From positions 64,001-128,000 of the IMG/VR virus record IMGVR_UViG_3300050343_000117: a stretch of 64,000 bases of DNA, one strand, 5' to 3'. Positions 1 to 64,000 of the stretch are shown here, one piece after another (position 1 is the first letter of the stretch; the number at the start of each line of letters is the position of its first letter). This stretch comes from a virus. The translations under genes and the position numbers were made by a program. Below the pieces are notes generated by a model. It did not search any database, was not told the DNA's origin, and was given only the letters and a program-made list of their open reading frames with translations.

Positions 1-923
1 GCATATAAGTGTGTATTTGTAGCAACCATTCCGGTATTTTGATAAGAAGTACCGCCTAGTCTTACCCCATTACCAGTTGAGAATAAAGATGCATCTGCAG
101 CAACATAAGTAGGTGCTGAAGTTAAGTCATTAATATCATAGACATAGAATCCACCCACGGCCGAAATAATAACAGAGTTGTCATTTTTTCTTATTTGCTC
201 GCCGAAAAATTCATCTTCTGTAGGAGTAGGCGCTTGAAGAACTGTAGGTGCTTTGTTGTAATCAGTAGTATCATACACAAAAACGACACCAGCATTTGAT
301 ACGGTAGTGTCACCACCGAATGCGCCTACAAGAAGTTTGCCTGGTATAGTCAGTAGACTTCCACCATAAATGCTATAACTGCCCTCTGGGCTTTGTAAAG
401 TGATATGCCCAGATGTCGGACTTAATGGATTTATCAAAAGTAATGATTCTACGCCAGACCCTGTTCTTGGACGTACGGCCAAGTAACTTTCATATATCGA
501 AGGGTCGCGAGGAAATTGCGATGTATCTCCAACAGCTGTTTGCAAAGTTGTTAATTCTGCTTGAACAGACGTGTCAAGTGTATCCAGATCAGCAGGAGTC
601 GCAACACCACTTGTTAAAGTAGCATTAATTGTAGCAATGTCGGATGAGTTAGACGCAACACTTGCCACTAGGTTTGTATCTGCATCTTGGAATGCAGTTA
701 CGATTTCTTGTAATGTATCCAGAGTTTCTGGAGACGTACCTAGAATCGCGGTAACTTGCGACTGTAGGTCTGCGATGTCAGAAGCAGTTAAATCTGCTAC
801 CGCATCAGCAATTGCGCCTGCGACAACCTTGCCGTCTGCGCCAATAACAGTAACGTCGTTGATTGATAGTTCTCCAACTATGTCAGCTCCGTTCTGAATT
901 CTAAACTTTTTATTAGTACTCAT
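1..923 (-). CDS. Virion fibre/structural protein, 3' end runs off the window
   Basis: Not in the ORF track; read by hand from ATG at 923: MSTNKKFRIQNGADIVGELSIND...PETLDTLQEIVTAFQDAD...VGAFGGDTTVSNAGVVFVYD. It shares the LDxLxEIVxAF motif with the upstream fibre and has an FG-GAP-like propeller-blade motif. Confidence 0.75.
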   Translation of the reverse strand, partial: MSTNKKFRIQNGADIVGELSINDVTVIGADGKVVAGAIADAVADLTASDIADLQSQVTAILGTSPETLDTLQEIVTAFQDADTNLVASVASNSSDIATINATLTSGVATPADLDTLDTSVQAELTTLQTAVGDTSQFPRDPSIYESYLAVRPRTGSGVESLLLINPLSPTSGHITLQSPEGSYSIYGGSLLTIPGKLLVGAFGGDTTVSNAGVVFVYDTTDYNKAPTVLQAPTPTEDEFFGEQIRKNDNSVIISAVGGFYVYDINDLTSAPTYVAADASLFSTGNGVRLGGTSYQNTGMVATNTHLY

Positions 924-958
924 TAGTTTATACCTTTTTAGAATGTATTAGATTTAGT

Positions 959-981
959 GGGGGGAGACTGATGCTCCCCCC
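959..981 (-). terminator. GC-rich hairpin between two fibre genes (weak terminator or mRNA-stabilising stem)
   Basis: GGGGGGAG-ACTGATG-CTCCCCCC, just after the stop of 989..6907; no clear U-tract. Confidence 0.45.
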
Positions 982-988
982 GATGTTA

Positions 989-3900
989 TTATGCGTCGAC
1001 GTATGTCGCAGATACAGATACTACCGCACCAGCGTCTACAGCCGTGTAAGTCAACTCAACACTTGAACCGTTAACCTGTACGTCTGTGTCGCCCAATAGT
1101 GAGGAACCAGTGTATAGGATACCATATTCAGTAATGAAGGCGTCTGTGCCATTGTGTATAACTAGACATTCGCGAGTCTCGAACTCACCGTTCAATTCTG
1201 TAGTAACTACGTACTTAGCAGAACGATAAGTTGTCTTATTGAATGCAGAAACTACTGTAGCAGAAGTTCCGGCAACAACATCATTACCCTGTTCGAATAC
1301 CTTGATGTTATCCGCAAGAGTCTCAAGACCGACAGACTTAGGATCAAGTACACCAACTGAGTTAGTAGACTGAGCGATAACAACCGCTTGTGTACCAACT
1401 GGAAGTGCAGCGTTGAACGTGATAGTCTGGTTAGCAGCATCAATCGAGTAGTGAACCGATGGATCCTGAATAACACCACCAACGAATACGATCGCGTTCT
1501 GATCTTGCGTGTAGAAGTTCAGAGCGAAAGTAGACTGCGCACCGTCACCAGACATAGTCTGACGTTGTGCGTTGTTGAATGCCAACTGAGTTGGATCTTG
1601 TAGAGACATTCCGTCTAGAGTGTTATTTACACGTAGTACATAACCGTTCTTACCGTCGTAATCAGAATCAGCAACGTCTGCAAGTTCCAGCATGGTCTTA
1701 GCAGTGTCGATTGAGAATACGCCAGTAGATTGGTCGTAAGATGCCTTACCTTCACCAGCAACATCTGTTAGAGATACTGAAGCGCGAGAAAGTGCATCGC
1801 TGAAGAACTTCTTAGTACCTTCTACTAGATCGTCTGTAGAGAACTGTGAGATGTGTTGTGCCGCAAGGCCTGCGTCCATCTGACCTTTGTTCACTGCATC
1901 AGCAGCGTCAGTACCAGTTGCAACACCGGAAACTTTGTTTCCACCCATTGCTAGGTCGCCAGTCATTGAATCGCCAGACTTCTGGACACGTCCATCAATC
2001 TGAGTTTGTAGTGCGGCATCAGCAGCAGCGAACTCACCACGGACCGCATTATCACCAGCGACTCGATCAGTAATTTCCTGAGCAAGACCTGAAGCGTTAG
2101 TTGCGATATCCGTCTGGTTCTGAGCAACTAGACCAGCAAGAGAACCGTCTGCGCTTTGGAAAGCTGCAACGATTTCTGTCAATGAATCTAGAGCGGCAGA
2201 GTCAGTGTTCGAAGTGATGAAATCGATTTGCGTCTGTAGTGAACCTTCAACACCTTGCGCACGGCTTGACTCGTCAGAGATAGCAGTTGCGTTAGTAGTG
2301 ATTAGTACACCTAGTGCAGTTTCAGCGTCTGTAGCACGAGTTACTTCAGTTGCTAGGTCAGATGTTAGTACACCTTCCGCAGCAGTAGCACGAGCAATTT
2401 CTGCGTCGATTTGTGATTGTAGGTTGTTGATACCAGAATTTCTTGTGTTATCAACGGCTTTGATTGCAGCGTCTAACTTCTTGTCTGCGTCTGCTAGAGA
2501 AGTAGATGCATCAATGTAGTTAGTAGTTGTTGGAGCGACGTAAGTACCGTCAGTTGCAAGACCTGCACCCAACTGTGTAGCAGACATCTCTGTCTCAAGT
2601 ACAGTAGTACGTGAGTCTAGAGCGTTATCAGCATTTGCACGAGCAGTTGCTTCTGTTGTGATCTTACCATCTAGAACGTCATCTGCGTTTTCACGTAGAG
2701 TTGCTTCGTTAGCAACGATTCCGTCTGCGTAAGTCTTAGCAGCAACTTCTGCGTCATCCGCTTCGTTTTCTGCGTAAGTCTGTGCAGATGCAAGAACAAC
2801 TGCGTCACGTGCGATGTAGTCTGTTTGATCAGTTACGCGATCAGCAGCTAGATCGATACGGATCTGACTATCAGCAGCGATGCGGTCAGCAATTTCAGAA
2901 ACAAGTGCGTCTGAATCTGCATCTGCACGAGCAACAGCAGCCGCAAGACCAGATGTATTAGTATCTGTCTCACCGTGTACTTCGTTGATTGCACCAACTA
3001 GAGTCTGTGAAACAGTATCTAGAGTTTCAGTTGAAGAACCAACCTTAGCTTCTAGTGCGTCAATGTCTGCTTCGTTAACTGTTAGACGACCACCTTGTAG
3101 AGTCTGTTCAGTCTCTAGTGCAGAAGCACGAGTTTCTAGAGAAGTTGCACGACCTTCGACAGCGTCCATTTCAACTTCTAGAGTACCAACACGACCTGTG
3201 TTAGAATCTGCTTGACCGTGTAATTCGTTTACGGCTGCAGTTACGTCTGTAGCAACTGTTAGAAGAGTTGAAGTACCCATCTGAGTCTGTAGTGTATCTA
3301 CGTGACCTTCTTCTGTAGTCATTCGTGACTCTAGGGAAGTTGCACGTCCTTCTACTGCGTCCATTTCAGACTGTAGAGTATCGACATTAGCTTCTTCTGT
3401 AGTAACACGAGCCTCTAGAGAAGTCAGATCAGCAGCTTCACCATCGATCTCTGCGTGTAATTCGTTAATCGCAGCAGATAGATCGGTTGCAACAGTTTGT
3501 AGTGCCGCAGAACCTTGCTTAGTTTCTAGTGCAGTTGCACGTCCTTCTAGAGTAGTTGCGCGACCTTCTAGTGAAGTTGCACGACCTTGGATTGCAGTGA
3601 AGTCTGAATCATGTCCGTCTAAACGACCTTCAGCGACATCCATTTCTGATTGTAATAGATCAACATTTCCTGCTTCGACATCCAACTCACCGTGGATTTC
3701 GTTAACAGCACCAACGACAGTTTGAGCAGTAGTATGGAAACCGCCTGTACCCTGCTTCGCTTGTAGTGAATCAATGTCTGCTTCGTTGACTGATAGTCGA
3801 CCGTTCTGAACAACCTGTCCTGCTTCTAGTGACGTTGCACGTCCTTCAACAGCAGTTGCACGTGCTTCTAGATCAGTTGCACGAACTTCTACAGCATCAA

Positions 3901-6900
3901 TATCATTTTCAGCAGTAGTTAGTCGACCAGAGTTAGCAGAGATAAGACCGTCTAGGTCTGAATCTGCACCTTGGAATGCACTAACGATTTCTGTCAATGA
4001 GTCTAGAGCAGCACCGTCTTCGTTAGATACGATGAAGTCAACACGAGTTTCTAGAGTTGTTAGGTCAGTAGTCAGTACGCCTTCAGCAGCTGTTGCACGT
4101 ACTACTTCCGCATCCAACTGTGATTGTAGATCAGCAACATCTGTTCCTTGTAGATTTTGCAGTGCAAGGATATCAGAATCGTTTGCAGTAACCTGTACCT
4201 GAACACTATCTACGTCTGTACGTAGACCTGCTTCAATACCTTCCGCACGGTTCTTTTCAGTAACAACAGCAGCGGCATTAACACCTTCTGCGGCAGTTGC
4301 ACGGTTGACTTCAGCAGTGATTTGTGCTTGGTTGTCTGAGTGATCAGCAGCTTGCAATACTTGTAAAGCAAGAATGTCTGAATCATTTGCAGTGATTTGT
4401 GATTGGTTAGAGTCGACATCTGTACGTAGACCAGCTTCGATACCAGTTGCACGTGTAGTCTCTGCAACAACAGCATTTGCGTTTACTACTTCAGCAGCAG
4501 AGGCGCGAACAACTTCTGCGTCCAACTGAGTTTGTAGGTCAGCAACATCTGTACCTTGCAAGTTCTGTAGAGCAAGAATGTCTGAGTCGTTACCAGTTAC
4601 TTGAGTTTGTAGAGAATCCACAGAAGTCTGTAGACCTGCTTCAACACCACCGGCTCTTGCAGTTTCAGCAAGAATCTGTGCTTGTAGGTCTGAGTCTACT
4701 GCGTTGAAGTCATCTTCAACAAGATCTAAACGAGTACTTAGAGCGCCTTCTGCAGCTAGTGCACGAGTACGTTCTACGTTGATATCACCTAGGTTAGAAG
4801 AGATGTTAGCGATGTTAGTGTTTACGTCTGCACGTAGACCCTGTTCTACCGCTTCTGCACGTTGCTTTTCAGTAACGACTGCGGCCGCGTTAACGACTTC
4901 TGCAGCTGATGCACGAGTAACTTCTGCCGTGATTTGATCCTGTAGATCATCAACGTCGATTGTAGTGTTTGCATTCAATGCATCGATCTGACCTTGTAGG
5001 TTAGTATCGCCTGATGCACGAGCAACTTCTTCTGCACGTAGGTCGGTTTCATTCTGTGAAGAAAGAACCTGAACTGCGTCCATCTCGCCTTCTAGTACAG
5101 TAGTACGTAGAGCGACTGCTTCTTCAGCTGCTTCAGCACGTGCTTTTTCAGTTGCAACTTCTGCATCTGTGTAAGCATATGATTGCGACTTAGCAGTTGC
5201 AATTCGAGAAGTAACGGTGTTTCCAGCAGTACCATCTACAGATGCGTCACCGATAAGTGCGGCGTCTTGTGCATCAGCGTGTGCAATTGCAACAGCCTGG
5301 TGCGAGTCAGCTTCTGAGTCAGTGTATGCTTTTGCTTCAGCAAGAACGTCGTCTTTTTCAACTTGAATGTCAACGTTGATTTGATCAATCTGAGACTGTA
5401 GACCAGTGTCAGCAGTTGAACGAGTTGATGCTTCAGTATTGATGTTAGTTTGTAGAACACCTTCCGCTGTTTCTGCACGTAACTTCTCAGTTGCGATTGC
5501 AGTAGTGTTAGACGAAATAAGTGCAGACATGTCTGAATCAGATGACTGGAATGCGCTAACGATTTCTGTTAGTGAGTCTAGAGCAGCTGGATCAGTGTTG
5601 TTTGTAATGAAGTCAACTTGTGATTGTAGGTTTGCGTCACCAGCAATACGAGCAGCTTCTTCTGTATCGATGTTACCCTGTAGAGTAGTATCACCCGCAG
5701 CACGGTCAATAAGTTCTTGATCGATACGTGCGTTGATGTCTGAGTCTTCATCTTTACGTTCTTGGTTTTCGATTGCTACAGAATTGCTTGCTTCAATGAT
5801 TGCTTCTGCTTTTGCAGTTGCGATGCGGTCAGTAACAGTATTAGATACAGTACCGTCAACACTTGCATCACCAATCATTAGTGCGTCTTGTGCTTCAGCG
5901 TGTGCCTTAGCAGCTGCTTCAGCAGTAACAATGTCAGCACCTAGATCAGCGCGAACCTGTGTATCTGCAACAGCACGTGCAAGAATTTCATCTGTGATGT
6001 TCTGCGCGTTTGCAGCTTCTGCACCAGTAGCACGAGTAACTTCAGAAGAAATTGCAGCTGTGTTAGCATTTTCTGCGTTAGTTGCGCGAGTGACTTCAGC
6101 AGTAATCTGTGACTGTAGAGAAGTCGATAGACCTTCTTCAGTAGAGATACGTGCAGAAAGTGCAGCCTCAGCACCAGTAGCGCGAGTTGTCTCTTGACCA
6201 ATCTGAACAGCAAGTGCTGATTCAGCAGATTGTGCACGAGTGATCTCGACACTAACACGGTCATTGATTTCTGTTTCTTTATTAGTTGCACGAGTAACTT
6301 CAGCAGTAATTGCGGAAGAGTTTGCAATAATTGAAGCAGATAATGCGTCATCTGCATCTTCAAACGCTGCGATGATTTCTGCAAATGAATCTATCGCGTC
6401 TGAGTCAGTATTGTTTAGTAGTAGATCAATACGACCAGACAATGCAGTATCAGCTGACTGATATGCAATTTCAATTGCGTTTTCACGAGCAGTTGCACGT
6501 GTTACTTCTGCGTCAATGTTAGATTGTAGTACAACATCCGCTGACGAACGAGTAGATGCTTCAGCGTCAATGTTAGTCTGTAGTAGTGTTTCTGCGACTG
6601 TTGCTCGATTAGTCTCTACTGCTACCGCACTTGCGATATCAGATGCAACAGCAGTCTTTGCTCTTTCAGGTGTGAAATATTGGTTAGCCCCTTCTTGCAA
6701 GTCGTCCGTAGTGAACGATGCGAAGAATGCGTCTGCACCAATCTTCTTTAATGAGTCTGAATTGACATCATAGAGAAGGGTGAAACAATCCGCTGGATTG
6801 ACCATACCTGTAAGGGTTGATTGTCCCTGTACTGCACTTTCATCTAGCTTGGTATTAAGTACCGCTTTATCAGCTAGTGCAGGGGATTTAATCTGCCTAA

Positions 6901-6907
6901 ATGCCAT
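989..6907 (-). CDS. Very long coiled-coil fibre/whisker-like virion protein (1972 aa)
   Basis: Ala/Glu/Asp/Thr-rich coiled-coil repeats (AEVTRATAAE). Four (L/I)DSxxEIxxAF knobs and a YadA-neck-like VSGVATGTDAADAVNKGQM. C-terminal YRSAKYVV...HNGTDAFITEYG domain typical of marine T4-like structural proteins. Confidence 0.8.
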   Translation of the reverse strand: MAFRQIKSPALADKAVLNTKLDESAVQGQSTLTGMVNPADCFTLLYDVNSDSLKKIGADAFFASFTTDDLQEGANQYFTPERAKTAVASDIASAVAVETNRATVAETLLQTNIDAEASTRSSADVVLQSNIDAEVTRATARENAIEIAYQSADTALSGRIDLLLNNTDSDAIDSFAEIIAAFEDADDALSASIIANSSAITAEVTRATNKETEINDRVSVEITRAQSAESALAVQIGQETTRATGAEAALSARISTEEGLSTSLQSQITAEVTRATNAENANTAAISSEVTRATGAEAANAQNITDEILARAVADTQVRADLGADIVTAEAAAKAHAEAQDALMIGDASVDGTVSNTVTDRIATAKAEAIIEASNSVAIENQERKDEDSDINARIDQELIDRAAGDTTLQGNIDTEEAARIAGDANLQSQVDFITNNTDPAALDSLTEIVSAFQSSDSDMSALISSNTTAIATEKLRAETAEGVLQTNINTEASTRSTADTGLQSQIDQINVDIQVEKDDVLAEAKAYTDSEADSHQAVAIAHADAQDAALIGDASVDGTAGNTVTSRIATAKSQSYAYTDAEVATEKARAEAAEEAVALRTTVLEGEMDAVQVLSSQNETDLRAEEVARASGDTNLQGQIDALNANTTIDVDDLQDQITAEVTRASAAEVVNAAAVVTEKQRAEAVEQGLRADVNTNIANISSNLGDINVERTRALAAEGALSTRLDLVEDDFNAVDSDLQAQILAETARAGGVEAGLQTSVDSLQTQVTGNDSDILALQNLQGTDVADLQTQLDAEVVRASAAEVVNANAVVAETTRATGIEAGLRTDVDSNQSQITANDSDILALQVLQAADHSDNQAQITAEVNRATAAEGVNAAAVVTEKNRAEGIEAGLRTDVDSVQVQVTANDSDILALQNLQGTDVADLQSQLDAEVVRATAAEGVLTTDLTTLETRVDFIVSNEDGAALDSLTEIVSAFQGADSDLDGLISANSGRLTTAENDIDAVEVRATDLEARATAVEGRATSLEAGQVVQNGRLSVNEADIDSLQAKQGTGGFHTTAQTVVGAVNEIHGELDVEAGNVDLLQSEMDVAEGRLDGHDSDFTAIQGRATSLEGRATTLEGRATALETKQGSAALQTVATDLSAAINELHAEIDGEAADLTSLEARVTTEEANVDTLQSEMDAVEGRATSLESRMTTEEGHVDTLQTQMGTSTLLTVATDVTAAVNELHGQADSNTGRVGTLEVEMDAVEGRATSLETRASALETEQTLQGGRLTVNEADIDALEAKVGSSTETLDTVSQTLVGAINEVHGETDTNTSGLAAAVARADADSDALVSEIADRIAADSQIRIDLAADRVTDQTDYIARDAVVLASAQTYAENEADDAEVAAKTYADGIVANEATLRENADDVLDGKITTEATARANADNALDSRTTVLETEMSATQLGAGLATDGTYVAPTTTNYIDASTSLADADKKLDAAIKAVDNTRNSGINNLQSQIDAEIARATAAEGVLTSDLATEVTRATDAETALGVLITTNATAISDESSRAQGVEGSLQTQIDFITSNTDSAALDSLTEIVAAFQSADGSLAGLVAQNQTDIATNASGLAQEITDRVAGDNAVRGEFAAADAALQTQIDGRVQKSGDSMTGDLAMGGNKVSGVATGTDAADAVNKGQMDAGLAAQHISQFSTDDLVEGTKKFFSDALSRASVSLTDVAGEGKASYDQSTGVFSIDTAKTMLELADVADSDYDGKNGYVLRVNNTLDGMSLQDPTQLAFNNAQRQTMSGDGAQSTFALNFYTQDQNAIVFVGGVIQDPSVHYSIDAANQTITFNAALPVGTQAVVIAQSTNSVGVLDPKSVGLETLADNIKVFEQGNDVVAGTSATVVSAFNKTTYRSAKYVVTTELNGEFETRECLVIHNGTDAFITEYGILYTGSSLLGDTDVQVNGSSVELTYTAVDAGAVVSVSATYVDA
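4080..4600 (-). repeat. Tandem 204-nt (68-aa) internal repeat, about 2.5 copies
   Basis: NDSDILALQ..LQxQLDAEVVRA..AE recurs; DNA anchors at 4167, 4371 and 4575 are 204 nt apart. Confidence 0.85.
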
Positions 6908-6968
6908 TAGGTTATCTCCTAGGTTGAGTTTATTGGTTTTGGGATATAATTAAACGTTTAATAATATA

Positions 6969-7328
6969 CTAACGAAATTTGATGTATATGTCCGTCCCTT
7001 GCGGGGGGATCTCAAAAAATTGTATAGTATCGTCGATGGTTTCATAGATTTCTTCAGGATGCTGAAGAACGTCGTTCACCCACACATCAATCAAATCATC
7101 ACGAGTTGGCGTACCGTTCAATTGAAATAGCGCAGTGTCGCCCTGAGCAGTGATCGATTGTGCTTCAGGAATCACTGTGCGGTCATTGGTTGATGAAGAG
7201 GTACCTTCGATATAATCGAATAGTGCAGTTTCTTGGCCAGGAGATGCTGAGACTTGATCTTGCTTTTGTTTCGCAAGATTAAATAAACTCTCTGCAAGTA
7301 CCCTGTTAAAGGACTTATTATTGATCAT
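6969..7328 (-). CDS. Small virion structural protein
   Basis: GDTALFQL...VWVNDVLQHP..Y beta domain, similar to those in the neighbouring fibre proteins; late promoter upstream. Confidence 0.65.
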   Translation of the reverse strand: MINNKSFNRVLAESLFNLAKQKQDQVSASPGQETALFDYIEGTSSSTNDRTVIPEAQSITAQGDTALFQLNGTPTRDDLIDVWVNDVLQHPEEIYETIDDTIQFFEIPPQGTDIYIKFR

Positions 7329-7365
7329 ATTGATGAGATACTATAGAATGGTTAATATACCCATT

Positions 7366-7373
7366 TATTTATA
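7366..7373 (-). promoter_or_regulatory. T4-type late promoter TATAAATA
   Basis: Exact consensus upstream of 6969..7328. Confidence 0.75.
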
Positions 7374-7404
7374 CGTGAAATGTTCTTCACTTTAGGGTTT
7401 TTTA

Positions 7405-8283
7405 CTATTGTCTGAATTGTAGTAATTCTTGTAACAGTTCATTAATTTCCTGTAGGTCACTATCTAACCCATTTATTCTAGCATGTAATGCATCTATTTC
7501 AACTTGAGTGGCGACATTGCTACCATTTAATGTATAAGGACCAGAGAGTTGAACTCCCGCGTCATCCATAACAAGTCGATCATCATTTTGATACTGCATT
7601 TTAAACTGACTATCATTGAAACCTAAATGTTTAATGATTGTGTCAGTACCATTATGATAAAAACGAGTTTCTTCGTTGGTGCCCACAATAAAGGCAAAGT
7701 GGTCATCTATGATGAGGTCGTTTCCAAAAGAAACGCCTGTGGAGTTGTATGCGGCAACTTGAACTACCTGTTCATCGTCTACCACATGGGTTAGGGAGAT
7801 AGTACTCCCGTCATCTGCAACGTAGTCTATTCCTTGATGGAGTAAGACACCGTTGAGATATACTTGAATTCTTGATGGACTGTTCGGATCTGGATCGTAT
7901 TGTAATACGTTGCCAGCGTCGTCTGCACCCGTTATGACTTCGAGTGTTCCATCTGAGGTGAATATATATGCGTTGAATGTAGTTGTCGCAGAGAGACTCT
8001 CATCTCCTACAGCGCCAATCTCTACAATTGTTTGAATACCGCCGTCATACTCTCGTTTGATATAGAGTTTGCCGTCCTGAGTATTTATACCAATTTCGCC
8101 TAGTTTTAGTTCTTCGATACTGGGAATATCACCAAGACCGTCAAATGTCTTGATGTTTGCACCAATGTTCTGAACAACATTACTAATAGGACGACCGACA
8201 GTAACTCGTTTGACCTTGGTTCCTGAACCAAACCCATTAATTGATGTTACTCCGGTTACACCACTGACTCTTCGTATAGGCAT
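7405..8283 (-). CDS. Virion structural/fibre-associated protein
   Basis: LGEIGINTQDGKLY motif (hyaluronidase/Mtd N-terminal-like), VYLNGVLL...DY domain and C-terminal coiled coil. Confidence 0.65.
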   Translation of the reverse strand: MPIRRVSGVTGVTSINGFGSGTKVKRVTVGRPISNVVQNIGANIKTFDGLGDIPSIEELKLGEIGINTQDGKLYIKREYDGGIQTIVEIGAVGDESLSATTTFNAYIFTSDGTLEVITGADDAGNVLQYDPDPNSPSRIQVYLNGVLLHQGIDYVADDGSTISLTHVVDDEQVVQVAAYNSTGVSFGNDLIIDDHFAFIVGTNEETRFYHNGTDTIIKHLGFNDSQFKMQYQNDDRLVMDDAGVQLSGPYTLNGSNVATQVEIDALHARINGLDSDLQEINELLQELLQFRQ

Positions 8284-8287
8284 GGTA

Positions 8288-8647
8288 TTACCTTGTTACC
8301 GAAGGATTGACTTTGATCTTACCTTCTAGTATTCTTTCTATAATAGTATGTCCGTCCACATCGACGAAGCTTATTTCCACATCATAAACATATCTACCGC
8401 GAGTGGATAGAACGTCAGTCTGTAGATTGGTTAGGGATATTGTAACGATACCTTCTAGGGAAGGTGTAGGAATGACAGCAGTGAAGTCGATCGACTCAGC
8501 ACTTCTGTAAGTTTTTTTCATTTTGGCTGCTACTGAATAACCAGTAAGGTCTTTCTGTGAACCATCGGGATTCACCAACTCTATTTGTAGAGCTAGGTCT
8601 GCGCCTTGGTCAATTGTAAAATCTTCGTAAGTAGCCATAATCCTCAA
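8288..8647 (-). CDS. BppU-like Ig-fold virion protein
   Basis: IDQGAD...DLTGYS...GRYVYDVEI...RILEGKIKVNPSVTR, a pattern common in marine T4-like phages. Confidence 0.65.
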   Translation of the reverse strand: MRIMATYEDFTIDQGADLALQIELVNPDGSQKDLTGYSVAAKMKKTYRSAESIDFTAVIPTPSLEGIVTISLTNLQTDVLSTRGRYVYDVEISFVDVDGHTIIERILEGKIKVNPSVTR

Positions 8648-8678
8648 AACCCTGAACTGTTTATAAAACGTCTTCCTC

Positions 8679-8686
8679 TATTTATA
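8679..8686 (-). promoter_or_regulatory. T4-type late promoter TATAAATA
   Basis: Exact consensus upstream of 8288..8647. Confidence 0.75.
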
Positions 8687-8713
8687 ACAGTTCAAGGTTA
8701 GAAGAAAATCTTT

Positions 8714-9421
8714 TTAGTCTTCAGATTCAATATCTGAAAGGACCATTGCACGGAAACCTTCAGATGCTTCTGAATGATCAAAAACATATGATACCGTGAC
8801 GCGCCAATCGTCTGTAGACGCAGCGTGATACATTACTTTATCTGTCTCACCATAGTGACCAAAGTATGCTGCCTTACAAGTCCATTTACCTGGCTTGTCT
8901 TGACTACGAATAACTTCTTTAGTCTCTGGGTGAATGTACTCAAAGTAACCTGAACCATCTTCTGAATAAGAGAAGATTAGGTTATAGCCTGGCGCATTTG
9001 CATTGTTGTGCCATGAGATGAATCCTCCTGGCGGGTATACTGCTGCAAGTGCATTATGTTTGACAGACAAAAAGTTCATCATTTTGTCGTTTAGGTCACG
9101 CAAGTGATGAGTCATATCGCGTTTGAAAATTGGATCAGCATCCTTCTCAAACATCATATGCGCTTTGTCAGAAAGTTTAAAGTTGTAACCAACTAGTTCG
9201 TCTGGGAACCCTTCGTGACCTTGACCTTGAGCAACAATCTCATCCATATGCTTAGGTCCAACAAAGTATGGACGCTGGCGAATGTGTTGTGCAGAGGATA
9301 GGTGACAGTTCTCTTCGAAACCTTTCATGGTATGCAACTTGGCGTATTCGTTTAGAATCTCTAGCAACTCAGGATTGTTTACCTGTACGTGCCTTAGATA
9401 TGAGTCGTTTACCTGTGTCAT
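8714..9421 (-). CDS. 2OG-Fe(II) oxygenase-like (double-stranded beta-helix) protein
   Basis: YPPGGFISWHNN...MYHAA...WRVTVSY gives His-x-(Asn)...His...Arg-x-Thr spacing of 2OG oxygenases. Confidence 0.65.
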   Translation of the reverse strand: MTQVNDSYLRHVQVNNPELLEILNEYAKLHTMKGFEENCHLSSAQHIRQRPYFVGPKHMDEIVAQGQGHEGFPDELVGYNFKLSDKAHMMFEKDADPIFKRDMTHHLRDLNDKMMNFLSVKHNALAAVYPPGGFISWHNNANAPGYNLIFSYSEDGSGYFEYIHPETKEVIRSQDKPGKWTCKAAYFGHYGETDKVMYHAASTDDWRVTVSYVFDHSEASEGFRAMVLSDIESED

Positions 9422-10155
9422 ACGATTGGAGTATCCTTGTTTAACCCTGCCGAGAAGTGACGCAAAATCACTGGACCCGTTTCAGGTTGTGTGATTGCCC
9501 AGTTCAGGGCGTTGTAATAATTCCACCTCAAGTCGTCATCAAAGATACCAACTTTGAGGTCCTTATATTTCTCTTCTTTCTCGACTAACCACCAGAGAGA
9601 AAATTGGTCCCAAGATTTGAGACTATCTACATACCCTTCCGGCCACCAAGAATCATTCATCTGTCTGAATGTTAAGTCCCACCAGTCATCCATAAATTCA
9701 CGAACAATTGGTTTAGACATATCATATAAACAAACACCACCGCATAGTGTGAACTTAGATTTACCTTCTGGCGTATCAAAGTCTCTTTCTGCGTAAATAT
9801 AATCACGATCATCTGTCAATGCTGAGAAGACCAAATCATGGTCTTTCATTTCATCCCAAACCTTGACGATGTCTTCGTGCTCACATTCCATATCAGCATC
9901 AATGTACATTGTCAAGTCATACGGAGATTTTGCCATCCCCCATAACTTAGCGCGATAGTGGTCGTCACAAAACATAATATCATCTGCAACATCTCTACCA
10001 CGATCATCAAGAAATCTTTCTTCTGTTACCAAACAAATCTTACATTCCTCTTCAGGTTCATAATAATCCCGAATAGACTCTGCAAGATTGATTGCGTACA
10101 AATAAAAGTTGCGTTTCTTGGACGCAACAATTATGAATCCTTTAGTCTTTTCCAT
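9418..10155 (-). CDS. GT-A fold glycosyltransferase (GT8-like)
   Basis: SPYDLTMYIDADM (DxD), WDQFSLW, RWNY, ILRHFSA. Confidence 0.75.
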   Translation of the reverse strand: MEKTKGFIIVASKKRNFYLYAINLAESIRDYYEPEEECKICLVTEERFLDDRGRDVADDIMFCDDHYRAKLWGMAKSPYDLTMYIDADMECEHEDIVKVWDEMKDHDLVFSALTDDRDYIYAERDFDTPEGKSKFTLCGGVCLYDMSKPIVREFMDDWWDLTFRQMNDSWWPEGYVDSLKSWDQFSLWWLVEKEEKYKDLKVGIFDDDLRWNYYNALNWAITQPETGPVILRHFSAGLNKDTPIV

Positions 10156-10603
10156 TAGTCTCGGCCTCTAGTTGGTCTTGTAAAATCATAATTGAGTACA
10201 TATCGACTTCAATCTTAGACTTTGCACGACGCAATTTTGCCTTCAACTTACGGTTCTTAGAGTTCTTAATCTCTTCGACTTCGAACGCTTCCATCTTATA
10301 ATTGAAGAGTTTTTCTAGTTTACGTGCCTTGTTATGTTCTTCGTCACGCATCTTCTCTTCTTCTGCTTCTGCCTTCTTTCGTTCAACACGGTCAACAGTT
10401 TCCTTGTCAATCGAATCTTCACCTAGGGCATCAACAACTTCATTAAACAGTTCGTTCTCACTACCATCCTTATCATGACGGTGTAAAAACATTTGTTGTC
10501 GTGTGACACGACCCATATCATCTTCAAGTTCTAGAATACAGTTTAGTTCTTTCTTTTCTTCCGTTTCCCAGAACGCATTATCCATCCATTGTTTACGACT
10601 CAT
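10142..10603 (-). CDS. Hypothetical highly charged protein (possible fibre chaperone)
   Basis: 153-aa ORF overlapping the start of the glycosyltransferase, directly downstream of the 1580-aa repeat gene. Confidence 0.6.
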   Translation of the reverse strand: MSRKQWMDNAFWETEEKKELNCILELEDDMGRVTRQQMFLHRHDKDGSENELFNEVVDALGEDSIDKETVDRVERKKAEAEEEKMRDEEHNKARKLEKLFNYKMEAFEVEEIKNSKNRKLKAKLRRAKSKIEVDMYSIMILQDQLEAETNGKD

Positions 10604-10651
10604 TAAATATCTCCAGAGAGTTCAATTCAAATTATAATGTATATAGTGTTG

Positions 10652-10680
10652 AGATAAAGCGGGTCAAATGAATGACCCGC
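10652..10680 (-). terminator. Probable intrinsic terminator after the 1580-aa gene
   Basis: GCGGGTCA-6nt-TGACCCGC followed by TTTATCT on the minus strand. Confidence 0.6.
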
Positions 10681-10712
10681 CTTGTTCTCATATTATACCA
10701 TACTTAGGTTGA

Positions 10713-13700
10713 TTATGCAACCCTACAGTATAGAGTATAAGTTTCTGGTGTATGTACTAGAGTGTCGCTAATCGTTGCACCAACATAGTTACCTAGGAAG
10801 GAACGTGAGTAGTTGCCACCGAAGTTACGTGAGTAATCACCTGTAAACGTACGTGAGTAGTTACCAGTGAAGTCACCTACGTATGTAGATACACGATCAC
10901 GTGAGTAAGTACCTGAGTATGCAGAACTACGGATTCTTGCGTAAGCAGAAACCCTTACACGTGAGTAGTTACCTACGAAGTCGCGTGAGTAGTTACCTAC
11001 GAAGTCACCAACAAAATCACGGGCATATGTACCAGTGTATTCACCAGCATATGCTCTTGAGTAGTTACCAGTGAAGTCACCAGCAAAGTCACGAGTGTAC
11101 TGACCGGAGAAATCACGTGAGTAGTTACCTGTGAATGTGTTAGAGTAAGTACCAGTGTACTCACCAACGAATCCACGAGCGTAGTTTCCTACGTAGTTTC
11201 CACCGAAGTTACGTGAGTAAGTTCCGGAGTAAGCGCCAGTGTACTCACCAACGAATCCACGTGAGTAAGTTCCAGCATATTCACCAGTGAAAGTACGTGC
11301 ATAGTTTCCTACGTAGTTTCCACCAAACTGTCGAGTGTAATTACCAACATAGTTACCAGTAAAGTCACCAACATAATCCCCAACAAAGTTACCCGCATAG
11401 TTACGAGAGTATTGTCCGGAGAATGTGCGTGAGTAGTTACCTGTAAAGTCACCAGCAAAGTTAGTTACACGATCACGAGTGTATGCAGATGAACGGTTAC
11501 GTGTGTAAACCGAAACACGAGTCCTTACATATGCAGAGTAACGAGTACGCGTTGAAGTACGAGTGTACTCACCAGTATAGTTACCAGCGTAATCGCCAGC
11601 GTATCCACGAGCGTAGTTGCCTACGAAGTCACCAGCATACCCACGTGCGTAGTTACCCACGAAGTTACCAGCGAAGTTAGTTACGCGATCTCTTGTGAAG
11701 TCACCAATATAGTTAGTCACACGTGTACGAGCGTAAGCAGAACCACGGTTACGAGTCGAAGTACGTGTTGAAGTACGAGTAAAGTCGCCAACATAGTTAG
11801 TGATACGAGTACGAGCATATGCAGAGTAACGAACGCGAGTAGAAGTTCGAGTTGAAGTTCTTGCGTAGTTACCTACGAAGTTACCAGCAAAGTTAGTTAC
11901 ACGGTTACGAGTAAAGTCGCCAACATAGTTAGTGATACGAGTACGAGCGTAAGCAGAGTAACGAGTACGTGTTGAAGTACGAGTACTAGTTCTTGCGTAG
12001 TTACCAACATAATCACCGGCATAACCTAGAGTACGTGTGTAGTCACCTACGTAATCACCAGCATAGTAACCAGTACGAGTGTAGTAACCAGTCTCAGTAC
12101 GAGTACGAGTACTAGTTCTTGCGTAGTTACCAGTATAGTGACCAGTGCGTGTACGACCATAGTTACCAGTGTAAGCACCAGTACGTGTACGAGAGTAATC
12201 TCCGGCATATGAGAACGCACGGTTACGTGAGTAATCTCCAGCAAAGTTACCTGTAAAGTTAGTTACACGATCACGTGAGTAGTTACCCGCATAAGATGCG
12301 TTACGTGTACGAGAGTAGTTTCCTACGAAATCACCGGCATAAGATGCAGCACGGTTACGTGAGTAATCTCCAGCATAAGATGCATTACGTGTACGTCCGT
12401 AGTTACCTACAAAGTTTCCGGTATAGTTAGTAGCACGAGTACGACCATAGTTACCAGTATATGTTACGCCACGAGTGTAGTTACCAGTATAGTAGAATGT
12501 TGAATTACGAGTACGTGTGTAGTTACCCGCGAAACTGGTTGTTCTGGAATATGTCAAGTTACCTACGAAGTTACCAGCGAAGTTACCAGCATAAGATGAA
12601 CCACCCGATTGGTAAGTAACACCATAATGTGATACGAATCCATTCGTGTTTCTCCAAACAGCACGATAATATGTTACACCGCCAGCAGTCAGAGATGTTC
12701 CGTTTCCTGTCATGCTTCCAACTATAGATCCATTAACATAAACGGTAACAAAATTGATTCCACCTTCATTATCCGAACGCCAACCTGTAGTTAACGACCA
12801 GTTATTTCCGGAATATGCGTTGGTTACGGTACCACCAGCACCAGTAGAAGTACGTGTGGAAGTACGCGTTGATGTTACTGTACGAGTATAGTTTGAAGTT
12901 GCTACACTGTTACGAGTATAGTTACCAACATATCCCGTTCCGTTAACAGAGGTTCTAGTATAGTCAAGTGTTGCAGCACGTCCTCTAGAGTAATCACCAA
13001 CAAAGTTACCTGTGAAGTTGGTTGCACGAGTACGTGAGTAGTTACCCGCATAAGATGCGGCACGAGTACGTCCATAGTTACCAGTATATGTTGCATTACG
13101 TGTACGTGTTGATGTACGAGCATAGTTACCGACATAAGATGCGGCACGAGTACGTCCATAGTTACCTACGAAGTTGCCTGCGTAGTTAGTAGCACGAGTA
13201 CGACCATAGTTACCAGTATAGTGACCAGTACGTGTACGTCCGTAGTTACCGACATATGAGAATGCACGGTTACGAGAGTAATCACCAGCGTATGAGAACG
13301 CACGGTTACGAGAGTAGTCACCTACGTAGTTTCCAGCATAGTACAATGTACGAGTATATGCTAGTGTACGTGTTGATGTACGTGTTGAAGTACGTGTATA
13401 GTTGTATGTTTGGTAGCGAGTACGTGTTGAAGTTCTTGCGTAATTTCCCACATAATCGCCAGCATAGTTACCAGCATATCCACGAGCATAGTTACCAACA
13501 AAATCACCTGTGAACGTTGTTGCATAGTTACCAACAAAATCACCAGCAAAGTTAGTTACACGATCACGTGAATAGTTACCTACGTAATCACCAGCATAGT
13601 TACCAGCGTATCCACGTGCGTAGTTACCAACAAAGTCGCCAGTAAATGTGGTTGCATAGTTACCTACGTAATCACCGGCATAGTTACCAGCAAAGTTACG

Positions 13701-15455
13701 TGCATAGTTTCCTACGAAGTTACCAACGAAGTCACGAGCATAGTTTCCTACGAAGTTACCGGCAAAGTTAGTGACACGGTCACGTGTATATGCAGAGTAG
13801 CGAGTACGAGTTGACGTACGAGCATATGCTGAATAACGTGTACGAGTAGATGTACGAGTAGAAACGCGAGCGTAGTTACCAACATAATCACCTGCATAAC
13901 CACGGGAATAGTTACCTACGAATCCACGTGAGTAGTTACCCACGAATCCACGAGCATAGTTTCCTACGAAGTTACCGGCAAAGTTAGTGACTCGATTGCG
14001 TGTGTAAGTAGAAACACGTGCACGAGAGTAAACGCCTGCAAAGTTAGTTACACGGTCACGTGTATAATTGGTAATACGAGTACGGGTGTAATCAGCAGAG
14101 TATGCTGAAGTACGAGTACGAGTATAAGTCCCTGCGTAAGCAGATACACGGTTGCGTGAATAGGTACCGGCATATGCAGATACACGGTTACGAGAATAAG
14201 TTCCAGCGTAAGTTCCAGTGTATGTTGATACGCGTGTACGAGTGTAGTCTGCTGAGTAAGAAGAACTACGTGTACGTGAGTAAGTACCTGAGTAAGTTGA
14301 AACACGACCACGAGTATATGCAGATGTGCGAGTACGTGAGAATGTTCCGGTAAATGGTGTGACGCGGTTTCGAACATATGTAGAAACACGTGAACGGTTG
14401 TAAGTACCGGCAAAGTATCCAGTAAATGCAGTTAGTCTATTACGTGTATATGAAGATACGCGTGTTCTTGCATAATTACCTACGTAATCACGTGAATAAT
14501 TACCTACGAAGTCACGGGAATATGCACCAGTGTAGTTACCAACAAACGTACGTGCAAATGTGTCCACACTGTTACGTGTGTAAGTAGAAACACGGTCACG
14601 TGAGTATGCAGAAACCCTAGTACGAGTGTAAGCTGAGTTACGTGTACGAGAGTATGCAACGTCGACAATAGTACGACGGGTGTTAGAGGCAGAACCTCGT
14701 GGTACCCATGTACCTGCCAAAGATGGTGCGCCTTGTGCAGATGAACGCAACTGGTATGAACCAATCGCACCTGCTGTAGATCGAAGTGATTTAGCACGTT
14801 GACCAAGTGTGTACTTGATTTCCGCGTCGGTCATAGACTTCAGACCATTGAATGATGTACCATCATAATCTGTTGCGACTGGACGTGTAGTAACTACACC
14901 AGCTGGTGGAGTTGCAAGTGCAGTTCGTTTCCAGATATGATATTGAGTTGTTGTACCATCACCATGTGTATCGGCAAACACATTCTCGATGTGCTTAGTC
15001 CAATCACTACCTGGCGAGGTAGTTGAAAGTTCGAATGCACCTTGAAGACCTAGAGTCTCCATGTTTTTTAGTGCACGGTTTGTCAGATTATCCAAATCCC
15101 CATCTACCATTTCGTAGAAGCCAGGATTTGCGTTATCTGCGTAATAACCGACAGGACGGGCAAAATCAGAACCAGATTCACTCGCGGAACCAGCAACCTG
15201 TTTCAAGGTTGTAGTTACACTTGTGCCAGTGATAGCAGACATTGGGTGTGTACCCGCTGGTTCATTGTAGTACGTATCTACAAAAGAACCGATGTTTGTA
15301 CCATTGGTTAGACTGATGTCACCGACATCACCAGCGGAGGCCTCCGCTAATGCTTCACCCACTTTTACAGCAAGATACATCTCTTCTGCTGGAGTGAATT
15401 CCTGTAGGTCACCATCGGTATTTTTAATTTTTAGTGGTATACTAGATGCTGACAC
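10713..15455 (-). CDS. 1580-aa tetrapeptide-repeat fibre; predicted giant intramolecular beta-hairpin
   Basis: 267-aa N domain, 606-aa repeat arm, 81-aa central domain, 606-aa mirror arm and 20-aa tail; late promoter upstream. Confidence 0.85.
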   Translation of the reverse strand: MSASSIPLKIKNTDGDLQEFTPAEEMYLAVKVGEALAEASAGDVGDISLTNGTNIGSFVDTYYNEPAGTHPMSAITGTSVTTTLKQVAGSASESGSDFARPVGYYADNANPGFYEMVDGDLDNLTNRALKNMETLGLQGAFELSTTSPGSDWTKHIENVFADTHGDGTTTQYHIWKRTALATPPAGVVTTRPVATDYDGTSFNGLKSMTDAEIKYTLGQRAKSLRSTAGAIGSYQLRSSAQGAPSLAGTWVPRGSASNTRRTIVDVAYSRTRNSAYTRTRVSAYSRDRVSTYTRNSVDTFARTFVGNYTGAYSRDFVGNYSRDYVGNYARTRVSSYTRNRLTAFTGYFAGTYNRSRVSTYVRNRVTPFTGTFSRTRTSAYTRGRVSTYSGTYSRTRSSSYSADYTRTRVSTYTGTYAGTYSRNRVSAYAGTYSRNRVSAYAGTYTRTRTSAYSADYTRTRITNYTRDRVTNFAGVYSRARVSTYTRNRVTNFAGNFVGNYARGFVGNYSRGFVGNYSRGYAGDYVGNYARVSTRTSTRTRYSAYARTSTRTRYSAYTRDRVTNFAGNFVGNYARDFVGNFVGNYARNFAGNYAGDYVGNYATTFTGDFVGNYARGYAGNYAGDYVGNYSRDRVTNFAGDFVGNYATTFTGDFVGNYARGYAGNYAGDYVGNYARTSTRTRYQTYNYTRTSTRTSTRTLAYTRTLYYAGNYVGDYSRNRAFSYAGDYSRNRAFSYVGNYGRTRTGHYTGNYGRTRATNYAGNFVGNYGRTRAASYVGNYARTSTRTRNATYTGNYGRTRAASYAGNYSRTRATNFTGNFVGDYSRGRAATLDYTRTSVNGTGYVGNYTRNSVATSNYTRTVTSTRTSTRTSTGAGGTVTNAYSGNNWSLTTGWRSDNEGGINFVTVYVNGSIVGSMTGNGTSLTAGGVTYYRAVWRNTNGFVSHYGVTYQSGGSSYAGNFAGNFVGNLTYSRTTSFAGNYTRTRNSTFYYTGNYTRGVTYTGNYGRTRATNYTGNFVGNYGRTRNASYAGDYSRNRAASYAGDFVGNYSRTRNASYAGNYSRDRVTNFTGNFAGDYSRNRAFSYAGDYSRTRTGAYTGNYGRTRTGHYTGNYARTSTRTRTETGYYTRTGYYAGDYVGDYTRTLGYAGDYVGNYARTSTRTSTRTRYSAYARTRITNYVGDFTRNRVTNFAGNFVGNYARTSTRTSTRVRYSAYARTRITNYVGDFTRTSTRTSTRNRGSAYARTRVTNYIGDFTRDRVTNFAGNFVGNYARGYAGDFVGNYARGYAGDYAGNYTGEYTRTSTRTRYSAYVRTRVSVYTRNRSSAYTRDRVTNFAGDFTGNYSRTFSGQYSRNYAGNFVGDYVGDFTGNYVGNYTRQFGGNYVGNYARTFTGEYAGTYSRGFVGEYTGAYSGTYSRNFGGNYVGNYARGFVGEYTGTYSNTFTGNYSRDFSGQYTRDFAGDFTGNYSRAYAGEYTGTYARDFVGDFVGNYSRDFVGNYSRVRVSAYARIRSSAYSGTYSRDRVSTYVGDFTGNYSRTFTGDYSRNFGGNYSRSFLGNYVGATISDTLVHTPETYTLYCRVA
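10776..12593 (-). repeat. C-terminal arm: 148 tetrapeptide units plus 7 dipeptide inserts (1818 nt)
   Basis: Same length as the N arm, with inserts at mirror positions. Confidence 0.9.
12837..14654 (-). repeat. N-terminal arm: 148 tetrapeptide units plus 7 dipeptide inserts (1818 nt)
   Basis: Units of type YxRx, RxSx/RxTx, STRT and (Y/F)xG(N/D), counted by hand. Confidence 0.9.
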
Positions 15456-15507
15456 GATATCGTCTCTCTTTAGCTAAAGTTAAAGTTTATTGGTTAATGA
15501 CGTAGTA

Positions 15508-15515
15508 TATTTATA
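15508..15515 (-). promoter_or_regulatory. T4-type late promoter TATAAATA
   Basis: Exact consensus about 50 nt upstream of the 1580-aa gene. Confidence 0.8.
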
Positions 15516-15518
15516 ACA

Positions 15519-15553
15519 AAAAAAATGTGCATAAACGGAGTCTAGGCACATTT
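15519..15553 (-). terminator. Probable intrinsic terminator
   Basis: AAATGTGC...GCACATTT stem followed by a T-run on the minus strand, downstream of the tail chaperone gene. Confidence 0.5.
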
Positions 15554-15621
15554 CTTAAAAAATATTTACTTTACTTATAAGATTCTCATTATACACTATA
15601 ATTTAAAAAATGCAAGTAAAA

Positions 15622-16062
15622 TTATTGTGGAGTTTCTGGCCAGTTGACCTGATCAATATTTGACATATTCGGATCAATAAAGTCTAAGTCCCTTAATTCC
15701 TGACGATACCCCGCCCACGCATTCTTCATATCAGTAGATAGTGGAGAGTCTGAGAGCTGAGTCCAGTCAGTGCTCGCTATCATGCGATTTCTCATAAATC
15801 TGACTTCATTCATTAGATCTTCTTGATCCCAGACCCATTCTCCATCTACCCAAGAAGAATGTCTATTTGGAGAAGATTCTCTTTCTTTCCAGTTACCATC
15901 CCAGTAATGGGTCTGTATAAACTCAGCTTTATCTGAGATTACAAAATCAATATGGACAATTGTTGTTCCATCTTCTCTTAAACCTTCAGGTTCATTAGAA
16001 CCAGATGCTAACTTTAATGTTTGTATTTCATTATTTCTAATGTATGCGATATAATAAATCAT
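15622..16062 (-). CDS. Tail fibre assembly chaperone (Phage_tail_APC-like)
   Basis: VRFMRNRMIASTDWTQLSDSPL...WAGYRQELRDL...VNWPETP. Confidence 0.85.
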   Translation of the reverse strand: MIYYIAYIRNNEIQTLKLASGSNEPEGLREDGTTIVHIDFVISDKAEFIQTHYWDGNWKERESSPNRHSSWVDGEWVWDQEDLMNEVRFMRNRMIASTDWTQLSDSPLSTDMKNAWAGYRQELRDLDFIDPNMSNIDQVNWPETPQ

Positions 16063-16075
16063 TTATTTTCTCTTT

Positions 16076-16822
16076 TTAAATTAATTCTGCCGAAAGAATC
16101 ATTCCTGTAATTGAATTGCCCCAGGTTTCGCTACTTGTAGTAGAACTACCCCCACCAAAGGGTCCTTCATCACCACCACCACCAAAACCACTTCCGGCAA
16201 GACTGTAGTAATTGATTGCGTATGGAGCTCCACTAAACATCAATCCTATTAATGAGGTATCTCCGCCATCTGGTCCTCCGAAACTGCTTAAAGTTCCACT
16301 TGTCCAGTTCGATATTTCCCAATAGTCAGAGTTGCTACCTAAGCTAATACCTCCATTTGTTGTAGACCAAGCATCTACACTTCGTGGCTCATGATATTCC
16401 GTAATTTGAAAATGCTGACCTAATTTTATAGATCGACTATCAAATTGTATTGTATTATCTTCGTTATACACAGTCAAACCATAATCATCGGTAGATGATA
16501 CCTTACTGGAGTGTTTTACTACAAAATAATCTAGAGTTACTGCTGTTGCATTAGCAAAAGATGAATCTCCACTGTTATTGAAAGTTCCAACTCTTCCGTA
16601 AAACTGGGCATTAAACCCCGCACCCATAAAAATTACTGTATTAGCAAAACTACTTGCTTGATTCGAAGGAATTTTTACAAAAAGAAAATCATCACTGGCT
16701 ACAGTAGTACTAGGACTAGTACCAGTTCCAATTTCTGTAATAATATAACTATTCATTTTGCGAGAAGAATCAAACATTAACCCGCCATTATCATTATATA
16801 CTGTAAGACCGTATTCGCTCAT
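16076..16822 (-). CDS. Fibre-tip accessory/receptor-binding protein
   Basis: Duplicated YGLTVYNxxxxxxFDS motif and Gly-rich loops. Confidence 0.65.
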   Translation of the reverse strand: MSEYGLTVYNDNGGLMFDSSRKMNSYIITEIGTGTSPSTTVASDDFLFVKIPSNQASSFANTVIFMGAGFNAQFYGRVGTFNNSGDSSFANATAVTLDYFVVKHSSKVSSTDDYGLTVYNEDNTIQFDSRSIKLGQHFQITEYHEPRSVDAWSTTNGGISLGSNSDYWEISNWTSGTLSSFGGPDGGDTSLIGLMFSGAPYAINYYSLAGSGFGGGGDEGPFGGGSSTTSSETWGNSITGMILSAELI

Positions 16823-17112
16823 TATTGAAACCTAAATATTTTTGCAGAAAATGATTGAGATCCGCCACTTGTATTACTAATTACAATTCTATCATTAGTC
16901 GTATCTCTAGATACTGTAATGAAATTATTTGCTGACAAATGAATTCCTATAAGTGCTGGATTTCCAGCACCACTTGTTTGGATATTATATGTGCCTCCAG
17001 CAGATAGTGCCTGATCAGTCAATTCAAAATCATACTCTTCATTGAATACATTATTAGCATTTGTAATGACGCCACCATTAACACCGTCTGAAATATATAG
17101 TCCATAACTCAT
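16822..17112 (-). CDS. Small fibre-tip accessory protein
   Basis: Starts MSYGLYISDG; translationally coupled to both neighbours. Confidence 0.65.
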   Translation of the reverse strand: MSYGLYISDGVNGGVITNANNVFNEEYDFELTDQALSAGGTYNIQTSGAGNPALIGIHLSANNFITVSRDTTNDRIVISNTSGGSQSFSAKIFRFQ

Positions 17113-20100
17113 GATAGATTCCCTAGCTTAACTCTAACTCTAGAGACTTCAACATTATTTTCAATAACAGTATCACTAATTGTGATAAGATCGTTAGTAA
17201 TTGACATACTACCTTGTCCGGCTACACTAGATGTTATATTTAGACCAGTGTCTCCCGCTTGGTAACTATCTGGATCAGTTGTAATAGCAACTAAACTTGC
17301 ATCGATTCTACCCGTGGTAATATGACCACCATCAATAGTTGTGATTAAAGCTGATTGCGGATTACCTAACTCTTGGTTCATGTTTTGGAAAGTAACCAAG
17401 CCATTGAAGTTGTAACTACGGAATGCAGCACTTACTGAGACTGTTGTAGCACCATTCTCTCCGGAGGCCTTTTCTGCAAAGTATCTAGCAGCCCATAACG
17501 TACCCGATAGATTAGTTCCCACTGTAGGATCCATTCCCCAGTTACCATTCAATCCGGTGATTGAACCGCCATCCGAATCATCCCAAGTAAATCCTAGTGC
17601 TGCGCCGGCTGCGTTGTAAGAAGGTTGTAGTCCCGCGGCTAGAGTATCTTGTTCCGCTTCAATTTCGGTGTAGTAATATACGTACCCACGAGATTCTCTA
17701 GGTAGATTTTCTAAGTCCGGAGTTCCTGAATCACCATCGATAGAGTGGATAACTGGACTTGTCCATGTTAAATCATCATCGATTCCTTGTAAGTCACCCT
17801 GAACTGTAGCTACCGCACGACTCATCCATAGTGCATTACCTAGTGTACGATCTTCTTGTGGAGTTTCTGACCAATCAGAAGGTAGTCCATACATTCCATC
17901 GTTATCAAAATCATAGTAAACACTCCCGCTTGGGTCATTGTTTGTAGGTAGAGTCCCTATAATGCTTGATACGGTCGCAGTAGAAGAATCTCTCTTAAAG
18001 ATCTGTACCTGATATGTCGAGAAACCGTCCGCACCGTTATTGTGATCTAGGTAAGGAGCAGACCATGTTGCAGTGTTGTCTGTACCCTCATCACCACTGA
18101 TAGAGAAGGTTGCTTCAGACGCCCATATAGTACCACCTACGCCTACGTTATATCCCGCAGCGTCCATAAGACCCACATCGTCATACCATGTATGATCGGT
18201 TGCAGTAGGCATTACTTTAGCGATACCACCCGTGAAGTTAACACTACCACCTGTAGGAGTATTTGGGGCACTAGCACTTGGTGTTCTGGTTACCGCAACA
18301 ACGTGCGCAGTAGATCGGCCAGGTGCACCATTACCGCCCGACTGAGTTGCATTTGGGAGATCCCATTCTATTTGAGTATCTTCTACCAGAGGAGTAGTTG
18401 CTGTTGGATAGTTGTCTGGTCGAGTTGACGCAACACCTGTAATGACGTATAATTGACTATCACCTGTTGGTACTGTTTTAGACCAATCTGCAGGCGGTGT
18501 AAATGTTTTAGTTTCGAAGTTAAATGATCCGCCAGACACGGCAGTGGATGTAGTCCAACTACCCGCACGACGGTATGCATTAACCTGTGTGACTTGATAT
18601 CCATCGATACCATCAATCGCAACATTAAGAATTAGTTTTGGTGTAGTAAATGTTAGAGTATTATCTGCACCGATCGCACCACGAAGAGTAGCGACTGTAC
18701 TGATCTCCCATAGTGGACCATTGCTTTCGTCGTTACTATCGAACAACGGCGGCATCTCTTCTGTCCAATTGATACCTTCACGTGAAGGTAAACTTGTAAA
18801 TCTGTTTAATGTAAAGTCATACACCGCACCATTTCCCGCATTGTTTGCTGGATTCGGTAGAATGTATTTAGCCTCTGTTAAGTCTTCATGTGATCGCGCA
18901 TACAAAGACTTGAAGTATGTTGATACTGGAACGATCGACTGAATCGTAGGTTCTGACCAATCAAGTGGCGTACCTGTAGATGTTCTGTCGTCTGTAGCCC
19001 AGTCTTCGCCGGTATCACCAAACTGTGTGAATAAGTGATATGACTGCCATAGAGTATCTGTACCAGATGGTGGTGTTGAGTACCATTGGTTACCCGAAGA
19101 ATCTGTAATAGGGAATCCTAGATGAACCCCTGCTGGAGTGGCTGCACCGAAATCGATACCACCACCACGTGGCTCATCTGGTACAACTAAATCGTTGTTG
19201 GCGTCTGCGGTATCTGGTACGCGACGATATGCAACCGCTAGGAACGTGGACCTACCATCTTGACCGTCTGTACCTGAAGATGTTGGTCGTGGATCTCCCC
19301 ATGTGATCGAAGTATCAACTGTATTACCTTCTGCAAGATCTACATCACTTGCAATACCTGTTACAACATACAGTTGAGGAGTTTCGTCGGTACGAGGTGG
19401 GGGTGTGCTTTCCCATCCAGCATCTACCGATGCAGTTACCTGTTCTTCATCTGGTGATAAGTAAATTCCTGTAGAGAAATCAAATGTACCACCCACTGGA
19501 GCATCAGCTGCGCCAAGTGTCGTATCGCTTGCAACTCTCTTATATGCAAATATCTGTGCATACTTAGCTCCCGCACTGTTATCTACTGGAGTTGACTGTG
19601 ATCCTACAAGTGATGGATCTGACCATGTGCCTGCGTTTACGGTTACGTCTGGGTCAAGCGTAATAAAGGTTGTAGTAGACGCGCCAGACATCTTCGTTTG
19701 CTGGAGTTGAAGGAATACTTCTGTACCAGTTTGGACCCGTAGGTTCTACAAAGTTTCCGGTCGAAAATGTATATGACCCATTGTTTGGTTTTGTAGGGGT
19801 AGTCTCTTTTGGAGAACGTGCGTATACTGTGACTGTGTAGACAGATGTACCACCACCGCCAGTGCCACCACCGGATTCATCATCCGATATCCAAATAGAC
19901 CCATTCCATTTTAATACCTGACCGATAGTTTTACCTGTGGTATTAACATCACCCATATCGTCCAAGTTGGATGGTATAAATGGTCTATTAGTTAGACTAT
20001 TATAGTCTCCATCAAAATCACTAGACCCAGAATCGCCTTTGTTCGCAAGTTCTACCCATGAATTATTGTGCGCAAAATATGCGGCTCCAGTATCATGAAC

Positions 20101-20397
20101 ATGGGCAAACATACCGTGATAGGTAGATGCATTTGGTAGGTCTGACACTGACTGGTACATGTTGCCAAACAAAACTTTATTGCCGGACATATCCAAGTCG
20201 GAACCTTCGATGATTGCACGGACTGCAGCGGCATCAAGACTCAAGTCTAGACTATCGATCGCAGCCTGAATCAATGCATTGACTTCGGCCTCTGTCATCT
20301 TAGACGTATCTATCTCAGCGAAGTTTTGATTGATCTTTAAAATCGCGGCGTTGATGTTGTCTGCAAGGTTGACTACTTGTATGTTATTGTTGCTCAT
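17109..20397 (-). CDS. Tail fibre/host-specificity protein, about 1095 aa, split by an apparent 1-nt insertion near 19684
   Basis: ORFs 19654..20397 and 17109..19691 join as NEDVW|ASTTTF. Repeated P.GG.FDF...W...PP...LW...W..P modules, TTIDGGHITTG and C-terminal RVRVKLGNLS. Confidence 0.75.
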
Positions 20398-20623
20398 TTT
20401 TATCCTCTACTAAACGAAAAAGCAATTCTTTTATTTGTGTCATATCTTCCTTTAATCCTTTAACTTCTTTGGATAAATATTCAATATGATTTTGCTTTTC
20501 TTGATTTGATTTGCTTATCTTCCGTGCTTTATCTATCTCAGCCTTGTTGGTATTTAGTAACACTCCAGTGCGTCTATCTCGCACTAGATTATTATGTCCT
20601 TCTACTTTTATATGCGACTTCAT
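20384..20623 (-). CDS. Small conserved coiled-coil protein of T4-like marine phages
   Basis: IKVEGHNNLVRD..TGVLLNTN followed by a coiled coil. Confidence 0.7.
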   Translation of the reverse strand: MKSHIKVEGHNNLVRDRRTGVLLNTNKAEIDKARKISKSNQEKQNHIEYLSKEVKGLKEDMTQIKELLFRLVEDKNEQQ

Positions 20624-20632
20624 GTAAAACCT

Positions 20633-23600
20633 TTAGTAATGAAAGACTAGAGCATTATCTTCTGATTGCCAAGAAGGGGTTACTGATCCACCCGCATCTC
20701 TATATTCATCTGTGTATCGAATACCGATCGGTATATCCAACCAATCAAAAGTCTCACCACTGTGAGTAGTGGATAGGTTGACACTATAGTTACCTGAAGC
20801 TTCAGAAGTAATCGTGTTCACAAACTCTGTACCATAGTTCATAGTAACAGTACCCGTAGTAGACCATTCCGGACCAAATGTGTATGTTATTGGATAGTAG
20901 TGTGTGTTATGACCTTCTGGTCTTTCGATCCCGTAAGTTATGAATCTAACATCATGTTGAGTACCATTTACAGATGAATCCGTTTCAATATATATTGGTT
21001 GAACTGTTGCTTGACCTTCTGCTTCTGAGGTCATTTCTGGACTATATGGATAAATTGCGTGGAAGTCTCGACCACTTTCCCAATATACGCCATCATGAGC
21101 GACAGCTACAACGATGCCTTCGTCTGTATCGACCGTCATACGGTCTCCAACAGGCAAGTCATAATTGAACGTGAGTGTTTGGATGATATCGCCAGCTGGT
21201 TCATACAAATCACCACCAAATGCCTCACTAGTAGGTGGAGACAATCTAATGTCCATCTCTACAGTACCAGTATATGGTGTGGATTCACTAACACCCGACA
21301 TATCGGATTCAACTAGAATGAACCCTGTGCTACCCATTTCGCCCCTTTCAGAGACCGATAAATTAGTTGCAAAACTGTCACCGACATGATCGTAGGTTGT
21401 TTTGTTTCGAAGTACCGACACACCGTCACTTGTGTGAGACATGAGCGGATCATTCGGATCATTATCATTAGGTATTTCATAATCGTTGATTTTTTTCAGG
21501 GTGCTTGTAATTCCAAATCTTTCTAGATAGTCAAAGAAGTTATTATCTGGACCGTCAGTAAATTGTTGAATAGGTCTATCCAACCACTGACTAGTATGCA
21601 CTAGAGTTCGTGTTCCAACATCCGTAGCGTTTACTTGACTATAGACTTTCAACGATCCATCAAGGTGGAACTCAAGATTGAATCTGACTCCTCTAGGCTC
21701 CCAACCAGATGTACCTGACCACTCTCTACCCACATCGCGGCTACTTGCTGATATTGTTGGAACGGTCTCAGCGAAAAGCGAACTTATGTCTCTGACCTCA
21801 TTGGTCTCGCTTCCGGTGTCGGTATTAGTTTCGCCACCTGTATTAGTTTCGCCGCCGGTGTCTGTATTAGTTTCTCCGCCGGTGTCTGTGCTACTAGTAG
21901 TGTCTGTACTACCACTATTGTTACTTGAACTTGATGTGGTAGTAGTACCTGTGGAACCCGAACCTCCTGTTATCAGAGCGATTGCACGTAAGTCTTTAAT
22001 TAAAGGAGACTTAGAAGAGTTCTCTGAATGCATTACAATCTTAATCTGGAATGCGGTAAACTGTTCTGACTCATGAGTATACTCATACTCTGGGAAATTA
22101 GATGGGTTGTCGCTTGTAGGAATTGCTCTGTCTATATCAACCTTTACCCATTCGTGTATGGATTCTCCTTCTACAGCAGTAGATGCTACCAAGGTGTCTT
22201 CGTCTGGTGCTGTCTTAACATAGACTTCAAAGTCAGAACCAGATGGTCGGTTACCTGAAAATATTACCTTCAGACCAAGTGAGGACTCATCAACAACAAC
22301 TGGTGTTGTGATGTGTTGCGCAGCATATGCAAACGTGGTATAATCCGGTGTATCTGTATTAGGATCATATACATCGTGATCAATTACGTTTTCTAGTGTC
22401 ATAACCGCAACACGTTGAAGGTCAATTACAGGAGAAACTTTTGGATCTGCTGTGACCAATGATAGGTTCAATTTTAACGTTTCAGTAGATACGTTTTCAG
22501 AAGAAGCAACAATCTTTGGTAGAGAGTTCAAATTATATTCATTTACAAAGACCGGAACTTCGTCCTGTAACGTGTATACAAACTGATCTGTTGTACGACT
22601 GTCTGAAGAAGAACCATAGGATTTTGCGACAGGCGCAATCAACCCTGCATTTATTTTAGTAGTGTTAGGTACTACTGCTTGGATCTGTGGCACGAACGTA
22701 TCATAGTAGACTTGCTGTGAAGCGATAACCGCATTACCACCACCAGATGAACTAGCGCTTGCTACAGTAGGAACCTTAACATAATAACCGTCCCATGTTG
22801 GTTCATATACTTCAAGTAGACCGTTCATTTCTGAAGCGGGAACTCCACCAATATCATTGACAACGCCTGAGATAGAAACTATATCTTCGTCACTGAATCC
22901 GTGACCTTGATGATAAATCTTTACTATTCCGTTGTTAGCAATATCATCTGTATGAGTCAGACCGGCAACAGTTTCAATAGGATTAAATTCTAATGTGACT
23001 TTAGGTAAAGGTGCATTATCTAATACTAAATTACCTGATGTTTCAAAATTAGCTCGATGTAACTTGAACATCAAGTCTTTACTTTGATCTGGTGTCCATG
23101 TGCTAGAGTTTTGAGATAAGAATAATGAACCTAGAGTAGAAATTCTTGGAGCCTTATCTTGATTACTACCTATGACAAACTCTTCTGATTCCGAAATATA
23201 TACGTTATACTCTACGGATTCACTGAATAATATTATCGCATATTCTTTACCACCTGTCAAGTAAATCGGTTCGTCAAACTCAACAGCAGTTGCGCCAGTA
23301 GTCACTAGTGTATTCATTCCTTCGTTTTCACCTGAAATAGAATCATATGAAGTGACAGTAACATCATCGGAATTGACAAACACAACTGAGCCTGGAACGA
23401 CCTGATTGGTAGGAACTCCATTCTCTACCGTACGAATCTCAACCTGTAGTGGAGCAGTACTATCCTTAGACTCCATGAATACGTCTAGCTGAGTTAGGAA
23501 TATACCGTTAGGGTTTTCAATCTGGTCAACGAAGAATGTCTGCGCTAAAGGATCATTACGTCCTTCACTTCTGTAGATTCTTCTAGTAGTATCGATATTA

Positions 23601-26600
23601 CCCTGAGCGGTATCTAAAGCACCTTGTGATGAATAGAACGCAGATGTAGATATAGTAGACTCAGCGTCATACAGACTTACGTCTAACAACTCAAACTTTT
23701 GAGTTCCTGTTCTAAACTTCAAAGATTCTGTATTAGGTAAGAAGAATGATCCGATTAGCTCACCCTTATTATCTGTCTGCAAGAGAGTTGGTCCACCTAA
23801 GTCTGCTGGATATCCTGATTCGTTTGCATACTCACTACCAAATTCTTGTGGATTATCCGCAAATCTTTGTGTGGTTGATTCCTGTCGAACCCAATCACTT
23901 ACGTCTACACCGTCAAAGTATGCAAACATCTTAGTGTTAGGACGAAGTCCTTTGGCGACGAAGTTGATTCTACGAGAACGCATATACGGAATGATTTGCT
24001 GTCCACCAATAGTTTCACCAAGCAAGTCTTGTGCGTGAACCATATTTTCATATTTGTATTGATATTCAGCCAAAGGCATATGTAAGTTACTATTGAATGA
24101 CGTTACACTACCGTCGATCCAATTATAACTACCGCCGTACCACAAATCTTCTTGAGTGTGATAAATGCTTTGTATTACCGGAGGCAAATCTCTAGATTCT
24201 CTCCACTCATCCGATGATGGAGACAATTCTAAATTACCGATATACGATACTACAGTATGAGGATTAACATTAATAAAACTAGTAGCAAGTTCCTGTTCGG
24301 TGAATTCGACTTCAACATATGGTAGGGTAACCAAATCACCCTTCTTGCTTATTACGGTATCAACGTTATCTGCGCTATATGATAGTCGTACTGAATTTTC
24401 ACGAAAAGATGCCTGTAACAATCCACTTCTATCAACGGACGCTCTATAGTTCTCGTTATTAATGTCAGAGTAGTCGAATGTGCTAAAATTATCAGCGAAG
24501 AATCCTGACTTAACTCTTGACTGCCCTTGGTTATCAGTAATGACTAGGGACTGAGTATTAGTTTCCAAGAAACTCAATGCAGTCCTTTCATACAACTCAT
24601 CCAAACGTCGTTCTAATTTTGCGATATCTTTCATAGTATATCGCTTGTTTGGAATATAAGCTGTCGAAACGTCAGATGCACTGAATGTGTAAGGGCTCAA
24701 AGTAAACGTATATAGCGACAGTGAACCTACTGGAATCTCTGGTTCCTTTGGAGTTATACTAGGAACCCCCTGTATAACCTGTAGTTCACCAAACCCAATG
24801 CTGCTGTTTACTGCGTTCGCAACTAGAACGTCAATACGAGGTAAGTAGTATTCTATATCATTGATAGTGATGGCAGATGCATTCTGAGGTAACTCTGCGA
24901 CTACGTTGAATTCTCCGGTGTAACCAAATGTTCGGGAAGGTCGGAAGTCTAATACATCTCTTAAAGAGATGGACTGACCTGTCGCACTGGTATGGTTAGG
25001 GATATTTTCATAACTATCGTCTGCATAAGATGAAGCAGAGAAGAACGTGCTTCCGCTTGGTCCAGTATGTGTATAATGTGTGTATGTAACCTTTATCTCA
25101 GATTGGCCACCTGTAGGTAAAAGATATCCTGGCTTCAAGTACACGACAGCTTCGTCATAGAAGTTATCACGTTGACCGCCATCTAGATAAAACTGGTGAG
25201 TGATGTCTTCAGCAGCAGACCAATCTGTACCAGAACTATCTCTGAATAAAACCGATTGAAGAGAGATACCATCTACGGTATCTGTGAATACAGGACGTTT
25301 CTCCCAGTCTATCGATGGAAGAGTCTGTGTTTTTTCTGCAACCGTTATTGTTTTTGTGCGAGGTGTTGCGTTAGAGACCTCAACGTAATATGCAATATCA
25401 TGATTTTTGTTTGGCCTCAGACCCGAATATACACCCGCCATACTTGGTACTGATTCTGGACCAGTTAGAATAGAGGTTTCGGACTCTGCGATTATCCAAC
25501 GATTAGTTTCAACGCCAGACAAACTAATAACACCTTGACTATCAGACTGTATTCTAGTATATCTCTGTACAGTATAGTTTGCAGTAATCGAATCATCTTT
25601 TGGACTGGTTCTAGGTAGCGGGAACAGCAGACTATTGTTAGATGACTCATGTATTGTGCTATCTACTAATTGAATTCTTGGGGCTACCAGCGCCTGGAAT
25701 ATTATCCTGTAATGATACTGCATCAGCAAAACTATGATATCCTGTACCACCTTGTATTGAAGACATACGAATGTCAAAAATGTATAGTCGGTAACCAAAT
25801 GAGTCGGATTGTATACCACGGACGTTACAGAAACCTATTACAGATCCGCCTGATGCTGCGTTGTAGATAGCCAAATATCCAAATACATCTAATCTACCGA
25901 AACCTTCAGATGAGGTTGGGTCGATATAAACATAGTTACCATATGCAACTGGTACTGGTTCGTTAAATGTCTGAAGAGTTTGTCTTGCTTTTGGTACGGT
26001 AATATCCGTTTGACCAAATTCTAATCGATAACCATCTACATATGCTATACCTTCAGAAACATCTAGATTTAAATTAGTGTTATCCAGAGGTTCGAATATC
26101 GCAGTAAACTTATCTACAACATAGTCACCAGACTCTTCTTTTGTTCTTCGTGCAAGCAGATCATTAACTCGACTGTATGCATCGAATGTACTTACCTCGC
26201 GTGTGATAACACCGTTAACAACACGTGCGACAAATATAAAGTTTTGACTTATATCTACTTGATCACGAGTAGTAGGTGTTAGTTTGATCTGATATCGATG
26301 AGCGCCTGGCGCAGTGATATCTGGAACTTCGCCTTGGTTATCATATAGATTAGTATCTTCGCTCTCATCTACGATTGATTCTTCAATCACAAAACCGATA
26401 TCTGCCGTTGGTTCTGTGCTATACTTTGATAGGAAAGATTCTCCACCTTCCATGTAAACAAAGTGTCCCTGTACAAAGAACTCGCCTGGCGCAAAGTACG
26501 CTTTAGTGCCACGACCTGCTGCCGGAATTTCATCTTCACTGTCGTCGATTACAGTAAGAGTAGAATTATCTGGGCGAGTTAAAATGTCTCCTGATTCAAC

Positions 26601-27011
26601 ACGAGGTGCTTTCTCCGTGTCGGTTACATTTGAAGTATCTGTATATCTAACATAAAGAGTTGCTGGATCTTGATCTGGTACTGCACTATACACCTCAAGA
26701 ACAATAAACTGTATAGTGCCGTTAGTTAGAGTCTCACCAACTAAACTAGGATCTATAACACTATTAGCATCAAGACGAATATATTCTATCCTATTATCAA
26801 CTGTCGAACCACCTGGGCTGACTAGTGCACCTTCTGTAAATATGTTACGACCGAAACGTGCAATCTCTTCGTGTATTATTGTTTGTGATTCATTTAACTC
26901 ACGTGCTTGAAGAGCCCTACCTGAATTATAGAGTACACGATAATAACCATCTTTCGGATCGTAAAAATCGCGGTAAGTTTCTCTGAACGTCTTATCTGTA
27001 AAATCTGCCAT
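20633..27011 (-). CDS. Large baseplate/virion structural protein (VrlC/DUF4815-like), about 2125 aa, split by an extra base in the G-run at 25680-25683
   Basis: YYRVLYNSGRALQARELNESQ, APGAHRY, ARRTKEESGDY, KRYTMKDI, KSGFFADNF, DPLAQTF, WTPDQSKDLMFKL, KDLRAIAL. Confidence 0.8.
21780..21965 (-). repeat. Ser/Thr/Gly linker with (TNTD)TGGE repeats
   Basis: GGSGSTGTTTTSSSSNNSGSTDTTSSTDTGGETNTDTGGETNTGGETNTDTGSETN. Confidence 0.8.
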
Positions 27012-27019
27012 GATTTATC

Positions 27020-28411
27020 CTAAACGGTTATTACGATCTTAATATCTTCTTGTTGTTCTTCGTCGCGTCTGATTCTTGTTCTTGTCTCAATATATAGGAC
27101 TTCACCAGAGAAGCGATCTATACCATTTACTGGAGACAATCCACCCGTTGCGATAACGCCCGCAACCTGACCTTCTTGAACTACGGCCTCATTTTCTTCA
27201 AACTCAACAAACCCCGTTGATTCATTTTGATGGTAATGAACAACGTTACCGTCGGACTGATCAACATATGCCTTGGCGGTACTAGTTCCGCCTGTTATAA
27301 GTTTTCCCGACACAAATGGTGAGGTATCTTCTAATGTTAATGTAGGTAATGCCTTTACCGAAGTTCCGGTGAACGGAGCAGATCCGTCTGGTAGTAAAGG
27401 TGATTTGATAAGACCCATTTCACGGAAAGTATTTTGTGTGATAAATGTTCCGTTGACATTACCGTCTGGTTTGATACCGGCTAGAATAGAACTTGTTTTC
27501 AAATCATCTATAGGGTTCTTACCCAAACCTTCTGAGGTAGTTACTACTGGTACTGCTGTACAGTTTTCGGTATCACCGTCGGTTATTGTAAGCGAAGCGT
27601 AAGTATATCCAGAACCGTAGTCAGTCATTTTAATTTCAGTAACCTTACCATCAACGTCAATAACGGCAGTAGCAGTTGCGCCTGATCCATCACCGACTAC
27701 TGTGACTGTAGGTTCAGTTATGTAACCAAGACCCTGTGTGATTACTTTTGCACGAGTGACTTGACCACCTACAGCAGCAAGATGAACATCACGTTGTAGA
27801 TCTTCGATTGAATCTCCACCGTGGTAATCTGGTTCCGTTTCTTGTATCGGAAAGTGATTGGATGATAAGAATTGATAGATGCGCTCTGGAGTTATGGAAT
27901 ATAAGAACTTCCATGTATATCCATCTCCAGTTTCAAAAACTTTGGTATGGTCCCATGTGTTGGTAGGATCTATTGAATCTAGAAGATCTTTATGGTAGCC
28001 GTAATTAGGCTCGACCATAGATTGCTTTGGACTACCGTCTATATTCTTACCGTAATCAATACAAACGTATACTTCTTTAGCATCGTTCAATACGTAAAAT
28101 GGCGTCCATGGCTCTACGATATCCGAAGGAGTTGCGTCATCCCATCCAGTGTATATCGATCCCGATGACCAATTTACTCTCTTGGCAACGAATGTTGAAC
28201 CCTCGATCTTCTTGATCGATTGTAGGTTATGTCGGAACTCTCTTTCATCACGTGGACAGTCTACAGGGTCTATAGTTGTTTCCGAATTCTCTGAAACTGG
28301 AAATTCGTCTGATTTACCGATACCAATATAGTAGCTGTCAGAAGATTGCATATCTATCAGCAGATCCTTCGCTAAGCTCCTACTTAATGTCTGTCTTACA
28401 ATTGCTGCCAT
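27020..28411 (-). CDS. gp8: Baseplate wedge subunit
   Basis: YYIGIGK, RVNWSSG..Y, FYVLN...VYVCI, GDGYTWKFLY, SGEVLYIETR...QQEDIKIVI. Confidence 0.9.
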   Translation of the reverse strand: MAAIVRQTLSRSLAKDLLIDMQSSDSYYIGIGKSDEFPVSENSETTIDPVDCPRDEREFRHNLQSIKKIEGSTFVAKRVNWSSGSIYTGWDDATPSDIVEPWTPFYVLNDAKEVYVCIDYGKNIDGSPKQSMVEPNYGYHKDLLDSIDPTNTWDHTKVFETGDGYTWKFLYSITPERIYQFLSSNHFPIQETEPDYHGGDSIEDLQRDVHLAAVGGQVTRAKVITQGLGYITEPTVTVVGDGSGATATAVIDVDGKVTEIKMTDYGSGYTYASLTITDGDTENCTAVPVVTTSEGLGKNPIDDLKTSSILAGIKPDGNVNGTFITQNTFREMGLIKSPLLPDGSAPFTGTSVKALPTLTLEDTSPFVSGKLITGGTSTAKAYVDQSDGNVVHYHQNESTGFVEFEENEAVVQEGQVAGVIATGGLSPVNGIDRFSGEVLYIETRTRIRRDEEQQEDIKIVITV

Positions 28412-28447
28412 GTTCTTATCCTACGCATGTTAGAAATATTATTCTTA

Positions 28448-28455
28448 TATTTATA
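28448..28455 (-). promoter_or_regulatory. T4-type late promoter TATAAATA
   Basis: Exact consensus upstream of gp8. Confidence 0.8.
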
Positions 28456-28461
28456 ACGTTT

Positions 28462-29340
28462 TTATGAGTCATTTAAAAATTTGTTTAACCATGATTCTTT
28501 TTGATGATGATTCATCAATAAGTCTTTGTATATTACCGGAAGTTCATATGCACTACTTCTCCACTGGGAGACATGTTTAAGTGCTTCGTCCTTCAGCGGC
28601 TGTAGATATTCTTCGTAACTATGAACCTTCTGAGCACTTCCTTCAGTCGTCCTATCGATACAATATAAGTCGCTTGACATTGATAGGAAGTAACACAGAT
28701 TTCCCTTCTGGTGTTCTGCTAATAACTTGTAGGTGTATGCGTGATCTTCTCCGTTACCAATATCTTCGTTCATTTTTATTTGTGCAGACTTACGACTCTG
28801 CAACATAATGAAGTCAACCGACACTGGACGTTCATCAATAAACAAATGACTTTCTTGTGGTCCTAAGTTTTCGTGAGGAGCGCACATCGATGTTCCCCAT
28901 ACACTTGCAAAGTAAGTTTCATTAACTTGCCAGTAATGTCCCGAAACCAATTCCCAACTGCAAATAGAATCACATGGTACCACACCTAACACGTCAATAC
29001 AAGGATAATGCTTATAATGATTCCACAGCGACTGTAAGTACGACGGATATAAAAAATCATCTCCATCGATCTGAGATACAAAATCACAGTCACTTTCTAG
29101 AAATACATCTAGACATGCATTCTTACCGCGGCCGGGTTTGCCATTACTTTCCGTATTGACTACACGGAATGGTAGATTAAGTGCGCATACATCTTCGTAG
29201 TATCCTTCATGAATACTATTTACAACGATCACCACTTCCCATTCGATTGGTTCAATTTTGATGACTTGTTGGGCAGATTTAACTAATCGTGCTAACTTAG
29301 GAATGTCGTTGGAAGTCAACAACGTTGTCATCAATTTCAT
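28462..29340 (-). CDS. GT-A fold glycosyltransferase (GT2-like)
   Basis: EVVIVVN, SNGKPGRGKN, QIDGDDFLYP (DxDD), GEDH. Confidence 0.75.
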   Translation of the reverse strand: MKLMTTLLTSNDIPKLARLVKSAQQVIKIEPIEWEVVIVVNSIHEGYYEDVCALNLPFRVVNTESNGKPGRGKNACLDVFLESDCDFVSQIDGDDFLYPSYLQSLWNHYKHYPCIDVLGVVPCDSICSWELVSGHYWQVNETYFASVWGTSMCAPHENLGPQESHLFIDERPVSVDFIMLQSRKSAQIKMNEDIGNGEDHAYTYKLLAEHQKGNLCYFLSMSSDLYCIDRTTEGSAQKVHSYEEYLQPLKDEALKHVSQWRSSAYELPVIYKDLLMNHHQKESWLNKFLNDS

Positions 29341-29894
29341 TATTCTGCCTCAAAGAAGAATGTCTGAAATAATCTACCGTCGTATTGGTTTGAACCAAAG
29401 CCGGGAACTACACTGCGATGATAGTACATCGCATCATATAATACCAGTCGGTTGTAAATATTTTTAGATTCTGCAACAATGTCCCAGTCACCTTCAACCA
29501 ACTGGAATTCATTAAAATCTACTGGACATGAATCTTCATGTTTCATAATTCCAGTCTGTCTATGTTTATAGATTGCAGTTCCGGAATCTAGAGGCGCGTC
29601 AGGCGTTAGATACACGACTCCCGCATAGGACATTTTATCGTGATGAATCCATGTCTTGCAGTTTTCGGTAGTGTATTGGAAGGAAGTGTTATAGTTGTCT
29701 AGTGGAAAGTATGTTATTGCTTTTCCTATGATCCCCTCTAAAGAGTTTTTCATAGAATCAACATATCCACCAGCATTGGTACATGGAGATGTTCTTAGGC
29801 CGGGATAGTTACCCGACACATTAAATTCTAGACTTAAAGCATAATCCCGAACTGAGTCGGGATCTGCATAAAAATTATCAATTACTGTAAACAT
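29340..29894 (-). CDS. 2OG-Fe(II) dioxygenase (DUF6445-like); likely start MFTVIDNFY
   Basis: IDNFYADPD, YPGLR, WIHHD (HxD), AGVVYLTPDAP..SGT, NRLVLY....YH, GRLFQTFF. Confidence 0.8.
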   Translation of the reverse strand: MFTVIDNFYADPDSVRDYALSLEFNVSGNYPGLRTSPCTNAGGYVDSMKNSLEGIIGKAITYFPLDNYNTSFQYTTENCKTWIHHDKMSYAGVVYLTPDAPLDSGTAIYKHRQTGIMKHEDSCPVDFNEFQLVEGDWDIVAESKNIYNRLVLYDAMYYHRSVVPGFGSNQYDGRLFQTFFFEAE

Positions 29895-29912
29895 AATATA
29901 CCTGTATGTGGA

Positions 29913-29928
29913 ACCCCCTTTCGGGGGT
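29913..29928 (-). terminator. GAAA-tetraloop hairpin between the collagen gene and the oxygenase
   Basis: ACCCCC-GAAA-GGGGGT on the minus strand; weak U-tract. Confidence 0.5.
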
Positions 29929-29936
29929 GTATTCAA

Positions 29937-32900
29937 TTACGATATTTTACCAATCTTGACTCTTAGATTATTGCTATTGTCAAAGATATCAATACTGTTA
30001 CTTGTGAACTCAATACGTTCATTGGGTGCTGTCCCTGTATTTAGTAGTCCACTCATATCCACAAATCCTTGGTTATTTGTCAACTCAGTAAAAGTGGAAT
30101 TCGTCGTAGTATTTATTCTGTCAACTGTTGCCCTGTAAACACGACCAGTTCCAATATGCCAATAAACATCCCCAGCATATATAGTGTTCACTGTACGGAA
30201 CTGTCTAATCATAGCTGATGCAGTTGAGTTAATGTTACTAGGTAGATTTGCGCTGGTATCAAACAATACTGCATTACCAAATCCGCCGACTGGACCCTGT
30301 GCACCTATTGAACCAGAAACTCCCTGTGGTCCCTGATCTCCAATAGCACCTTGAGCACCTTGGTCACCCTGCGCTCCAGTTTCACCTTGGGCACCTTTAT
30401 TACCTACAGATCCTTGAGCACCTTTATTACCTACCCCACCTTGAGGGCCTTGGTCACCTTGTGGTCCATCCTCACCTTGGGCACCTTTATTACCTACAGA
30501 TCCTTGAGCACCTTTATTACCTACGGCACCTTGAGCACCTTGGTCACCTACAGATCCTTGAGCACCTTTATTACCTACCCCACCTTGAGGGCCTTGGTCA
30601 CCTTGAGGACCATCTTCACCCTGAGCACCTTTATTACCTACGGCACCCTGAGCACCTTTATTACCTACGGCACCTTGAGCACCTTGGTCACCTACAGCAC
30701 CCTGATTACCTACTAGACCTTGAGCACCTTGGTAACCAACTGCTCCCTGACCACCTTGTTCACCCTGATTACCTACTAGACCTTGAGCACCTTGGTAGCC
30801 TACGGGACCTTGACCACCTTGTTCACCTTGTGGTCCGACTAGACCTTGAGCACCTTGGAATCCAACCGCACCTTGGGCACCCTGCTCACCTTGTGGTCCG
30901 ACTAGACCTTGAGCACCCTGATAACCAACTGCTCCCTGACCACCCTGTTCACCCTGTGGTCCGACTAGACCCTGTGCACCTTGGAAACCAACTGCACCCT
31001 GTGCACCCTGCTCACCTTGTGGTCCGACTAGACCTTGAGCACCTTGGTAACCAACTTCACCTTGGCCTCCCTGCTCACCTTGAGGACCAACTAGACCCTG
31101 TGCACCTCTGAATCCGACCGGACCTTGTTCGCCCTGTTCTCCTTGATTACCTACTAGTCCCTGTGCACCTTGGAAACCAACTGCACCCTGTGCACCCTGT
31201 TCTCCTTGTGGTCCAACTAGACCTTGAGCACCTTGGAATCCAACTTCACCCTGAGAACCTTGTTCTCCTTGTGGTCCAACTAGACCCTGTGCGCCTCTGA
31301 ATCCGACCGGACCTTGACCGCCTTGTTCACCTTGATTACCAACTAGACCCTGTGCCCCTTGGAATCCAACTTCACCTTGGGAACCTTGTTCACCCTGTGG
31401 TCCGACTAGACCCTGTGCACCTTGGAAACCTACAGCACCCTGACCACCCTGTTCTCCTTGAGGACCTACTAAACCTTGAGCTCCACGCTCGCCTTGATTT
31501 CCTTTATCCCCTTGTTCTCCTTGGTTACCTACTAGACCTTGAGCACCTTGAACACCGACAGCACCTTGGGAACCTTGCTCACCCTGTGGTCCAACTAGAC
31601 CTTGAGCACCTTGGAAACCAACTGCGCCTTGAGCACCTTGCTCTCCTTGATTACCTACTAGACCCTGTGCACCTTGGAAACCTACAGCACCTTGCGGTCC
31701 AGTGTCACCTTGAGCACCAGAATCACCTTGAGCACCCTGATCACCTACAGCACCTTGATTACCTACTAGACCCTGTGCACCCGCATTACCCTGCGCACCA
31801 GTATCACCTTGAGCACCCTGATCACCTACAGCACCTTGATTACCTACTAGACCCTGTGCACCTTGGAAACCTACAGCACCCTGTGCACCAGCTTGACCCT
31901 GTGCACCCGCACTACCCTGAGAACCAACTGTACCTTGCGGTCCTACAATACCCTGTGCGCCAGTTTCACCTTGTGCACCAGTATCACCTTCAGCACCTTG
32001 TGGACCTGCGTCACCTGTAGCACCTTGTGGACCTATCGGGCCTGGGGTTGTACCTGCTGGTCCTTGAGGACCCGCATCGCCAGGCAATCCTTGTGGACCT
32101 ACTGGGCCTGGCGTAGTTCCTGCTGGACCTTTAGGGCCTGGATCACCAGTAAGACCTTGACCACCCTGCGCTCCAGTTTCACCAGTTGCACCTTTTTCTC
32201 CTGTGGCTCCAGTTTCACCTTGTGCACCAGTGTCTCCGACTGCACCTTGAGGACCAACTAGACCCTGTGCACCAGTGTCTCCCTGAGCACCTTTATCACC
32301 AACGTTACCTTGAACGCCAACAGAACCTTGAAAACCTTGACTACCTTGGACACCTTTATCACCAACGTTTCCTTGTAGACCCTGCTCTCCTTGTTCTCCC
32401 TTATCGCCTTGAGAACCTTTGTCTCCGACGTTGCCCTGAATACCAGCAGATCCCTGTGGGCCCGCTTCACCCTGAGCACCTTTATCTCCTACTTCACCCT
32501 GTACGCCGGTAGAACCTTGTGGTCCATCTTCACCTTGTGCACCACGAACACCGACATTACCTTGAACACCGACAGTACCCTGTGATCCTTGAACACCCTG
32601 TCCACCCAATGGACCGACGTTACCTTGAAGTCCAGTAGACCCTTGAGCACCAGCTTCTCCTTGTGCTCCTATCTCACCGACATTACCTTGAACACCCTGT
32701 GGACCAACCGTACCCGGCGAACCTTGAGGACCCAATAGACCAACATTACCTTGAATACCTTGGAAGCCCTGTGGTCCCCGATCACCCTGAGCACCTAATG
32801 GACCAACATTACCTTGGACCCTGTTCACCTATAGCACCTTGTCCACCCTGTGGTCCTAAAGGTCCAACGTTACCTTGGACACCTTGTTCACCTTGAGAAC

Positions 32901-33900
32901 CCTGAATGCCCTGTGCACCCAATGGACCAACATTACCTTGGACACCTTGTTCACCTTGTGCGCCGGCCTCACCTTGAGGACCCAATGGACCAACGTTACC
33001 TTGGACACCTTGTTCCCCTTGTGCGCCTTGCTGACCTTGTGCACCTAATGGTCCAACGTTTCCTTGAACACCTTGTTCTCCTTGTGCTCCTTGTTCCCCT
33101 TGAGCACCCAGTTCACCGACATTACCTTGGACACCTTGCTCACCTTGAGAACCCTGAATACCCTGAGCACCCAATGGTCCAACGTTACCCTGAACACCTT
33201 GTTCTCCTTGAGCACCCCGCTCTCCTTGAGGACCTAGTTCACCGACGTTACCTTGAACGCCTTGGAAACCCTGAGCACCTCGTTCTCCTTGTGCACCCAG
33301 TTCACCAACGTTACCTTGGACACCTTGTTCTCCTTGTGCGCCCCGTTCTCCTTGTGGTCCTAGTTCACCGACATTACCTTGGACACCTTGCTCACCTTGA
33401 GCACCCTGCTCTCCTTGGGGTCCTAGTTCACCAACGTTACCCTGAACACCTTGGAAACCCTGAGCACCAACATTACCTTGTGGTCCTATAGGTCCAACAG
33501 TACCCTGCCATCCTAGAGATCCTTGTGGACCTATCGGGCCTGGATCACCTTGCGGACCTTTCTCACCAATATCAGTATTGTCAATTAGTGTGTTGATGTC
33601 AGAAATTTGTTGATCAAGTGTACTGATCAATCCTTCGTTCTGAGTTACCCGTGTGCCTAAAGCATTTACGGTAGCACTATTACCAATAGCATCACTTAGG
33701 TCTGCACTTCCGATTGCTTTGCTTACAGAGCTGTCAACGATATCACTAAGATCTCCTATAGAAATATCACCATCACCTGACAGCGTGGTTAGATCATAAA
33801 GTTCTTGGAAGTTTGCATTAATTTTTTCACTGGCTTCACGGAGAGTATCTCCCTTTCCGTCGTTGGCAGCTCCGCCTGTGTCTAGAATTCTTCTTGTCAT
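29937..33900 (-). CDS. Collagen-like long fibre, about 1320 aa, with a gp9/gp10-type baseplate anchor; split by an apparent 2-nt deletion near 32818
   Basis: N-terminal [29 protein letters not shown]; about 365 Gly-X-Y triplets across ORFs 32809..33900 and 29937..32828; C-terminal [18 protein letters not shown]. Confidence 0.9.
30276..33567 (-). repeat. Gly-X-Y repeat region with 54-nt (18-aa) higher-order units
   Basis: For example [21 protein letters not shown]-type and [21 protein letters not shown]-type blocks. Confidence 0.9.
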
Positions 33901-33914
33901 TTTGGATTCCGTTA

Positions 33915-34874
33915 TTAGTGGTCTGATGCGTCTAAAGTTTCATAATCTTGAGATAGGTCTAAACCTTCATCATCCAATGTTGGGGATTTCACGCCTGCCC
34001 ATTCTGCGACTGTGGTGAAATCATCTACCAACTGCTGTAAAGAAATGTCATCATATTTGTCTAGTGTTTCTAAAGAACTCACGACAATACCTGTAGCAGT
34101 GTCTTTCTGATCCTGAGTTCGTTTATCAATATCGTCATTCTCTTCCATAGTAAGTAGAGAATATCTTGCTTGTACATGTGAACCCATCTGTCTAGTCTGG
34201 AGTTCGATAGCATAGTTAGGTACTTCTAGAGGATCTGTAACTTCTCCCGCTTCAAGACCAACCTCAGCAGAACTCTGAGTGACGGTCTCCACTGCAAGAT
34301 AGAATCCTGCTGGATGTACCAGTTTTTTATATAATGTTTCAAAATCTAATAACGATAGACCTGTTCTCAAAAGAACTGAGAATATTTGATATCGTCTATC
34401 GTCTTGAATGTAGTGTAGTGACTGAGGTCCAATCAATGAACCGCCAGGTTTATCATTCAGAATAAAGATGTCTCTCTTAGGATAAGACACCTCAACGTCT
34501 TCATTGAAGAATGCCTTGAAAAACTGTTCGGTTGATATTTGTGTTCCTTTTGCTCGATATAAGTCCGCAAGTAATCTTGTCATTAATCGCGGATTCTTAT
34601 AGAACGAAGCAGATTCTAATCCATCGCTGAGCTCAGCAATTAATAGATCCAAATATCGCAGATCTGTTGATGCAATGTTTCTTATGTTGAACAGTCTTTG
34701 AATTTGTTCGTCAAAAGAAATAGATCCGTCTTCACCCGTATATTTATAATAAGTCTCTAGAAAAGAAACTAGTTTAGGATATTCTGTCTGATAAAACTCA
34801 GGTAGAATACTCTTTACTTGATTCTGGTGGAATTTAGGATTAATCCTATATTGATTCTCTAGAAATTCGGACAT
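33915..34874 (-). CDS. Baseplate wedge subunit (gp7-like)
   Basis: LPEFYQTEYPKLVSFLETYY, LYRAKGT....FFKAFFNEDV..SYP, IQDDRRYQIFS, LVHPAGF; follows gp6. Confidence 0.75.
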   Translation of the reverse strand: MSEFLENQYRINPKFHQNQVKSILPEFYQTEYPKLVSFLETYYKYTGEDGSISFDEQIQRLFNIRNIASTDLRYLDLLIAELSDGLESASFYKNPRLMTRLLADLYRAKGTQISTEQFFKAFFNEDVEVSYPKRDIFILNDKPGGSLIGPQSLHYIQDDRRYQIFSVLLRTGLSLLDFETLYKKLVHPAGFYLAVETVTQSSAEVGLEAGEVTDPLEVPNYAIELQTRQMGSHVQARYSLLTMEENDDIDKRTQDQKDTATGIVVSSLETLDKYDDISLQQLVDDFTTVAEWAGVKSPTLDDEGLDLSQDYETLDASDH

Positions 34875-36727
34875 TATAATAAGACCTTAGTAGACCCTTG
34901 CTCTGTATTACCAATTACTGTAGATCCACTTGAGTCTAGTTTTATGATGTAGTTCCTCAACGGGGATATTGTACTCTGGTTTGCTGGAGTTGCAGATATC
35001 TTTAATCCGCTGCTCAAGTAACCATCCACATCAATACGAAGGGCTCTGAGATTCACTGTACCTTTCGCTGCATCATAGAAACCCGCATTGCTTAATTTGA
35101 CATCTCCGTTGACATCGAACAATTGTAATCGAGTAGACCCCAGTTCATTTCTAACGAATACGTTTTTATCATACCACTTAAACATAGACGACTGAATAAT
35201 ATGATCGTCTTTATCTGGCGAAGCGATAACGACTGGGTAGTTTATTGTAAAGTCTTTTTCCAAAAAAGTCAAGTCTTCTGACTGAGGATCTAGTGCTTTT
35301 CTAGCAACATTTAAATCAGTAACTATAGAATCGATGTCCAATCGTTGTTGAACTTTGACTTCCATCTTAGAGTTTAGGATTGCGTTGGAGTGATTGTCTA
35401 TCAGAGTTAATAGATTAGATCGTCTGAATGATGAATCAAATGAACTCAATGTCAAATTTGTATATTCAGTAATAATAGATTCGACCGCAACCTCTAATTG
35501 TGAGGCAGAAATATTCTTGACTGGATCAACATTGAATCTAGTAATCAGTTCCAAATATGTAATTTCGGGATTGACAAATTCTGTATCTATAGACATAATA
35601 GATAAGTTGGATGTCAACTGACTACGTATCAAGTTCTCTATTGTAGTTTTGGATTCTTCGTTTATACCGTCAGCGAAATTTAAACTAACAAAAACTTTAC
35701 CATATTGTGGGGGTATGTTATCATTACCACCCCATGTTGAAACATCTCTTAAATAACTACCATACTTACTCATGATCATACCAGTGTAATCGTCAGCAGT
35801 AACCAAACGGTTTTGTGCAGAGAATGCCAGAGGCGCGTTCATCTTGATCTGAGAAATAGACTCACGGGAAGAACCTCCCGCTGATGCAGATACCAAAGAT
35901 ATATTAGTTGAGTAGTCTTCTCCCGTATATTCATTCAGGTTGAATTCAGAACCACCATTTCCCTCTACCCCAGAGGTAGAGATATACTCGATTGAAATTA
36001 TATTACCTGCTTGTGGTCGCTGACCAAGCACATTACCGTCACCGAACAAGACTTCATAAAAACCATTCATTGCTTCGCGTACGATATAAACACGAGATTG
36101 ATCGGTAATCGTCGCAACTTCTTTTATATTGAAATAATTATTAGACTCGCTTGTGTTTCCGTTAGGGAATACAGATATCGACATAGTAGAAACATCTATA
36201 TTATTATCTGATATGACATATGGTACATCTATATTACTATCGGCCAAGAAAGTTTTTGTCTTGACTTTTCCTTCTACTAGTGTTACATTAGGAAATACAA
36301 ACTTACCTGTGGTATCATTAATCGCTTCATATGTTTGTAGTGTAAAAAACTCATAGTTAGTTTCGTCGATCGTGACGAAGAACTTGGACCCTGCATTTAG
36401 TGGTAGAGATGCAGGTGCATTATTCAATACTGTTATTTCTACATCTACCACCGCACGAGCTGCAGTCATCGATGTAGGGAAATACCCTAGACTCTCTGCG
36501 TGAGATACGACAGACGATCGTAACTGAGATGTGCTCAAGAACGATTCATTGATTGACATGTTTGCAATAAGACCATTGATGTGTGTATTGTATGCCAACA
36601 CATCCATAATATTAGACAGTCCACTTGCCTCAAAGTCATAATCTGCAAACTCATCACTTTGCTTGAAGTACGTCTTTAGTTTAGACTTGATATCATAGAA
36701 ATCTAAGTCGGATGAATTAATAGTCAT
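34874..36727 (-). CDS. gp6: Baseplate wedge subunit
   Basis: LDFYDIKSKL, DYDFEASGLS..MDVLAYNTH, FGDGNVLG, AQNRLVTADDY, WGGNDNIPPQYGKVF. Confidence 0.95.
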   Translation of the reverse strand: MTINSSDLDFYDIKSKLKTYFKQSDEFADYDFEASGLSNIMDVLAYNTHINGLIANMSINESFLSTSQLRSSVVSHAESLGYFPTSMTAARAVVDVEITVLNNAPASLPLNAGSKFFVTIDETNYEFFTLQTYEAINDTTGKFVFPNVTLVEGKVKTKTFLADSNIDVPYVISDNNIDVSTMSISVFPNGNTSESNNYFNIKEVATITDQSRVYIVREAMNGFYEVLFGDGNVLGQRPQAGNIISIEYISTSGVEGNGGSEFNLNEYTGEDYSTNISLVSASAGGSSRESISQIKMNAPLAFSAQNRLVTADDYTGMIMSKYGSYLRDVSTWGGNDNIPPQYGKVFVSLNFADGINEESKTTIENLIRSQLTSNLSIMSIDTEFVNPEITYLELITRFNVDPVKNISASQLEVAVESIITEYTNLTLSSFDSSFRRSNLLTLIDNHSNAILNSKMEVKVQQRLDIDSIVTDLNVARKALDPQSEDLTFLEKDFTINYPVVIASPDKDDHIIQSSMFKWYDKNVFVRNELGSTRLQLFDVNGDVKLSNAGFYDAAKGTVNLRALRIDVDGYLSSGLKISATPANQSTISPLRNYIIKLDSSGSTVIGNTEQGSTKVLL

Positions 36728-37171
36728 TTATCTTGTCCTTGCAATAGTTAGTCCTAGAGTTACTCGTTTAGTAGATCCTATAACATCAAATACAATAACC
36801 ACATTAGCGGTATTGTAATCTTCTTTGATGGTAACTTTCACGTCTACTAATTTTGCTCTAGGTTCATGTGCTTCAATCGTTTGTCGTACTCTGTTCTCAA
36901 TATCGGATGGTTCTAGATCGGTTGATAGAGAGAATAGAAAAGTTTCCAAACCTCCACCATAATACGGACGAAAAGGTGTCTTACCTCTTTCTGTCATTAA
37001 TAAGTTTTTAACTGATTGTTTGACTGCTGCAGCATCGGTGACCTTATAGATGTCACCTGTAGAAGGTTTTGCGGTAAAACTAGTATCGATATCTTTGTTG
37101 ATGCGCTTAATCGATGTAGTGATCGGAGCGTTATATAGATTACCGTCTTCTATTGAAAAATTCTTTGCCAT
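36728..37171 (-). CDS. gp25: Baseplate wedge subunit
   Basis: AVKQSVKNLLMTERGKTPFRPYYGG...HEPR. Confidence 0.92.
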   Translation of the reverse strand: MAKNFSIEDGNLYNAPITTSIKRINKDIDTSFTAKPSTGDIYKVTDAAAVKQSVKNLLMTERGKTPFRPYYGGGLETFLFSLSTDLEPSDIENRVRQTIEAHEPRAKLVDVKVTIKEDYNTANVVIVFDVIGSTKRVTLGLTIARTR

Positions 37172-37194
37172 TAGTCTATCAACTCTTTTTGTAC

Positions 37195-37202
37195 TATTTA
37201 TA
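37195..37202 (-). promoter_or_regulatory. T4-type late promoter TATAAATA
   Basis: Exact consensus upstream of gp25. Confidence 0.75.
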
Positions 37203-38595
37203 CAGAAATTGCAACATCGATTGAAGGCAATTCAGGTAAAGTTATATCGAATGAAGTTGGGACACCTATCATACCAAGAACGTCACATAAAGTCAAGTCA
37301 ATAAAATCAAATATAGCACCTAATCCTATAGCATTGAAAAACTTCTTAACAATCTTAACCCAATCGAATAGTAGTCCTTTCTTTGCGTTCTCGAACCAAT
37401 CCCTAGCCGCAGTAGTCAATTGATGTATCTCATCTTCTATACAGATAGTTTTCTTATCAATATCACCCCCGAACACATCCTTTAATGCTATGTTGAATGG
37501 TGCGGGAAATGGTAGCGCAAGTTCAGTTATCTGTGATAACATGTCATCTTTGATTTTAGTGATCTCTGCATCCATGTCAAAGTTCTCTATATCCGATTGT
37601 AGTTGTTCTGCCTGATCCTCTATGCGTTTTATTTCACGCTCTGCTTTTGCCTTTGCCGCTTCTACCTGAGCACGTATCCATGCGGCAATATCAAAGTCTA
37701 ACAACATAGGTAAAGGGGGTAGACCTAGCGCGTCCCATATCGTTTTGAACTTACCGATTAGTTTATCGAACAGTTCAAATAATGATCCGGTAACAAACGC
37801 CATGATCTCGTTCTTGATGTATGACCATGTAAGTTTTGCCTTCCACTCACCACATTCCACACCAAACTCACCGTTGAAGTATTGGTACTCGGCTGGAACT
37901 AAGCTATAAAAGGTATCAACGATTTGATTCTTCGTTTCCTGTAGCGTATCCATCGCAGAGTCATAGGCATCTTGTTCTAACTTACCACTTTCGAAATCAT
38001 CCTTCAGTTGTTGTAGACTTGCGCGGAACCCTTCGGTGTCTCCACTAATCTGTGCCTTGAGTCTCTCTTGTTCTTCAGCGGTAGATATTTTCAAAACATC
38101 TATGGATAGTCCAAGTATAGGCACAGTAAATGTCACTGGTATGATTGCACTGATAAGTTCCATGATCTTCATGGGAATGAATATATGGTAGTCCTGTATG
38201 AGTTCAGTGAATGCGTCTTCCGCTTCCTTTTCCCAATCTCGTACCTGACCTTTCTGCCACCACGGGGCTAGTAGATCACCAACTCCCTCTATCGTATCGG
38301 TAATCTCTTTTATCTGATCTTCTATTTCTTTCTGAATCTCCAGACCAATGTCCATTGATTCTAGTTTCTCAATCTCTGCGTCTAGTTGCGCACGTGCGTC
38401 ACCCTCAGCCTCTCTCGCTTGACGTTTGAGATCTTCTATTTGGTCTAGTGCCTCTGTCTTCTGTGCTTCCAGTTGGGACTGTGCGTCCACTAGCATACTC
38501 TCCAAGTCCGACGGGATCTTAGAGATCTGATTCATCATATTAACATAATCTGCTTTAGTGGGTAGGTTCCCACCACCACAAGGTAAACTAGTCAT
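37198..38595 (-). CDS. Hypothetical helical baseplate-region protein
   Basis: 465-aa ORF coupled to gp5; coiled coils alternate with hydrophobic Pro-rich segments. Confidence 0.65.
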   Translation of the reverse strand: MTSLPCGGGNLPTKADYVNMMNQISKIPSDLESMLVDAQSQLEAQKTEALDQIEDLKRQAREAEGDARAQLDAEIEKLESMDIGLEIQKEIEDQIKEITDTIEGVGDLLAPWWQKGQVRDWEKEAEDAFTELIQDYHIFIPMKIMELISAIIPVTFTVPILGLSIDVLKISTAEEQERLKAQISGDTEGFRASLQQLKDDFESGKLEQDAYDSAMDTLQETKNQIVDTFYSLVPAEYQYFNGEFGVECGEWKAKLTWSYIKNEIMAFVTGSLFELFDKLIGKFKTIWDALGLPPLPMLLDFDIAAWIRAQVEAAKAKAEREIKRIEDQAEQLQSDIENFDMDAEITKIKDDMLSQITELALPFPAPFNIALKDVFGGDIDKKTICIEDEIHQLTTAARDWFENAKKGLLFDWVKIVKKFFNAIGLGAIFDFIDLTLCDVLGMIGVPTSFDITLPELPSIDVAISV

Positions 38596-39251
38596 GAGTT
38601 TATTTTAACAACAGTTCCGGATAAGGATATTTTATCGGACGCCCGTACTGTTACATTCTTTGCAGAAATCTTCGCGTCACCTGTGACAATTATATTACAA
38701 TCACCTTTAATAGTTATATTAGCGTCCTTATCTCCTCTGATCTCTATATCACCCTTGACCCGTAGAACGTCATTCTCCTGTATGGTGGTATCACGACTAC
38801 CGTCGTCTTGCATCTCATAGTATGTACCTGACCTATGTTCTTCACGGATACGCCCATTTGAAGAATCGTCATATTCTTTAAAGTGGCCTGTCTCAGTCTC
38901 ATAGACTTTATTGTACGGATATGCATTCAACGCCTTCTCGTTTGTGTCATCTTCTTTCGGAATCGACCCCACAACCAACGGCAACTGAGAGTTCTGACCA
39001 TCCAAGAAGATACCAAAAACCTGAGTACCCACTAACATACCAAGATTCTGTCCTTTACCTTCATGTATTGCTGTTGTAACCGGAATGATCACTTGTGCCC
39101 AAGGTAAATCTTTATCCTTGATCTCATCGTATACACCGTGCACTTTGACCTTAACACGTCCTAGTTTCAGTGGATCAAAGATATCGACCACGGTACCTAG
39201 GAACCATCGTGTATGGTCGCCATAATACTCAACAAAACTTTTAGGTATCAT
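38592..39251 (-). CDS. gp5: Baseplate central spike (OB-fold plus short beta-helix, no lysozyme domain)
   Basis: DPLKLGRVKVKVHG...LPWA, GIFLDG..QLPLVVGSI, YPYNKVYETETGH..EYDD...RIREEHRSGT. Confidence 0.9.
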   Translation of the reverse strand: MIPKSFVEYYGDHTRWFLGTVVDIFDPLKLGRVKVKVHGVYDEIKDKDLPWAQVIIPVTTAIHEGKGQNLGMLVGTQVFGIFLDGQNSQLPLVVGSIPKEDDTNEKALNAYPYNKVYETETGHFKEYDDSSNGRIREEHRSGTYYEMQDDGSRDTTIQENDVLRVKGDIEIRGDKDANITIKGDCNIIVTGDAKISAKNVTVRASDKISLSGTVVKINS

Positions 39252-40570
39252 AACAATTCTCCATTAGATAGTTTCATAGCAGATAGAGTTAGTGTATATG
39301 TTCTTGGGGATATTGTATGTTTACATGCGAAGATTAAAAAATCACCCGACTTCTTTCTATCATATATTCTGTCTTTTTGCTCAGTGTTGGTATTACGTAA
39401 AAACCGTATATCGATCTTGTTACCGATAGTCTTGTTCGCGTTTCCGTCTAGGAATTCAACACCGTCAACGATTATGTCTATCTTATTATTAGTCAACATA
39501 TACGCCATTGATCGATTGACGATATTAAGTTTATACTGTCCACTGGTTTCACTTTCCATGTAAGACTTTTGTGTATCGTATGCGTTTGTACCGCCTATCT
39601 GTGTGATCTTTCTGCTAGTAATATCACCCTTCGTATCATCTAGCCTAGAACTATCAAATATAGGAGTACCCTTATCAACAATTTTATCTTGTCTTAATAA
39701 CTTAACGACTTCATTATCGATATTAAAATCGAAGTCTACAACCTTATTCTTAGTTACATCTACATAAGAATACTTGGACCCTACCATACCTTCGCGAATC
39801 AATCCAAATATATTGTTGGTGTTCTTAGATTGATGTCTCATTATTGTTCTATTGCGAGCGACTGTAGGTTGTTCATCATTACCAGATGCGCTTTCTGAAA
39901 AGGTGAAAGGCATATCTGGATTTATTTTTATTCCTGTCATCATGCTTCGGAGATCATTGAAGTTTAATTCTTTATCTACTAAGGTCGAGTACAAATAAAA
40001 TGGATACCCGTCACTGGTCGATGCTCGGTTCTTAATCCAGCACATAGCCTCTATCGGAGTTAAGTTAGGTACAATGACCTTCATTGATTGAAAGTCAGTA
40101 GATGAACTCTTAATATCTTTTGAAAAGAACTCGTTAGATATAGTCGAGATAATAGCACTAGGCTTGCCACTCATGGATCTATTCAAATTGTGTAGGTTAG
40201 ATAGGTATCCGATATCTTCGATCAGATGAAAGACGAACATCTCTACATTATCCGATGTCTTATCAGCACTGACTATCTTATCAATAAAGAATGTTTTGGA
40301 AACAACTCGTGTTGAACTGTTCTGCATACTCTTCAGATCTATAGTAATTTTCTCACCACCTGAAATATCTAATGATCCAATTATATCTTCTTGATCAACG
40401 TATGCCAGAGCGGCGGTTAGGTACGGTTTATCGAGATGTTCAAAAATGTCTATCCCACTAGTTGTACTGGATATCTCAATAGTTGGTTTAGAAGCAGAAG
40501 TTTCAAGTAATACACGTTGTATTGAAAGATTATCAGAAAAGTCCTGTTCTGCTGGGGCTTTATCACTCAT
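39248..40570 (-). CDS. Probable baseplate hub protein (gp27-like position)
   Basis: Lies between gp53 and gp5; IFEHLDKPYLT, VIVPNLTPIEA, DRKKSGDFLI...KHT. Confidence 0.65.
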   Translation of the reverse strand: MSDKAPAEQDFSDNLSIQRVLLETSASKPTIEISSTTSGIDIFEHLDKPYLTAALAYVDQEDIIGSLDISGGEKITIDLKSMQNSSTRVVSKTFFIDKIVSADKTSDNVEMFVFHLIEDIGYLSNLHNLNRSMSGKPSAIISTISNEFFSKDIKSSSTDFQSMKVIVPNLTPIEAMCWIKNRASTSDGYPFYLYSTLVDKELNFNDLRSMMTGIKINPDMPFTFSESASGNDEQPTVARNRTIMRHQSKNTNNIFGLIREGMVGSKYSYVDVTKNKVVDFDFNIDNEVVKLLRQDKIVDKGTPIFDSSRLDDTKGDITSRKITQIGGTNAYDTQKSYMESETSGQYKLNIVNRSMAYMLTNNKIDIIVDGVEFLDGNANKTIGNKIDIRFLRNTNTEQKDRIYDRKKSGDFLIFACKHTISPRTYTLTLSAMKLSNGELL

Positions 40571-41286
40571 TACGATCTCAATGCTTCATTAAATAGTGCT
40601 TGTACAGTGTTGATAGACGATGGTTTAATAACGCGTATCTGTTTCAACTTATCATTTTCCTCAACATAGAAATCTAGGTTGGTTTTTGGAACTGCACCTA
40701 AAGGCACACTCATATTACTTAGATCAAGGTCGACTCTTTCATTATTAAGTACGTAATGGTTCGCTGCAAGATACTCTTTGGACGCCCCAGTTACAGTAAC
40801 TATATCACCCTCACATATGGCAACCTCAGCCACATGGAACTCTAAAGCACTTGATAACTTAACTACGATTTGACCTAGGTTCAAGTTCTTATGTACAATA
40901 GTACCCGTCGCGTTACTATCACCCCCAGTTATGGTAGATCCTATATTAAATGCATCGTGTATAGGTCCGGTGGTTGTTATAGTAAAGTTCGAGTAATCCG
41001 ATTTTGCCTTTTCTACAACACCTCTATATTCTAGAGGCCAACCCTGTTCACGTATCTTATCATTCATTAAATAGAATGTCCAGTGCATATGAGGATTTCT
41101 ATATAAAGTAAACGCGGTCTGATCTGGCCTTTCTCCACCTTGAACATAATAGTCCTGATAGAACGCTGAATTAACTTTAATGTCATCTAGTATATCGACA
41201 TAGGTTGCGATGTTCTGGACAACAGCCGATTCTTCGCTGTCGCCAAAGGAATAAAAACTTAATGGGAAATTCTTAAAATATGACAT
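40570..41286 (-). CDS. gp53: Baseplate wedge subunit (LysM-like)
   Basis: MSYFKNFP, GERPDQTAFTLY...HWTFYLMN...WP, ENDKLKQIRVIKP. Confidence 0.9.
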   Translation of the reverse strand: MSYFKNFPLSFYSFGDSEESAVVQNIATYVDILDDIKVNSAFYQDYYVQGGERPDQTAFTLYRNPHMHWTFYLMNDKIREQGWPLEYRGVVEKAKSDYSNFTITTTGPIHDAFNIGSTITGGDSNATGTIVHKNLNLGQIVVKLSSALEFHVAEVAICEGDIVTVTGASKEYLAANHYVLNNERVDLDLSNMSVPLGAVPKTNLDFYVEENDKLKQIRVIKPSSINTVQALFNEALRS

Positions 41287-42418
41287 TAGTATCCATCATC
41301 CTCCATAATATCTGCGCGGGTCAGTGTTCTCTCTTCGACGAAGTTTAATGATAGGTCGATTTCTACAGGTTGACCGTCGGGGTGAAATGCCATACTACTG
41401 GCATTGTAGTTAGTAGCGATTGACTTTAGGTAGCACTTTTTCATTCGATTACCAACACGGACCGGAGATCCTTCTTTCGGTTGATACATAATATCTAATT
41501 CAAACATGTGTGGAAATTTATAACCCGCACTAACACCACCAACATCAATTGATTCCGGATAGGCATACATACGAAATCTTCGAATAATTTTCTTGACCGC
41601 CTTTGCTTCTTCAGCACTCTTTGCGATAAATTTGAATGCGAATGAAAACTCTCTTATGTTCACACCCTTGAATAATGCACGTACGTTAGGGTTCACGGTT
41701 ACACCACCCACTAGAGATGATGCCATATTCGCCTCTGCGCTAACTCCGCCAGCCTTACCTATTCTCGTTGCCATCTTGTTCATCGCAAGTGCTGCCTGAG
41801 CACCAGATAGGTTACCCATAGCAAAATCCATGACTCCCGTCATTCCTTTTGATGCGGTATCTGCGTAGACGCTCCTAGGATACCTTTACCTCCACTGAAT
41901 TGTTGGGCAAGTCCAGCACCTATAGCACCCAGTTCAGGTGTTGCATAATTAAGACCGTCAGTTTGTTGCAGCGATACAGGTAGATATAACTTTACAGATT
42001 CATCGGTGTCTCTCATTTCACTACTAGTAAAGGATAACTCACCCCCTTTCTCAACGAATCTGTTATCAATAGCCTTCTTGTTTTCTTTAGACTTCCTTTC
42101 GTACTGAGCGTCGGTTAGTTTCCCATCCTTTCTCTTAGTCCTTAATTCGTCTTCTTCATTTAATAACTTTCTGTATTCTTCATCTCCCTGTAGAGTAGAA
42201 GCAACATCTGCAGCGCTAGAAGTAAGACCCGGCGGGACTATCTCAAATATTTTAAAGGATATGCTTGCGCCATACCTGTCTTGAGAATGGACAGGAAATA
42301 TTAATTTAGATGGAGCTTTATCAGCAACATTCTGTGGTTGTTCTTCTTTCTTTTCTGCTTCGGTTTTTTCTTCGGGTGATAGATCGAATATTTCCGACAA
42401 AAATTCTAGTATAGCCAT
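41286..42418 (-). CDS. gp48: Baseplate tail-tube cap, split by an indel near 41850-41870
   Basis: VKLYLPVSLQQTDGLNY in the first fragment; NPNVRALFKGVNIREFSFAFKF...EA..VKKIIRRFR..AYP...LSLNFVE in the second. Confidence 0.8.
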
Positions 42419-42435
42419 GAGGGTGAACCTATGTT

Positions 42436-42460
42436 TATAAATACTGTTTGACTATTTATA
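42436..42460. promoter_or_regulatory. Pair of oppositely oriented late promoters (TATAAATA + at 42436-42443, - at 42453-42460)
   Basis: Both exact consensus, in the 52-nt gap between divergent genes. Confidence 0.8.
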
Positions 42461-42470
42461 CATAAAAACA

Positions 42471-43083
42471 ATGAACTTAGTAAACGATACCAAATTCCTT
42501 ACCGATGGATGGCCGCCTTATGAAGAAGGTCATGTTATACCAAACGACATGACCTGCCGAATGGTATATGTAATATTGAAGATGACTCGTTCTAAAAACA
42601 TCTTGGAGATAGGATTCAACTACGGACACAGCGCATCACGTTTTTCTAAACACCGATACCTCGCGTTAAATATCATTCGATTGACATAGGCCAATACGAC
42701 CATACAGCTTTGGTCAACGCTAATAAACTCATTGATATGTACCCCGATAGGTTCGAGTTCACTCACATGAGTTCACACGATATCGACCCATCTAAGGTAC
42801 CCTCGACTATGATATGATATTCGTTGATGGCGACCACAGCATCGATGGTATGTCACGGGACCTGAACCTATGTCAACAATCACGCCCTAAGTACATTCTA
42901 TTCGACGACTACGTCGGCCGACTGTCGATGGATGAGAAGATAGATTCACCTAACCCAAAGAGATTGATACAACATTTTCTATCCAAACCAGACTTTCCAT
43001 ACAAGAAAATAGCACGTGAGTTCGTGTACCCTGCTACCGATCGTATGAACCACATGGTGTTATTAAAACGTGAAGACATATAA
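42471..43083 (+). CDS. Class I SAM-dependent methyltransferase (Methyltransf_24-like), broken by indels
   Basis: ILEIGFNYGHSA in fragment 42471..42689 and MIFVDGDHS...DL......ILFDDY in fragment 42814..43083. Confidence 0.75.
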
Positions 43084-43615
43084 AGGTAGATACAAACCAA
43101 AGAACCCAGAGAAGTATGCTGGGGACGTGGACAATGTCGTCTACCGTTCGGGGTGGGAACGACACGTTATGAAATGGTGTGATGACAGTCTGGACGTGGT
43201 ACAATGGATGTCCGAAGAGTTGGTCATCCCCTACATCTGTGAGACTGATAAGAAGCCGCATCGATACTTCATGGACTTCGTTATCAAGTACAAGTCTGGA
43301 CGTGTTGTACTGGTCGAGGTCAAACCCCACAAGCAGACCCTACGTCCTGAACGCAAGCAGGGAAAGTCCCGTCACACTCTATTGAACGAGGGTATGACGT
43401 ACGTCAAGAACCAATCCAAGTGGAAGGCAGCATCCGAATACGCAAAGGATAGAGGGTACCACTTTGAGATATGGACAGAGAACGAACTCACCGCTATGGG
43501 TATCATGCCCAAGTCTACCCAACGTATGCGTACCAAGAAACCACTAAAGAAACTACCGCCGTTCAGAAAGAAAGAAAAAATCGGTATAAATAGAAGTACG
43601 AATTTTTTACGGTAG
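43070..43615 (+). CDS. gp4: Head completion nuclease (TnsA-like)
   Basis: YKGRYKPKNPEKYAGD...YRSGWE...W.SEE..IPY...HRYFMDF...EVKP...KWKAA. Confidence 0.95.
   Translation: MKTYKGRYKPKNPEKYAGDVDNVVYRSGWERHVMKWCDDSLDVVQWMSEELVIPYICETDKKPHRYFMDFVIKYKSGRVVLVEVKPHKQTLRPERKQGKSRHTLLNEGMTYVKNQSKWKAASEYAKDRGYHFEIWTENELTAMGIMPKSTQRMRTKKPLKKLPPFRKKEKIGINRSTNFLR
43585..43592 (+). promoter_or_regulatory. T4-type late promoter TATAAATA
   Basis: Exact consensus upstream of gp2. Confidence 0.75.
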
Positions 43616-43619
43616 CGAC

Positions 43620-44212
43620 ATGTCTAACATATTTCAACGATTAGAACTACAAGCGTTCCGTGCGGGTATTACACCTCGCACCAAAGAATCGCGAGATTGG
43701 TTTCGTAAGAAGATCAAGAACATGCGCAGTATCAAACGCTGAGGCCTTGATGAAAGAAGACCCGTTGAAAGCAAACGGGTCAAGAAATCGTCGGTAGTAT
43801 GTACATGTTCTTCTACGATCCTAAACATAAAGATACATTACCGTACTATGACACATTTCCATTGGTCGTCGTAGTAGGTCCGGCAGAAGGTGGGTTCTAT
43901 GGGTTGAACCTACACTACCTTCCACCTATCCTACGTGCGAAGATGTTGGATGCGTTGATGGATATCACACGAATACTAAGTTCAACAGACTCTACACGAT
44001 TCAAGATGTCGTATGAGTTGTTGGTCAAGACAAGTAAGTTGAAGTACTTTAAACCGTGTTTCAAACACTATCTGAATGAACACGTACAGAGTAAGTTCGC
44101 AATGGTACCTGCACCAGAGTGGGAGATTGCTACATTCCTACCGACCGCAGACTTCCGTAAGGCAAACTCTAAGAAGGTCTACTACGACTCTAAACAGATG
44201 ATAGGCGAATAG
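43620..44212 (+). CDS. gp2: DNA end protector protein, N-terminal part frameshifted near 43735-43775
   Basis: MSNIFQRL...SRDWFRKK, then MFFYDPKHKDTLPYYDTFPL...GLNLHYLPP..R...KPCFKHYL...LPTADF. Confidence 0.88.
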
Positions 44213-44214
44213 AA

Positions 44215-44835
44215 ATGGCAGGAATAGAAGAGTTAAAAAGTAAACTGATAGCAAAGAATGGTATCGCAATGGCGAACCAGTTCGCGGTCAATCTACCTAC
44301 CTTGGATAAGAATACCTCATCGGACACACTTAATGTCTTATGTAAAGAGGTAAGTCTGCCTGGCCGTCAAATGATGAGCCTGGATAGGACAGTCGGTATA
44401 TTTCAAGAGAAGGTGGTGAATGGATTTGGTGTAGAGGATGTCACGATGACTTTCTATGTGCTGAATGACTATGGTGTCCGTAGATACTTTGATGAATGGA
44501 CCAAGTTAATATACACCGACATAAAAAGAGGTGAGGTTAACTATAAGAACAACTACACCTTTGATGTCAACATTCGCCAACTACAAAAACCTTTAGCAAG
44601 ATTTGGATTCGATATAGGTCCATTTGATATAAATCTAGATGTGGGAAATAAGTCTATATACAGTGTAAAACTAATAGAGGCGTTTCCAACATCTATTGCA
44701 GCAATCCCACTGTCTAATGACGGTCAATTGGTCGAGTGTACTGTACAACTTTCATATACCGACTATGAAGTAATCAAGGATGAAAGAGAGTTGTTTGATC
44801 CTAGTATCAATATAAATCTAGGTGGATTAATTTAA
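44215..44835 (+). CDS. Tail-tube-fold protein (gp19/gp54 family)
   Basis: ANQFAV, LCKEVSLPG, VTMTFY...RRYFDEW, LIEAFPTSI...L.......TVQLSY. Confidence 0.8.
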   Translation: MAGIEELKSKLIAKNGIAMANQFAVNLPTLDKNTSSDTLNVLCKEVSLPGRQMMSLDRTVGIFQEKVVNGFGVEDVTMTFYVLNDYGVRRYFDEWTKLIYTDIKRGEVNYKNNYTFDVNIRQLQKPLARFGFDIGPFDINLDVGNKSIYSVKLIEAFPTSIAAIPLSNDGQLVECTVQLSYTDYEVIKDERELFDPSININLGGLI

Positions 44836-44855
44836 TATACATTATAGGATAAATC

Positions 44856-45563
44856 ATGGCATTACCAAAACTGAATGAAAACCCAAGTTATAGCATTGAA
44901 GTACCGTCTACAGGACAGAAGACTACATTTAGACCTTTCCTAGTAAAGGAACAGAAAAACCTCCTGATTGCATATGAAACACAAGAGCGCAAAGATATGG
45001 TACGTGCGATATTGCGAACTATCGACGCTTGTGTTGAAGAACCTTTGGAAGGTACATTGACTACATTCGATGTAGACTATCTATTTACAAAAATTCGTGC
45101 CAAGTCGGTAGGCGAATCCGCAGATATTCAGGTATCCTGTAGTGAATGCGGTGAAGCAAATAAGGTTTCGGTTGAGCTTGATGACATTAAGATGAGTGGG
45201 GAGACAACAAATAATCTGATCGAAATTACTGATAGTGTTTCTATACAGATGCGTTATCCATCATATGAAGAGTTCTTGAACAATGATTCATTATTGTCTA
45301 CCGAAACAACGACAGAGGGTCTATGGGAGTTATTAGTCGTTTGTATGGAAGCAGTGTTGACAGACGAAGAACGAATCTCTATGAATGATCAGTCAAAAGA
45401 AGACGTGTCAGAATTCATTGACTCTATGACTTCAGATCAGTTTGCGAAAGTATCTGAATTTATCAATTCGGTTCCTAGCGTAACACAAGATGTTAAATTT
45501 GAATGTACGTCTTGTGGCCATGCGAATGAAAGAACACTAAAGGGGATGGATGATTTTTTTTAG
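44856..45563 (+). CDS. gp26: Baseplate hub assembly protein
   Basis: MALPKL..P.Y...PSTG....RPFLVKEQK.LL, FDVDYLF.KIRAKSVGE, two CxxC, ends LKGMDDFF. Confidence 0.9.
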   Translation: MALPKLNENPSYSIEVPSTGQKTTFRPFLVKEQKNLLIAYETQERKDMVRAILRTIDACVEEPLEGTLTTFDVDYLFTKIRAKSVGESADIQVSCSECGEANKVSVELDDIKMSGETTNNLIEITDSVSIQMRYPSYEEFLNNDSLLSTETTTEGLWELLVVCMEAVLTDEERISMNDQSKEDVSEFIDSMTSDQFAKVSEFINSVPSVTQDVKFECTSCGHANERTLKGMDDFF

Positions 45564-45742
45564 TAAATCTCTCTCATGATAACTTGACAAATTACTATCA
45601 AGTTAACTTCCAGCTTCTTAACAACTTTAATTACTCACTGGAAGAGGTCGAAACAATGATTCCGTGGGAGAGAGAGATCTACTTAATGATGTTGATAGAA
45701 GACATCAAAGAGAAAAACGAAAGGGCAAAACAACAAGGATAA
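45560..45742 (+). CDS. gp51: Baseplate hub assembly catalyst-like ORF in the -1 frame of gp26, with no N-terminal ATG
   Basis: Read by hand: LVNLSHDNLTNYYQVNFQLLNNFNYSLEEVETMIPWEREIYLMMLIEDIKEKNERAKQQG*. Confidence 0.8.
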   Translation, partial: LVNLSHDNLTNYYQVNFQLLNNFNYSLEEVETMIPWEREIYLMMLIEDIKEKNERAKQQG

Positions 45743-45745
45743 TAA

Positions 45746-47358
45746 ATGTCTACTCTCAAAGAAGTGTCCGACAACTTAAAATCAGTTGACCAAAAAATGG
45801 CATCTGTTAGATCGGGACAATACGACCAGAACAGATTGAATATTGATAATTCTGACAGATTGATAGCTGTTATGGAAGACGTTGTCATGCGTACTGGTCG
45901 TAGCGAAAATATCCTTAGCCAAATGTTTGGTCATCTCGGTTACATTAGACGCAAACTGCAAAAGGGGCGTTTCTGTTGAAAAAGACTCTTCAGTCGTTGA
46001 AAGAGATCCGTCATTCGTAGGTCCGATTCGACCAGACCCTGTCGCCACAGGAGATTCTTTAGAAGAACGGAGAGAGCAACAACAATGGCAGAATGATTTG
46101 TTAGATGCCATCCGTAATCTTTCAGATAATCCACCTAAAGAAGATAAAGACCCAAAAAAAGAATCCTCTGGTCTATTACGACTAGGTAAGCTAGCATCTG
46201 CGGCGGCCATAACTATAGGTGCACTGACTGGTTCGATAGCTAGTCTTTTTAAACCATTAGCATGGCTTACAAGTAAGTTGACACCTAAAACGTTAAAATC
46301 CTTCATGGGTAAGATAGGGTATACGATTAAAGCAGTCTTCGTTGAAGGAGGCCGAGCAATAAAAAACGCAGTCGGCAACTTTGCTAGCAAATTAAAAACC
46401 CTATTCACGGAGAACAAAATAGCTAAGCTCCTAGTGTCAATCTCCGAAAAATTTAAATCATTTACAAAACCCCTTGATACATTAAAAGATACCCTTTCCT
46501 TTACTAAGGGTGGTAAAGGCGGAAGCATATTTAAAAGAATAGGTGCTGCGTTTACAAAAATATTTTCACTGTTTGGTAGCTTTGGCAGAACAATTGCTAC
46601 TGTTTTCAAAATAGCATCTAGGGTATTTGGCTCCCCTTGTAGCTGCATTTATTGCGGGAAAAAATATTCTTAATGACATAAAGACCGGAGACTTAGGTTT
46701 TGGTACAATTGCGCGTATAATCGATGACTTAATCAAATTCTTTGTTATTGATATGTTGGATATGGTTAAGGGCGCATTTGGATGGATTTCTGGAAAACTT
46801 GGGTTCGAAGGAATTCAAGAATTTCTCTCATCTTTTAGTTTTGGTGATTTATACTTGCTATTAAAAGAAAAGCTATTTGGTGTAATTGAAAGTATAGGTA
46901 CCTATGCAAGTGATATATTTGGAGATCTCATCGGTGGATTTAAAAAATTAATATCTGGAGATTTCATCGAGGGAATTGTAGGTATCTTTACTGCTATTAA
47001 TAAACCATTTAAAGATCTGAAGAAATGGTTGGGAAATATAGTATTAAGAGTTTTAGAGACACTTACTCCTAAAAATTTAGCATTACTTGCAGCTGGGTCG
47101 GAAAACGCCAAGGGATTTGATTATATACTGAAGGGAGAAGCGGCCGCACAGGTGGATGCGGTGAAACCTATGACTGGATCAGAATTGGATAAAGCAGTAA
47201 AAGAGAATAATAAAACAAGCGACAATCCAATAATTATACAGGATAACAGTAACAATTCAACCAACACTTCAGGTGGAGGCGGGGGTGAAACTCATGTACA
47301 TACCGGAGTCACTTCAACTGACGGTGCAGATCCAAACATTTTAGCATTTGGTAGATAA
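45746..47358 (+). CDS. Probable tape-measure/hub protein (gp29-like), about 537 aa, split by two indels (about 45950 and 46635)
   Basis: Follows gp26/gp51; long amphipathic F/G/K-rich helical stretch and an Asn/Ser-rich C-terminus (PIIIQDNSNNSTN). Confidence 0.65.
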
Positions 47359-47381
47359 AAAAAGGGAGTCCGAAGACTCCC
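47357..47381 (-). terminator. Intrinsic terminator with a C(UUCG)G tetraloop between convergent operons
   Basis: GGGAGTC-TTCG-GACTCCC-TTTTTTT on the minus strand. Confidence 0.9.
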
Positions 47382-47401
47382 AAAGACTACCAAACAATCA
47401 A

Positions 47402-47665
47402 TTAGTTTGGATTGGACATATTAATAATCGCTTGTACGATCCTTGCCTTGTTGGCAGATTTAGGTACAGACACTCCAAGATCACTAGCCCTTTCAACCAA
47501 TTGAGCCTTTGTTAAGGACATCAACTCAGACTGATCTGGTTGAGTCGGAGTGGTAGGGGAAGTACCCCCACCCGTTGTCTTTTCCGGTTTGCTTGATACT
47601 GATCGGTAGATCAGACCAAATGCAACTAATCCCGCTAGGATTAGAATAATCATATTTGTATCCAT
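47402..47665 (-). CDS. Small membrane-anchored protein with a Rho-N/HeH-like domain
   Basis: N-terminal TM helix, Thr/Pro linker, LMSLTKAQLVERASDLGVSVPKSANKARIVQAI. Confidence 0.7.
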   Translation of the reverse strand: MDTNMIILILAGLVAFGLIYRSVSSKPEKTTGGGTSPTTPTQPDQSELMSLTKAQLVERASDLGVSVPKSANKARIVQAIINMSNPN

Positions 47666-47667
47666 TT

Positions 47668-48618
47668 TTAGTCCTCCGCAGCCATCTGCGCAAAGTAAGA
47701 CAGTGTATCGTCCGCTTCCGCCGCAACCAAAGGTGCAGCCTCAACAGCAGGAGCAGATACCACAGTCGGTTCTGACGACTCACGCATAGGTGCCGCTTCA
47801 GCAGTCTGCGCAAGTGCCTCGTTCTTGATAGTTGCACCAGCACCAGTTGCGAGACCCAGTACGGTCTCCAACTTGTTCTTCAACTCATCATAAGTCTTGA
47901 ACCACTTGGCGTCGTGTGCATTCGGATAGTCTGGTACTACAAACTCGTTTAAGTCATATAGTGTGTTATACACCGTTTCAAGTTTAGTCTCATCTGAACC
48001 TAGGTATGCAGAAGGAGACTTGAAGTCTGACTTATCATAGTTACGATATCCCGCAACATTACGGATCTTCAGTTCGAAGTCAGCGCCAGCCCAAAAGTCG
48101 AATGGGTTTACTGGTTCTTCGCCAGGAAATTCTGGTTGCATCTGATCCATAATCTTATCAAAGATCTTCTTACCAAACTCATAGATGAAAGTCTTGCCGT
48201 TGTTGGCAGGGTTAGAAGGATCATTAATAACTTGGATGTTAGTAACGTAGTGTAGACGACGCTTCTGTCGACGTGCAGTTTCCTTATCCTCTTCGATACC
48301 TGAGTTCCACAGACGCGAGTTCAACTCACCTAGTGGATCGTTCTGACCTAGGGTCGTTAGTGAACGCTCGATGTACCATTGTCCGGTTGGACCCTTGAAT
48401 GCGTGGTCCCAATAACGGACCCACGGTAGGTCTTGACCTTCGGTAGCGGGAAGGAAACGAATCACGGCATAACCATTACCCTGTTCATCAACAGTTGGTT
48501 TCCACTTGCGATCGTCTTGGTATTTGTTGGTGTTAGTTGTCTGACCTGACGCTTCGGTAGCGGCAGTGACAAGTTTGGAGATGTCCATAGACTTGGACTT
48601 TAGATTTGCAAAAGACAT
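47668..48618 (-). CDS. gp32: Single-stranded DNA-binding protein
   Basis: DDRKWKPTVDEQGNGYAVIRFLPA, HAFKGPTGQWYIE, FGKKIFDKI, NPFDFWAGADF.LKIR.VAGYRNYDKS, acidic tail. Confidence 0.97.
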   Translation of the reverse strand: MSFANLKSKSMDISKLVTAATEASGQTTNTNKYQDDRKWKPTVDEQGNGYAVIRFLPATEGQDLPWVRYWDHAFKGPTGQWYIERSLTTLGQNDPLGELNSRLWNSGIEEDKETARRQKRRLHYVTNIQVINDPSNPANNGKTFIYEFGKKIFDKIMDQMQPEFPGEEPVNPFDFWAGADFELKIRNVAGYRNYDKSDFKSPSAYLGSDETKLETVYNTLYDLNEFVVPDYPNAHDAKWFKTYDELKNKLETVLGLATGAGATIKNEALAQTAEAAPMRESSEPTVVSAPAVEAAPLVAAEADDTLSYFAQMAAED

Positions 48619-48680
48619 AATATTTCCTTAAATATAAACTTAAATATAAACAATGTATGAGATTGCCTCTAGGGCATTAC

Positions 48681-48688
48681 TATTTATA
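48681..48688 (-). promoter_or_regulatory. T4-type late promoter TATAAATA upstream of gp32
   Basis: Exact consensus. Confidence 0.7.
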
Positions 48689-48920
48689 CGTCTAGTGTAT
48701 TCTGCTTCGGCAGAAAATTCAACTGACGTGCTTCACTCTCTAGATGTTCTACGATAGTGGGAGACAGATACTTCTTGATGTCTTCCAGCTCTAATCCGTT
48801 CTTCTCACAGAGATGTACAATGGAATCCATGTACGACATTCTGTTTTGAAAAACGAAACTCTCAATCATCGCAGAGAATGATTTCTTGGTTAGGAATTTC
48901 TCTTCAGTAGTCTCATCCAT
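48684..48920 (-). CDS. gp33: Late-promoter transcription coactivator
   Basis: FSAMIE.......SYMDSIVHLCEKNGLE.E...K.LS......LESEARQLNFL. Confidence 0.9.
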   Translation of the reverse strand: MDETTEEKFLTKKSFSAMIESFVFQNRMSYMDSIVHLCEKNGLELEDIKKYLSPTIVEHLESEARQLNFLPKQNTLDV

Positions 48921-49173
48921 TGATTACCTCAATCGCACGGACATTATCAACGCGGAAAGACCGCCATGATTGCTTGTCGATTGCGAATGCGCGGATCACA
49001 GACTTATTTACAGAAAAGTCATCCACTTGACTGACCTTAGACTCCGACAGTTCAGGCATATAGTCTGTCTGGAGAGTACATGGCATAATGCGTTCCTCAC
49101 CGTTGACCTTACTAAATGTGACCTGAAGTACGTTTGATCGAAGTTGATCAACTATATTATCATAACTAAACAT
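48913..49173 (-). CDS. SH3/WYL-like (DUF2693-type) small protein; start MFSYD
   Basis: VTFSKVNGEERIMPCTL...WRSFRVDNV; GGAG RBS before the ATG at 49173. Confidence 0.75.
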   Translation of the reverse strand: MFSYDNIVDQLRSNVLQVTFSKVNGEERIMPCTLQTDYMPELSESKVSQVDDFSVNKSVIRAFAIDKQSWRSFRVDNVRAIEVING

Positions 49174-49183
49174 CGACTCCTCC

Positions 49184-49480
49184 TTAGAATCGTTCAAACT
49201 CTTCTTCCTCAGCAGCCTCTTCTTCTGACGCATGGATTGCTTCAAGAAAAGCTTCACTACCATCCAATACCGCAATCGTGTGCTCAAATGCATCTAGTGT
49301 AAGAAGAATGTTCTTACGCTCTTCATCTGCTTCATCACGTTCGTGGTAATCCTTAATGTAAGAATCAAGGGTATCTAAGTATGCACAACGCATGAACTCG
49401 CGTGTGATAAGTTCCACGTCATTACGTGGGTATTGACCTAAGTCAATTAGGTTTTCTGGCGTACTGGCCATTAGTTCCAT
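49184..49480 (-). CDS. Hypothetical acidic protein
   Basis: ORF in a tightly packed minus-strand run. Confidence 0.6.
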   Translation of the reverse strand: MELMASTPENLIDLGQYPRNDVELITREFMRCAYLDTLDSYIKDYHERDEADEERKNILLTLDAFEHTIAVLDGSEAFLEAIHASEEEAAEEEEFERF

Positions 49481-49695
49481 TCCTCATTTTGGTTTGCTTC
49501 ATATACATCGGAGAAGTGAGTATTGACGAATCGGTCCTCATCTCCCCAGCGTACATCTGACTTATAGTCTTGACGATCAAGACTTACTACTTCATCGGCA
49601 AGTTTTTTGTTAGACTTACTGATCTTACTATGCTTCTGAATCTTGAGTGCTGCTGCACGAATCATTGCATAACGTACTTCTTTACTTACTGCCAT
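49471..49695 (-). CDS. Hypothetical protein
   Basis: ORF coupled to its neighbour. Confidence 0.6.
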   Translation of the reverse strand: MAVSKEVRYAMIRAAALKIQKHSKISKSNKKLADEVVSLDRQDYKSDVRWGDEDRFVNTHFSDVYEANQNEEWN

Positions 49696-49729
49696 AATTA
49701 TACCTTATATGTAGGGGGTTGTCAAGTGG

Positions 49730-49879
49730 CTAGAATCCATTATTTGGATACAGTTCATCTTTGGTCAATTGACCTCGTTTCTTCGACTCCTTCTTACGGT
49801 CGACGTGGGTAGAAGCGCGATTGAATTTCCGCGCATACTTCGCGACCGGATTCGATCGCTTGATAGATTTCTTCTTCAT
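49730..49879 (-). CDS. Small basic protein (49 aa), NPVAK-type
   Basis: Below the ORF-track cutoff; read by hand: MKKKSIKRSNPVAKYARKFNRASTHVDRKKESKKRGQLTKDELYPNNGF*. Confidence 0.6.
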   Translation of the reverse strand: MKKKSIKRSNPVAKYARKFNRASTHVDRKKESKKRGQLTKDELYPNNGF

Positions 49880-50285
49880 TATCATATGCCTCGTTTTCCC
49901 ATGGCTGATCAGAGTACTTCATGTTCTCATACTCTTGCCCATCGAATATCCACTTATAGGACATCACACCTTCATTCAGAGTTAGTCCAGTATGAATCAA
50001 TCGACCGCTTAGTATCTGCACTGCATGAATCATCTCATGGGCAATGTTGATTTTCATTTGTTTCTCATCGACCCGTTTGCCTTCGAAGTACTCAGCGATA
50101 GAGATATCAACTTGATCCTCATCGCCGTCAACTAGTCCAGCGAACGTACCTAGGTCATCGACGAATTCTAACTCGACGTGACCCGGCATGGTAGAGATTC
50201 CTAGAAACTGTGCAACCTTATGAACATAGGTGGACATCTCGTAACTAGGGGATTCCGCAACATCAACATTCTCAGCGTACTTCAT
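49794..50285 (-). CDS. HExxH zinc metallopeptidase-like protein
   Basis: IAHEMIHAVQ...Y.DQPWENEAY. Confidence 0.75.
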   Translation of the reverse strand: MKYAENVDVAESPSYEMSTYVHKVAQFLGISTMPGHVELEFVDDLGTFAGLVDGDEDQVDISIAEYFEGKRVDEKQMKINIAHEMIHAVQILSGRLIHTGLTLNEGVMSYKWIFDGQEYENMKYSDQPWENEAYDNEEEIYQAIESGREVCAEIQSRFYPRRP

Positions 50286-50611
50286 TATTCTACCCGATCG
50301 TGGAAAGGAACCGCACCAGAGAAATCCCCTCCGGTGATCTCACGGACCTTTCGGTGGAATCGACTATCAGAAGTGGAGACGAATGTACCACCCATCATCG
50401 GACGTTCCGCGCCTAGGTACGTAGGACGAACAAAACAAGTTCCGTCAACATAACCCTTGACCAACTCAACCGCAGGGCGACCTACAGTTGGTTCGAACGG
50501 ACCTTCGACGTTTACGATGGTCACCGAAGTGAACCGTGAACTCATACCACCACCCGAACTGTCGGATTGGTCGGTACGATAAATATTTGCAATAAGACCC
50601 ATAACTAACTC
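50285..50611 (-). CDS. Conserved phage hypothetical protein
   Basis: MGLIANIYR...GGMSSR...GPFEP...MMGGTF..TSDSRF...AVPFHDRVE; start uncertain. Confidence 0.65.
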   Translation of the reverse strand, partial: ELVMGLIANIYRTDQSDSSGGGMSSRFTSVTIVNVEGPFEPTVGRPAVELVKGYVDGTCFVRPTYLGAERPMMGGTFVSTSDSRFHRKVREITGGDFSGAVPFHDRVE

Positions 50612-50612
50612 C

Positions 50613-50804
50613 TTAGTGAAAAGTTGCTTGTTGAACTTCAAGTTCTTGATTGATAAGGCGCATCATCTCATCGTTATTCAGACCCATCGAAGATAATGTC
50701 GCTATTGCAGTAGTAGAGTCGATGACATCATCAAGGAAAGAATCCATGACATCACGAACCGCTTCACCTATCTCGCCAGTGGCGAACCATTCAGTAGTCA
50801 TCAC
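50613..50804 (-). CDS. Hypothetical protein
   Basis: Coupled small ORF in an early operon. Confidence 0.55.
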   Translation of the reverse strand: MMTTEWFATGEIGEAVRDVMDSFLDDVIDSTTAIATLSSMGLNNDEMMRLINQELEVQQATFH

Positions 50805-51034
50805 TTAACCTCAACAACTTTATTGTTCTTGAATTCGGTACCTTCTGGACCGACCAACTTACCGAGCAACCAGAAGTCTTCTGCCTGCAACTTAGAAACG
50901 TCGTTAGAATATCCTTCTTTAACGAAGTCTGGACCTAACTCATTGTAGTTGTTAAGGAACTGAACAGCATCGGTAACAGTATCGAAAGTCTGTGCATCGT
51001 GGTGGTTTGACATTTTGGGTTTTGCGTAGAACAT
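50801..51034 (-). CDS. Hypothetical protein
   Basis: First gene after the early promoter at 51070-51098; GAGAGAG RBS. Confidence 0.65.
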   Translation of the reverse strand: MFYAKPKMSNHHDAQTFDTVTDAVQFLNNYNELGPDFVKEGYSNDVSKLQAEDFWLLGKLVGPEGTEFKNNKVVEVK

Positions 51035-51058
51035 AATTTAAATCTCTCTCTTCATTAG

Positions 51059-51098
51059 TTTATGTAGCTATTGTACCTGTTTTAAAAACAATTGTCAA
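51059..51098 (-). promoter_or_regulatory. Early sigma70-type promoter with conserved AGCTACATAAA
   Basis: TTGACA-17-TACAAT-AGCTACATAAA. Confidence 0.85.
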
Positions 51099-51268
51099 GG
51101 GCTTTGCTTAACTTTTTTAGCAATTGCATGTAAATATTCACGTTTCAGAAACCACTTATACTTCGCAAAGTAATCCTTTGCCTTGTAGTCTGGACGTTTA
51201 CCTGTGTAGAGTTCAACCTCATCACAGTGCTCGAACCACATTAGATCACACCAACGTCTAAAAGTCAT
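51095..51268 (-). CDS. Hypothetical 57-aa protein
   Basis: Read by hand: MTFRRWCDLMWFEHCDEVELYTG...YFAKYKWFLKREY; fills the gap after 51270..51653. Confidence 0.55.
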   Translation of the reverse strand: MTFRRWCDLMWFEHCDEVELYTGKRPDYKAKDYFAKYKWFLKREYLHAIAKKVKQSP

Positions 51269-51269
51269 A

Positions 51270-51653
51270 TCACGCCACCAACTGGTAAGGTTTGTTGAAC
51301 TGTCCGACGTTGATGTCGATGTAGTGACTTCGGTGGAAGTAGTCAGTCATGCTGTCATCTTCACAGAAGAAGTCGGGTCCTTCCATCGCAGCCTTCAATT
51401 CAGTCAAGAACGCAACAACCTTTTCGTCGTCGTAGTTTTCAGCAATCCAGTAAGGATTGACCTGAATGTAGTCACGAGGACCGTACTCACCGACAGGTAA
51501 CGCTCCGATGATATCGAGAGCACCACTCTTGATGTTACACACTAAACTGCTGTGATGACGAATGGCAAGAGTACCTTTCATGTTGTACTTCTTGAGGACT
51601 GCTTTGATCGCAGGGGTTAACTTTTTCTTATCTTCTTGACTTACATATGCCAT
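51270..51653 (-). CDS. Conserved phage early hypothetical protein
   Basis: MAYVSQEDKKKLTPAIKAVLKKY...DSMTDYFH..HY.DINVG; promoter and RBS upstream. Confidence 0.7.
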   Translation of the reverse strand: MAYVSQEDKKKLTPAIKAVLKKYNMKGTLAIRHHSSLVCNIKSGALDIIGALPVGEYGPRDYIQVNPYWIAENYDDEKVVAFLTELKAAMEGPDFFCEDDSMTDYFHRSHYIDINVGQFNKPYQLVA

Positions 51654-51676
51654 AACAATTTTCTCTCTCTCATCAA

Positions 51677-51715
51677 TTTATGTAGCTATTATACCAAATT
51701 CTGAACAATAGTCAA
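51677..51715 (-). promoter_or_regulatory. Early promoter, repeat copy
   Basis: TTGACT-16-TATAAT-AGCTACATAAA. Confidence 0.8.
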
Positions 51716-51726
51716 CACTTTTTTAG

Positions 51727-51909
51727 CTATTTCTTAGACCGATTTGATATAAGGATATTCCAAAAAGTTCTTAACCAACCGCCCTCTTCCCACATCAACG
51801 GGATGTGCTCTCCCAGTGTTTTCTCTTCTTCCATGTGTAGGTTGACGTATAACAGCAAAGCGAGGAACCCAAACAAACCAAAACCAATTATGTCGTAAAC
51901 CTGTTCCAT
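51727..51909 (-). CDS. Small membrane protein
   Basis: Hydrophobic IIGFGLFGFLALLLYV segment. Confidence 0.55.
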   Translation of the reverse strand: MEQVYDIIGFGLFGFLALLLYVNLHMEEEKTLGEHIPLMWEEGGWLRTFWNILISNRSKK

Positions 51910-52145
51910 CACTCCACCCATATATGGTTATAGCGCTCAGGTAGATTCTGACAGGTATACTTGTCATCCTCTCTGTAGTTGAAAACGTCAACACACTCAT
52001 TAGTGCTATTACTCACAAGCACATCGGGTAGGTCGATAACATTTTGCATTAGATTCACCCACAATGCGAACATAAGTCCGAAGGTTAATCCAAATACGAT
52101 AGACTTAAACTTTTCCATATTAGATAACATAATTATTCCTCTCAA
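51909..52145 (-). CDS. Small membrane-anchored protein
   Basis: TM helix followed by PDVLVS.ST.ECV.V.......C..LP.RY..IWV. Confidence 0.6.
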   Translation of the reverse strand: MRGIIMLSNMEKFKSIVFGLTFGLMFALWVNLMQNVIDLPDVLVSNSTNECVDVFNYREDDKYTCQNLPERYNHIWVE

Positions 52146-52768
52146 GCGACAATTTTTATAGGGGCACGGTCAACTGCTTTCAACCATGCTTCAGGCGATT
52201 TAATGATAGGTCTGGAAACTCGTAACTTTTTTTCACGGAAACATTTCTTCAACGCCTTAGCTTCCTCGCGGCCTAGAAATCTTGAGACCAATCGAATCAG
52301 GCACTCACGGAATCGGTAGTCATGTTTACCAAATCCAGCAGCATGTGCGAGTTCATGTAAGACAACGTACTTGTTCATGCCACTCTCACTCAATCGAATT
52401 AGTTCCCTATAGCAGACTCCGGATAAAGAGTTCGATCTCATCTGTTCTATCCGGACAGTCTTACATGCAGATCTCAGTCCAATCGCTGGATCATTTTTAT
52501 GATTGAAATTCTCCCACAATTTAGATTTTAGTACACGTTTTGCAAACGTCCGACACTCTTTTAATGTGAGTTCTTTTGTTACGTGAGGATAGTTGGCTTC
52601 GAATTTCCATTCTGCATCATAAGTCTTGCTCCTCTCAGAATCTTTCCATCCATGAGAATTCTTTCGAACTGCATACTGATAATACTTGTATGCGATTTCT
52701 TCATCCATCACTTTGATAGCATCAGTGTAGTAGTGACGATACTTTTCATTCCAAATTCGGTAACCCAT
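52142..52768 (-). CDS. SprT-like HExxH metallopeptidase
   Basis: VVLHELAHAAGFGKHDYRF. Confidence 0.7.
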   Translation of the reverse strand: MGYRIWNEKYRHYYTDAIKVMDEEIAYKYYQYAVRKNSHGWKDSERSKTYDAEWKFEANYPHVTKELTLKECRTFAKRVLKSKLWENFNHKNDPAIGLRSACKTVRIEQMRSNSLSGVCYRELIRLSESGMNKYVVLHELAHAAGFGKHDYRFRECLIRLVSRFLGREEAKALKKCFREKKLRVSRPIIKSPEAWLKAVDRAPIKIVA

Positions 52769-52791
52769 AATATTCTCTTTCCTTCTTTGAC

Positions 52792-52830
52792 TTTATGTAG
52801 CTATTATACCACAGTGAGTATTAGAGTCAA
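52792..52830 (-). promoter_or_regulatory. Early promoter, repeat copy
   Basis: TTGACT-16-TATAAT-AGCTACATAAA. Confidence 0.8.
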
Positions 52831-52834
52831 GGGC

Positions 52835-53185
52835 CTATGTGACCTTTTTTCTCTTAGAAGGCGCCTTTTTCTTGACCGGAGTTTTCTTTTTGGTCACGGC
52901 AGGTTTTTTGGCTGCGACAGTTTTACGCGGCTTCCTTTTGGGTTTGACCGCAGTTTTCTTCGGCATCACAAATTCTTTTCGAAGGAACTCATTCACAGAA
53001 AGACCGCAGTTTCTCAACTCCTTTTGGAAACGAGTGATATCTTCCATCCACCACCCGTGTGGAGTTTCTAAGAACTGACCGTAGTGGTCCATGATTTCAT
53101 TAGCGAGTCGGTTGCACTCTTCGGTGTCCTTGTCGTAAAGGTACCGGACCTTTCGGTCATAATTCAGTTTGACGATCTTAGGCAT
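52835..53185 (-). CDS. Hypothetical protein with a histone-H1-like Lys/Ala/Pro tail
   Basis: KKTAVKPKRKPRKTVAAKKPAVTKKKTPVKKKAPSKRKK. Confidence 0.65.
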   Translation of the reverse strand: MPKIVKLNYDRKVRYLYDKDTEECNRLANEIMDHYGQFLETPHGWWMEDITRFQKELRNCGLSVNEFLRKEFVMPKKTAVKPKRKPRKTVAAKKPAVTKKKTPVKKKAPSKRKKVT

Positions 53186-53194
53186 TGTCTCTCC

Positions 53195-53416
53195 CTAGAT
53201 TAGTTTGTAGACTTTCTTCATGGTGTACTCACGAGCAGACGCAAACGGTGCCTCGAACCAATCTGAGGAACCCATCACTTGAGGAGCAATACCATACTTC
53301 AAATATGCATTGACCAACTCAGCAACGTTGTTCGATTCGCACACGGGACGCATCTCATGTTCATCGTAAAGACGAATCTCAGAACCGTCTTCGGTACAAG
53401 AAATATAATCAATCAT
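53195..53416 (-). CDS. Hypothetical protein
   Basis: Coupled ORF in an early operon. Confidence 0.55.
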   Translation of the reverse strand: MIDYISCTEDGSEIRLYDEHEMRPVCESNNVAELVNAYLKYGIAPQVMGSSDWFEAPFASAREYTMKKVYKLI

Positions 53417-53883
53417 GCGACTTCTCCAAAAAAGATTCCAATAGGTGAACCGTTAGGACTACGGTAACCACACTCTCGAATTTCATCAACTAGGACTTCT
53501 TGACGTTGCCCGTCGTCCCATTTAATCTCGACAGTGTCGCGACCAATTAGACGGTCGATTAGACCGTGTGAGATAGGATACATGGCACCCCACATACCTT
53601 CAACTTTTTGACCAATCAAATTCATGCGGCTTTCTCCGATAAATGCATAGCGAGGGTTCTTACAAAACATTCCGACTTCGTCGAAACCCATCAAGCAAAA
53701 ACCGTCTAACGGATCGGTACCTGCTTCGTATTCGACTAAGTCGAAACCAGCGCGGAATGTTCTAACGTCTTTGATGTCTACTGGGATAACTGTCATGGCG
53801 ACATCGTACTCTTCCTGTGTTAGGAAGGTAGCGTCTTCGTTGGTTTCTGTGTTGTCTGTCCAGTTCTCATTAGTCATAATCAA
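53413..53883 (-). CDS. Hypothetical protein(s); probably two genes fused by an indel near 53630
   Basis: Internal GGAGAAAGCCGCATGA resembles the GGAGAAGTCGCATGA stop/start overlap at its own end. Confidence 0.55.
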   Translation of the reverse strand: MIMTNENWTDNTETNEDATFLTQEEYDVAMTVIPVDIKDVRTFRAGFDLVEYEAGTDPLDGFCLMGFDEVGMFCKNPRYAFIGESRMNLIGQKVEGMWGAMYPISHGLIDRLIGRDTVEIKWDDGQRQEVLVDEIRECGYRSPNGSPIGIFFGEVA

Positions 53884-53900
53884 ATCTCTCTCTTCATTAA

Positions 53901-53940
53901 TTTATGTAGCTATTATAGCATATTGAGAGATAAAACGCAA
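53901..53940 (-). promoter_or_regulatory. Early promoter, repeat copy
   Basis: TTGCGT-17-TATAAT-AGCTACATAAA. Confidence 0.75.
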
Positions 53941-54015
53941 GGGCGTTAGCCAAAATAAATGGCTTATTTTTAGAACTTTTTGGCATAAGGATATAACTTT
54001 TTCGTATAAGGGACG

Positions 54016-54077
54016 AAAAAAATAGGGGAGTCGTCCACGTACCTATCAGTCGGAATCTTCGAAAGACCAACTCCCCT
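54016..54077 (-). terminator. Terminator with a multibranch interior
   Basis: AGGGGAGT...ACTCCCCT-ATTTTTTT enclosing about 38 nt with internal hairpins. Confidence 0.65.
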
Positions 54078-54085
54078 CCAAACTA

Positions 54086-54547
54086 TTAACTGGCGAATCC
54101 AGTACCGTCACACATGTAACAGTCTTCATCACCATAGTCATCGTACCCATAACCTGAACACTCTTGGCATGTCTCATCGAGATCGTCTTCAGAGTAGTCG
54201 AACATATCCTCAATGTTCTCCATTACCATCAACTGAGGATTGAAGGTCACCATCTTAGTGGTCATCTCCACGATGCGATCGATGGCAACATGGAACAGGT
54301 CGTTCTCATACTTACCTTCATAGAGTCGACCCGTCGTGTAGGGTAGGACGTACTCAAACAACTCCTTATCGATCGCGCTTTTCTCGCGTAGGAACTTTAG
54401 GGCACCGGACGTATTGTTACCCATACCGTTGTTATAGAAGTCGTATTGCAGACGACCAGCCGCGCGGATCATCTCACCAGCGACAGTGTCACACTTGCCT
54501 TCGTTAGGTACCAACTCTGCAAAGATTCGTTTAAACGTAGCGCTCAT
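54086..54547 (-). CDS. Hypothetical protein with a C-terminal CxxCxGxG zinc ribbon
   Basis: LVPNEGKCDTVAGEMIRAAGRL.YDFYNNG; CQECSGYG...CYMCDGTG. Confidence 0.7.
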   Translation of the reverse strand: MSATFKRIFAELVPNEGKCDTVAGEMIRAAGRLQYDFYNNGMGNNTSGALKFLREKSAIDKELFEYVLPYTTGRLYEGKYENDLFHVAIDRIVEMTTKMVTFNPQLMVMENIEDMFDYSEDDLDETCQECSGYGYDDYGDEDCYMCDGTGFAS

Positions 54548-54664
54548 AATATACTCCTCAAAAAATGTAAGGTTGGACAGGGTGGCCAGAAGACAAGACG
54601 TAACCAGAGTATAAGAATCCCCAAATCACAACTTGACCAAAAACAAACTCAGCTAACTGACTCA

Positions 54665-54853
54665 TTACGCATACTCCTCTTGATACTCATCGTAAGTTAA
54701 ATATATGTCGGTAGTAGGATTAAGGTAAGCACCTTCTCGAACATCATAATACAGAACACGCTGACCATCATAGAAGAATGGACCTTCAAGTCCAACCCGC
54801 TCTTGATACTGCTCTCGAAACTCTGGAGTGATGTTTAAAACGCGATAACCCAT
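54665..54853 (-). CDS. Conserved small phage protein
   Basis: GLEGPFFY.G.RVLYYD..EGAY..PTTDIYL. Confidence 0.7.
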   Translation of the reverse strand: MGYRVLNITPEFREQYQERVGLEGPFFYDGQRVLYYDVREGAYLNPTTDIYLTYDEYQEEYA

Positions 54854-54872
54854 GAAACTTCCTCAACTCGAC

Positions 54873-54912
54873 TTTATGTAGCTATTGTACCTGTTTTTGA
54901 AAGAAGTGTCAA
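54873..54912 (-). promoter_or_regulatory. Early promoter, repeat copy
   Basis: TTGACA-17-TACAAT-AGCTACATAAA. Confidence 0.85.
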
Positions 54913-54959
54913 GGGCATATGCTAAAATAATGCCAAATTAATTTTGGTAATATTTACAA

Positions 54960-55478
54960 TCATTCGATCATATCGACGAACTCATCAATATGCATATATC
55001 TCAAGGTGACGCCTTTCCTTGCACATCTCTCGATCCACTTATCGGCATCAACTTGTATATTTGTTAACTTACGACGACCTTTAATACCTAGCGATAATAG
55101 ATTATGATGATCGATTAAGATAATGACATGGTCTCCATAACAACCTGCTTCAGCGTTACAGAAATGATGGTCTAACTTGTCGGTGTGGGAACCGAAATCA
55201 CTTAACTGCTTGAGTTCAAGCCAGTAAGGAGTATCGTCTAATGCGACTCTGAAGTCACCCTTTCTATTAGAGGTACCTTTATAGTCGGTGTATCGAGGTT
55301 GCTTTTCATAAGGGATGAGATGAGATTTTAACACGTCTTCGAAACGATCTTCAAATTCCCTACCTGCTTTAGATCCTCGTCCACCAGCAGTTAGTGAAGC
55401 GGCACTTGATCTCGCCACCACCCACTGCATGGTTTCTAGATTTAATACGGGTGTTTCTTGCTGTGTTGATACTTTCAT
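54960..55478 (-). CDS. PD-(D/E)xK restriction-fold nuclease
   Basis: AGREFED...KGDFRV......WLELKQ. Confidence 0.65.
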   Translation of the reverse strand: MKVSTQQETPVLNLETMQWVVARSSAASLTAGGRGSKAGREFEDRFEDVLKSHLIPYEKQPRYTDYKGTSNRKGDFRVALDDTPYWLELKQLSDFGSHTDKLDHHFCNAEAGCYGDHVIILIDHHNLLSLGIKGRRKLTNIQVDADKWIERCARKGVTLRYMHIDEFVDMIE

Positions 55479-55565
55479 ATTATATTACCTTTGGTTATGG
55501 GTTATGAGAACACTGGCATATCGCACGGGCCCTCATTTAGAAAATAGTTAAATTGTTTTGTCGTA

Positions 55566-56288
55566 TTATTTTATAGCGATGGCGCCCACAAAGAGATGGT
55601 TCTGCCAGAAGGGTTGAATCTTGGTAGCACAGAATCCAGCAGTCATACAGAGTGAATGTAGGTCATTCCAAGTTGAACACTTCATCATAGAGCGGAGTTC
55701 ACGTTCCTTAGATAACAAATCATCTGCAGCGAAGTTCTTAGACTTGTGGTCGTAGAACTGGAAGGTCATAATTTCTTGAAGGCGAGCATCCCTTGCCATA
55801 GTCTTCTCTGCAAAGATGAATGCGCCACCTGTGTTCAGACCGTGATAGATCTTCTTTACCAAGTCACGTCGTGAACGTGGTGGCATGAACTGTAGAGTGA
55901 ACAGAGAAGTAATAAGAGAGCAATTAGCGAATGATGCATTACGAACGTCCATATTATGAAAGTCTACATCACCAAGATTCTCTATATCAATCTGCTTGTG
56001 ACGAGCATTCATATCATCAACAAATCCGGATGCGTACTCAATACCAGAGTAATGTGCTAGAGGTGCGAATCGATTGTTCTGTTTCATCATTTCGTAGATA
56101 GTCTTACCCGTCGAACAACCGATGTCGACAACGTCAGTTAGATCCTCGACAAAGTATTCAGACAATTTAATAACATCTGAATGTAGATTATTGTAACCAC
56201 GAATCGAGTTTTCGATGTGATTATCGAATCCTTCCTCACGGTGGGCGAAACTAAAATCTGGTTTGTGGTAACTCTCTCTATCTTTCAT
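55566..56288 (-). CDS. cmoA: Carboxy-SAM synthase-like protein
   Basis: FDNHIENSIRGY, DIGCSTG, SLFTLQF, IYHGLNTGGAFIFAEK, FWQNHLF.G.IAIK. Confidence 0.8.
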   Translation of the reverse strand: MKDRESYHKPDFSFAHREEGFDNHIENSIRGYNNLHSDVIKLSEYFVEDLTDVVDIGCSTGKTIYEMMKQNNRFAPLAHYSGIEYASGFVDDMNARHKQIDIENLGDVDFHNMDVRNASFANCSLITSLFTLQFMPPRSRRDLVKKIYHGLNTGGAFIFAEKTMARDARLQEIMTFQFYDHKSKNFAADDLLSKERELRSMMKCSTWNDLHSLCMTAGFCATKIQPFWQNHLFVGAIAIK

Positions 56289-57426
56289 TGTACACCTTCA
56301 ATACGTTCTCATAGACTGACTCAGCAATCTGTTTCATCATCAATGGTGGAACCATACGACCGATACGCTCTGCCTTCTGATTCCATTTACCCGTCAGTTT
56401 AAAGTCATCGGGAAGTGACATTATACGCTTTAATTCCCCTAGTGTCAACTTGCGAGACTCAGACCAGTGAAATGCACCAGCGGTTGTATCCCCGTTACCC
56501 ATTGCAGTCAATGTAGGTGCAGGCACCTCCAGAGACACACGCTTGAGATTGAAGTGATGACCCTTCGGATGATAATCTCCACCAGTCAAAACCTTTTCGG
56601 GAAACCTTGGCATTAGAGATCCGGTTTGTTTCCAGTACGCGGTCCTCTCAAACTTCTCCGTCAGATACTTAACTTCTTCTTCGTCATACTCCAGACCGAC
56701 CAAAGCATCTTTGAGTGGTATGGCAGTTCTTGCTGGTTCTGGAAACAAGTGATTCATGGTCAAGAAGTTTAGACCAACTTCATCCGCAACGTCCTGACGT
56801 ACTGCAATAAAGATCACACGAGTACGTGTCTGTGATACACCATAGTAGCGAGAGTCCATGACTTCAGATACCACTTCATATCCAATGTTCTCGAATTCAT
56901 TGAGGATACGATTGTAATACTCTTTTGCCTCACCGATTGTGAGACCCTTTACGTTCTCTGCAACGATAACTTTGGGTTGAATATCGTTCGCCACACGTAG
57001 GAACTCAAAGAATAGGTCTTCGATGTTTTCCACAATCTTACCATCGCTGTAGGACTTAGTTTGACCCCAACCGTCAGAGTGTTTGCCGTCAGATGAATGA
57101 GACAGTTTACCCGCGACAGAGAATGCAGAGCATGGAGGCGAACCGTCGAGGATATCCAACTCGCCCTTCTCCAGACCAACGAGGTCCAGAAAGTCTTGAC
57201 CCGTGAGTTCTTTGATATCATTAGGGACGATAGGGGTGTCTGGATAGTTTTCTTTGTACGTGACTCGTGCCTCTTCGACAAACTCATTGATGGCGAGAAT
57301 GTCCGCACCCGCAAGGCGGTAACCTGTAGAAGATCCACCGCCTCCCGCGAACGTAGAAACGACTTTGAACTTTTTCTGGGATGCCGCGTCATAGACATCT
57401 TGTAAATTGTATGGTTTATAACTCAT
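56278..57426 (-). CDS. DNA cytosine-C5 methyltransferase-fold enzyme, probable carboxymethyltransferase
   Basis: FAGGGG (motif I), GSPPCSAFS (IV), ENVKG (VI), QTRTRVIF (VIII); motif X reads IGRMVPP instead of GNxV. Confidence 0.9.
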   Translation of the reverse strand: MSYKPYNLQDVYDAASQKKFKVVSTFAGGGGSSTGYRLAGADILAINEFVEEARVTYKENYPDTPIVPNDIKELTGQDFLDLVGLEKGELDILDGSPPCSAFSVAGKLSHSSDGKHSDGWGQTKSYSDGKIVENIEDLFFEFLRVANDIQPKVIVAENVKGLTIGEAKEYYNRILNEFENIGYEVVSEVMDSRYYGVSQTRTRVIFIAVRQDVADEVGLNFLTMNHLFPEPARTAIPLKDALVGLEYDEEEVKYLTEKFERTAYWKQTGSLMPRFPEKVLTGGDYHPKGHHFNLKRVSLEVPAPTLTAMGNGDTTAGAFHWSESRKLTLGELKRIMSLPDDFKLTGKWNQKAERIGRMVPPLMMKQIAESVYENVLKVYNER

Positions 57427-57451
57427 AATATACCTTCACTTATTAATAGAC

Positions 57452-57480
57452 ATTATACATTATATAGCATTGTCTGTCAA
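57452..57480 (-). promoter_or_regulatory. Sigma70-type promoter for the C5-transferase/cmoA pair
   Basis: TTGACA-17-TATAAT. Confidence 0.75.
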
Positions 57481-58343
57481 GTGATAAAATCAGATAGGTC
57501 AGACACAAAGGTTTGTTCATAGTGATCACGACATAGGTCCATGACCCTGTTTCGTCGTTTCCAATTGATGTCATTGTCAAGCAACAAAGTCTCAAACAGT
57601 TTGTCTATTTGAGAACCCAATTGTAAATTGATATGGGGTTTGACTTTACCAAACAGATTCTCGATATCGTATTCGGTACGGATGATATTCTTTTGTTGAG
57701 GCGTATTCAGTTCTTGCCATGAGAACTGCATAAGATAGTCACGGACTCGCTGATCACCCCACGGAGCAACATGGACCTTACCGTACATATCCGCAACTTT
57801 GTTGTGGGTCGCAATACCAGCACAGTGTCCATTGAGATATGCTTCACGAAACTCATTCCAGTTGACGCGTTTGTCTCCACTCTCTTTACACCACTTCACA
57901 TAGTTACGCTTCTTTTTAAAAGAAGAGTACCGTTGAGTTGCTTTACGAGACGCACCAAAGTATGCATCTGCGACCCATCCAGTGAGCGAATACTTTTCGA
58001 CCATGGCGTCATAGACATAAAGAAAAGGATATGCGGCCGCCTCGAACTCAGACTTTTTACGACAACCTAGTTCGACCAGTCGTTGGAAGTCTTGTTTAAT
58101 GTTGGCGGTTGGTATAATGACCGGAGTGAATTCCCACCCCATAGTATCTGCTACGTCACGTGCCTTGACAAAGTCATAGGACTCATGACTGTCCAGAGTG
58201 AAACTGTATGCGTGGACCTTGCGTCCAGCATCCTGAGCACTGATACCTACAGATATAGAATCGACACCGCCGGACAGTAGTAGTCCGACAGTGCCGTGGT
58301 TGACATGAGTGTCAATGTGATCAGTAATAAAGTCTCGTATCAT
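57477..58343 (-). CDS. Asparagine-synthase-like ATP-dependent amide ligase (PP-loop, no glutaminase domain)
   Basis: GLLLSGGVDS, LTGWVADAYFG, P......V, KNIIR, K...LQLGS. Confidence 0.75.
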   Translation of the reverse strand: MIRDFITDHIDTHVNHGTVGLLLSGGVDSISVGISAQDAGRKVHAYSFTLDSHESYDFVKARDVADTMGWEFTPVIIPTANIKQDFQRLVELGCRKKSEFEAAAYPFLYVYDAMVEKYSLTGWVADAYFGASRKATQRYSSFKKKRNYVKWCKESGDKRVNWNEFREAYLNGHCAGIATHNKVADMYGKVHVAPWGDQRVRDYLMQFSWQELNTPQQKNIIRTEYDIENLFGKVKPHINLQLGSQIDKLFETLLLDNDINWKRRNRVMDLCRDHYEQTFVSDLSDFIT

Positions 58344-59727
58344 GCAGCATTATTTAGGAGCGATGCCTTGTACTCATTCAAGTCCATAGAACCCATCTCC
58401 TTATTATATTCAGCACGAACCATTGCAAGGTTACTGTATACAGTAAGACCGCCGTTAGTGTGTGCGACTATGTGTGCAGCATGTGCGTCTTGCATATTTA
58501 ACTTTCGACCATCAATAGCACACTTGAAGTTTTGCTCAGACAACTTTGCTTCACGATCTACAATAGAGAAGTTTCGACGAGGGTCCCTGATAGTAATCAA
58601 GGACTCTAGGTCAGGCATCTCTCGTATTAGATATGTGATTGCCCTTGTCACCTTCTTAGTATCCCAAGGTGCAGCAATGTACTTTGTATACATCGTAGGA
58701 ACGTTGTAACCAGAATTGCCGGGGTACTAGTTCTTTCTTAAACGGACCTTCTTGGTTTTTCAGTGCTTGGTTTGCTCGATTATATGCAAGGAAAAAATCT
58801 TCATAGTTATCAATACGGAAATTGTCGTAAGTGTCTTGAAGGTAGAAGTACAAGTAAGACAAAACCTTAGCATCATGCTGACTCAAACCCTTTCCGTTAA
58901 AGCGAGGCTTTCTATATACAGCAATCTTGCGTAAGAACTCGCAGTGGTCGTAGACATTATCAGCAATCTTAGAGATCGCTTTATTGTCAATATTACTATC
59001 CTCGTACATATCCTTTAACTCTTTATCGTGAGAACCACCCAGCAGTCCAGTTGGGTGTACAAGGTAACGATGTACGAGACGTGCCAAGAAGTGATCTTGC
59101 ATCAAACGGTTGTTATCAAAGCTGAGGTAGGAATAGTTTGCTTTCTTTTCATCAGCGCTCAGATTAAACTTGAATAGGTCGTGAAATTCATTCTCGATTC
59201 CTGAGACGCTTTCTCACAGTCTCGCGGACAAAGTTAGCGATAGGAGTATCACCATAGGAGTTCAGCATCTCGATAAAGTTAACGTCTGTAGTCTTGTTTA
59301 GAGTACGGAAGATGTGTCCTTTAGTCTCAGAGTCCAACTCATTATATATCGCAAATGATAGTTCGATATCCAGAAAAGTATTCTGCTCTTCGATAGGTAG
59401 GTCAGAGAAAAAAGAACCTTTCACCTTGAATTTATTGTTTAGGTAGTCCCACAAATTTCGCTTGCGGTGACCTCCATCGATGGACTCAAAATCGTGCTTT
59501 ACGGTACTTGCGATAGCACGTCGAGCTTTTCGATTAAGCTTCATAACGGTTATCTTACCGATATCATAGCCATCGATAAGGGTTTCGATGATACCAATAC
59601 CCTTCTCATTATTCTTAGAAAAGACTGGAAGTCGTTGACCGACTGGTTGACAGTCGATAGACCAGTACATAGTGTCTTTGAACTTGCGGATTGTTACGGA
59701 TGTGTTTTTATATAAAGATGTAGCCAT
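58340..59727 (-). CDS. DUF262 (ParB/Srx, GmrS-like) plus C-terminal HNH nuclease, about 460 aa, in three frameshifted pieces
   Basis: IDCQPVGQR, SIDGGHRKR, IFRTLN in 59188..59727; CAIDG...AAHIVAHTNGGLT..SNL......N in 58340..58693. Confidence 0.7.
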
Positions 59728-59820
59728 TGTATTGCCCTCCTAGGGACTTAGTTGATGGGCACGGACAAAAGCGTACTGACCCAATTCATTATGAATGATA
59801 TCACTATTTGATATCACCTG

Positions 59821-60069
59821 TCAAGTGTTTTGCTCAATTATTTCCTTAATTTGTTTCTTGTTTAACTTCTTAAACTTACGTCCTTTAGTAGACCAAGATT
59901 TCTTAGGCGTATTAAAGAGTTGGAAAACTCCAGTACGACGTGGTACGTAACCGACAAGATCTGTACCTTTACTCACGTAGATGTGGTTGGTGATATTTTC
60001 CTCACCCCAATCGGTTATCTCTTCGCGCCACAGGAAGTGACACGCTTCTTCAAGACTTATGATATTCAT
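59821..60069 (-). CDS. Conserved small phage protein
   Basis: EITDW.....NHIY.......VGY...........WST.GRKF. Confidence 0.65.
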   Translation of the reverse strand: MNIISLEEACHFLWREEITDWGEENITNHIYVSKGTDLVGYVPRRTGVFQLFNTPKKSWSTKGRKFKKLNKKQIKEIIEQNT

Positions 60070-60070
60070 A

Positions 60071-60451
60071 TTAAAACTCCATCGCGAGTTGTTGACCAGC
60101 AGAAAGATTGACGACCTTCATCATCTTCATCATGTTGCTGTTCAGATAGTGACGGTCCATTGGGTTAGGACCAGTTGCAATGCTGTAGTAGTCAGCGTTA
60201 CGTAGTGGATCACCCGTAGGCAAGTCACGGTGAACAAACATCACCTCACCTTCTTGAACACCTTTACCATTTGTAAACTGGATAATCTCACCTACTTCAG
60301 CGTAGTCAGAACGACTAGTGAACTCACGCGCACTAGAAACATACAGCGCAGCCGGGTTTGGATAAGACTCCATATGATCATATGCGTCTTGGCGAGTCTC
60401 GAACGGACCTGCCGCTCTCATGTTTTTGTAGTTTTTCATAACGTAGTACAT
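60071..60451 (-). CDS. Hypothetical protein
   Basis: ORF after the promoter at 60485-60513, with a GAGAG RBS. Confidence 0.6.
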   Translation of the reverse strand: MYYVMKNYKNMRAAGPFETRQDAYDHMESYPNPAALYVSSAREFTSRSDYAEVGEIIQFTNGKGVQEGEVMFVHRDLPTGDPLRNADYYSIATGPNPMDRHYLNSNMMKMMKVVNLSAGQQLAMEF

Positions 60452-60484
60452 AATCAACTCTCTCTTTATCAATTCAATGTAAAC

Positions 60485-60513
60485 ATTATACTTCTTTTAG
60501 AAACGTTTGTCAA
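60485..60513 (-). promoter_or_regulatory. Sigma70-type promoter
   Basis: TTGACA-17-TATAAT. Confidence 0.75.
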
Positions 60514-60554
60514 CACTTATTTTGAAAAAAAGATGACTATTTTATGTGAATTAG

Positions 60555-60989
60555 TCACATTGTCACTAGGGTGTCTACTAGGTTCATTAGTACTGCTGTA
60601 CCTGATATAGAACTCCCTATCATGATTGCTTTGTCGTTCCAACAATGACCAACATAAACCCATGCAGTAGCAGCAGACGCATAGCATATCTGTCCCGCGA
60701 TACTGAACCCTGCACTCATGGTGAACACTCCAACCACACCAAGTACAGTAGCACCCCACTTGACATAACTATCGATGGTACCCGTCGGTGTTGCTGGTTT
60801 CAGATCTTCGACTTCTAGTTGCAGTTCTTCCATCTCTTGTTTGAGACGTTTACGCTCGACATTAAGTTCCATAGCAAGTCTTCCTGCTTTGGACATCGTA
60901 CTACCGGCAAACTCCTGTTTGACTTCCGGACTGATTTGACTTTCAACCTTTGCTACGCGTTGGTCTTCTTCAATAGAACTTTTACTCAT
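60555..60989 (-). CDS. Coiled-coil plus three-TM membrane protein
   Basis: YVKWGATVLGVVG...W.YVG..WNDKAIM. Confidence 0.65.
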   Translation of the reverse strand: MSKSSIEEDQRVAKVESQISPEVKQEFAGSTMSKAGRLAMELNVERKRLKQEMEELQLEVEDLKPATPTGTIDSYVKWGATVLGVVGVFTMSAGFSIAGQICYASAATAWVYVGHCWNDKAIMIGSSISGTAVLMNLVDTLVTM

Positions 60990-61297
60990 TATCTTCGCAT
61001 ACTCGCAAGGTCTTTCATCTGTTGTTCATCAATCACGGGGATTGCATTGGACTTGTGCATAGTGCCGATACCCTTGACTAGGGTTCCGGTGTAGTTCATT
61101 ATTTCTTTCTTTTCGGTACTGAAAGTACCCGAATCGTGAGATTTATAAACTGGAGTCTCCCTTCGATAAGGTTCACTCTTTACTTCCATAGGCTGGAATG
61201 TGGGGGTAGGTTTCTTCTTGGTAGACCAAGCGTTGTACGTCTTCTTTCTACCAGTAGTAGTATGTCGCATTGAACCGTGTATCATAATAACTCTCAA
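60989..61297 (-). CDS. Conserved T4-like hypothetical basic protein
   Basis: YTGTLVKGIGTMHKSNAIPV. Confidence 0.7.
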   Translation of the reverse strand: MRVIMIHGSMRHTTTGRKKTYNAWSTKKKPTPTFQPMEVKSEPYRRETPVYKSHDSGTFSTEKKEIMNYTGTLVKGIGTMHKSNAIPVIDEQQMKDLASMRR

Positions 61298-61323
61298 GTT
61301 GTTTCATAAAGTATACAATGTAT

Positions 61324-61353
61324 ATTATACAATACATTCTAGGGTGCTGTCAA
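61324..61353 (-). promoter_or_regulatory. Sigma70-type promoter
   Basis: TTGACA-18-TATAAT. Confidence 0.6.
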
Positions 61354-61494
61354 GTGTACAATCCTTTTACATTCATTGAAACGTCGGATACTAGTGAGTA
61401 CTCCGAACAAGTCATCGTCAGCCTTCTGAGAGAAACTCAACCAGATGATTAACATGACTCGTAGTGTCCAGAGACCTACCTCTCTAAGAACCAT
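61339..61494 (-). CDS. Small hypothetical membrane protein (51 aa)
   Basis: Read by hand: MVLREVGLWTLRVMLIIWLSFSQKADDDLFGVL...; fills the gap. Confidence 0.4.
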   Translation of the reverse strand: MVLREVGLWTLRVMLIIWLSFSQKADDDLFGVLTSIRRFNECKRIVHLTAP

Positions 61495-62024
61495 TGTGGA
61501 ACCTCGCGGTTAGTCCACTTGGCAAAATACTTTTTCTCTTCACGATAATACTTACGGTACCCTTCGGTAACGACAGCCTCCTTACAGTGGTCTGGCATAC
61601 ATTGTGGCATGACCGTCTCTGGTCCTACCTGATTGATATTACGTGGAGAGAACCACAGAAGTCCAGACAACTTCTCATAGGTAGCATGGACTCGGCCATA
61701 TCGGTGAGTGTACTCTTTTGCACATGCGACAAAGTGATCGTACAACCATCGGTAATTCTTGTTGTTCTCACGACACCATATAGCAGATGGGTGGTTTTTG
61801 TGTGCAACTTTGTATAGCATATTCTCACGTGCTTCGCCATCGACTATATAATGGTCTACCATACGTTTTCCGGACTTGGAAGGTCGACGTTCGACAGACC
61901 CGTCAAGAACCCGATGCGCAGTCGAGAGTAGCTGACCGTACTCGGTAACCATCTTGACTACATGCTTGTCACACATCATCTGTGCAGATATCACTGGATC
62001 ATCATCTAATCTAAAAATATTCAT
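61476..62024 (-). CDS. Pyrimidine-dimer DNA glycosylase/endonuclease V family protein
   Basis: MNIF.LD.DP..SAQ..CDKHVVKM..E..QLLSTAH, HKNHPSAIW, EYTHRYG..H, YRKYY...K. Confidence 0.8.
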   Translation of the reverse strand: MNIFRLDDDPVISAQMMCDKHVVKMVTEYGQLLSTAHRVLDGSVERRPSKSGKRMVDHYIVDGEARENMLYKVAHKNHPSAIWCRENNKNYRWLYDHFVACAKEYTHRYGRVHATYEKLSGLLWFSPRNINQVGPETVMPQCMPDHCKEAVVTEGYRKYYREEKKYFAKWTNREVPQWFLER

Positions 62025-62066
62025 GTACTATATCCCCCATTTGGTTAGGATATTGTACAGTATAAA

Positions 62067-62504
62067 TTAGGTTCTGTCAACCCCCCTTGAAGATTTTTTT
62101 AACGTAGATGCAAACATTTTTAAAATAACAAGAATAGGGTCATACATCCACAGATACTTTTTGTGGCCACACCTAGACTCCATCTCTTCCCATGTCACGA
62201 ACTCTTGCGTCCAGTTATCTGCATATAGGTTGCCGACACGAAGTACCACATGACCTTGACCTTTCTTGGTGATGACTCTACGCAACTGTGCCTGCATAGT
62301 GAATACATTGATCCAAAAGTTGACCATTGATTTGTCACTCATCAACCACAGTAGTGTCAGCGCATAGTCTTCGCAGTCACCTTCGTATGGTGGTTCTTTT
62401 ATGATGTGCCACGTGTCAGATCCGTACTGATCATCATCGTATAGATACTTCCATGTTTCATTCAAGTGCGCGACGTGTTCGTCCATGTGTACTAAATCTA
62501 GCAT
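62067..62504 (-). CDS. Transglutaminase-like cysteine peptidase (BTLCP-like)
   Basis: D.W......EGDCEDYAL...GHVVL......DN catalytic Cys-His-Asp. Confidence 0.75.
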   Translation of the reverse strand: MLDLVHMDEHVAHLNETWKYLYDDDQYGSDTWHIIKEPPYEGDCEDYALTLLWLMSDKSMVNFWINVFTMQAQLRRVITKKGQGHVVLRVGNLYADNWTQEFVTWEEMESRCGHKKYLWMYDPILVILKMFASTLKKSSRGVDRT

Positions 62505-62541
62505 ATTTACACTCCTTTTGCCTATATGCGAACTTATTTAG

Positions 62542-62549
62542 TATAAATA
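62542..62549 (+). promoter_or_regulatory. T4-type late promoter TATAAATA
   Basis: Exact consensus 5 nt before the ATG at 62555. Confidence 0.7.
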
Positions 62550-62554
62550 AATGT

Positions 62555-62806
62555 ATGAAAGAATTATTTGACTTTGGTTTCACCGCAGTAGATGAGTCAG
62601 AGCTCGAAGCGTTTCAGGCGTTAGAGACTGTATCTGATGCTGTCGATGAAACCCAAACCCGTCTCGATAATCTATACAATGCGATTCAACCGCTCTTGAC
62701 TAACCTCAAGGCGAATCCTGAAAAGGAATACATCCTATGGCCGAATCGTTTAGATAAGATCGAGGAATTCGAAACACACATCCAAAACATCTATAAGGGA
62801 CCCTAA
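62555..62806 (+). CDS. Conserved T4-like late hypothetical protein
   Basis: FDFGFTAVDESEL...I.PLL.NLK.NPEKEYI.WPNR. Confidence 0.75.
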   Translation: MKELFDFGFTAVDESELEAFQALETVSDAVDETQTRLDNLYNAIQPLLTNLKANPEKEYILWPNRLDKIEEFETHIQNIYKGP

Positions 62807-62809
62807 CCA

Positions 62810-63655
62810 ATGTTTTTTAGCACAAAAGGCGAATCCATCTTGACCGATGGATCAAAACAGAAACAAGTCAAAGGAACATGGAAAGAAGGCGTTGCTGGTG
62901 CAATGAATTCTCACCTAAAATCAATCACTACTGAAAAGGGCAAGTACTTACGCCACGCATCAACAGAAGTTAATATGTCTGAAGAGATGTTGTCTCGCGG
63001 AGCAATGTTCGCGAACGCATTGACATCTCAAGGATATAAGAACATTTTGTTTGTTGGTCATTTTAATGACGGACAGACTCACTGGATGTTAGATAAGTTT
63101 GCTGGACGAATGGTTGATTTGATTCCACCAGAACGTGAGCACATGCACACATTCCCAGATATGAACATCATCGCCCAAGCAATACCTCTAGTAATGAGAG
63201 TCTACGGATACGAAGTAGATTTTACTGTTGCACGACCACCAGAAGCAAAGTATAAAGGTGCAATGCACTCATTATATGATATGTCTGGTGTAACAAATAA
63301 AGCACTAGAATGTTCACAACAATACAAGCACGGACAATCGTCTTGGACTCTAGACGGTGATCATGAGAAATTCGACGCAGTTGTTTTCCTAGGTGTACCT
63401 ATGGAAGATCAGTCAGTCGGTTTTGAAGAAGATCAAGTACGTGAGATATTTGCACCTATGTGCACCCCAGAATTTGATATGGTTGACATTTATTACGGAG
63501 CACCGTCTCCAGTTAAATGGTTCAATGGTGAAGAGAAAGACAGCAAGACAATGGTCGACACTGCGTTTGCTCTACGTTCAATGTGGGATAACCAAATGTC
63601 ATCAGGCCGCCCGGAAGAATGCGATATTATGCACAGCATGGTTAAAGTATTCTAA
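62810..63655 (+). CDS. Hypothetical protein (281 aa, alpha/beta)
   Basis: Long ORF between the late promoter and a terminator. Confidence 0.65.
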   Translation: MFFSTKGESILTDGSKQKQVKGTWKEGVAGAMNSHLKSITTEKGKYLRHASTEVNMSEEMLSRGAMFANALTSQGYKNILFVGHFNDGQTHWMLDKFAGRMVDLIPPEREHMHTFPDMNIIAQAIPLVMRVYGYEVDFTVARPPEAKYKGAMHSLYDMSGVTNKALECSQQYKHGQSSWTLDGDHEKFDAVVFLGVPMEDQSVGFEEDQVREIFAPMCTPEFDMVDIYYGAPSPVKWFNGEEKDSKTMVDTAFALRSMWDNQMSSGRPEECDIMHSMVKVF

Positions 63656-63684
63656 GGAACTTACCCGACAGTAAGAAAACGAAG

Positions 63685-63709
63685 AAGGGACCGAAAGGTC
63701 CCTTTTTTT
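63685..63709 (+). terminator. Intrinsic terminator
   Basis: AAGGGACC-GAAA-GGTCCCTT-TTTTT. Confidence 0.9.
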
Positions 63710-63851
63710 ACATCCAGAAAAGTATCAATCCGAAGATTGCGCACCAGATAAGAACATTAGGTCGGTAATCCCAGACTATTGCGAAGTCTATCGCAGTGTG
63801 CTTAACGAATTCTTTTGTGGAGCTCCACGCCTGTTTGAACGGTGGGTTCAT
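63708..63851 (-). CDS. Small membrane protein (47 aa)
   Basis: Read by hand: MNPPFKQAWS...WDYRPNVLIWCAIFGLILFWM*; GAGG RBS. Confidence 0.45.
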   Translation of the reverse strand: MNPPFKQAWSSTKEFVKHTAIDFAIVWDYRPNVLIWCAIFGLILFWM

Positions 63852-64000
63852 TATTAACCTCTACTTTAGCATTCGTAGGTAAACTCAGTTTTATATCTGC
63901 GTGAACATGATGAATGACAAATTGAACATCACTGAATTCCCTAAAGAATCCAGACCAAATAGGACGCCAGTTACTCGCCATGCGGTGTACATTCAGTGCA

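Follow-up and report, generated by a model that had tools for sequence, protein, structure and literature searches.

Phage fibres are typically trimers, and the known ones are parallel, built as triple beta-helices, beta-spirals, coiled coils or collagen. The needle of T4 gp37 carries His-x-His iron-binding repeats along its length. A chain that runs out, bears a domain at the turn and comes back is found in the antiparallel coiled coils of SMC, Rad50 and MukB and in the alpha-helix/polyproline stalk of streptococcal antigen I/II, and the single-layer beta-sheets of OspA and SasG are extended without a conventional core, their side chains lying across neighbouring strands. In antiparallel sheets, aromatic residues over Gly and cation-pi contacts are favoured cross-strand pairs. 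The known phage structure closest to the one described here is the tip of T4 gp37, whose needle, short and held by metal ions, is the one out-and-back element known in phage fibres. The gp37 collar is made of two separated pieces of chain, residues 811-881 and 1010-1026; the stretch between them extends as beta structure up to the receptor-binding tip and then comes back, and the needle is an interwoven trimer in which seven iron ions, bound by His residues, staple the chains (PMC6957217).

The window analysed here, a stretch of 64,000 nucleotides (positions 64,001 to 128,000 of IMG/VR virus record IMGVR_UViG_3300050343_000117), comes from a marine T4-like myovirus and encodes a fibre protein. 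This fibre is probably one giant beta-hairpin, with a beta-prism base, arms of about 600 residues and a distal knob. The features of the locus are as follows.

10713..15455, minus strand: whole gene of the 1580-aa putative fold-back fibre protein, with GTG start at 15455 and stop codon at 10713-10715
14655..15455, minus strand: base domain, residues 1-267, three helix-plus-beta-hairpin repeats, predicted MABP-like beta-prism
12837..14654, minus strand: arm 1, proposed outgoing strand, residues 268-873, period-4/8 repeats
12594..12836, minus strand: central domain at the proposed turn, residues 874-954, small and all-beta in the AF2 model
10776..12593, minus strand: arm 2, proposed returning strand, residues 955-1560, complementary to reversed arm 1 at i+j=1827
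10716..10775, minus strand: conserved C-terminal tail, residues 1561-1580 (...ETYTLYCRVA), predicted strand inserted in the base domain
15622..16062, minus strand: upstream gene for a tail-fibre assembly chaperone (Phage_tail_APC, PF16778, E 1.3e-14; PHROG tail fibre assembly families)
8714..10603, minus strand: three downstream genes, for proteins of 153, 245 and 235 aa, which travel with the fibre gene

The fibre gene is present as a single copy in the 137-kb virus record. The open reading frame reported in the initial annotation is real, with 1580 aa from a GTG start and with relatives that share the same beginning, and the coordinates given there for the two arms of 606 aa each and for the 81-aa non-repetitive centre between them agree with the sequence. 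The 148 tetrapeptides counted per arm are consistent with the arithmetic (148 x 4 + 7 x 2 = 606) and with the seven slips described below. In arm 1, one face consists of Y/F, R, G and S and the opposite face of T, A, V, N, S and D. Each 606-aa arm holds a single His, and directly repeated blocks are common to both arms.

Comparison with described structures

Like the gp37 tip, the window protein would have a base domain in two halves joined by a chain that goes out and back, here with the C-terminal strand predicted to lie inside the N-terminal domain; gp37 is also a phage fibre with a chaperone requirement, and a chaperone gene precedes the window fibre gene. The gp37 needle, however, comprises about 130 residues, roughly ten times fewer than the about 1300 of the window protein, and its His-x-His iron sites are absent from the latter. 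The needle is placed at the C-terminal end of a conventional fibre. The base of the window protein is predicted to be a single-chain beta-prism, not a collar, and the protein has a period-4/8 pairing code and no sequence match in the PDB: a phmmer search with the whole protein against all PDB chains, including gp37 and other solved fibre tips, gave 0 matches at E≤1. The initial annotation knew of no described equivalent. This holds for the family, which is undescribed in the literature searched, but not for the topology, as the T4 gp37 tip has an out-and-back course and a split collar at about one tenth of the scale (PMC6957217). Among the matches listed by full-text searches outside subscription journals, no description of this family or of its architecture was found. 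No Pfam family was over threshold for the full protein, no PHROGs family was found for the protein or its N domain, and matches in the ESM Atlas were unnamed viral clusters only.

As in the stalks of SMC, Rad50, MukB and antigen I/II, the arms need matched length and register; those stalks are helical, whereas the window arms would be beta strands with a residue-level cross-strand code. The favoured pairs of antiparallel sheets, OspA and SasG included, also occur in the window arms, but OspA and SasG extend over tens of residues and lack two coded, mutually complementary arms. RNA stem-loops share with the window protein the complementary halves in reverse order, the mirrored compensating changes, the bulges and the variable loop; here, in contrast, side-chain classes of a protein take the place of paired bases. 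No ribbon of 200 nm that lacks a conventional hydrophobic core is known to us.

Gene neighbourhood

A homologue of the chaperone ends 0-400 nt upstream of the fibre gene, on the same strand, in 55 of the 72 loci with enough upstream DNA. Among the 49 loci with a complete fibre gene, the three downstream genes follow within 3 kb and on its strand in 49, 49 and 45, respectively. PHROGs of baseplate wedge and fibre proteins flank the gene, which lies in a baseplate/fibre module directly after the chaperone; this context points to a phage tail fibre. Pfam gave no match past threshold for the downstream genes, the 245-aa protein having a weak match to Glycos_transf_2 (E 0.019) below the cut-off, and Pfam gave no confirmation of the labels glycosyltransferase and 2OG oxygenase for these genes.

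Complementarity of the two arms

Mutual information (MI) between residue i of arm 1 and residue k-i of arm 2 peaked at k=1827 (1.095, 605 pairs); the other registers, counting those with 300 pairs or more, have a mean of 0.69 and an sd of 0.055, so that the peak exceeds them by about 7 sd. The peak predicted near i+j=1827 appears, and it stands above shuffled-block controls: with arm 2 shuffled in blocks of 2, 4 or 8, MI was 0.57-0.58 ± 0.03 and the observed value was reached in 0 of 1000 shuffles each. A second register, k=1825, was nearly equal (MI 1.094), and conditional mutual information did not distinguish between a second neighbouring strand and correlation inside the repeat units.

Residue pairs at k=1827 included 104 Y-R, 57 R-G, 29 Y-G and 3 Tyr-Phe, with Y-Y, R-R and G-G absent, and all 168 Arg were opposite Y, F or G. 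On the small-residue face, like-with-like pairs were found (N-N 22, T-T 16, A-A 14, V-V 13). The pairing rules claimed earlier for whole units, YxRx against YxRx and RxSx or STRT against aromatic-x-Gly, follow from this residue pair table. The Tyr/Phe phase is interrupted by seven 2-residue slips per arm, and 7/7 of those in arm 1 lie opposite slips of arm 2 at i+j=1827, which bears out the mirror positions described for the seven inserts; when 7 against 7 slips were placed at random among 155 unit boundaries, none of 200,000 placements matched within 2 units.

Gapped fold-back alignment joined arm 1 and arm 2 in one ungapped block of 607 pairs, with a score of 636 against 247 for shuffled arm 2, a high background as such repeats give. 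A parallel or direct-repeat relation was rejected as the main arm signal, its score being 108 versus 636 for the antiparallel one and its MI 0.54 end to end. Counting of aromatic coincidences gave no discrimination, the window protein included. A parallel beta-helix or solenoid with local contacts only does not fit, because the mirror register and the mirrored indels need residues as far as 1300 positions from each other to be coupled.

An artefact, whether from an inverted repeat in the DNA, from a non-coding repeat array or from a mis-called ORF, could be suspected because the DNA is highly repetitive and the gene is overlapped by several shadow ORFs. The arms, however, have no reverse-complementarity at the DNA level: the fraction of complementary bases at the symmetric register was 0.18-0.34, against a background with mean 0.25 and maximum 0.354, and no inverted repeats longer than 17 nt were found, which rules out a DNA palindrome as the source of the arm signal. 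The 4743-nt frame is moreover open, and 49 of 73 loci conserve it from the start codon as far as the conserved motif at the C-terminus, the remaining 24 leaving the contig; its flanking domains are kept in 359 protein clusters. The chance of an artefact is therefore negligible.

Homologues and mirrored indels

Complete homologues of 453-2282 aa were obtained from 49 of 73 IMG/VR loci and represent 39 distinct sequences; the other 24 loci run off the contig. A further complete homologue of 3347 aa is encoded by phage C48C1, the sole named relative, which is filed under Kyanoviridae. With L as protein length, the best register was L+244 to L+249 in 31 of the 39 complete homologues (L = 1130-2282 aa), the arms being equal across this two-fold span of lengths. 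In 19 of 41 proteins the two arm spans had exactly the same length (20 to 946 pairs). A single ungapped block of 576-662 pairs was found in seven homologues other than the window protein.

Same-sized indels were found at mirror positions in the two arms, as the initial annotation had asked of homologues. Relative to the window protein, L005 has +28 aa after residue 809 and +28 after 1018, L021 has -16/-16, -2/-2, +2/+2 and -4/-4, and L051 and L027 have +72/+72. In the giant relatives C48C1 and L061, globular inserts of 114-269 aa in arm 2 align as bulges. The rule that Arg faces Y, F or G was kept at 96-100% in the blocks of 16/16 relatives and at 100% in 14 of them; off-register controls had means of 54-64%, exceeding 90% only in the blocks of about 100 pairs of L070 and L065.

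Because the window protein served to train the pair matrix and the relatives share ancestry, matrix scores are not independent evidence; the lengths and indels are. Applied to distant family members, the window-trained matrix gave a symmetric peak in only 4 of 114 representatives, with most scores negative. Because the matrix does not transfer to these members, the hairpin is supported only for the clade of the window protein.

Base domain and C-terminal tail

Homologues of the base domain fall into 359 family clusters at E≤1e-3 (metagenomic library, clusters at 50% identity). A natural mini-homologue, P0061 (436 aa), is 41% identical to the window protein in the N domain and was modelled with AF2 at a mean pLDDT of 79, with 90-98 in the base. 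The model has helices at 22-37, 116-132 and 220-235, each followed by a beta-hairpin, which makes three internal repeats. Repeats 1 and 2 have ordinary single-chain hairpins with gaps of about 15 and about 5 residues between the strands, and the third hairpin is predicted to be the one that continues into the arms: long strands at 260-294 and 398-434 have sums of about 693, equivalent to 1827 in the window protein. The tail of P0061 (pLDDT 92-98) is docked with the base.

Comparison of the P0061 model by VIA gave MABP prisms as the top four matches (Z 7.0, 6.6, 6.0 and 5.1; next Z 3.0), the best with 120 residues aligned at rmsd 3.5. These matches span model residues 43 to 436 and thus include the C-terminal strand. 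With Z values that are modest, the base domain is predicted to be an MABP-like beta-prism; Foldseek with the same model found no PDB match at E≤0.001. The MABP domains that matched best (Mp2Ba1 8b6v, Plu-MACPF 2qp2, MVB12B 3tow and perforin-2 P2 6sb1) share the three-fold internal repeat with the base, but have no sequence or Pfam relation to it and no extended hairpin; their site of action is the membrane, as parts of MACPF and ESCRT proteins, and not the virion.

In the C-terminal tail, Y1573, T1574, L1575, Y1576, R1578 and A1580 are invariant in 30/30 aligned tails, and the tail is predicted to sit as a strand between base strands 232-238 and 248-256. When window residues 1-330 and 1497-1580 were given to ESMFold2 as separate chains, ipSAE was 0.88, against 0.00 for the best of 3 controls; among solved complexes 58 of 80 reach this mark, as do 2 of 110 mismatched pairs, counts that are rough here, with our own alignments used. 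Runs agreed in at least 71% of contacts, with partner pLDDT at least 56. The predicted contacts 250-1577, 252-1575 and 249-1578 each add up to 1827, and the interface is confident as far as 278/1548, so that a clasp at the base and the first pairs of the stalk are both predicted. A search of PDB chains by sequence found no similar solved complex for the base clasp.

Central knob and models of the arms

AF2 modelling of window residues 773-1054 (16-row alignment) gave a mean pLDDT of 44.5. Of the centre-spanning prediction proposed in the initial annotation, the part concerning the knob succeeded (about 70-85), while the arms had only 28-36 and yielded no confident arm-to-arm model; in P0061, residues 294-398 had 36-48. 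VIA-align found no clear fold match for the knob (best Z 3.9), and Foldseek with the centre-spanning model found none in the PDB at E≤0.001. The knob is very variable among relatives, which have unrelated knobs, two tandem knobs (L042) or a Gly-rich turn, AGGGKGGNA (L070). Since knobs are not conserved, BLOSUM alignment is unreliable for locating the central domain of relatives. The knob is a candidate receptor-binding tip.

Proposed structure and alternatives

We propose that residues 1-267 and the last 20 or so residues fold together as one three-repeat beta-prism base, whose third hairpin would be drawn out for about 600 residues to the 81-residue variable knob, where the chain would turn and return antiparallel with residue i beside residue 1827-i. 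One face of the ribbon would be coded, with Arg opposite Tyr, Phe or Gly, Tyr opposite Arg or Gly and no like-with-like pairs; the other would be of small residues (Thr, Ala, Val, Asn, Ser and Asp). Beyond the predicted first pairs we infer that the ribbon geometry continues, which at 607 pairs of roughly 0.33 nm each would give a fully extended stalk of about 200 nm, with the base seated on the virion and the knob, at the distal end, as the host-binding tip. Fibre length and tip would then evolve through mirrored duplications and deletions in both arms and through replacement of the knob. The antiparallel fold-back of the full chain, as originally claimed, is supported by the register signal, by the equal arms and mirror indels and by the predicted clasp; these lines of register, evolution and structure prediction also support the termini lying together and the central variable domain at the tip. 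In its fullest form the proposal likens the protein to paired nucleic acids: a heritable code between the strands would zip the chain into a two-stranded ribbon of about 200 nm rooted in one beta-prism loop, with mirror indels like those of an RNA stem and tolerated bulges. We offer this form tentatively, at a little short of an even chance.

The fold-back may also be right with the stalk being a bundle, in which at least three hairpins join via their small-residue faces into a six-stranded rod, an enlarged metal-free gp37 needle with some contacts between chains. The trimeric habit of fibres fits such a rod, as do a uniformly small face with like-with-like pairs, such as a packing face might show, the near-equal registers 1827 and 1825, which would agree with two antiparallel neighbours for each strand, and the tail-fibre chaperone gene preceding the fibre gene. 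The out-and-back arrangement of gp37 is a parallel (PMC6957217). On the other hand, the base is predicted to be a single chain with its own internal three-fold repeats, only one of its three hairpins is extended, the metal sites of the needle are missing, and diagonal contacts, or correlation inside the repeat unit, could explain the second register just as well. We regard the bundle as a serious possibility but a doubtful one, and lean slightly towards the single-chain ribbon over it.

Complementarity alone cannot tell pairing within a chain from pairing between chains. Arms pairing between two chains, as a head-to-tail dimer or domain swap, would form a rod of about double the length, with its knobs midway and a base at either end; complementarity and compensated indels would be equally expected, and the ESMFold2 clasp test itself used two separate chains. 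However, in the AF2 model of P0061 as a single chain the base is closed by the C-terminus of that chain, the first two base repeats are within-chain hairpins, L070 has a Gly-rich turn in place of the knob, and a symmetric two-ended rod misfits a virion-attached fibre with a hypervariable central domain, which leaves this arrangement improbable. Arms that do not touch at all, for example as separate solenoids or as binders of a symmetric partner, their mirror symmetry reflecting another constraint together with concerted repeat evolution, would agree with the failure of AF2 to give a confident arm-arm model and with the directly repeated blocks. Against this, the direct comparison is far weaker than the antiparallel one, same-sized mirror indels and the Arg rule in 16 relatives are hard to explain without contact, and the termini are predicted to meet; we consider it very improbable.

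Implications

In the giant-hairpin reading, the chain recognises itself, one half matching the other at each residue for 600 positions, which appears to be a different principle from that of known fibres. If confirmed, it would represent a new class of fibrous protein fold and demonstrate compensatory indel evolution in a protein, and its natural cross-strand code could be tested by protein designers. If the pairing-code reading is true, the fibre would be a length-tunable single-chain phage fibre with its receptor-binding knob encoded mid-gene, and the code could act as a design rule for programmable beta-ribbon materials. Confirmation of the hairpin would also mean, given the 359 base-domain clusters, that the host-range determinant of many uncultured marine myoviruses is a swappable knob in the middle of a gene.

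Organization of the fibre gene and its product

The fibre gene occupies 10713-15455 (-) as a single open frame of 1580 codons with GTG as the start, and is present in one copy within the 137-kb record. Re-derivation of the protein layout gave exactly the arm and centre coordinates of the initial annotation:

Residues 1-267: N-terminal domain, non-repetitive
Residues 268-873: arm 1, repetitive
Residues 874-954: centre, 81 residues, non-repetitive
Residues 955-1560: arm 2, repetitive
20 residues after arm 2: tail

The main residues of both arms are T, R, Y, G, A, S, N, V and F, arranged in two alternating faces; in arm 1 the even positions hold Y/F, R, G or S, and the odd positions T, A, V, N, S or D. 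Shadow ORFs of 80-120 aa in other frames of the repeat-coding DNA (14048-14413, 14504-14806, 12902-13159 (-) and others) were rejected as genes and regarded as repeat by-products.

Antiparallel register and pairing code

Mutual information (MI) was computed at every register k, residue i of arm 1 being compared with residue k-i of arm 2. Against a background (registers of 300 or more pairs) averaging 0.69 with an sd of 0.055, the two highest values were 1.095 at k=1827 (605 pairs) and 1.094 at k=1825, the maximum thus falling where a single peak had been foreseen, near i+j 1827. When arm 2 was shuffled in blocks of 2, 4 or 8 residues, MI was 0.57-0.58 +/- 0.03 and none of 1000 shuffles at each block size reached the observed value, so the signal is register-specific; the arms set parallel, end to end, gave 0.54. 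Two origins would account for the second peak, at 1825: contacts that run diagonally within a twisted ribbon of two strands, or a second strand alongside.

The pairs at k=1827 were dominated by Y-R (104) and R-G (57), with Y-G (29), F-T (20), F-G (17) and F-S (17). There were no Y-Y, R-R or G-G pairs and only three Tyr-Phe pairs, compared with about 86 same-class pairs on average (minimum 38) in the block shuffles, and all 168 Arg residues of the two arms were opposite Tyr, Phe or Gly (the Arg rule). The unit rules read earlier by hand held at this register, with YxRx opposite YxRx, RxSx opposite FxGx, and STRT runs opposite YxGx runs. On the small-residue face like tended to pair with like (N-N 22, T-T 16, A-A 14, V-V 13). 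The Tyr/Phe phase shifts by two residues seven times in each arm, and 7/7 shifts of arm 1 were opposite a shift of arm 2, a correspondence reached by 0/200000 random placements; the seven mirrored inserts first reported are therefore confirmed. Gapped fold-back alignment returned one ungapped block of 607 pairs, 266-872 with 1561-955.

At the DNA level, the complementary-base fraction between the arm-coding regions was 0.18-0.34 at symmetric registers, compared with a mean of 0.25 and a maximum of 0.354 at unrelated offsets, and a repeat finder detected only three inverted repeats, of 16-17 nt. The symmetry is thus confined to the protein.

Conservation of equal arms among relatives

Searching with the N domain found one named phage record, C48C1 (OQ984149.1, Kyanoviridae), in which the homologue is a 3347-aa 'hypothetical protein', together with 73 IMG/VR loci and 359 clusters at E<=1e-3 in a library of 1.84 billion proteins. 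From the IMG/VR loci came 39 different full-length proteins (453-2282 aa), each with the C-terminal motif ...ETYTLYVRxA. Scored with a pair matrix trained on the window protein, 31 of the 39 had their best antiparallel register at L+244 to L+249, where L is the protein length (1130-2282); equal arms are thus kept over a more than two-fold range of length. The highest score at any other register was lower by a factor of 1.7-8 (3.5 or more in 29 of these 31). The eight exceptions (L handles denote homologues from relatives' loci) were the short or distant L019, L020, L065, L069 and L075, L050 with an offset of +268, and L061 and L062 with a large insert.

When gaps were allowed, seven homologues besides the window protein each gave one ungapped block of 576-662 pairs. 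Arm spans were exactly equal in 19/41 proteins (window protein and C48C1 counted), up to 946/946, and arm lengths in the gapped fold-back alignments correlated with r=0.98. Relative to block-shuffled arms, alignment scores had z = 13-33 in the close clade, 7-8 in L070 and L065, 4 in L075 and 2 in L019. In the seven ungapped homologues, each at its own register, the Arg rule held for 178/178, 167/167, 167/167, 162/162, 161/161, 155/155 and 174/174 residues; it held for 96-100% in nine further blocks, C48C1 (116/116) among them, only ungapped blocks being unbiased for the rule since gapped ones were picked by a matrix that penalises R-R. Same-parity off-register controls averaged 54-64% and stayed at or below 89% in long blocks, reaching 96-100% solely in the ~100-pair blocks of L070 and L065. 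The window-trained matrix fails on distant members such as P0087 (422 aa, from a metagenomic protein library), which has about six NFxGVRxV octads and then five NFxGPQPQ octads, a different repeat 'dialect' whose sequence suggests other pairing rules in other subfamilies.

Indels were read from ordinary global alignments of the window protein with close relatives. The expectation that they would occur in compensating pairs was borne out by same-sized mirror pairs in these homologues:

L005: +28 aa past residue 809 and +28 aa past residue 1018 (809+1018=1827)
L021: -16 at 608 and 1196; -2 at 679 and 1142; +2 at 732 and 1094; -4 at 754 and 1070
L008: +2 at 731 and 1094
L051 and L027: +72 near 327-331 and +72 at 1488
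L027: +20 at 492 and 1332

It did not hold for some gaps of the slip-rich inner region, where the alignment is ambiguous (e.g. L027, -14 at 670 versus +14 at 1135). Arm 1 of C48C1 (265-1297) was aligned to its arm 2 via six gaps of 114, 54+120, 162, 177, 46 and 269 residues, which match globular inserts visible in the sequence, and a 408-pair ungapped block adjoins the turn; L061 has one such insert of ~230 residues.

In these giant relatives (C48C1, L002, 1012-11055; L061, 1302-7607) globular domains are inserted in the returning arm only. The domains at C48C1 residues 1800-2050 and L061 residues 1465-1705 have the motifs WDVSNQDA... and YLYYSTDTSTNQQF in common. A block of ~85 residues is tandemly repeated at C48C1 residues ~1990-2140; this may reflect a true duplication or an error of assembly.

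The central domain (knob) is hypervariable across relatives, with several unrelated knobs; L042 has two in tandem (residues about 840-1010), and in L070 (residues about 660-700) the knob is replaced by a bare Gly-rich turn, AGGGKGGNA.

Structure prediction

AlphaFold2 prediction of a centre-spanning construct (window residues 773-1054, 16 aligned relatives; mean pLDDT 44.5), an approach proposed in the initial annotation, gave a confident all-beta knob (pLDDT ~70-85) but not confident arms (28-36). Its low-confidence strands, construct 80-90 and 193-203, sum to 283, or 1827 in the protein, to which we give little weight. Structure searches found no clear structural relative of the knob.

P0061, a natural 436-aa mini-homologue, has an N domain (base) 41% identical to that of the window protein and was modelled from a 66-row alignment with mean pLDDT 79 and pTM 0.71 (N domain 90-98, last 27 residues 92-98, residues 294-398 below 50). 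Each of three helices (22-37, 116-132 and 220-235) leads into a hairpin (55-64/80-88, 150-163/169-180 and 260-294/398-434, respectively). Only the last of these is long; adding the limits of its two strands gives 692-694, equivalent to 1827 in the window protein when the two sequences are lined up on the invariant GTW (window G248, P0061 G258) and on their C-termini. When the model was compared with 48161 PDB representatives by VIA-align, the best four matches were MABP beta-prisms, 8b6v_A (Z 7.0, 120 aligned, rmsd 3.5), 2qp2_A (Z 6.6), 3tow_A (Z 6.0) and 6sb1_A (Z 5.1), the next match having Z 3.0; since the aligned P0061 range was 43-436, the match takes in the C-terminal strand. Foldseek gave no match to this model at E<=0.001.

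Window residues 1-330 and 1497-1580 were also folded together as separate chains from separate alignments, giving an ipSAE of 0.88 versus 0.00 for the best of three controls. The ipSAE mark is reached by 58/80 solved complexes and 2/110 mismatched pairs, an approximate calibration whose counts are rough because self-made alignments were used. At least 71% of contacts agreed between runs, with partner pLDDT of at least 56, and no solved complexes similar by sequence to the two pieces were found. As both chains are pieces of one polypeptide, the result bears on contact and not on binding in trans. The lowest-error predicted contacts place the C-terminal strand between strands 232-238 and 248-256; the predicted contacts 250-1577, 251-1576, 252-1575 and 249-1578 each sum to 1827, and the confident predicted interface reaches residues 278 and 1548, i.e. 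the first dozen arm pairs.

Genomic context

Judged by its annotated neighbours, the fibre gene belongs to a T4-like module of baseplate and fibre genes:

8714-10603 (-): three small genes that overlap (153, 245 and 235 aa), just downstream of the fibre gene
15622-16062: Phage_tail_APC chaperone (PF16778, E 1.3e-14), immediately upstream of the fibre gene
19654-20397: fibre-related PHROGs
27020-28411 and 34874-36727: baseplate-wedge PHROGs
29937-33900 (-): collagen-like fibre (PHROG)

A chaperone homologue is located 0-400 nt upstream of the fibre gene in 55/72 loci, and the 153-, 245- and 235-aa genes co-occur with the fibre gene in 49, 49 and 45 of the 49 loci where that gene is complete. 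Pfam assigned no family to these three genes, the 245-aa protein having only a sub-threshold match to Glycos_transf_2 (E 0.019); they might modify the fibre or aid its assembly.

The collagen-like region consists of two adjacent ORFs (963 and 363 aa) with very strong collagen-like tail-fibre PHROG matches, and in the same stretch G+C jumps to 0.51, the GC skew being -0.25 to -0.31. The fibre cluster is flanked by two more very large ORFs, 989-6907 (-) of 1972 aa and 20633-25819 (-) of 1728 aa, the latter matching phrog_358 (unknown function, E 7e-231).

Fold-back model and comparison with known fibres

Antiparallel physical contact between the arms predicts the MI signal, a pairing rule that does not vary, arms that match in length across a two-fold size range, and same-sized mirror indels, which would be hard to obtain by other routes. 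Pairing within one chain is the simplest reading, since the C-terminal strand is predicted to be clasped in the N-terminal domain, the other two N-domain repeats have short, ordinary hairpins in the corresponding position, and the centre of one relative is a tight Gly turn only. The hairpin may form a lone ribbon, or several hairpins may be bundled with their small-residue faces together, in the manner of the T4 gp37 needle. A beta-strand rises ~0.33 nm per residue, so 607 pairs within one chain would give a stalk of roughly 200 nm, or less if it twists or coils.

Among described topologies, that of the T4 gp37 tip is closest; there the trimer chain reportedly runs out and back (attributed to Bartual et al. 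2010). Both have a split base and an out-and-back path, but the window protein is ten times longer, has neither His motifs nor sequence similarity to gp37, and differs in its period-4/8 complementarity code and single-chain base fold. The helical fold-back stalks of SMC, Rad50 and streptococcal AgI/II are alike in logic but not in structure. The gp37 collar is built from residues 811-881 together with 1010-1026, and seven iron atoms, bound by His, lie in the intervening needle (PMC6957217). No description of this family or design was found in the literature covered, mostly outside the subscription journals; the claim that the fibre has no described equivalent stands to that extent, but an out-and-back path with a split base is already reported for gp37.

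From the gene context, we infer that the protein attaches to the virion via its base, and the variable knob at the turn is a natural candidate for the host-binding tip.
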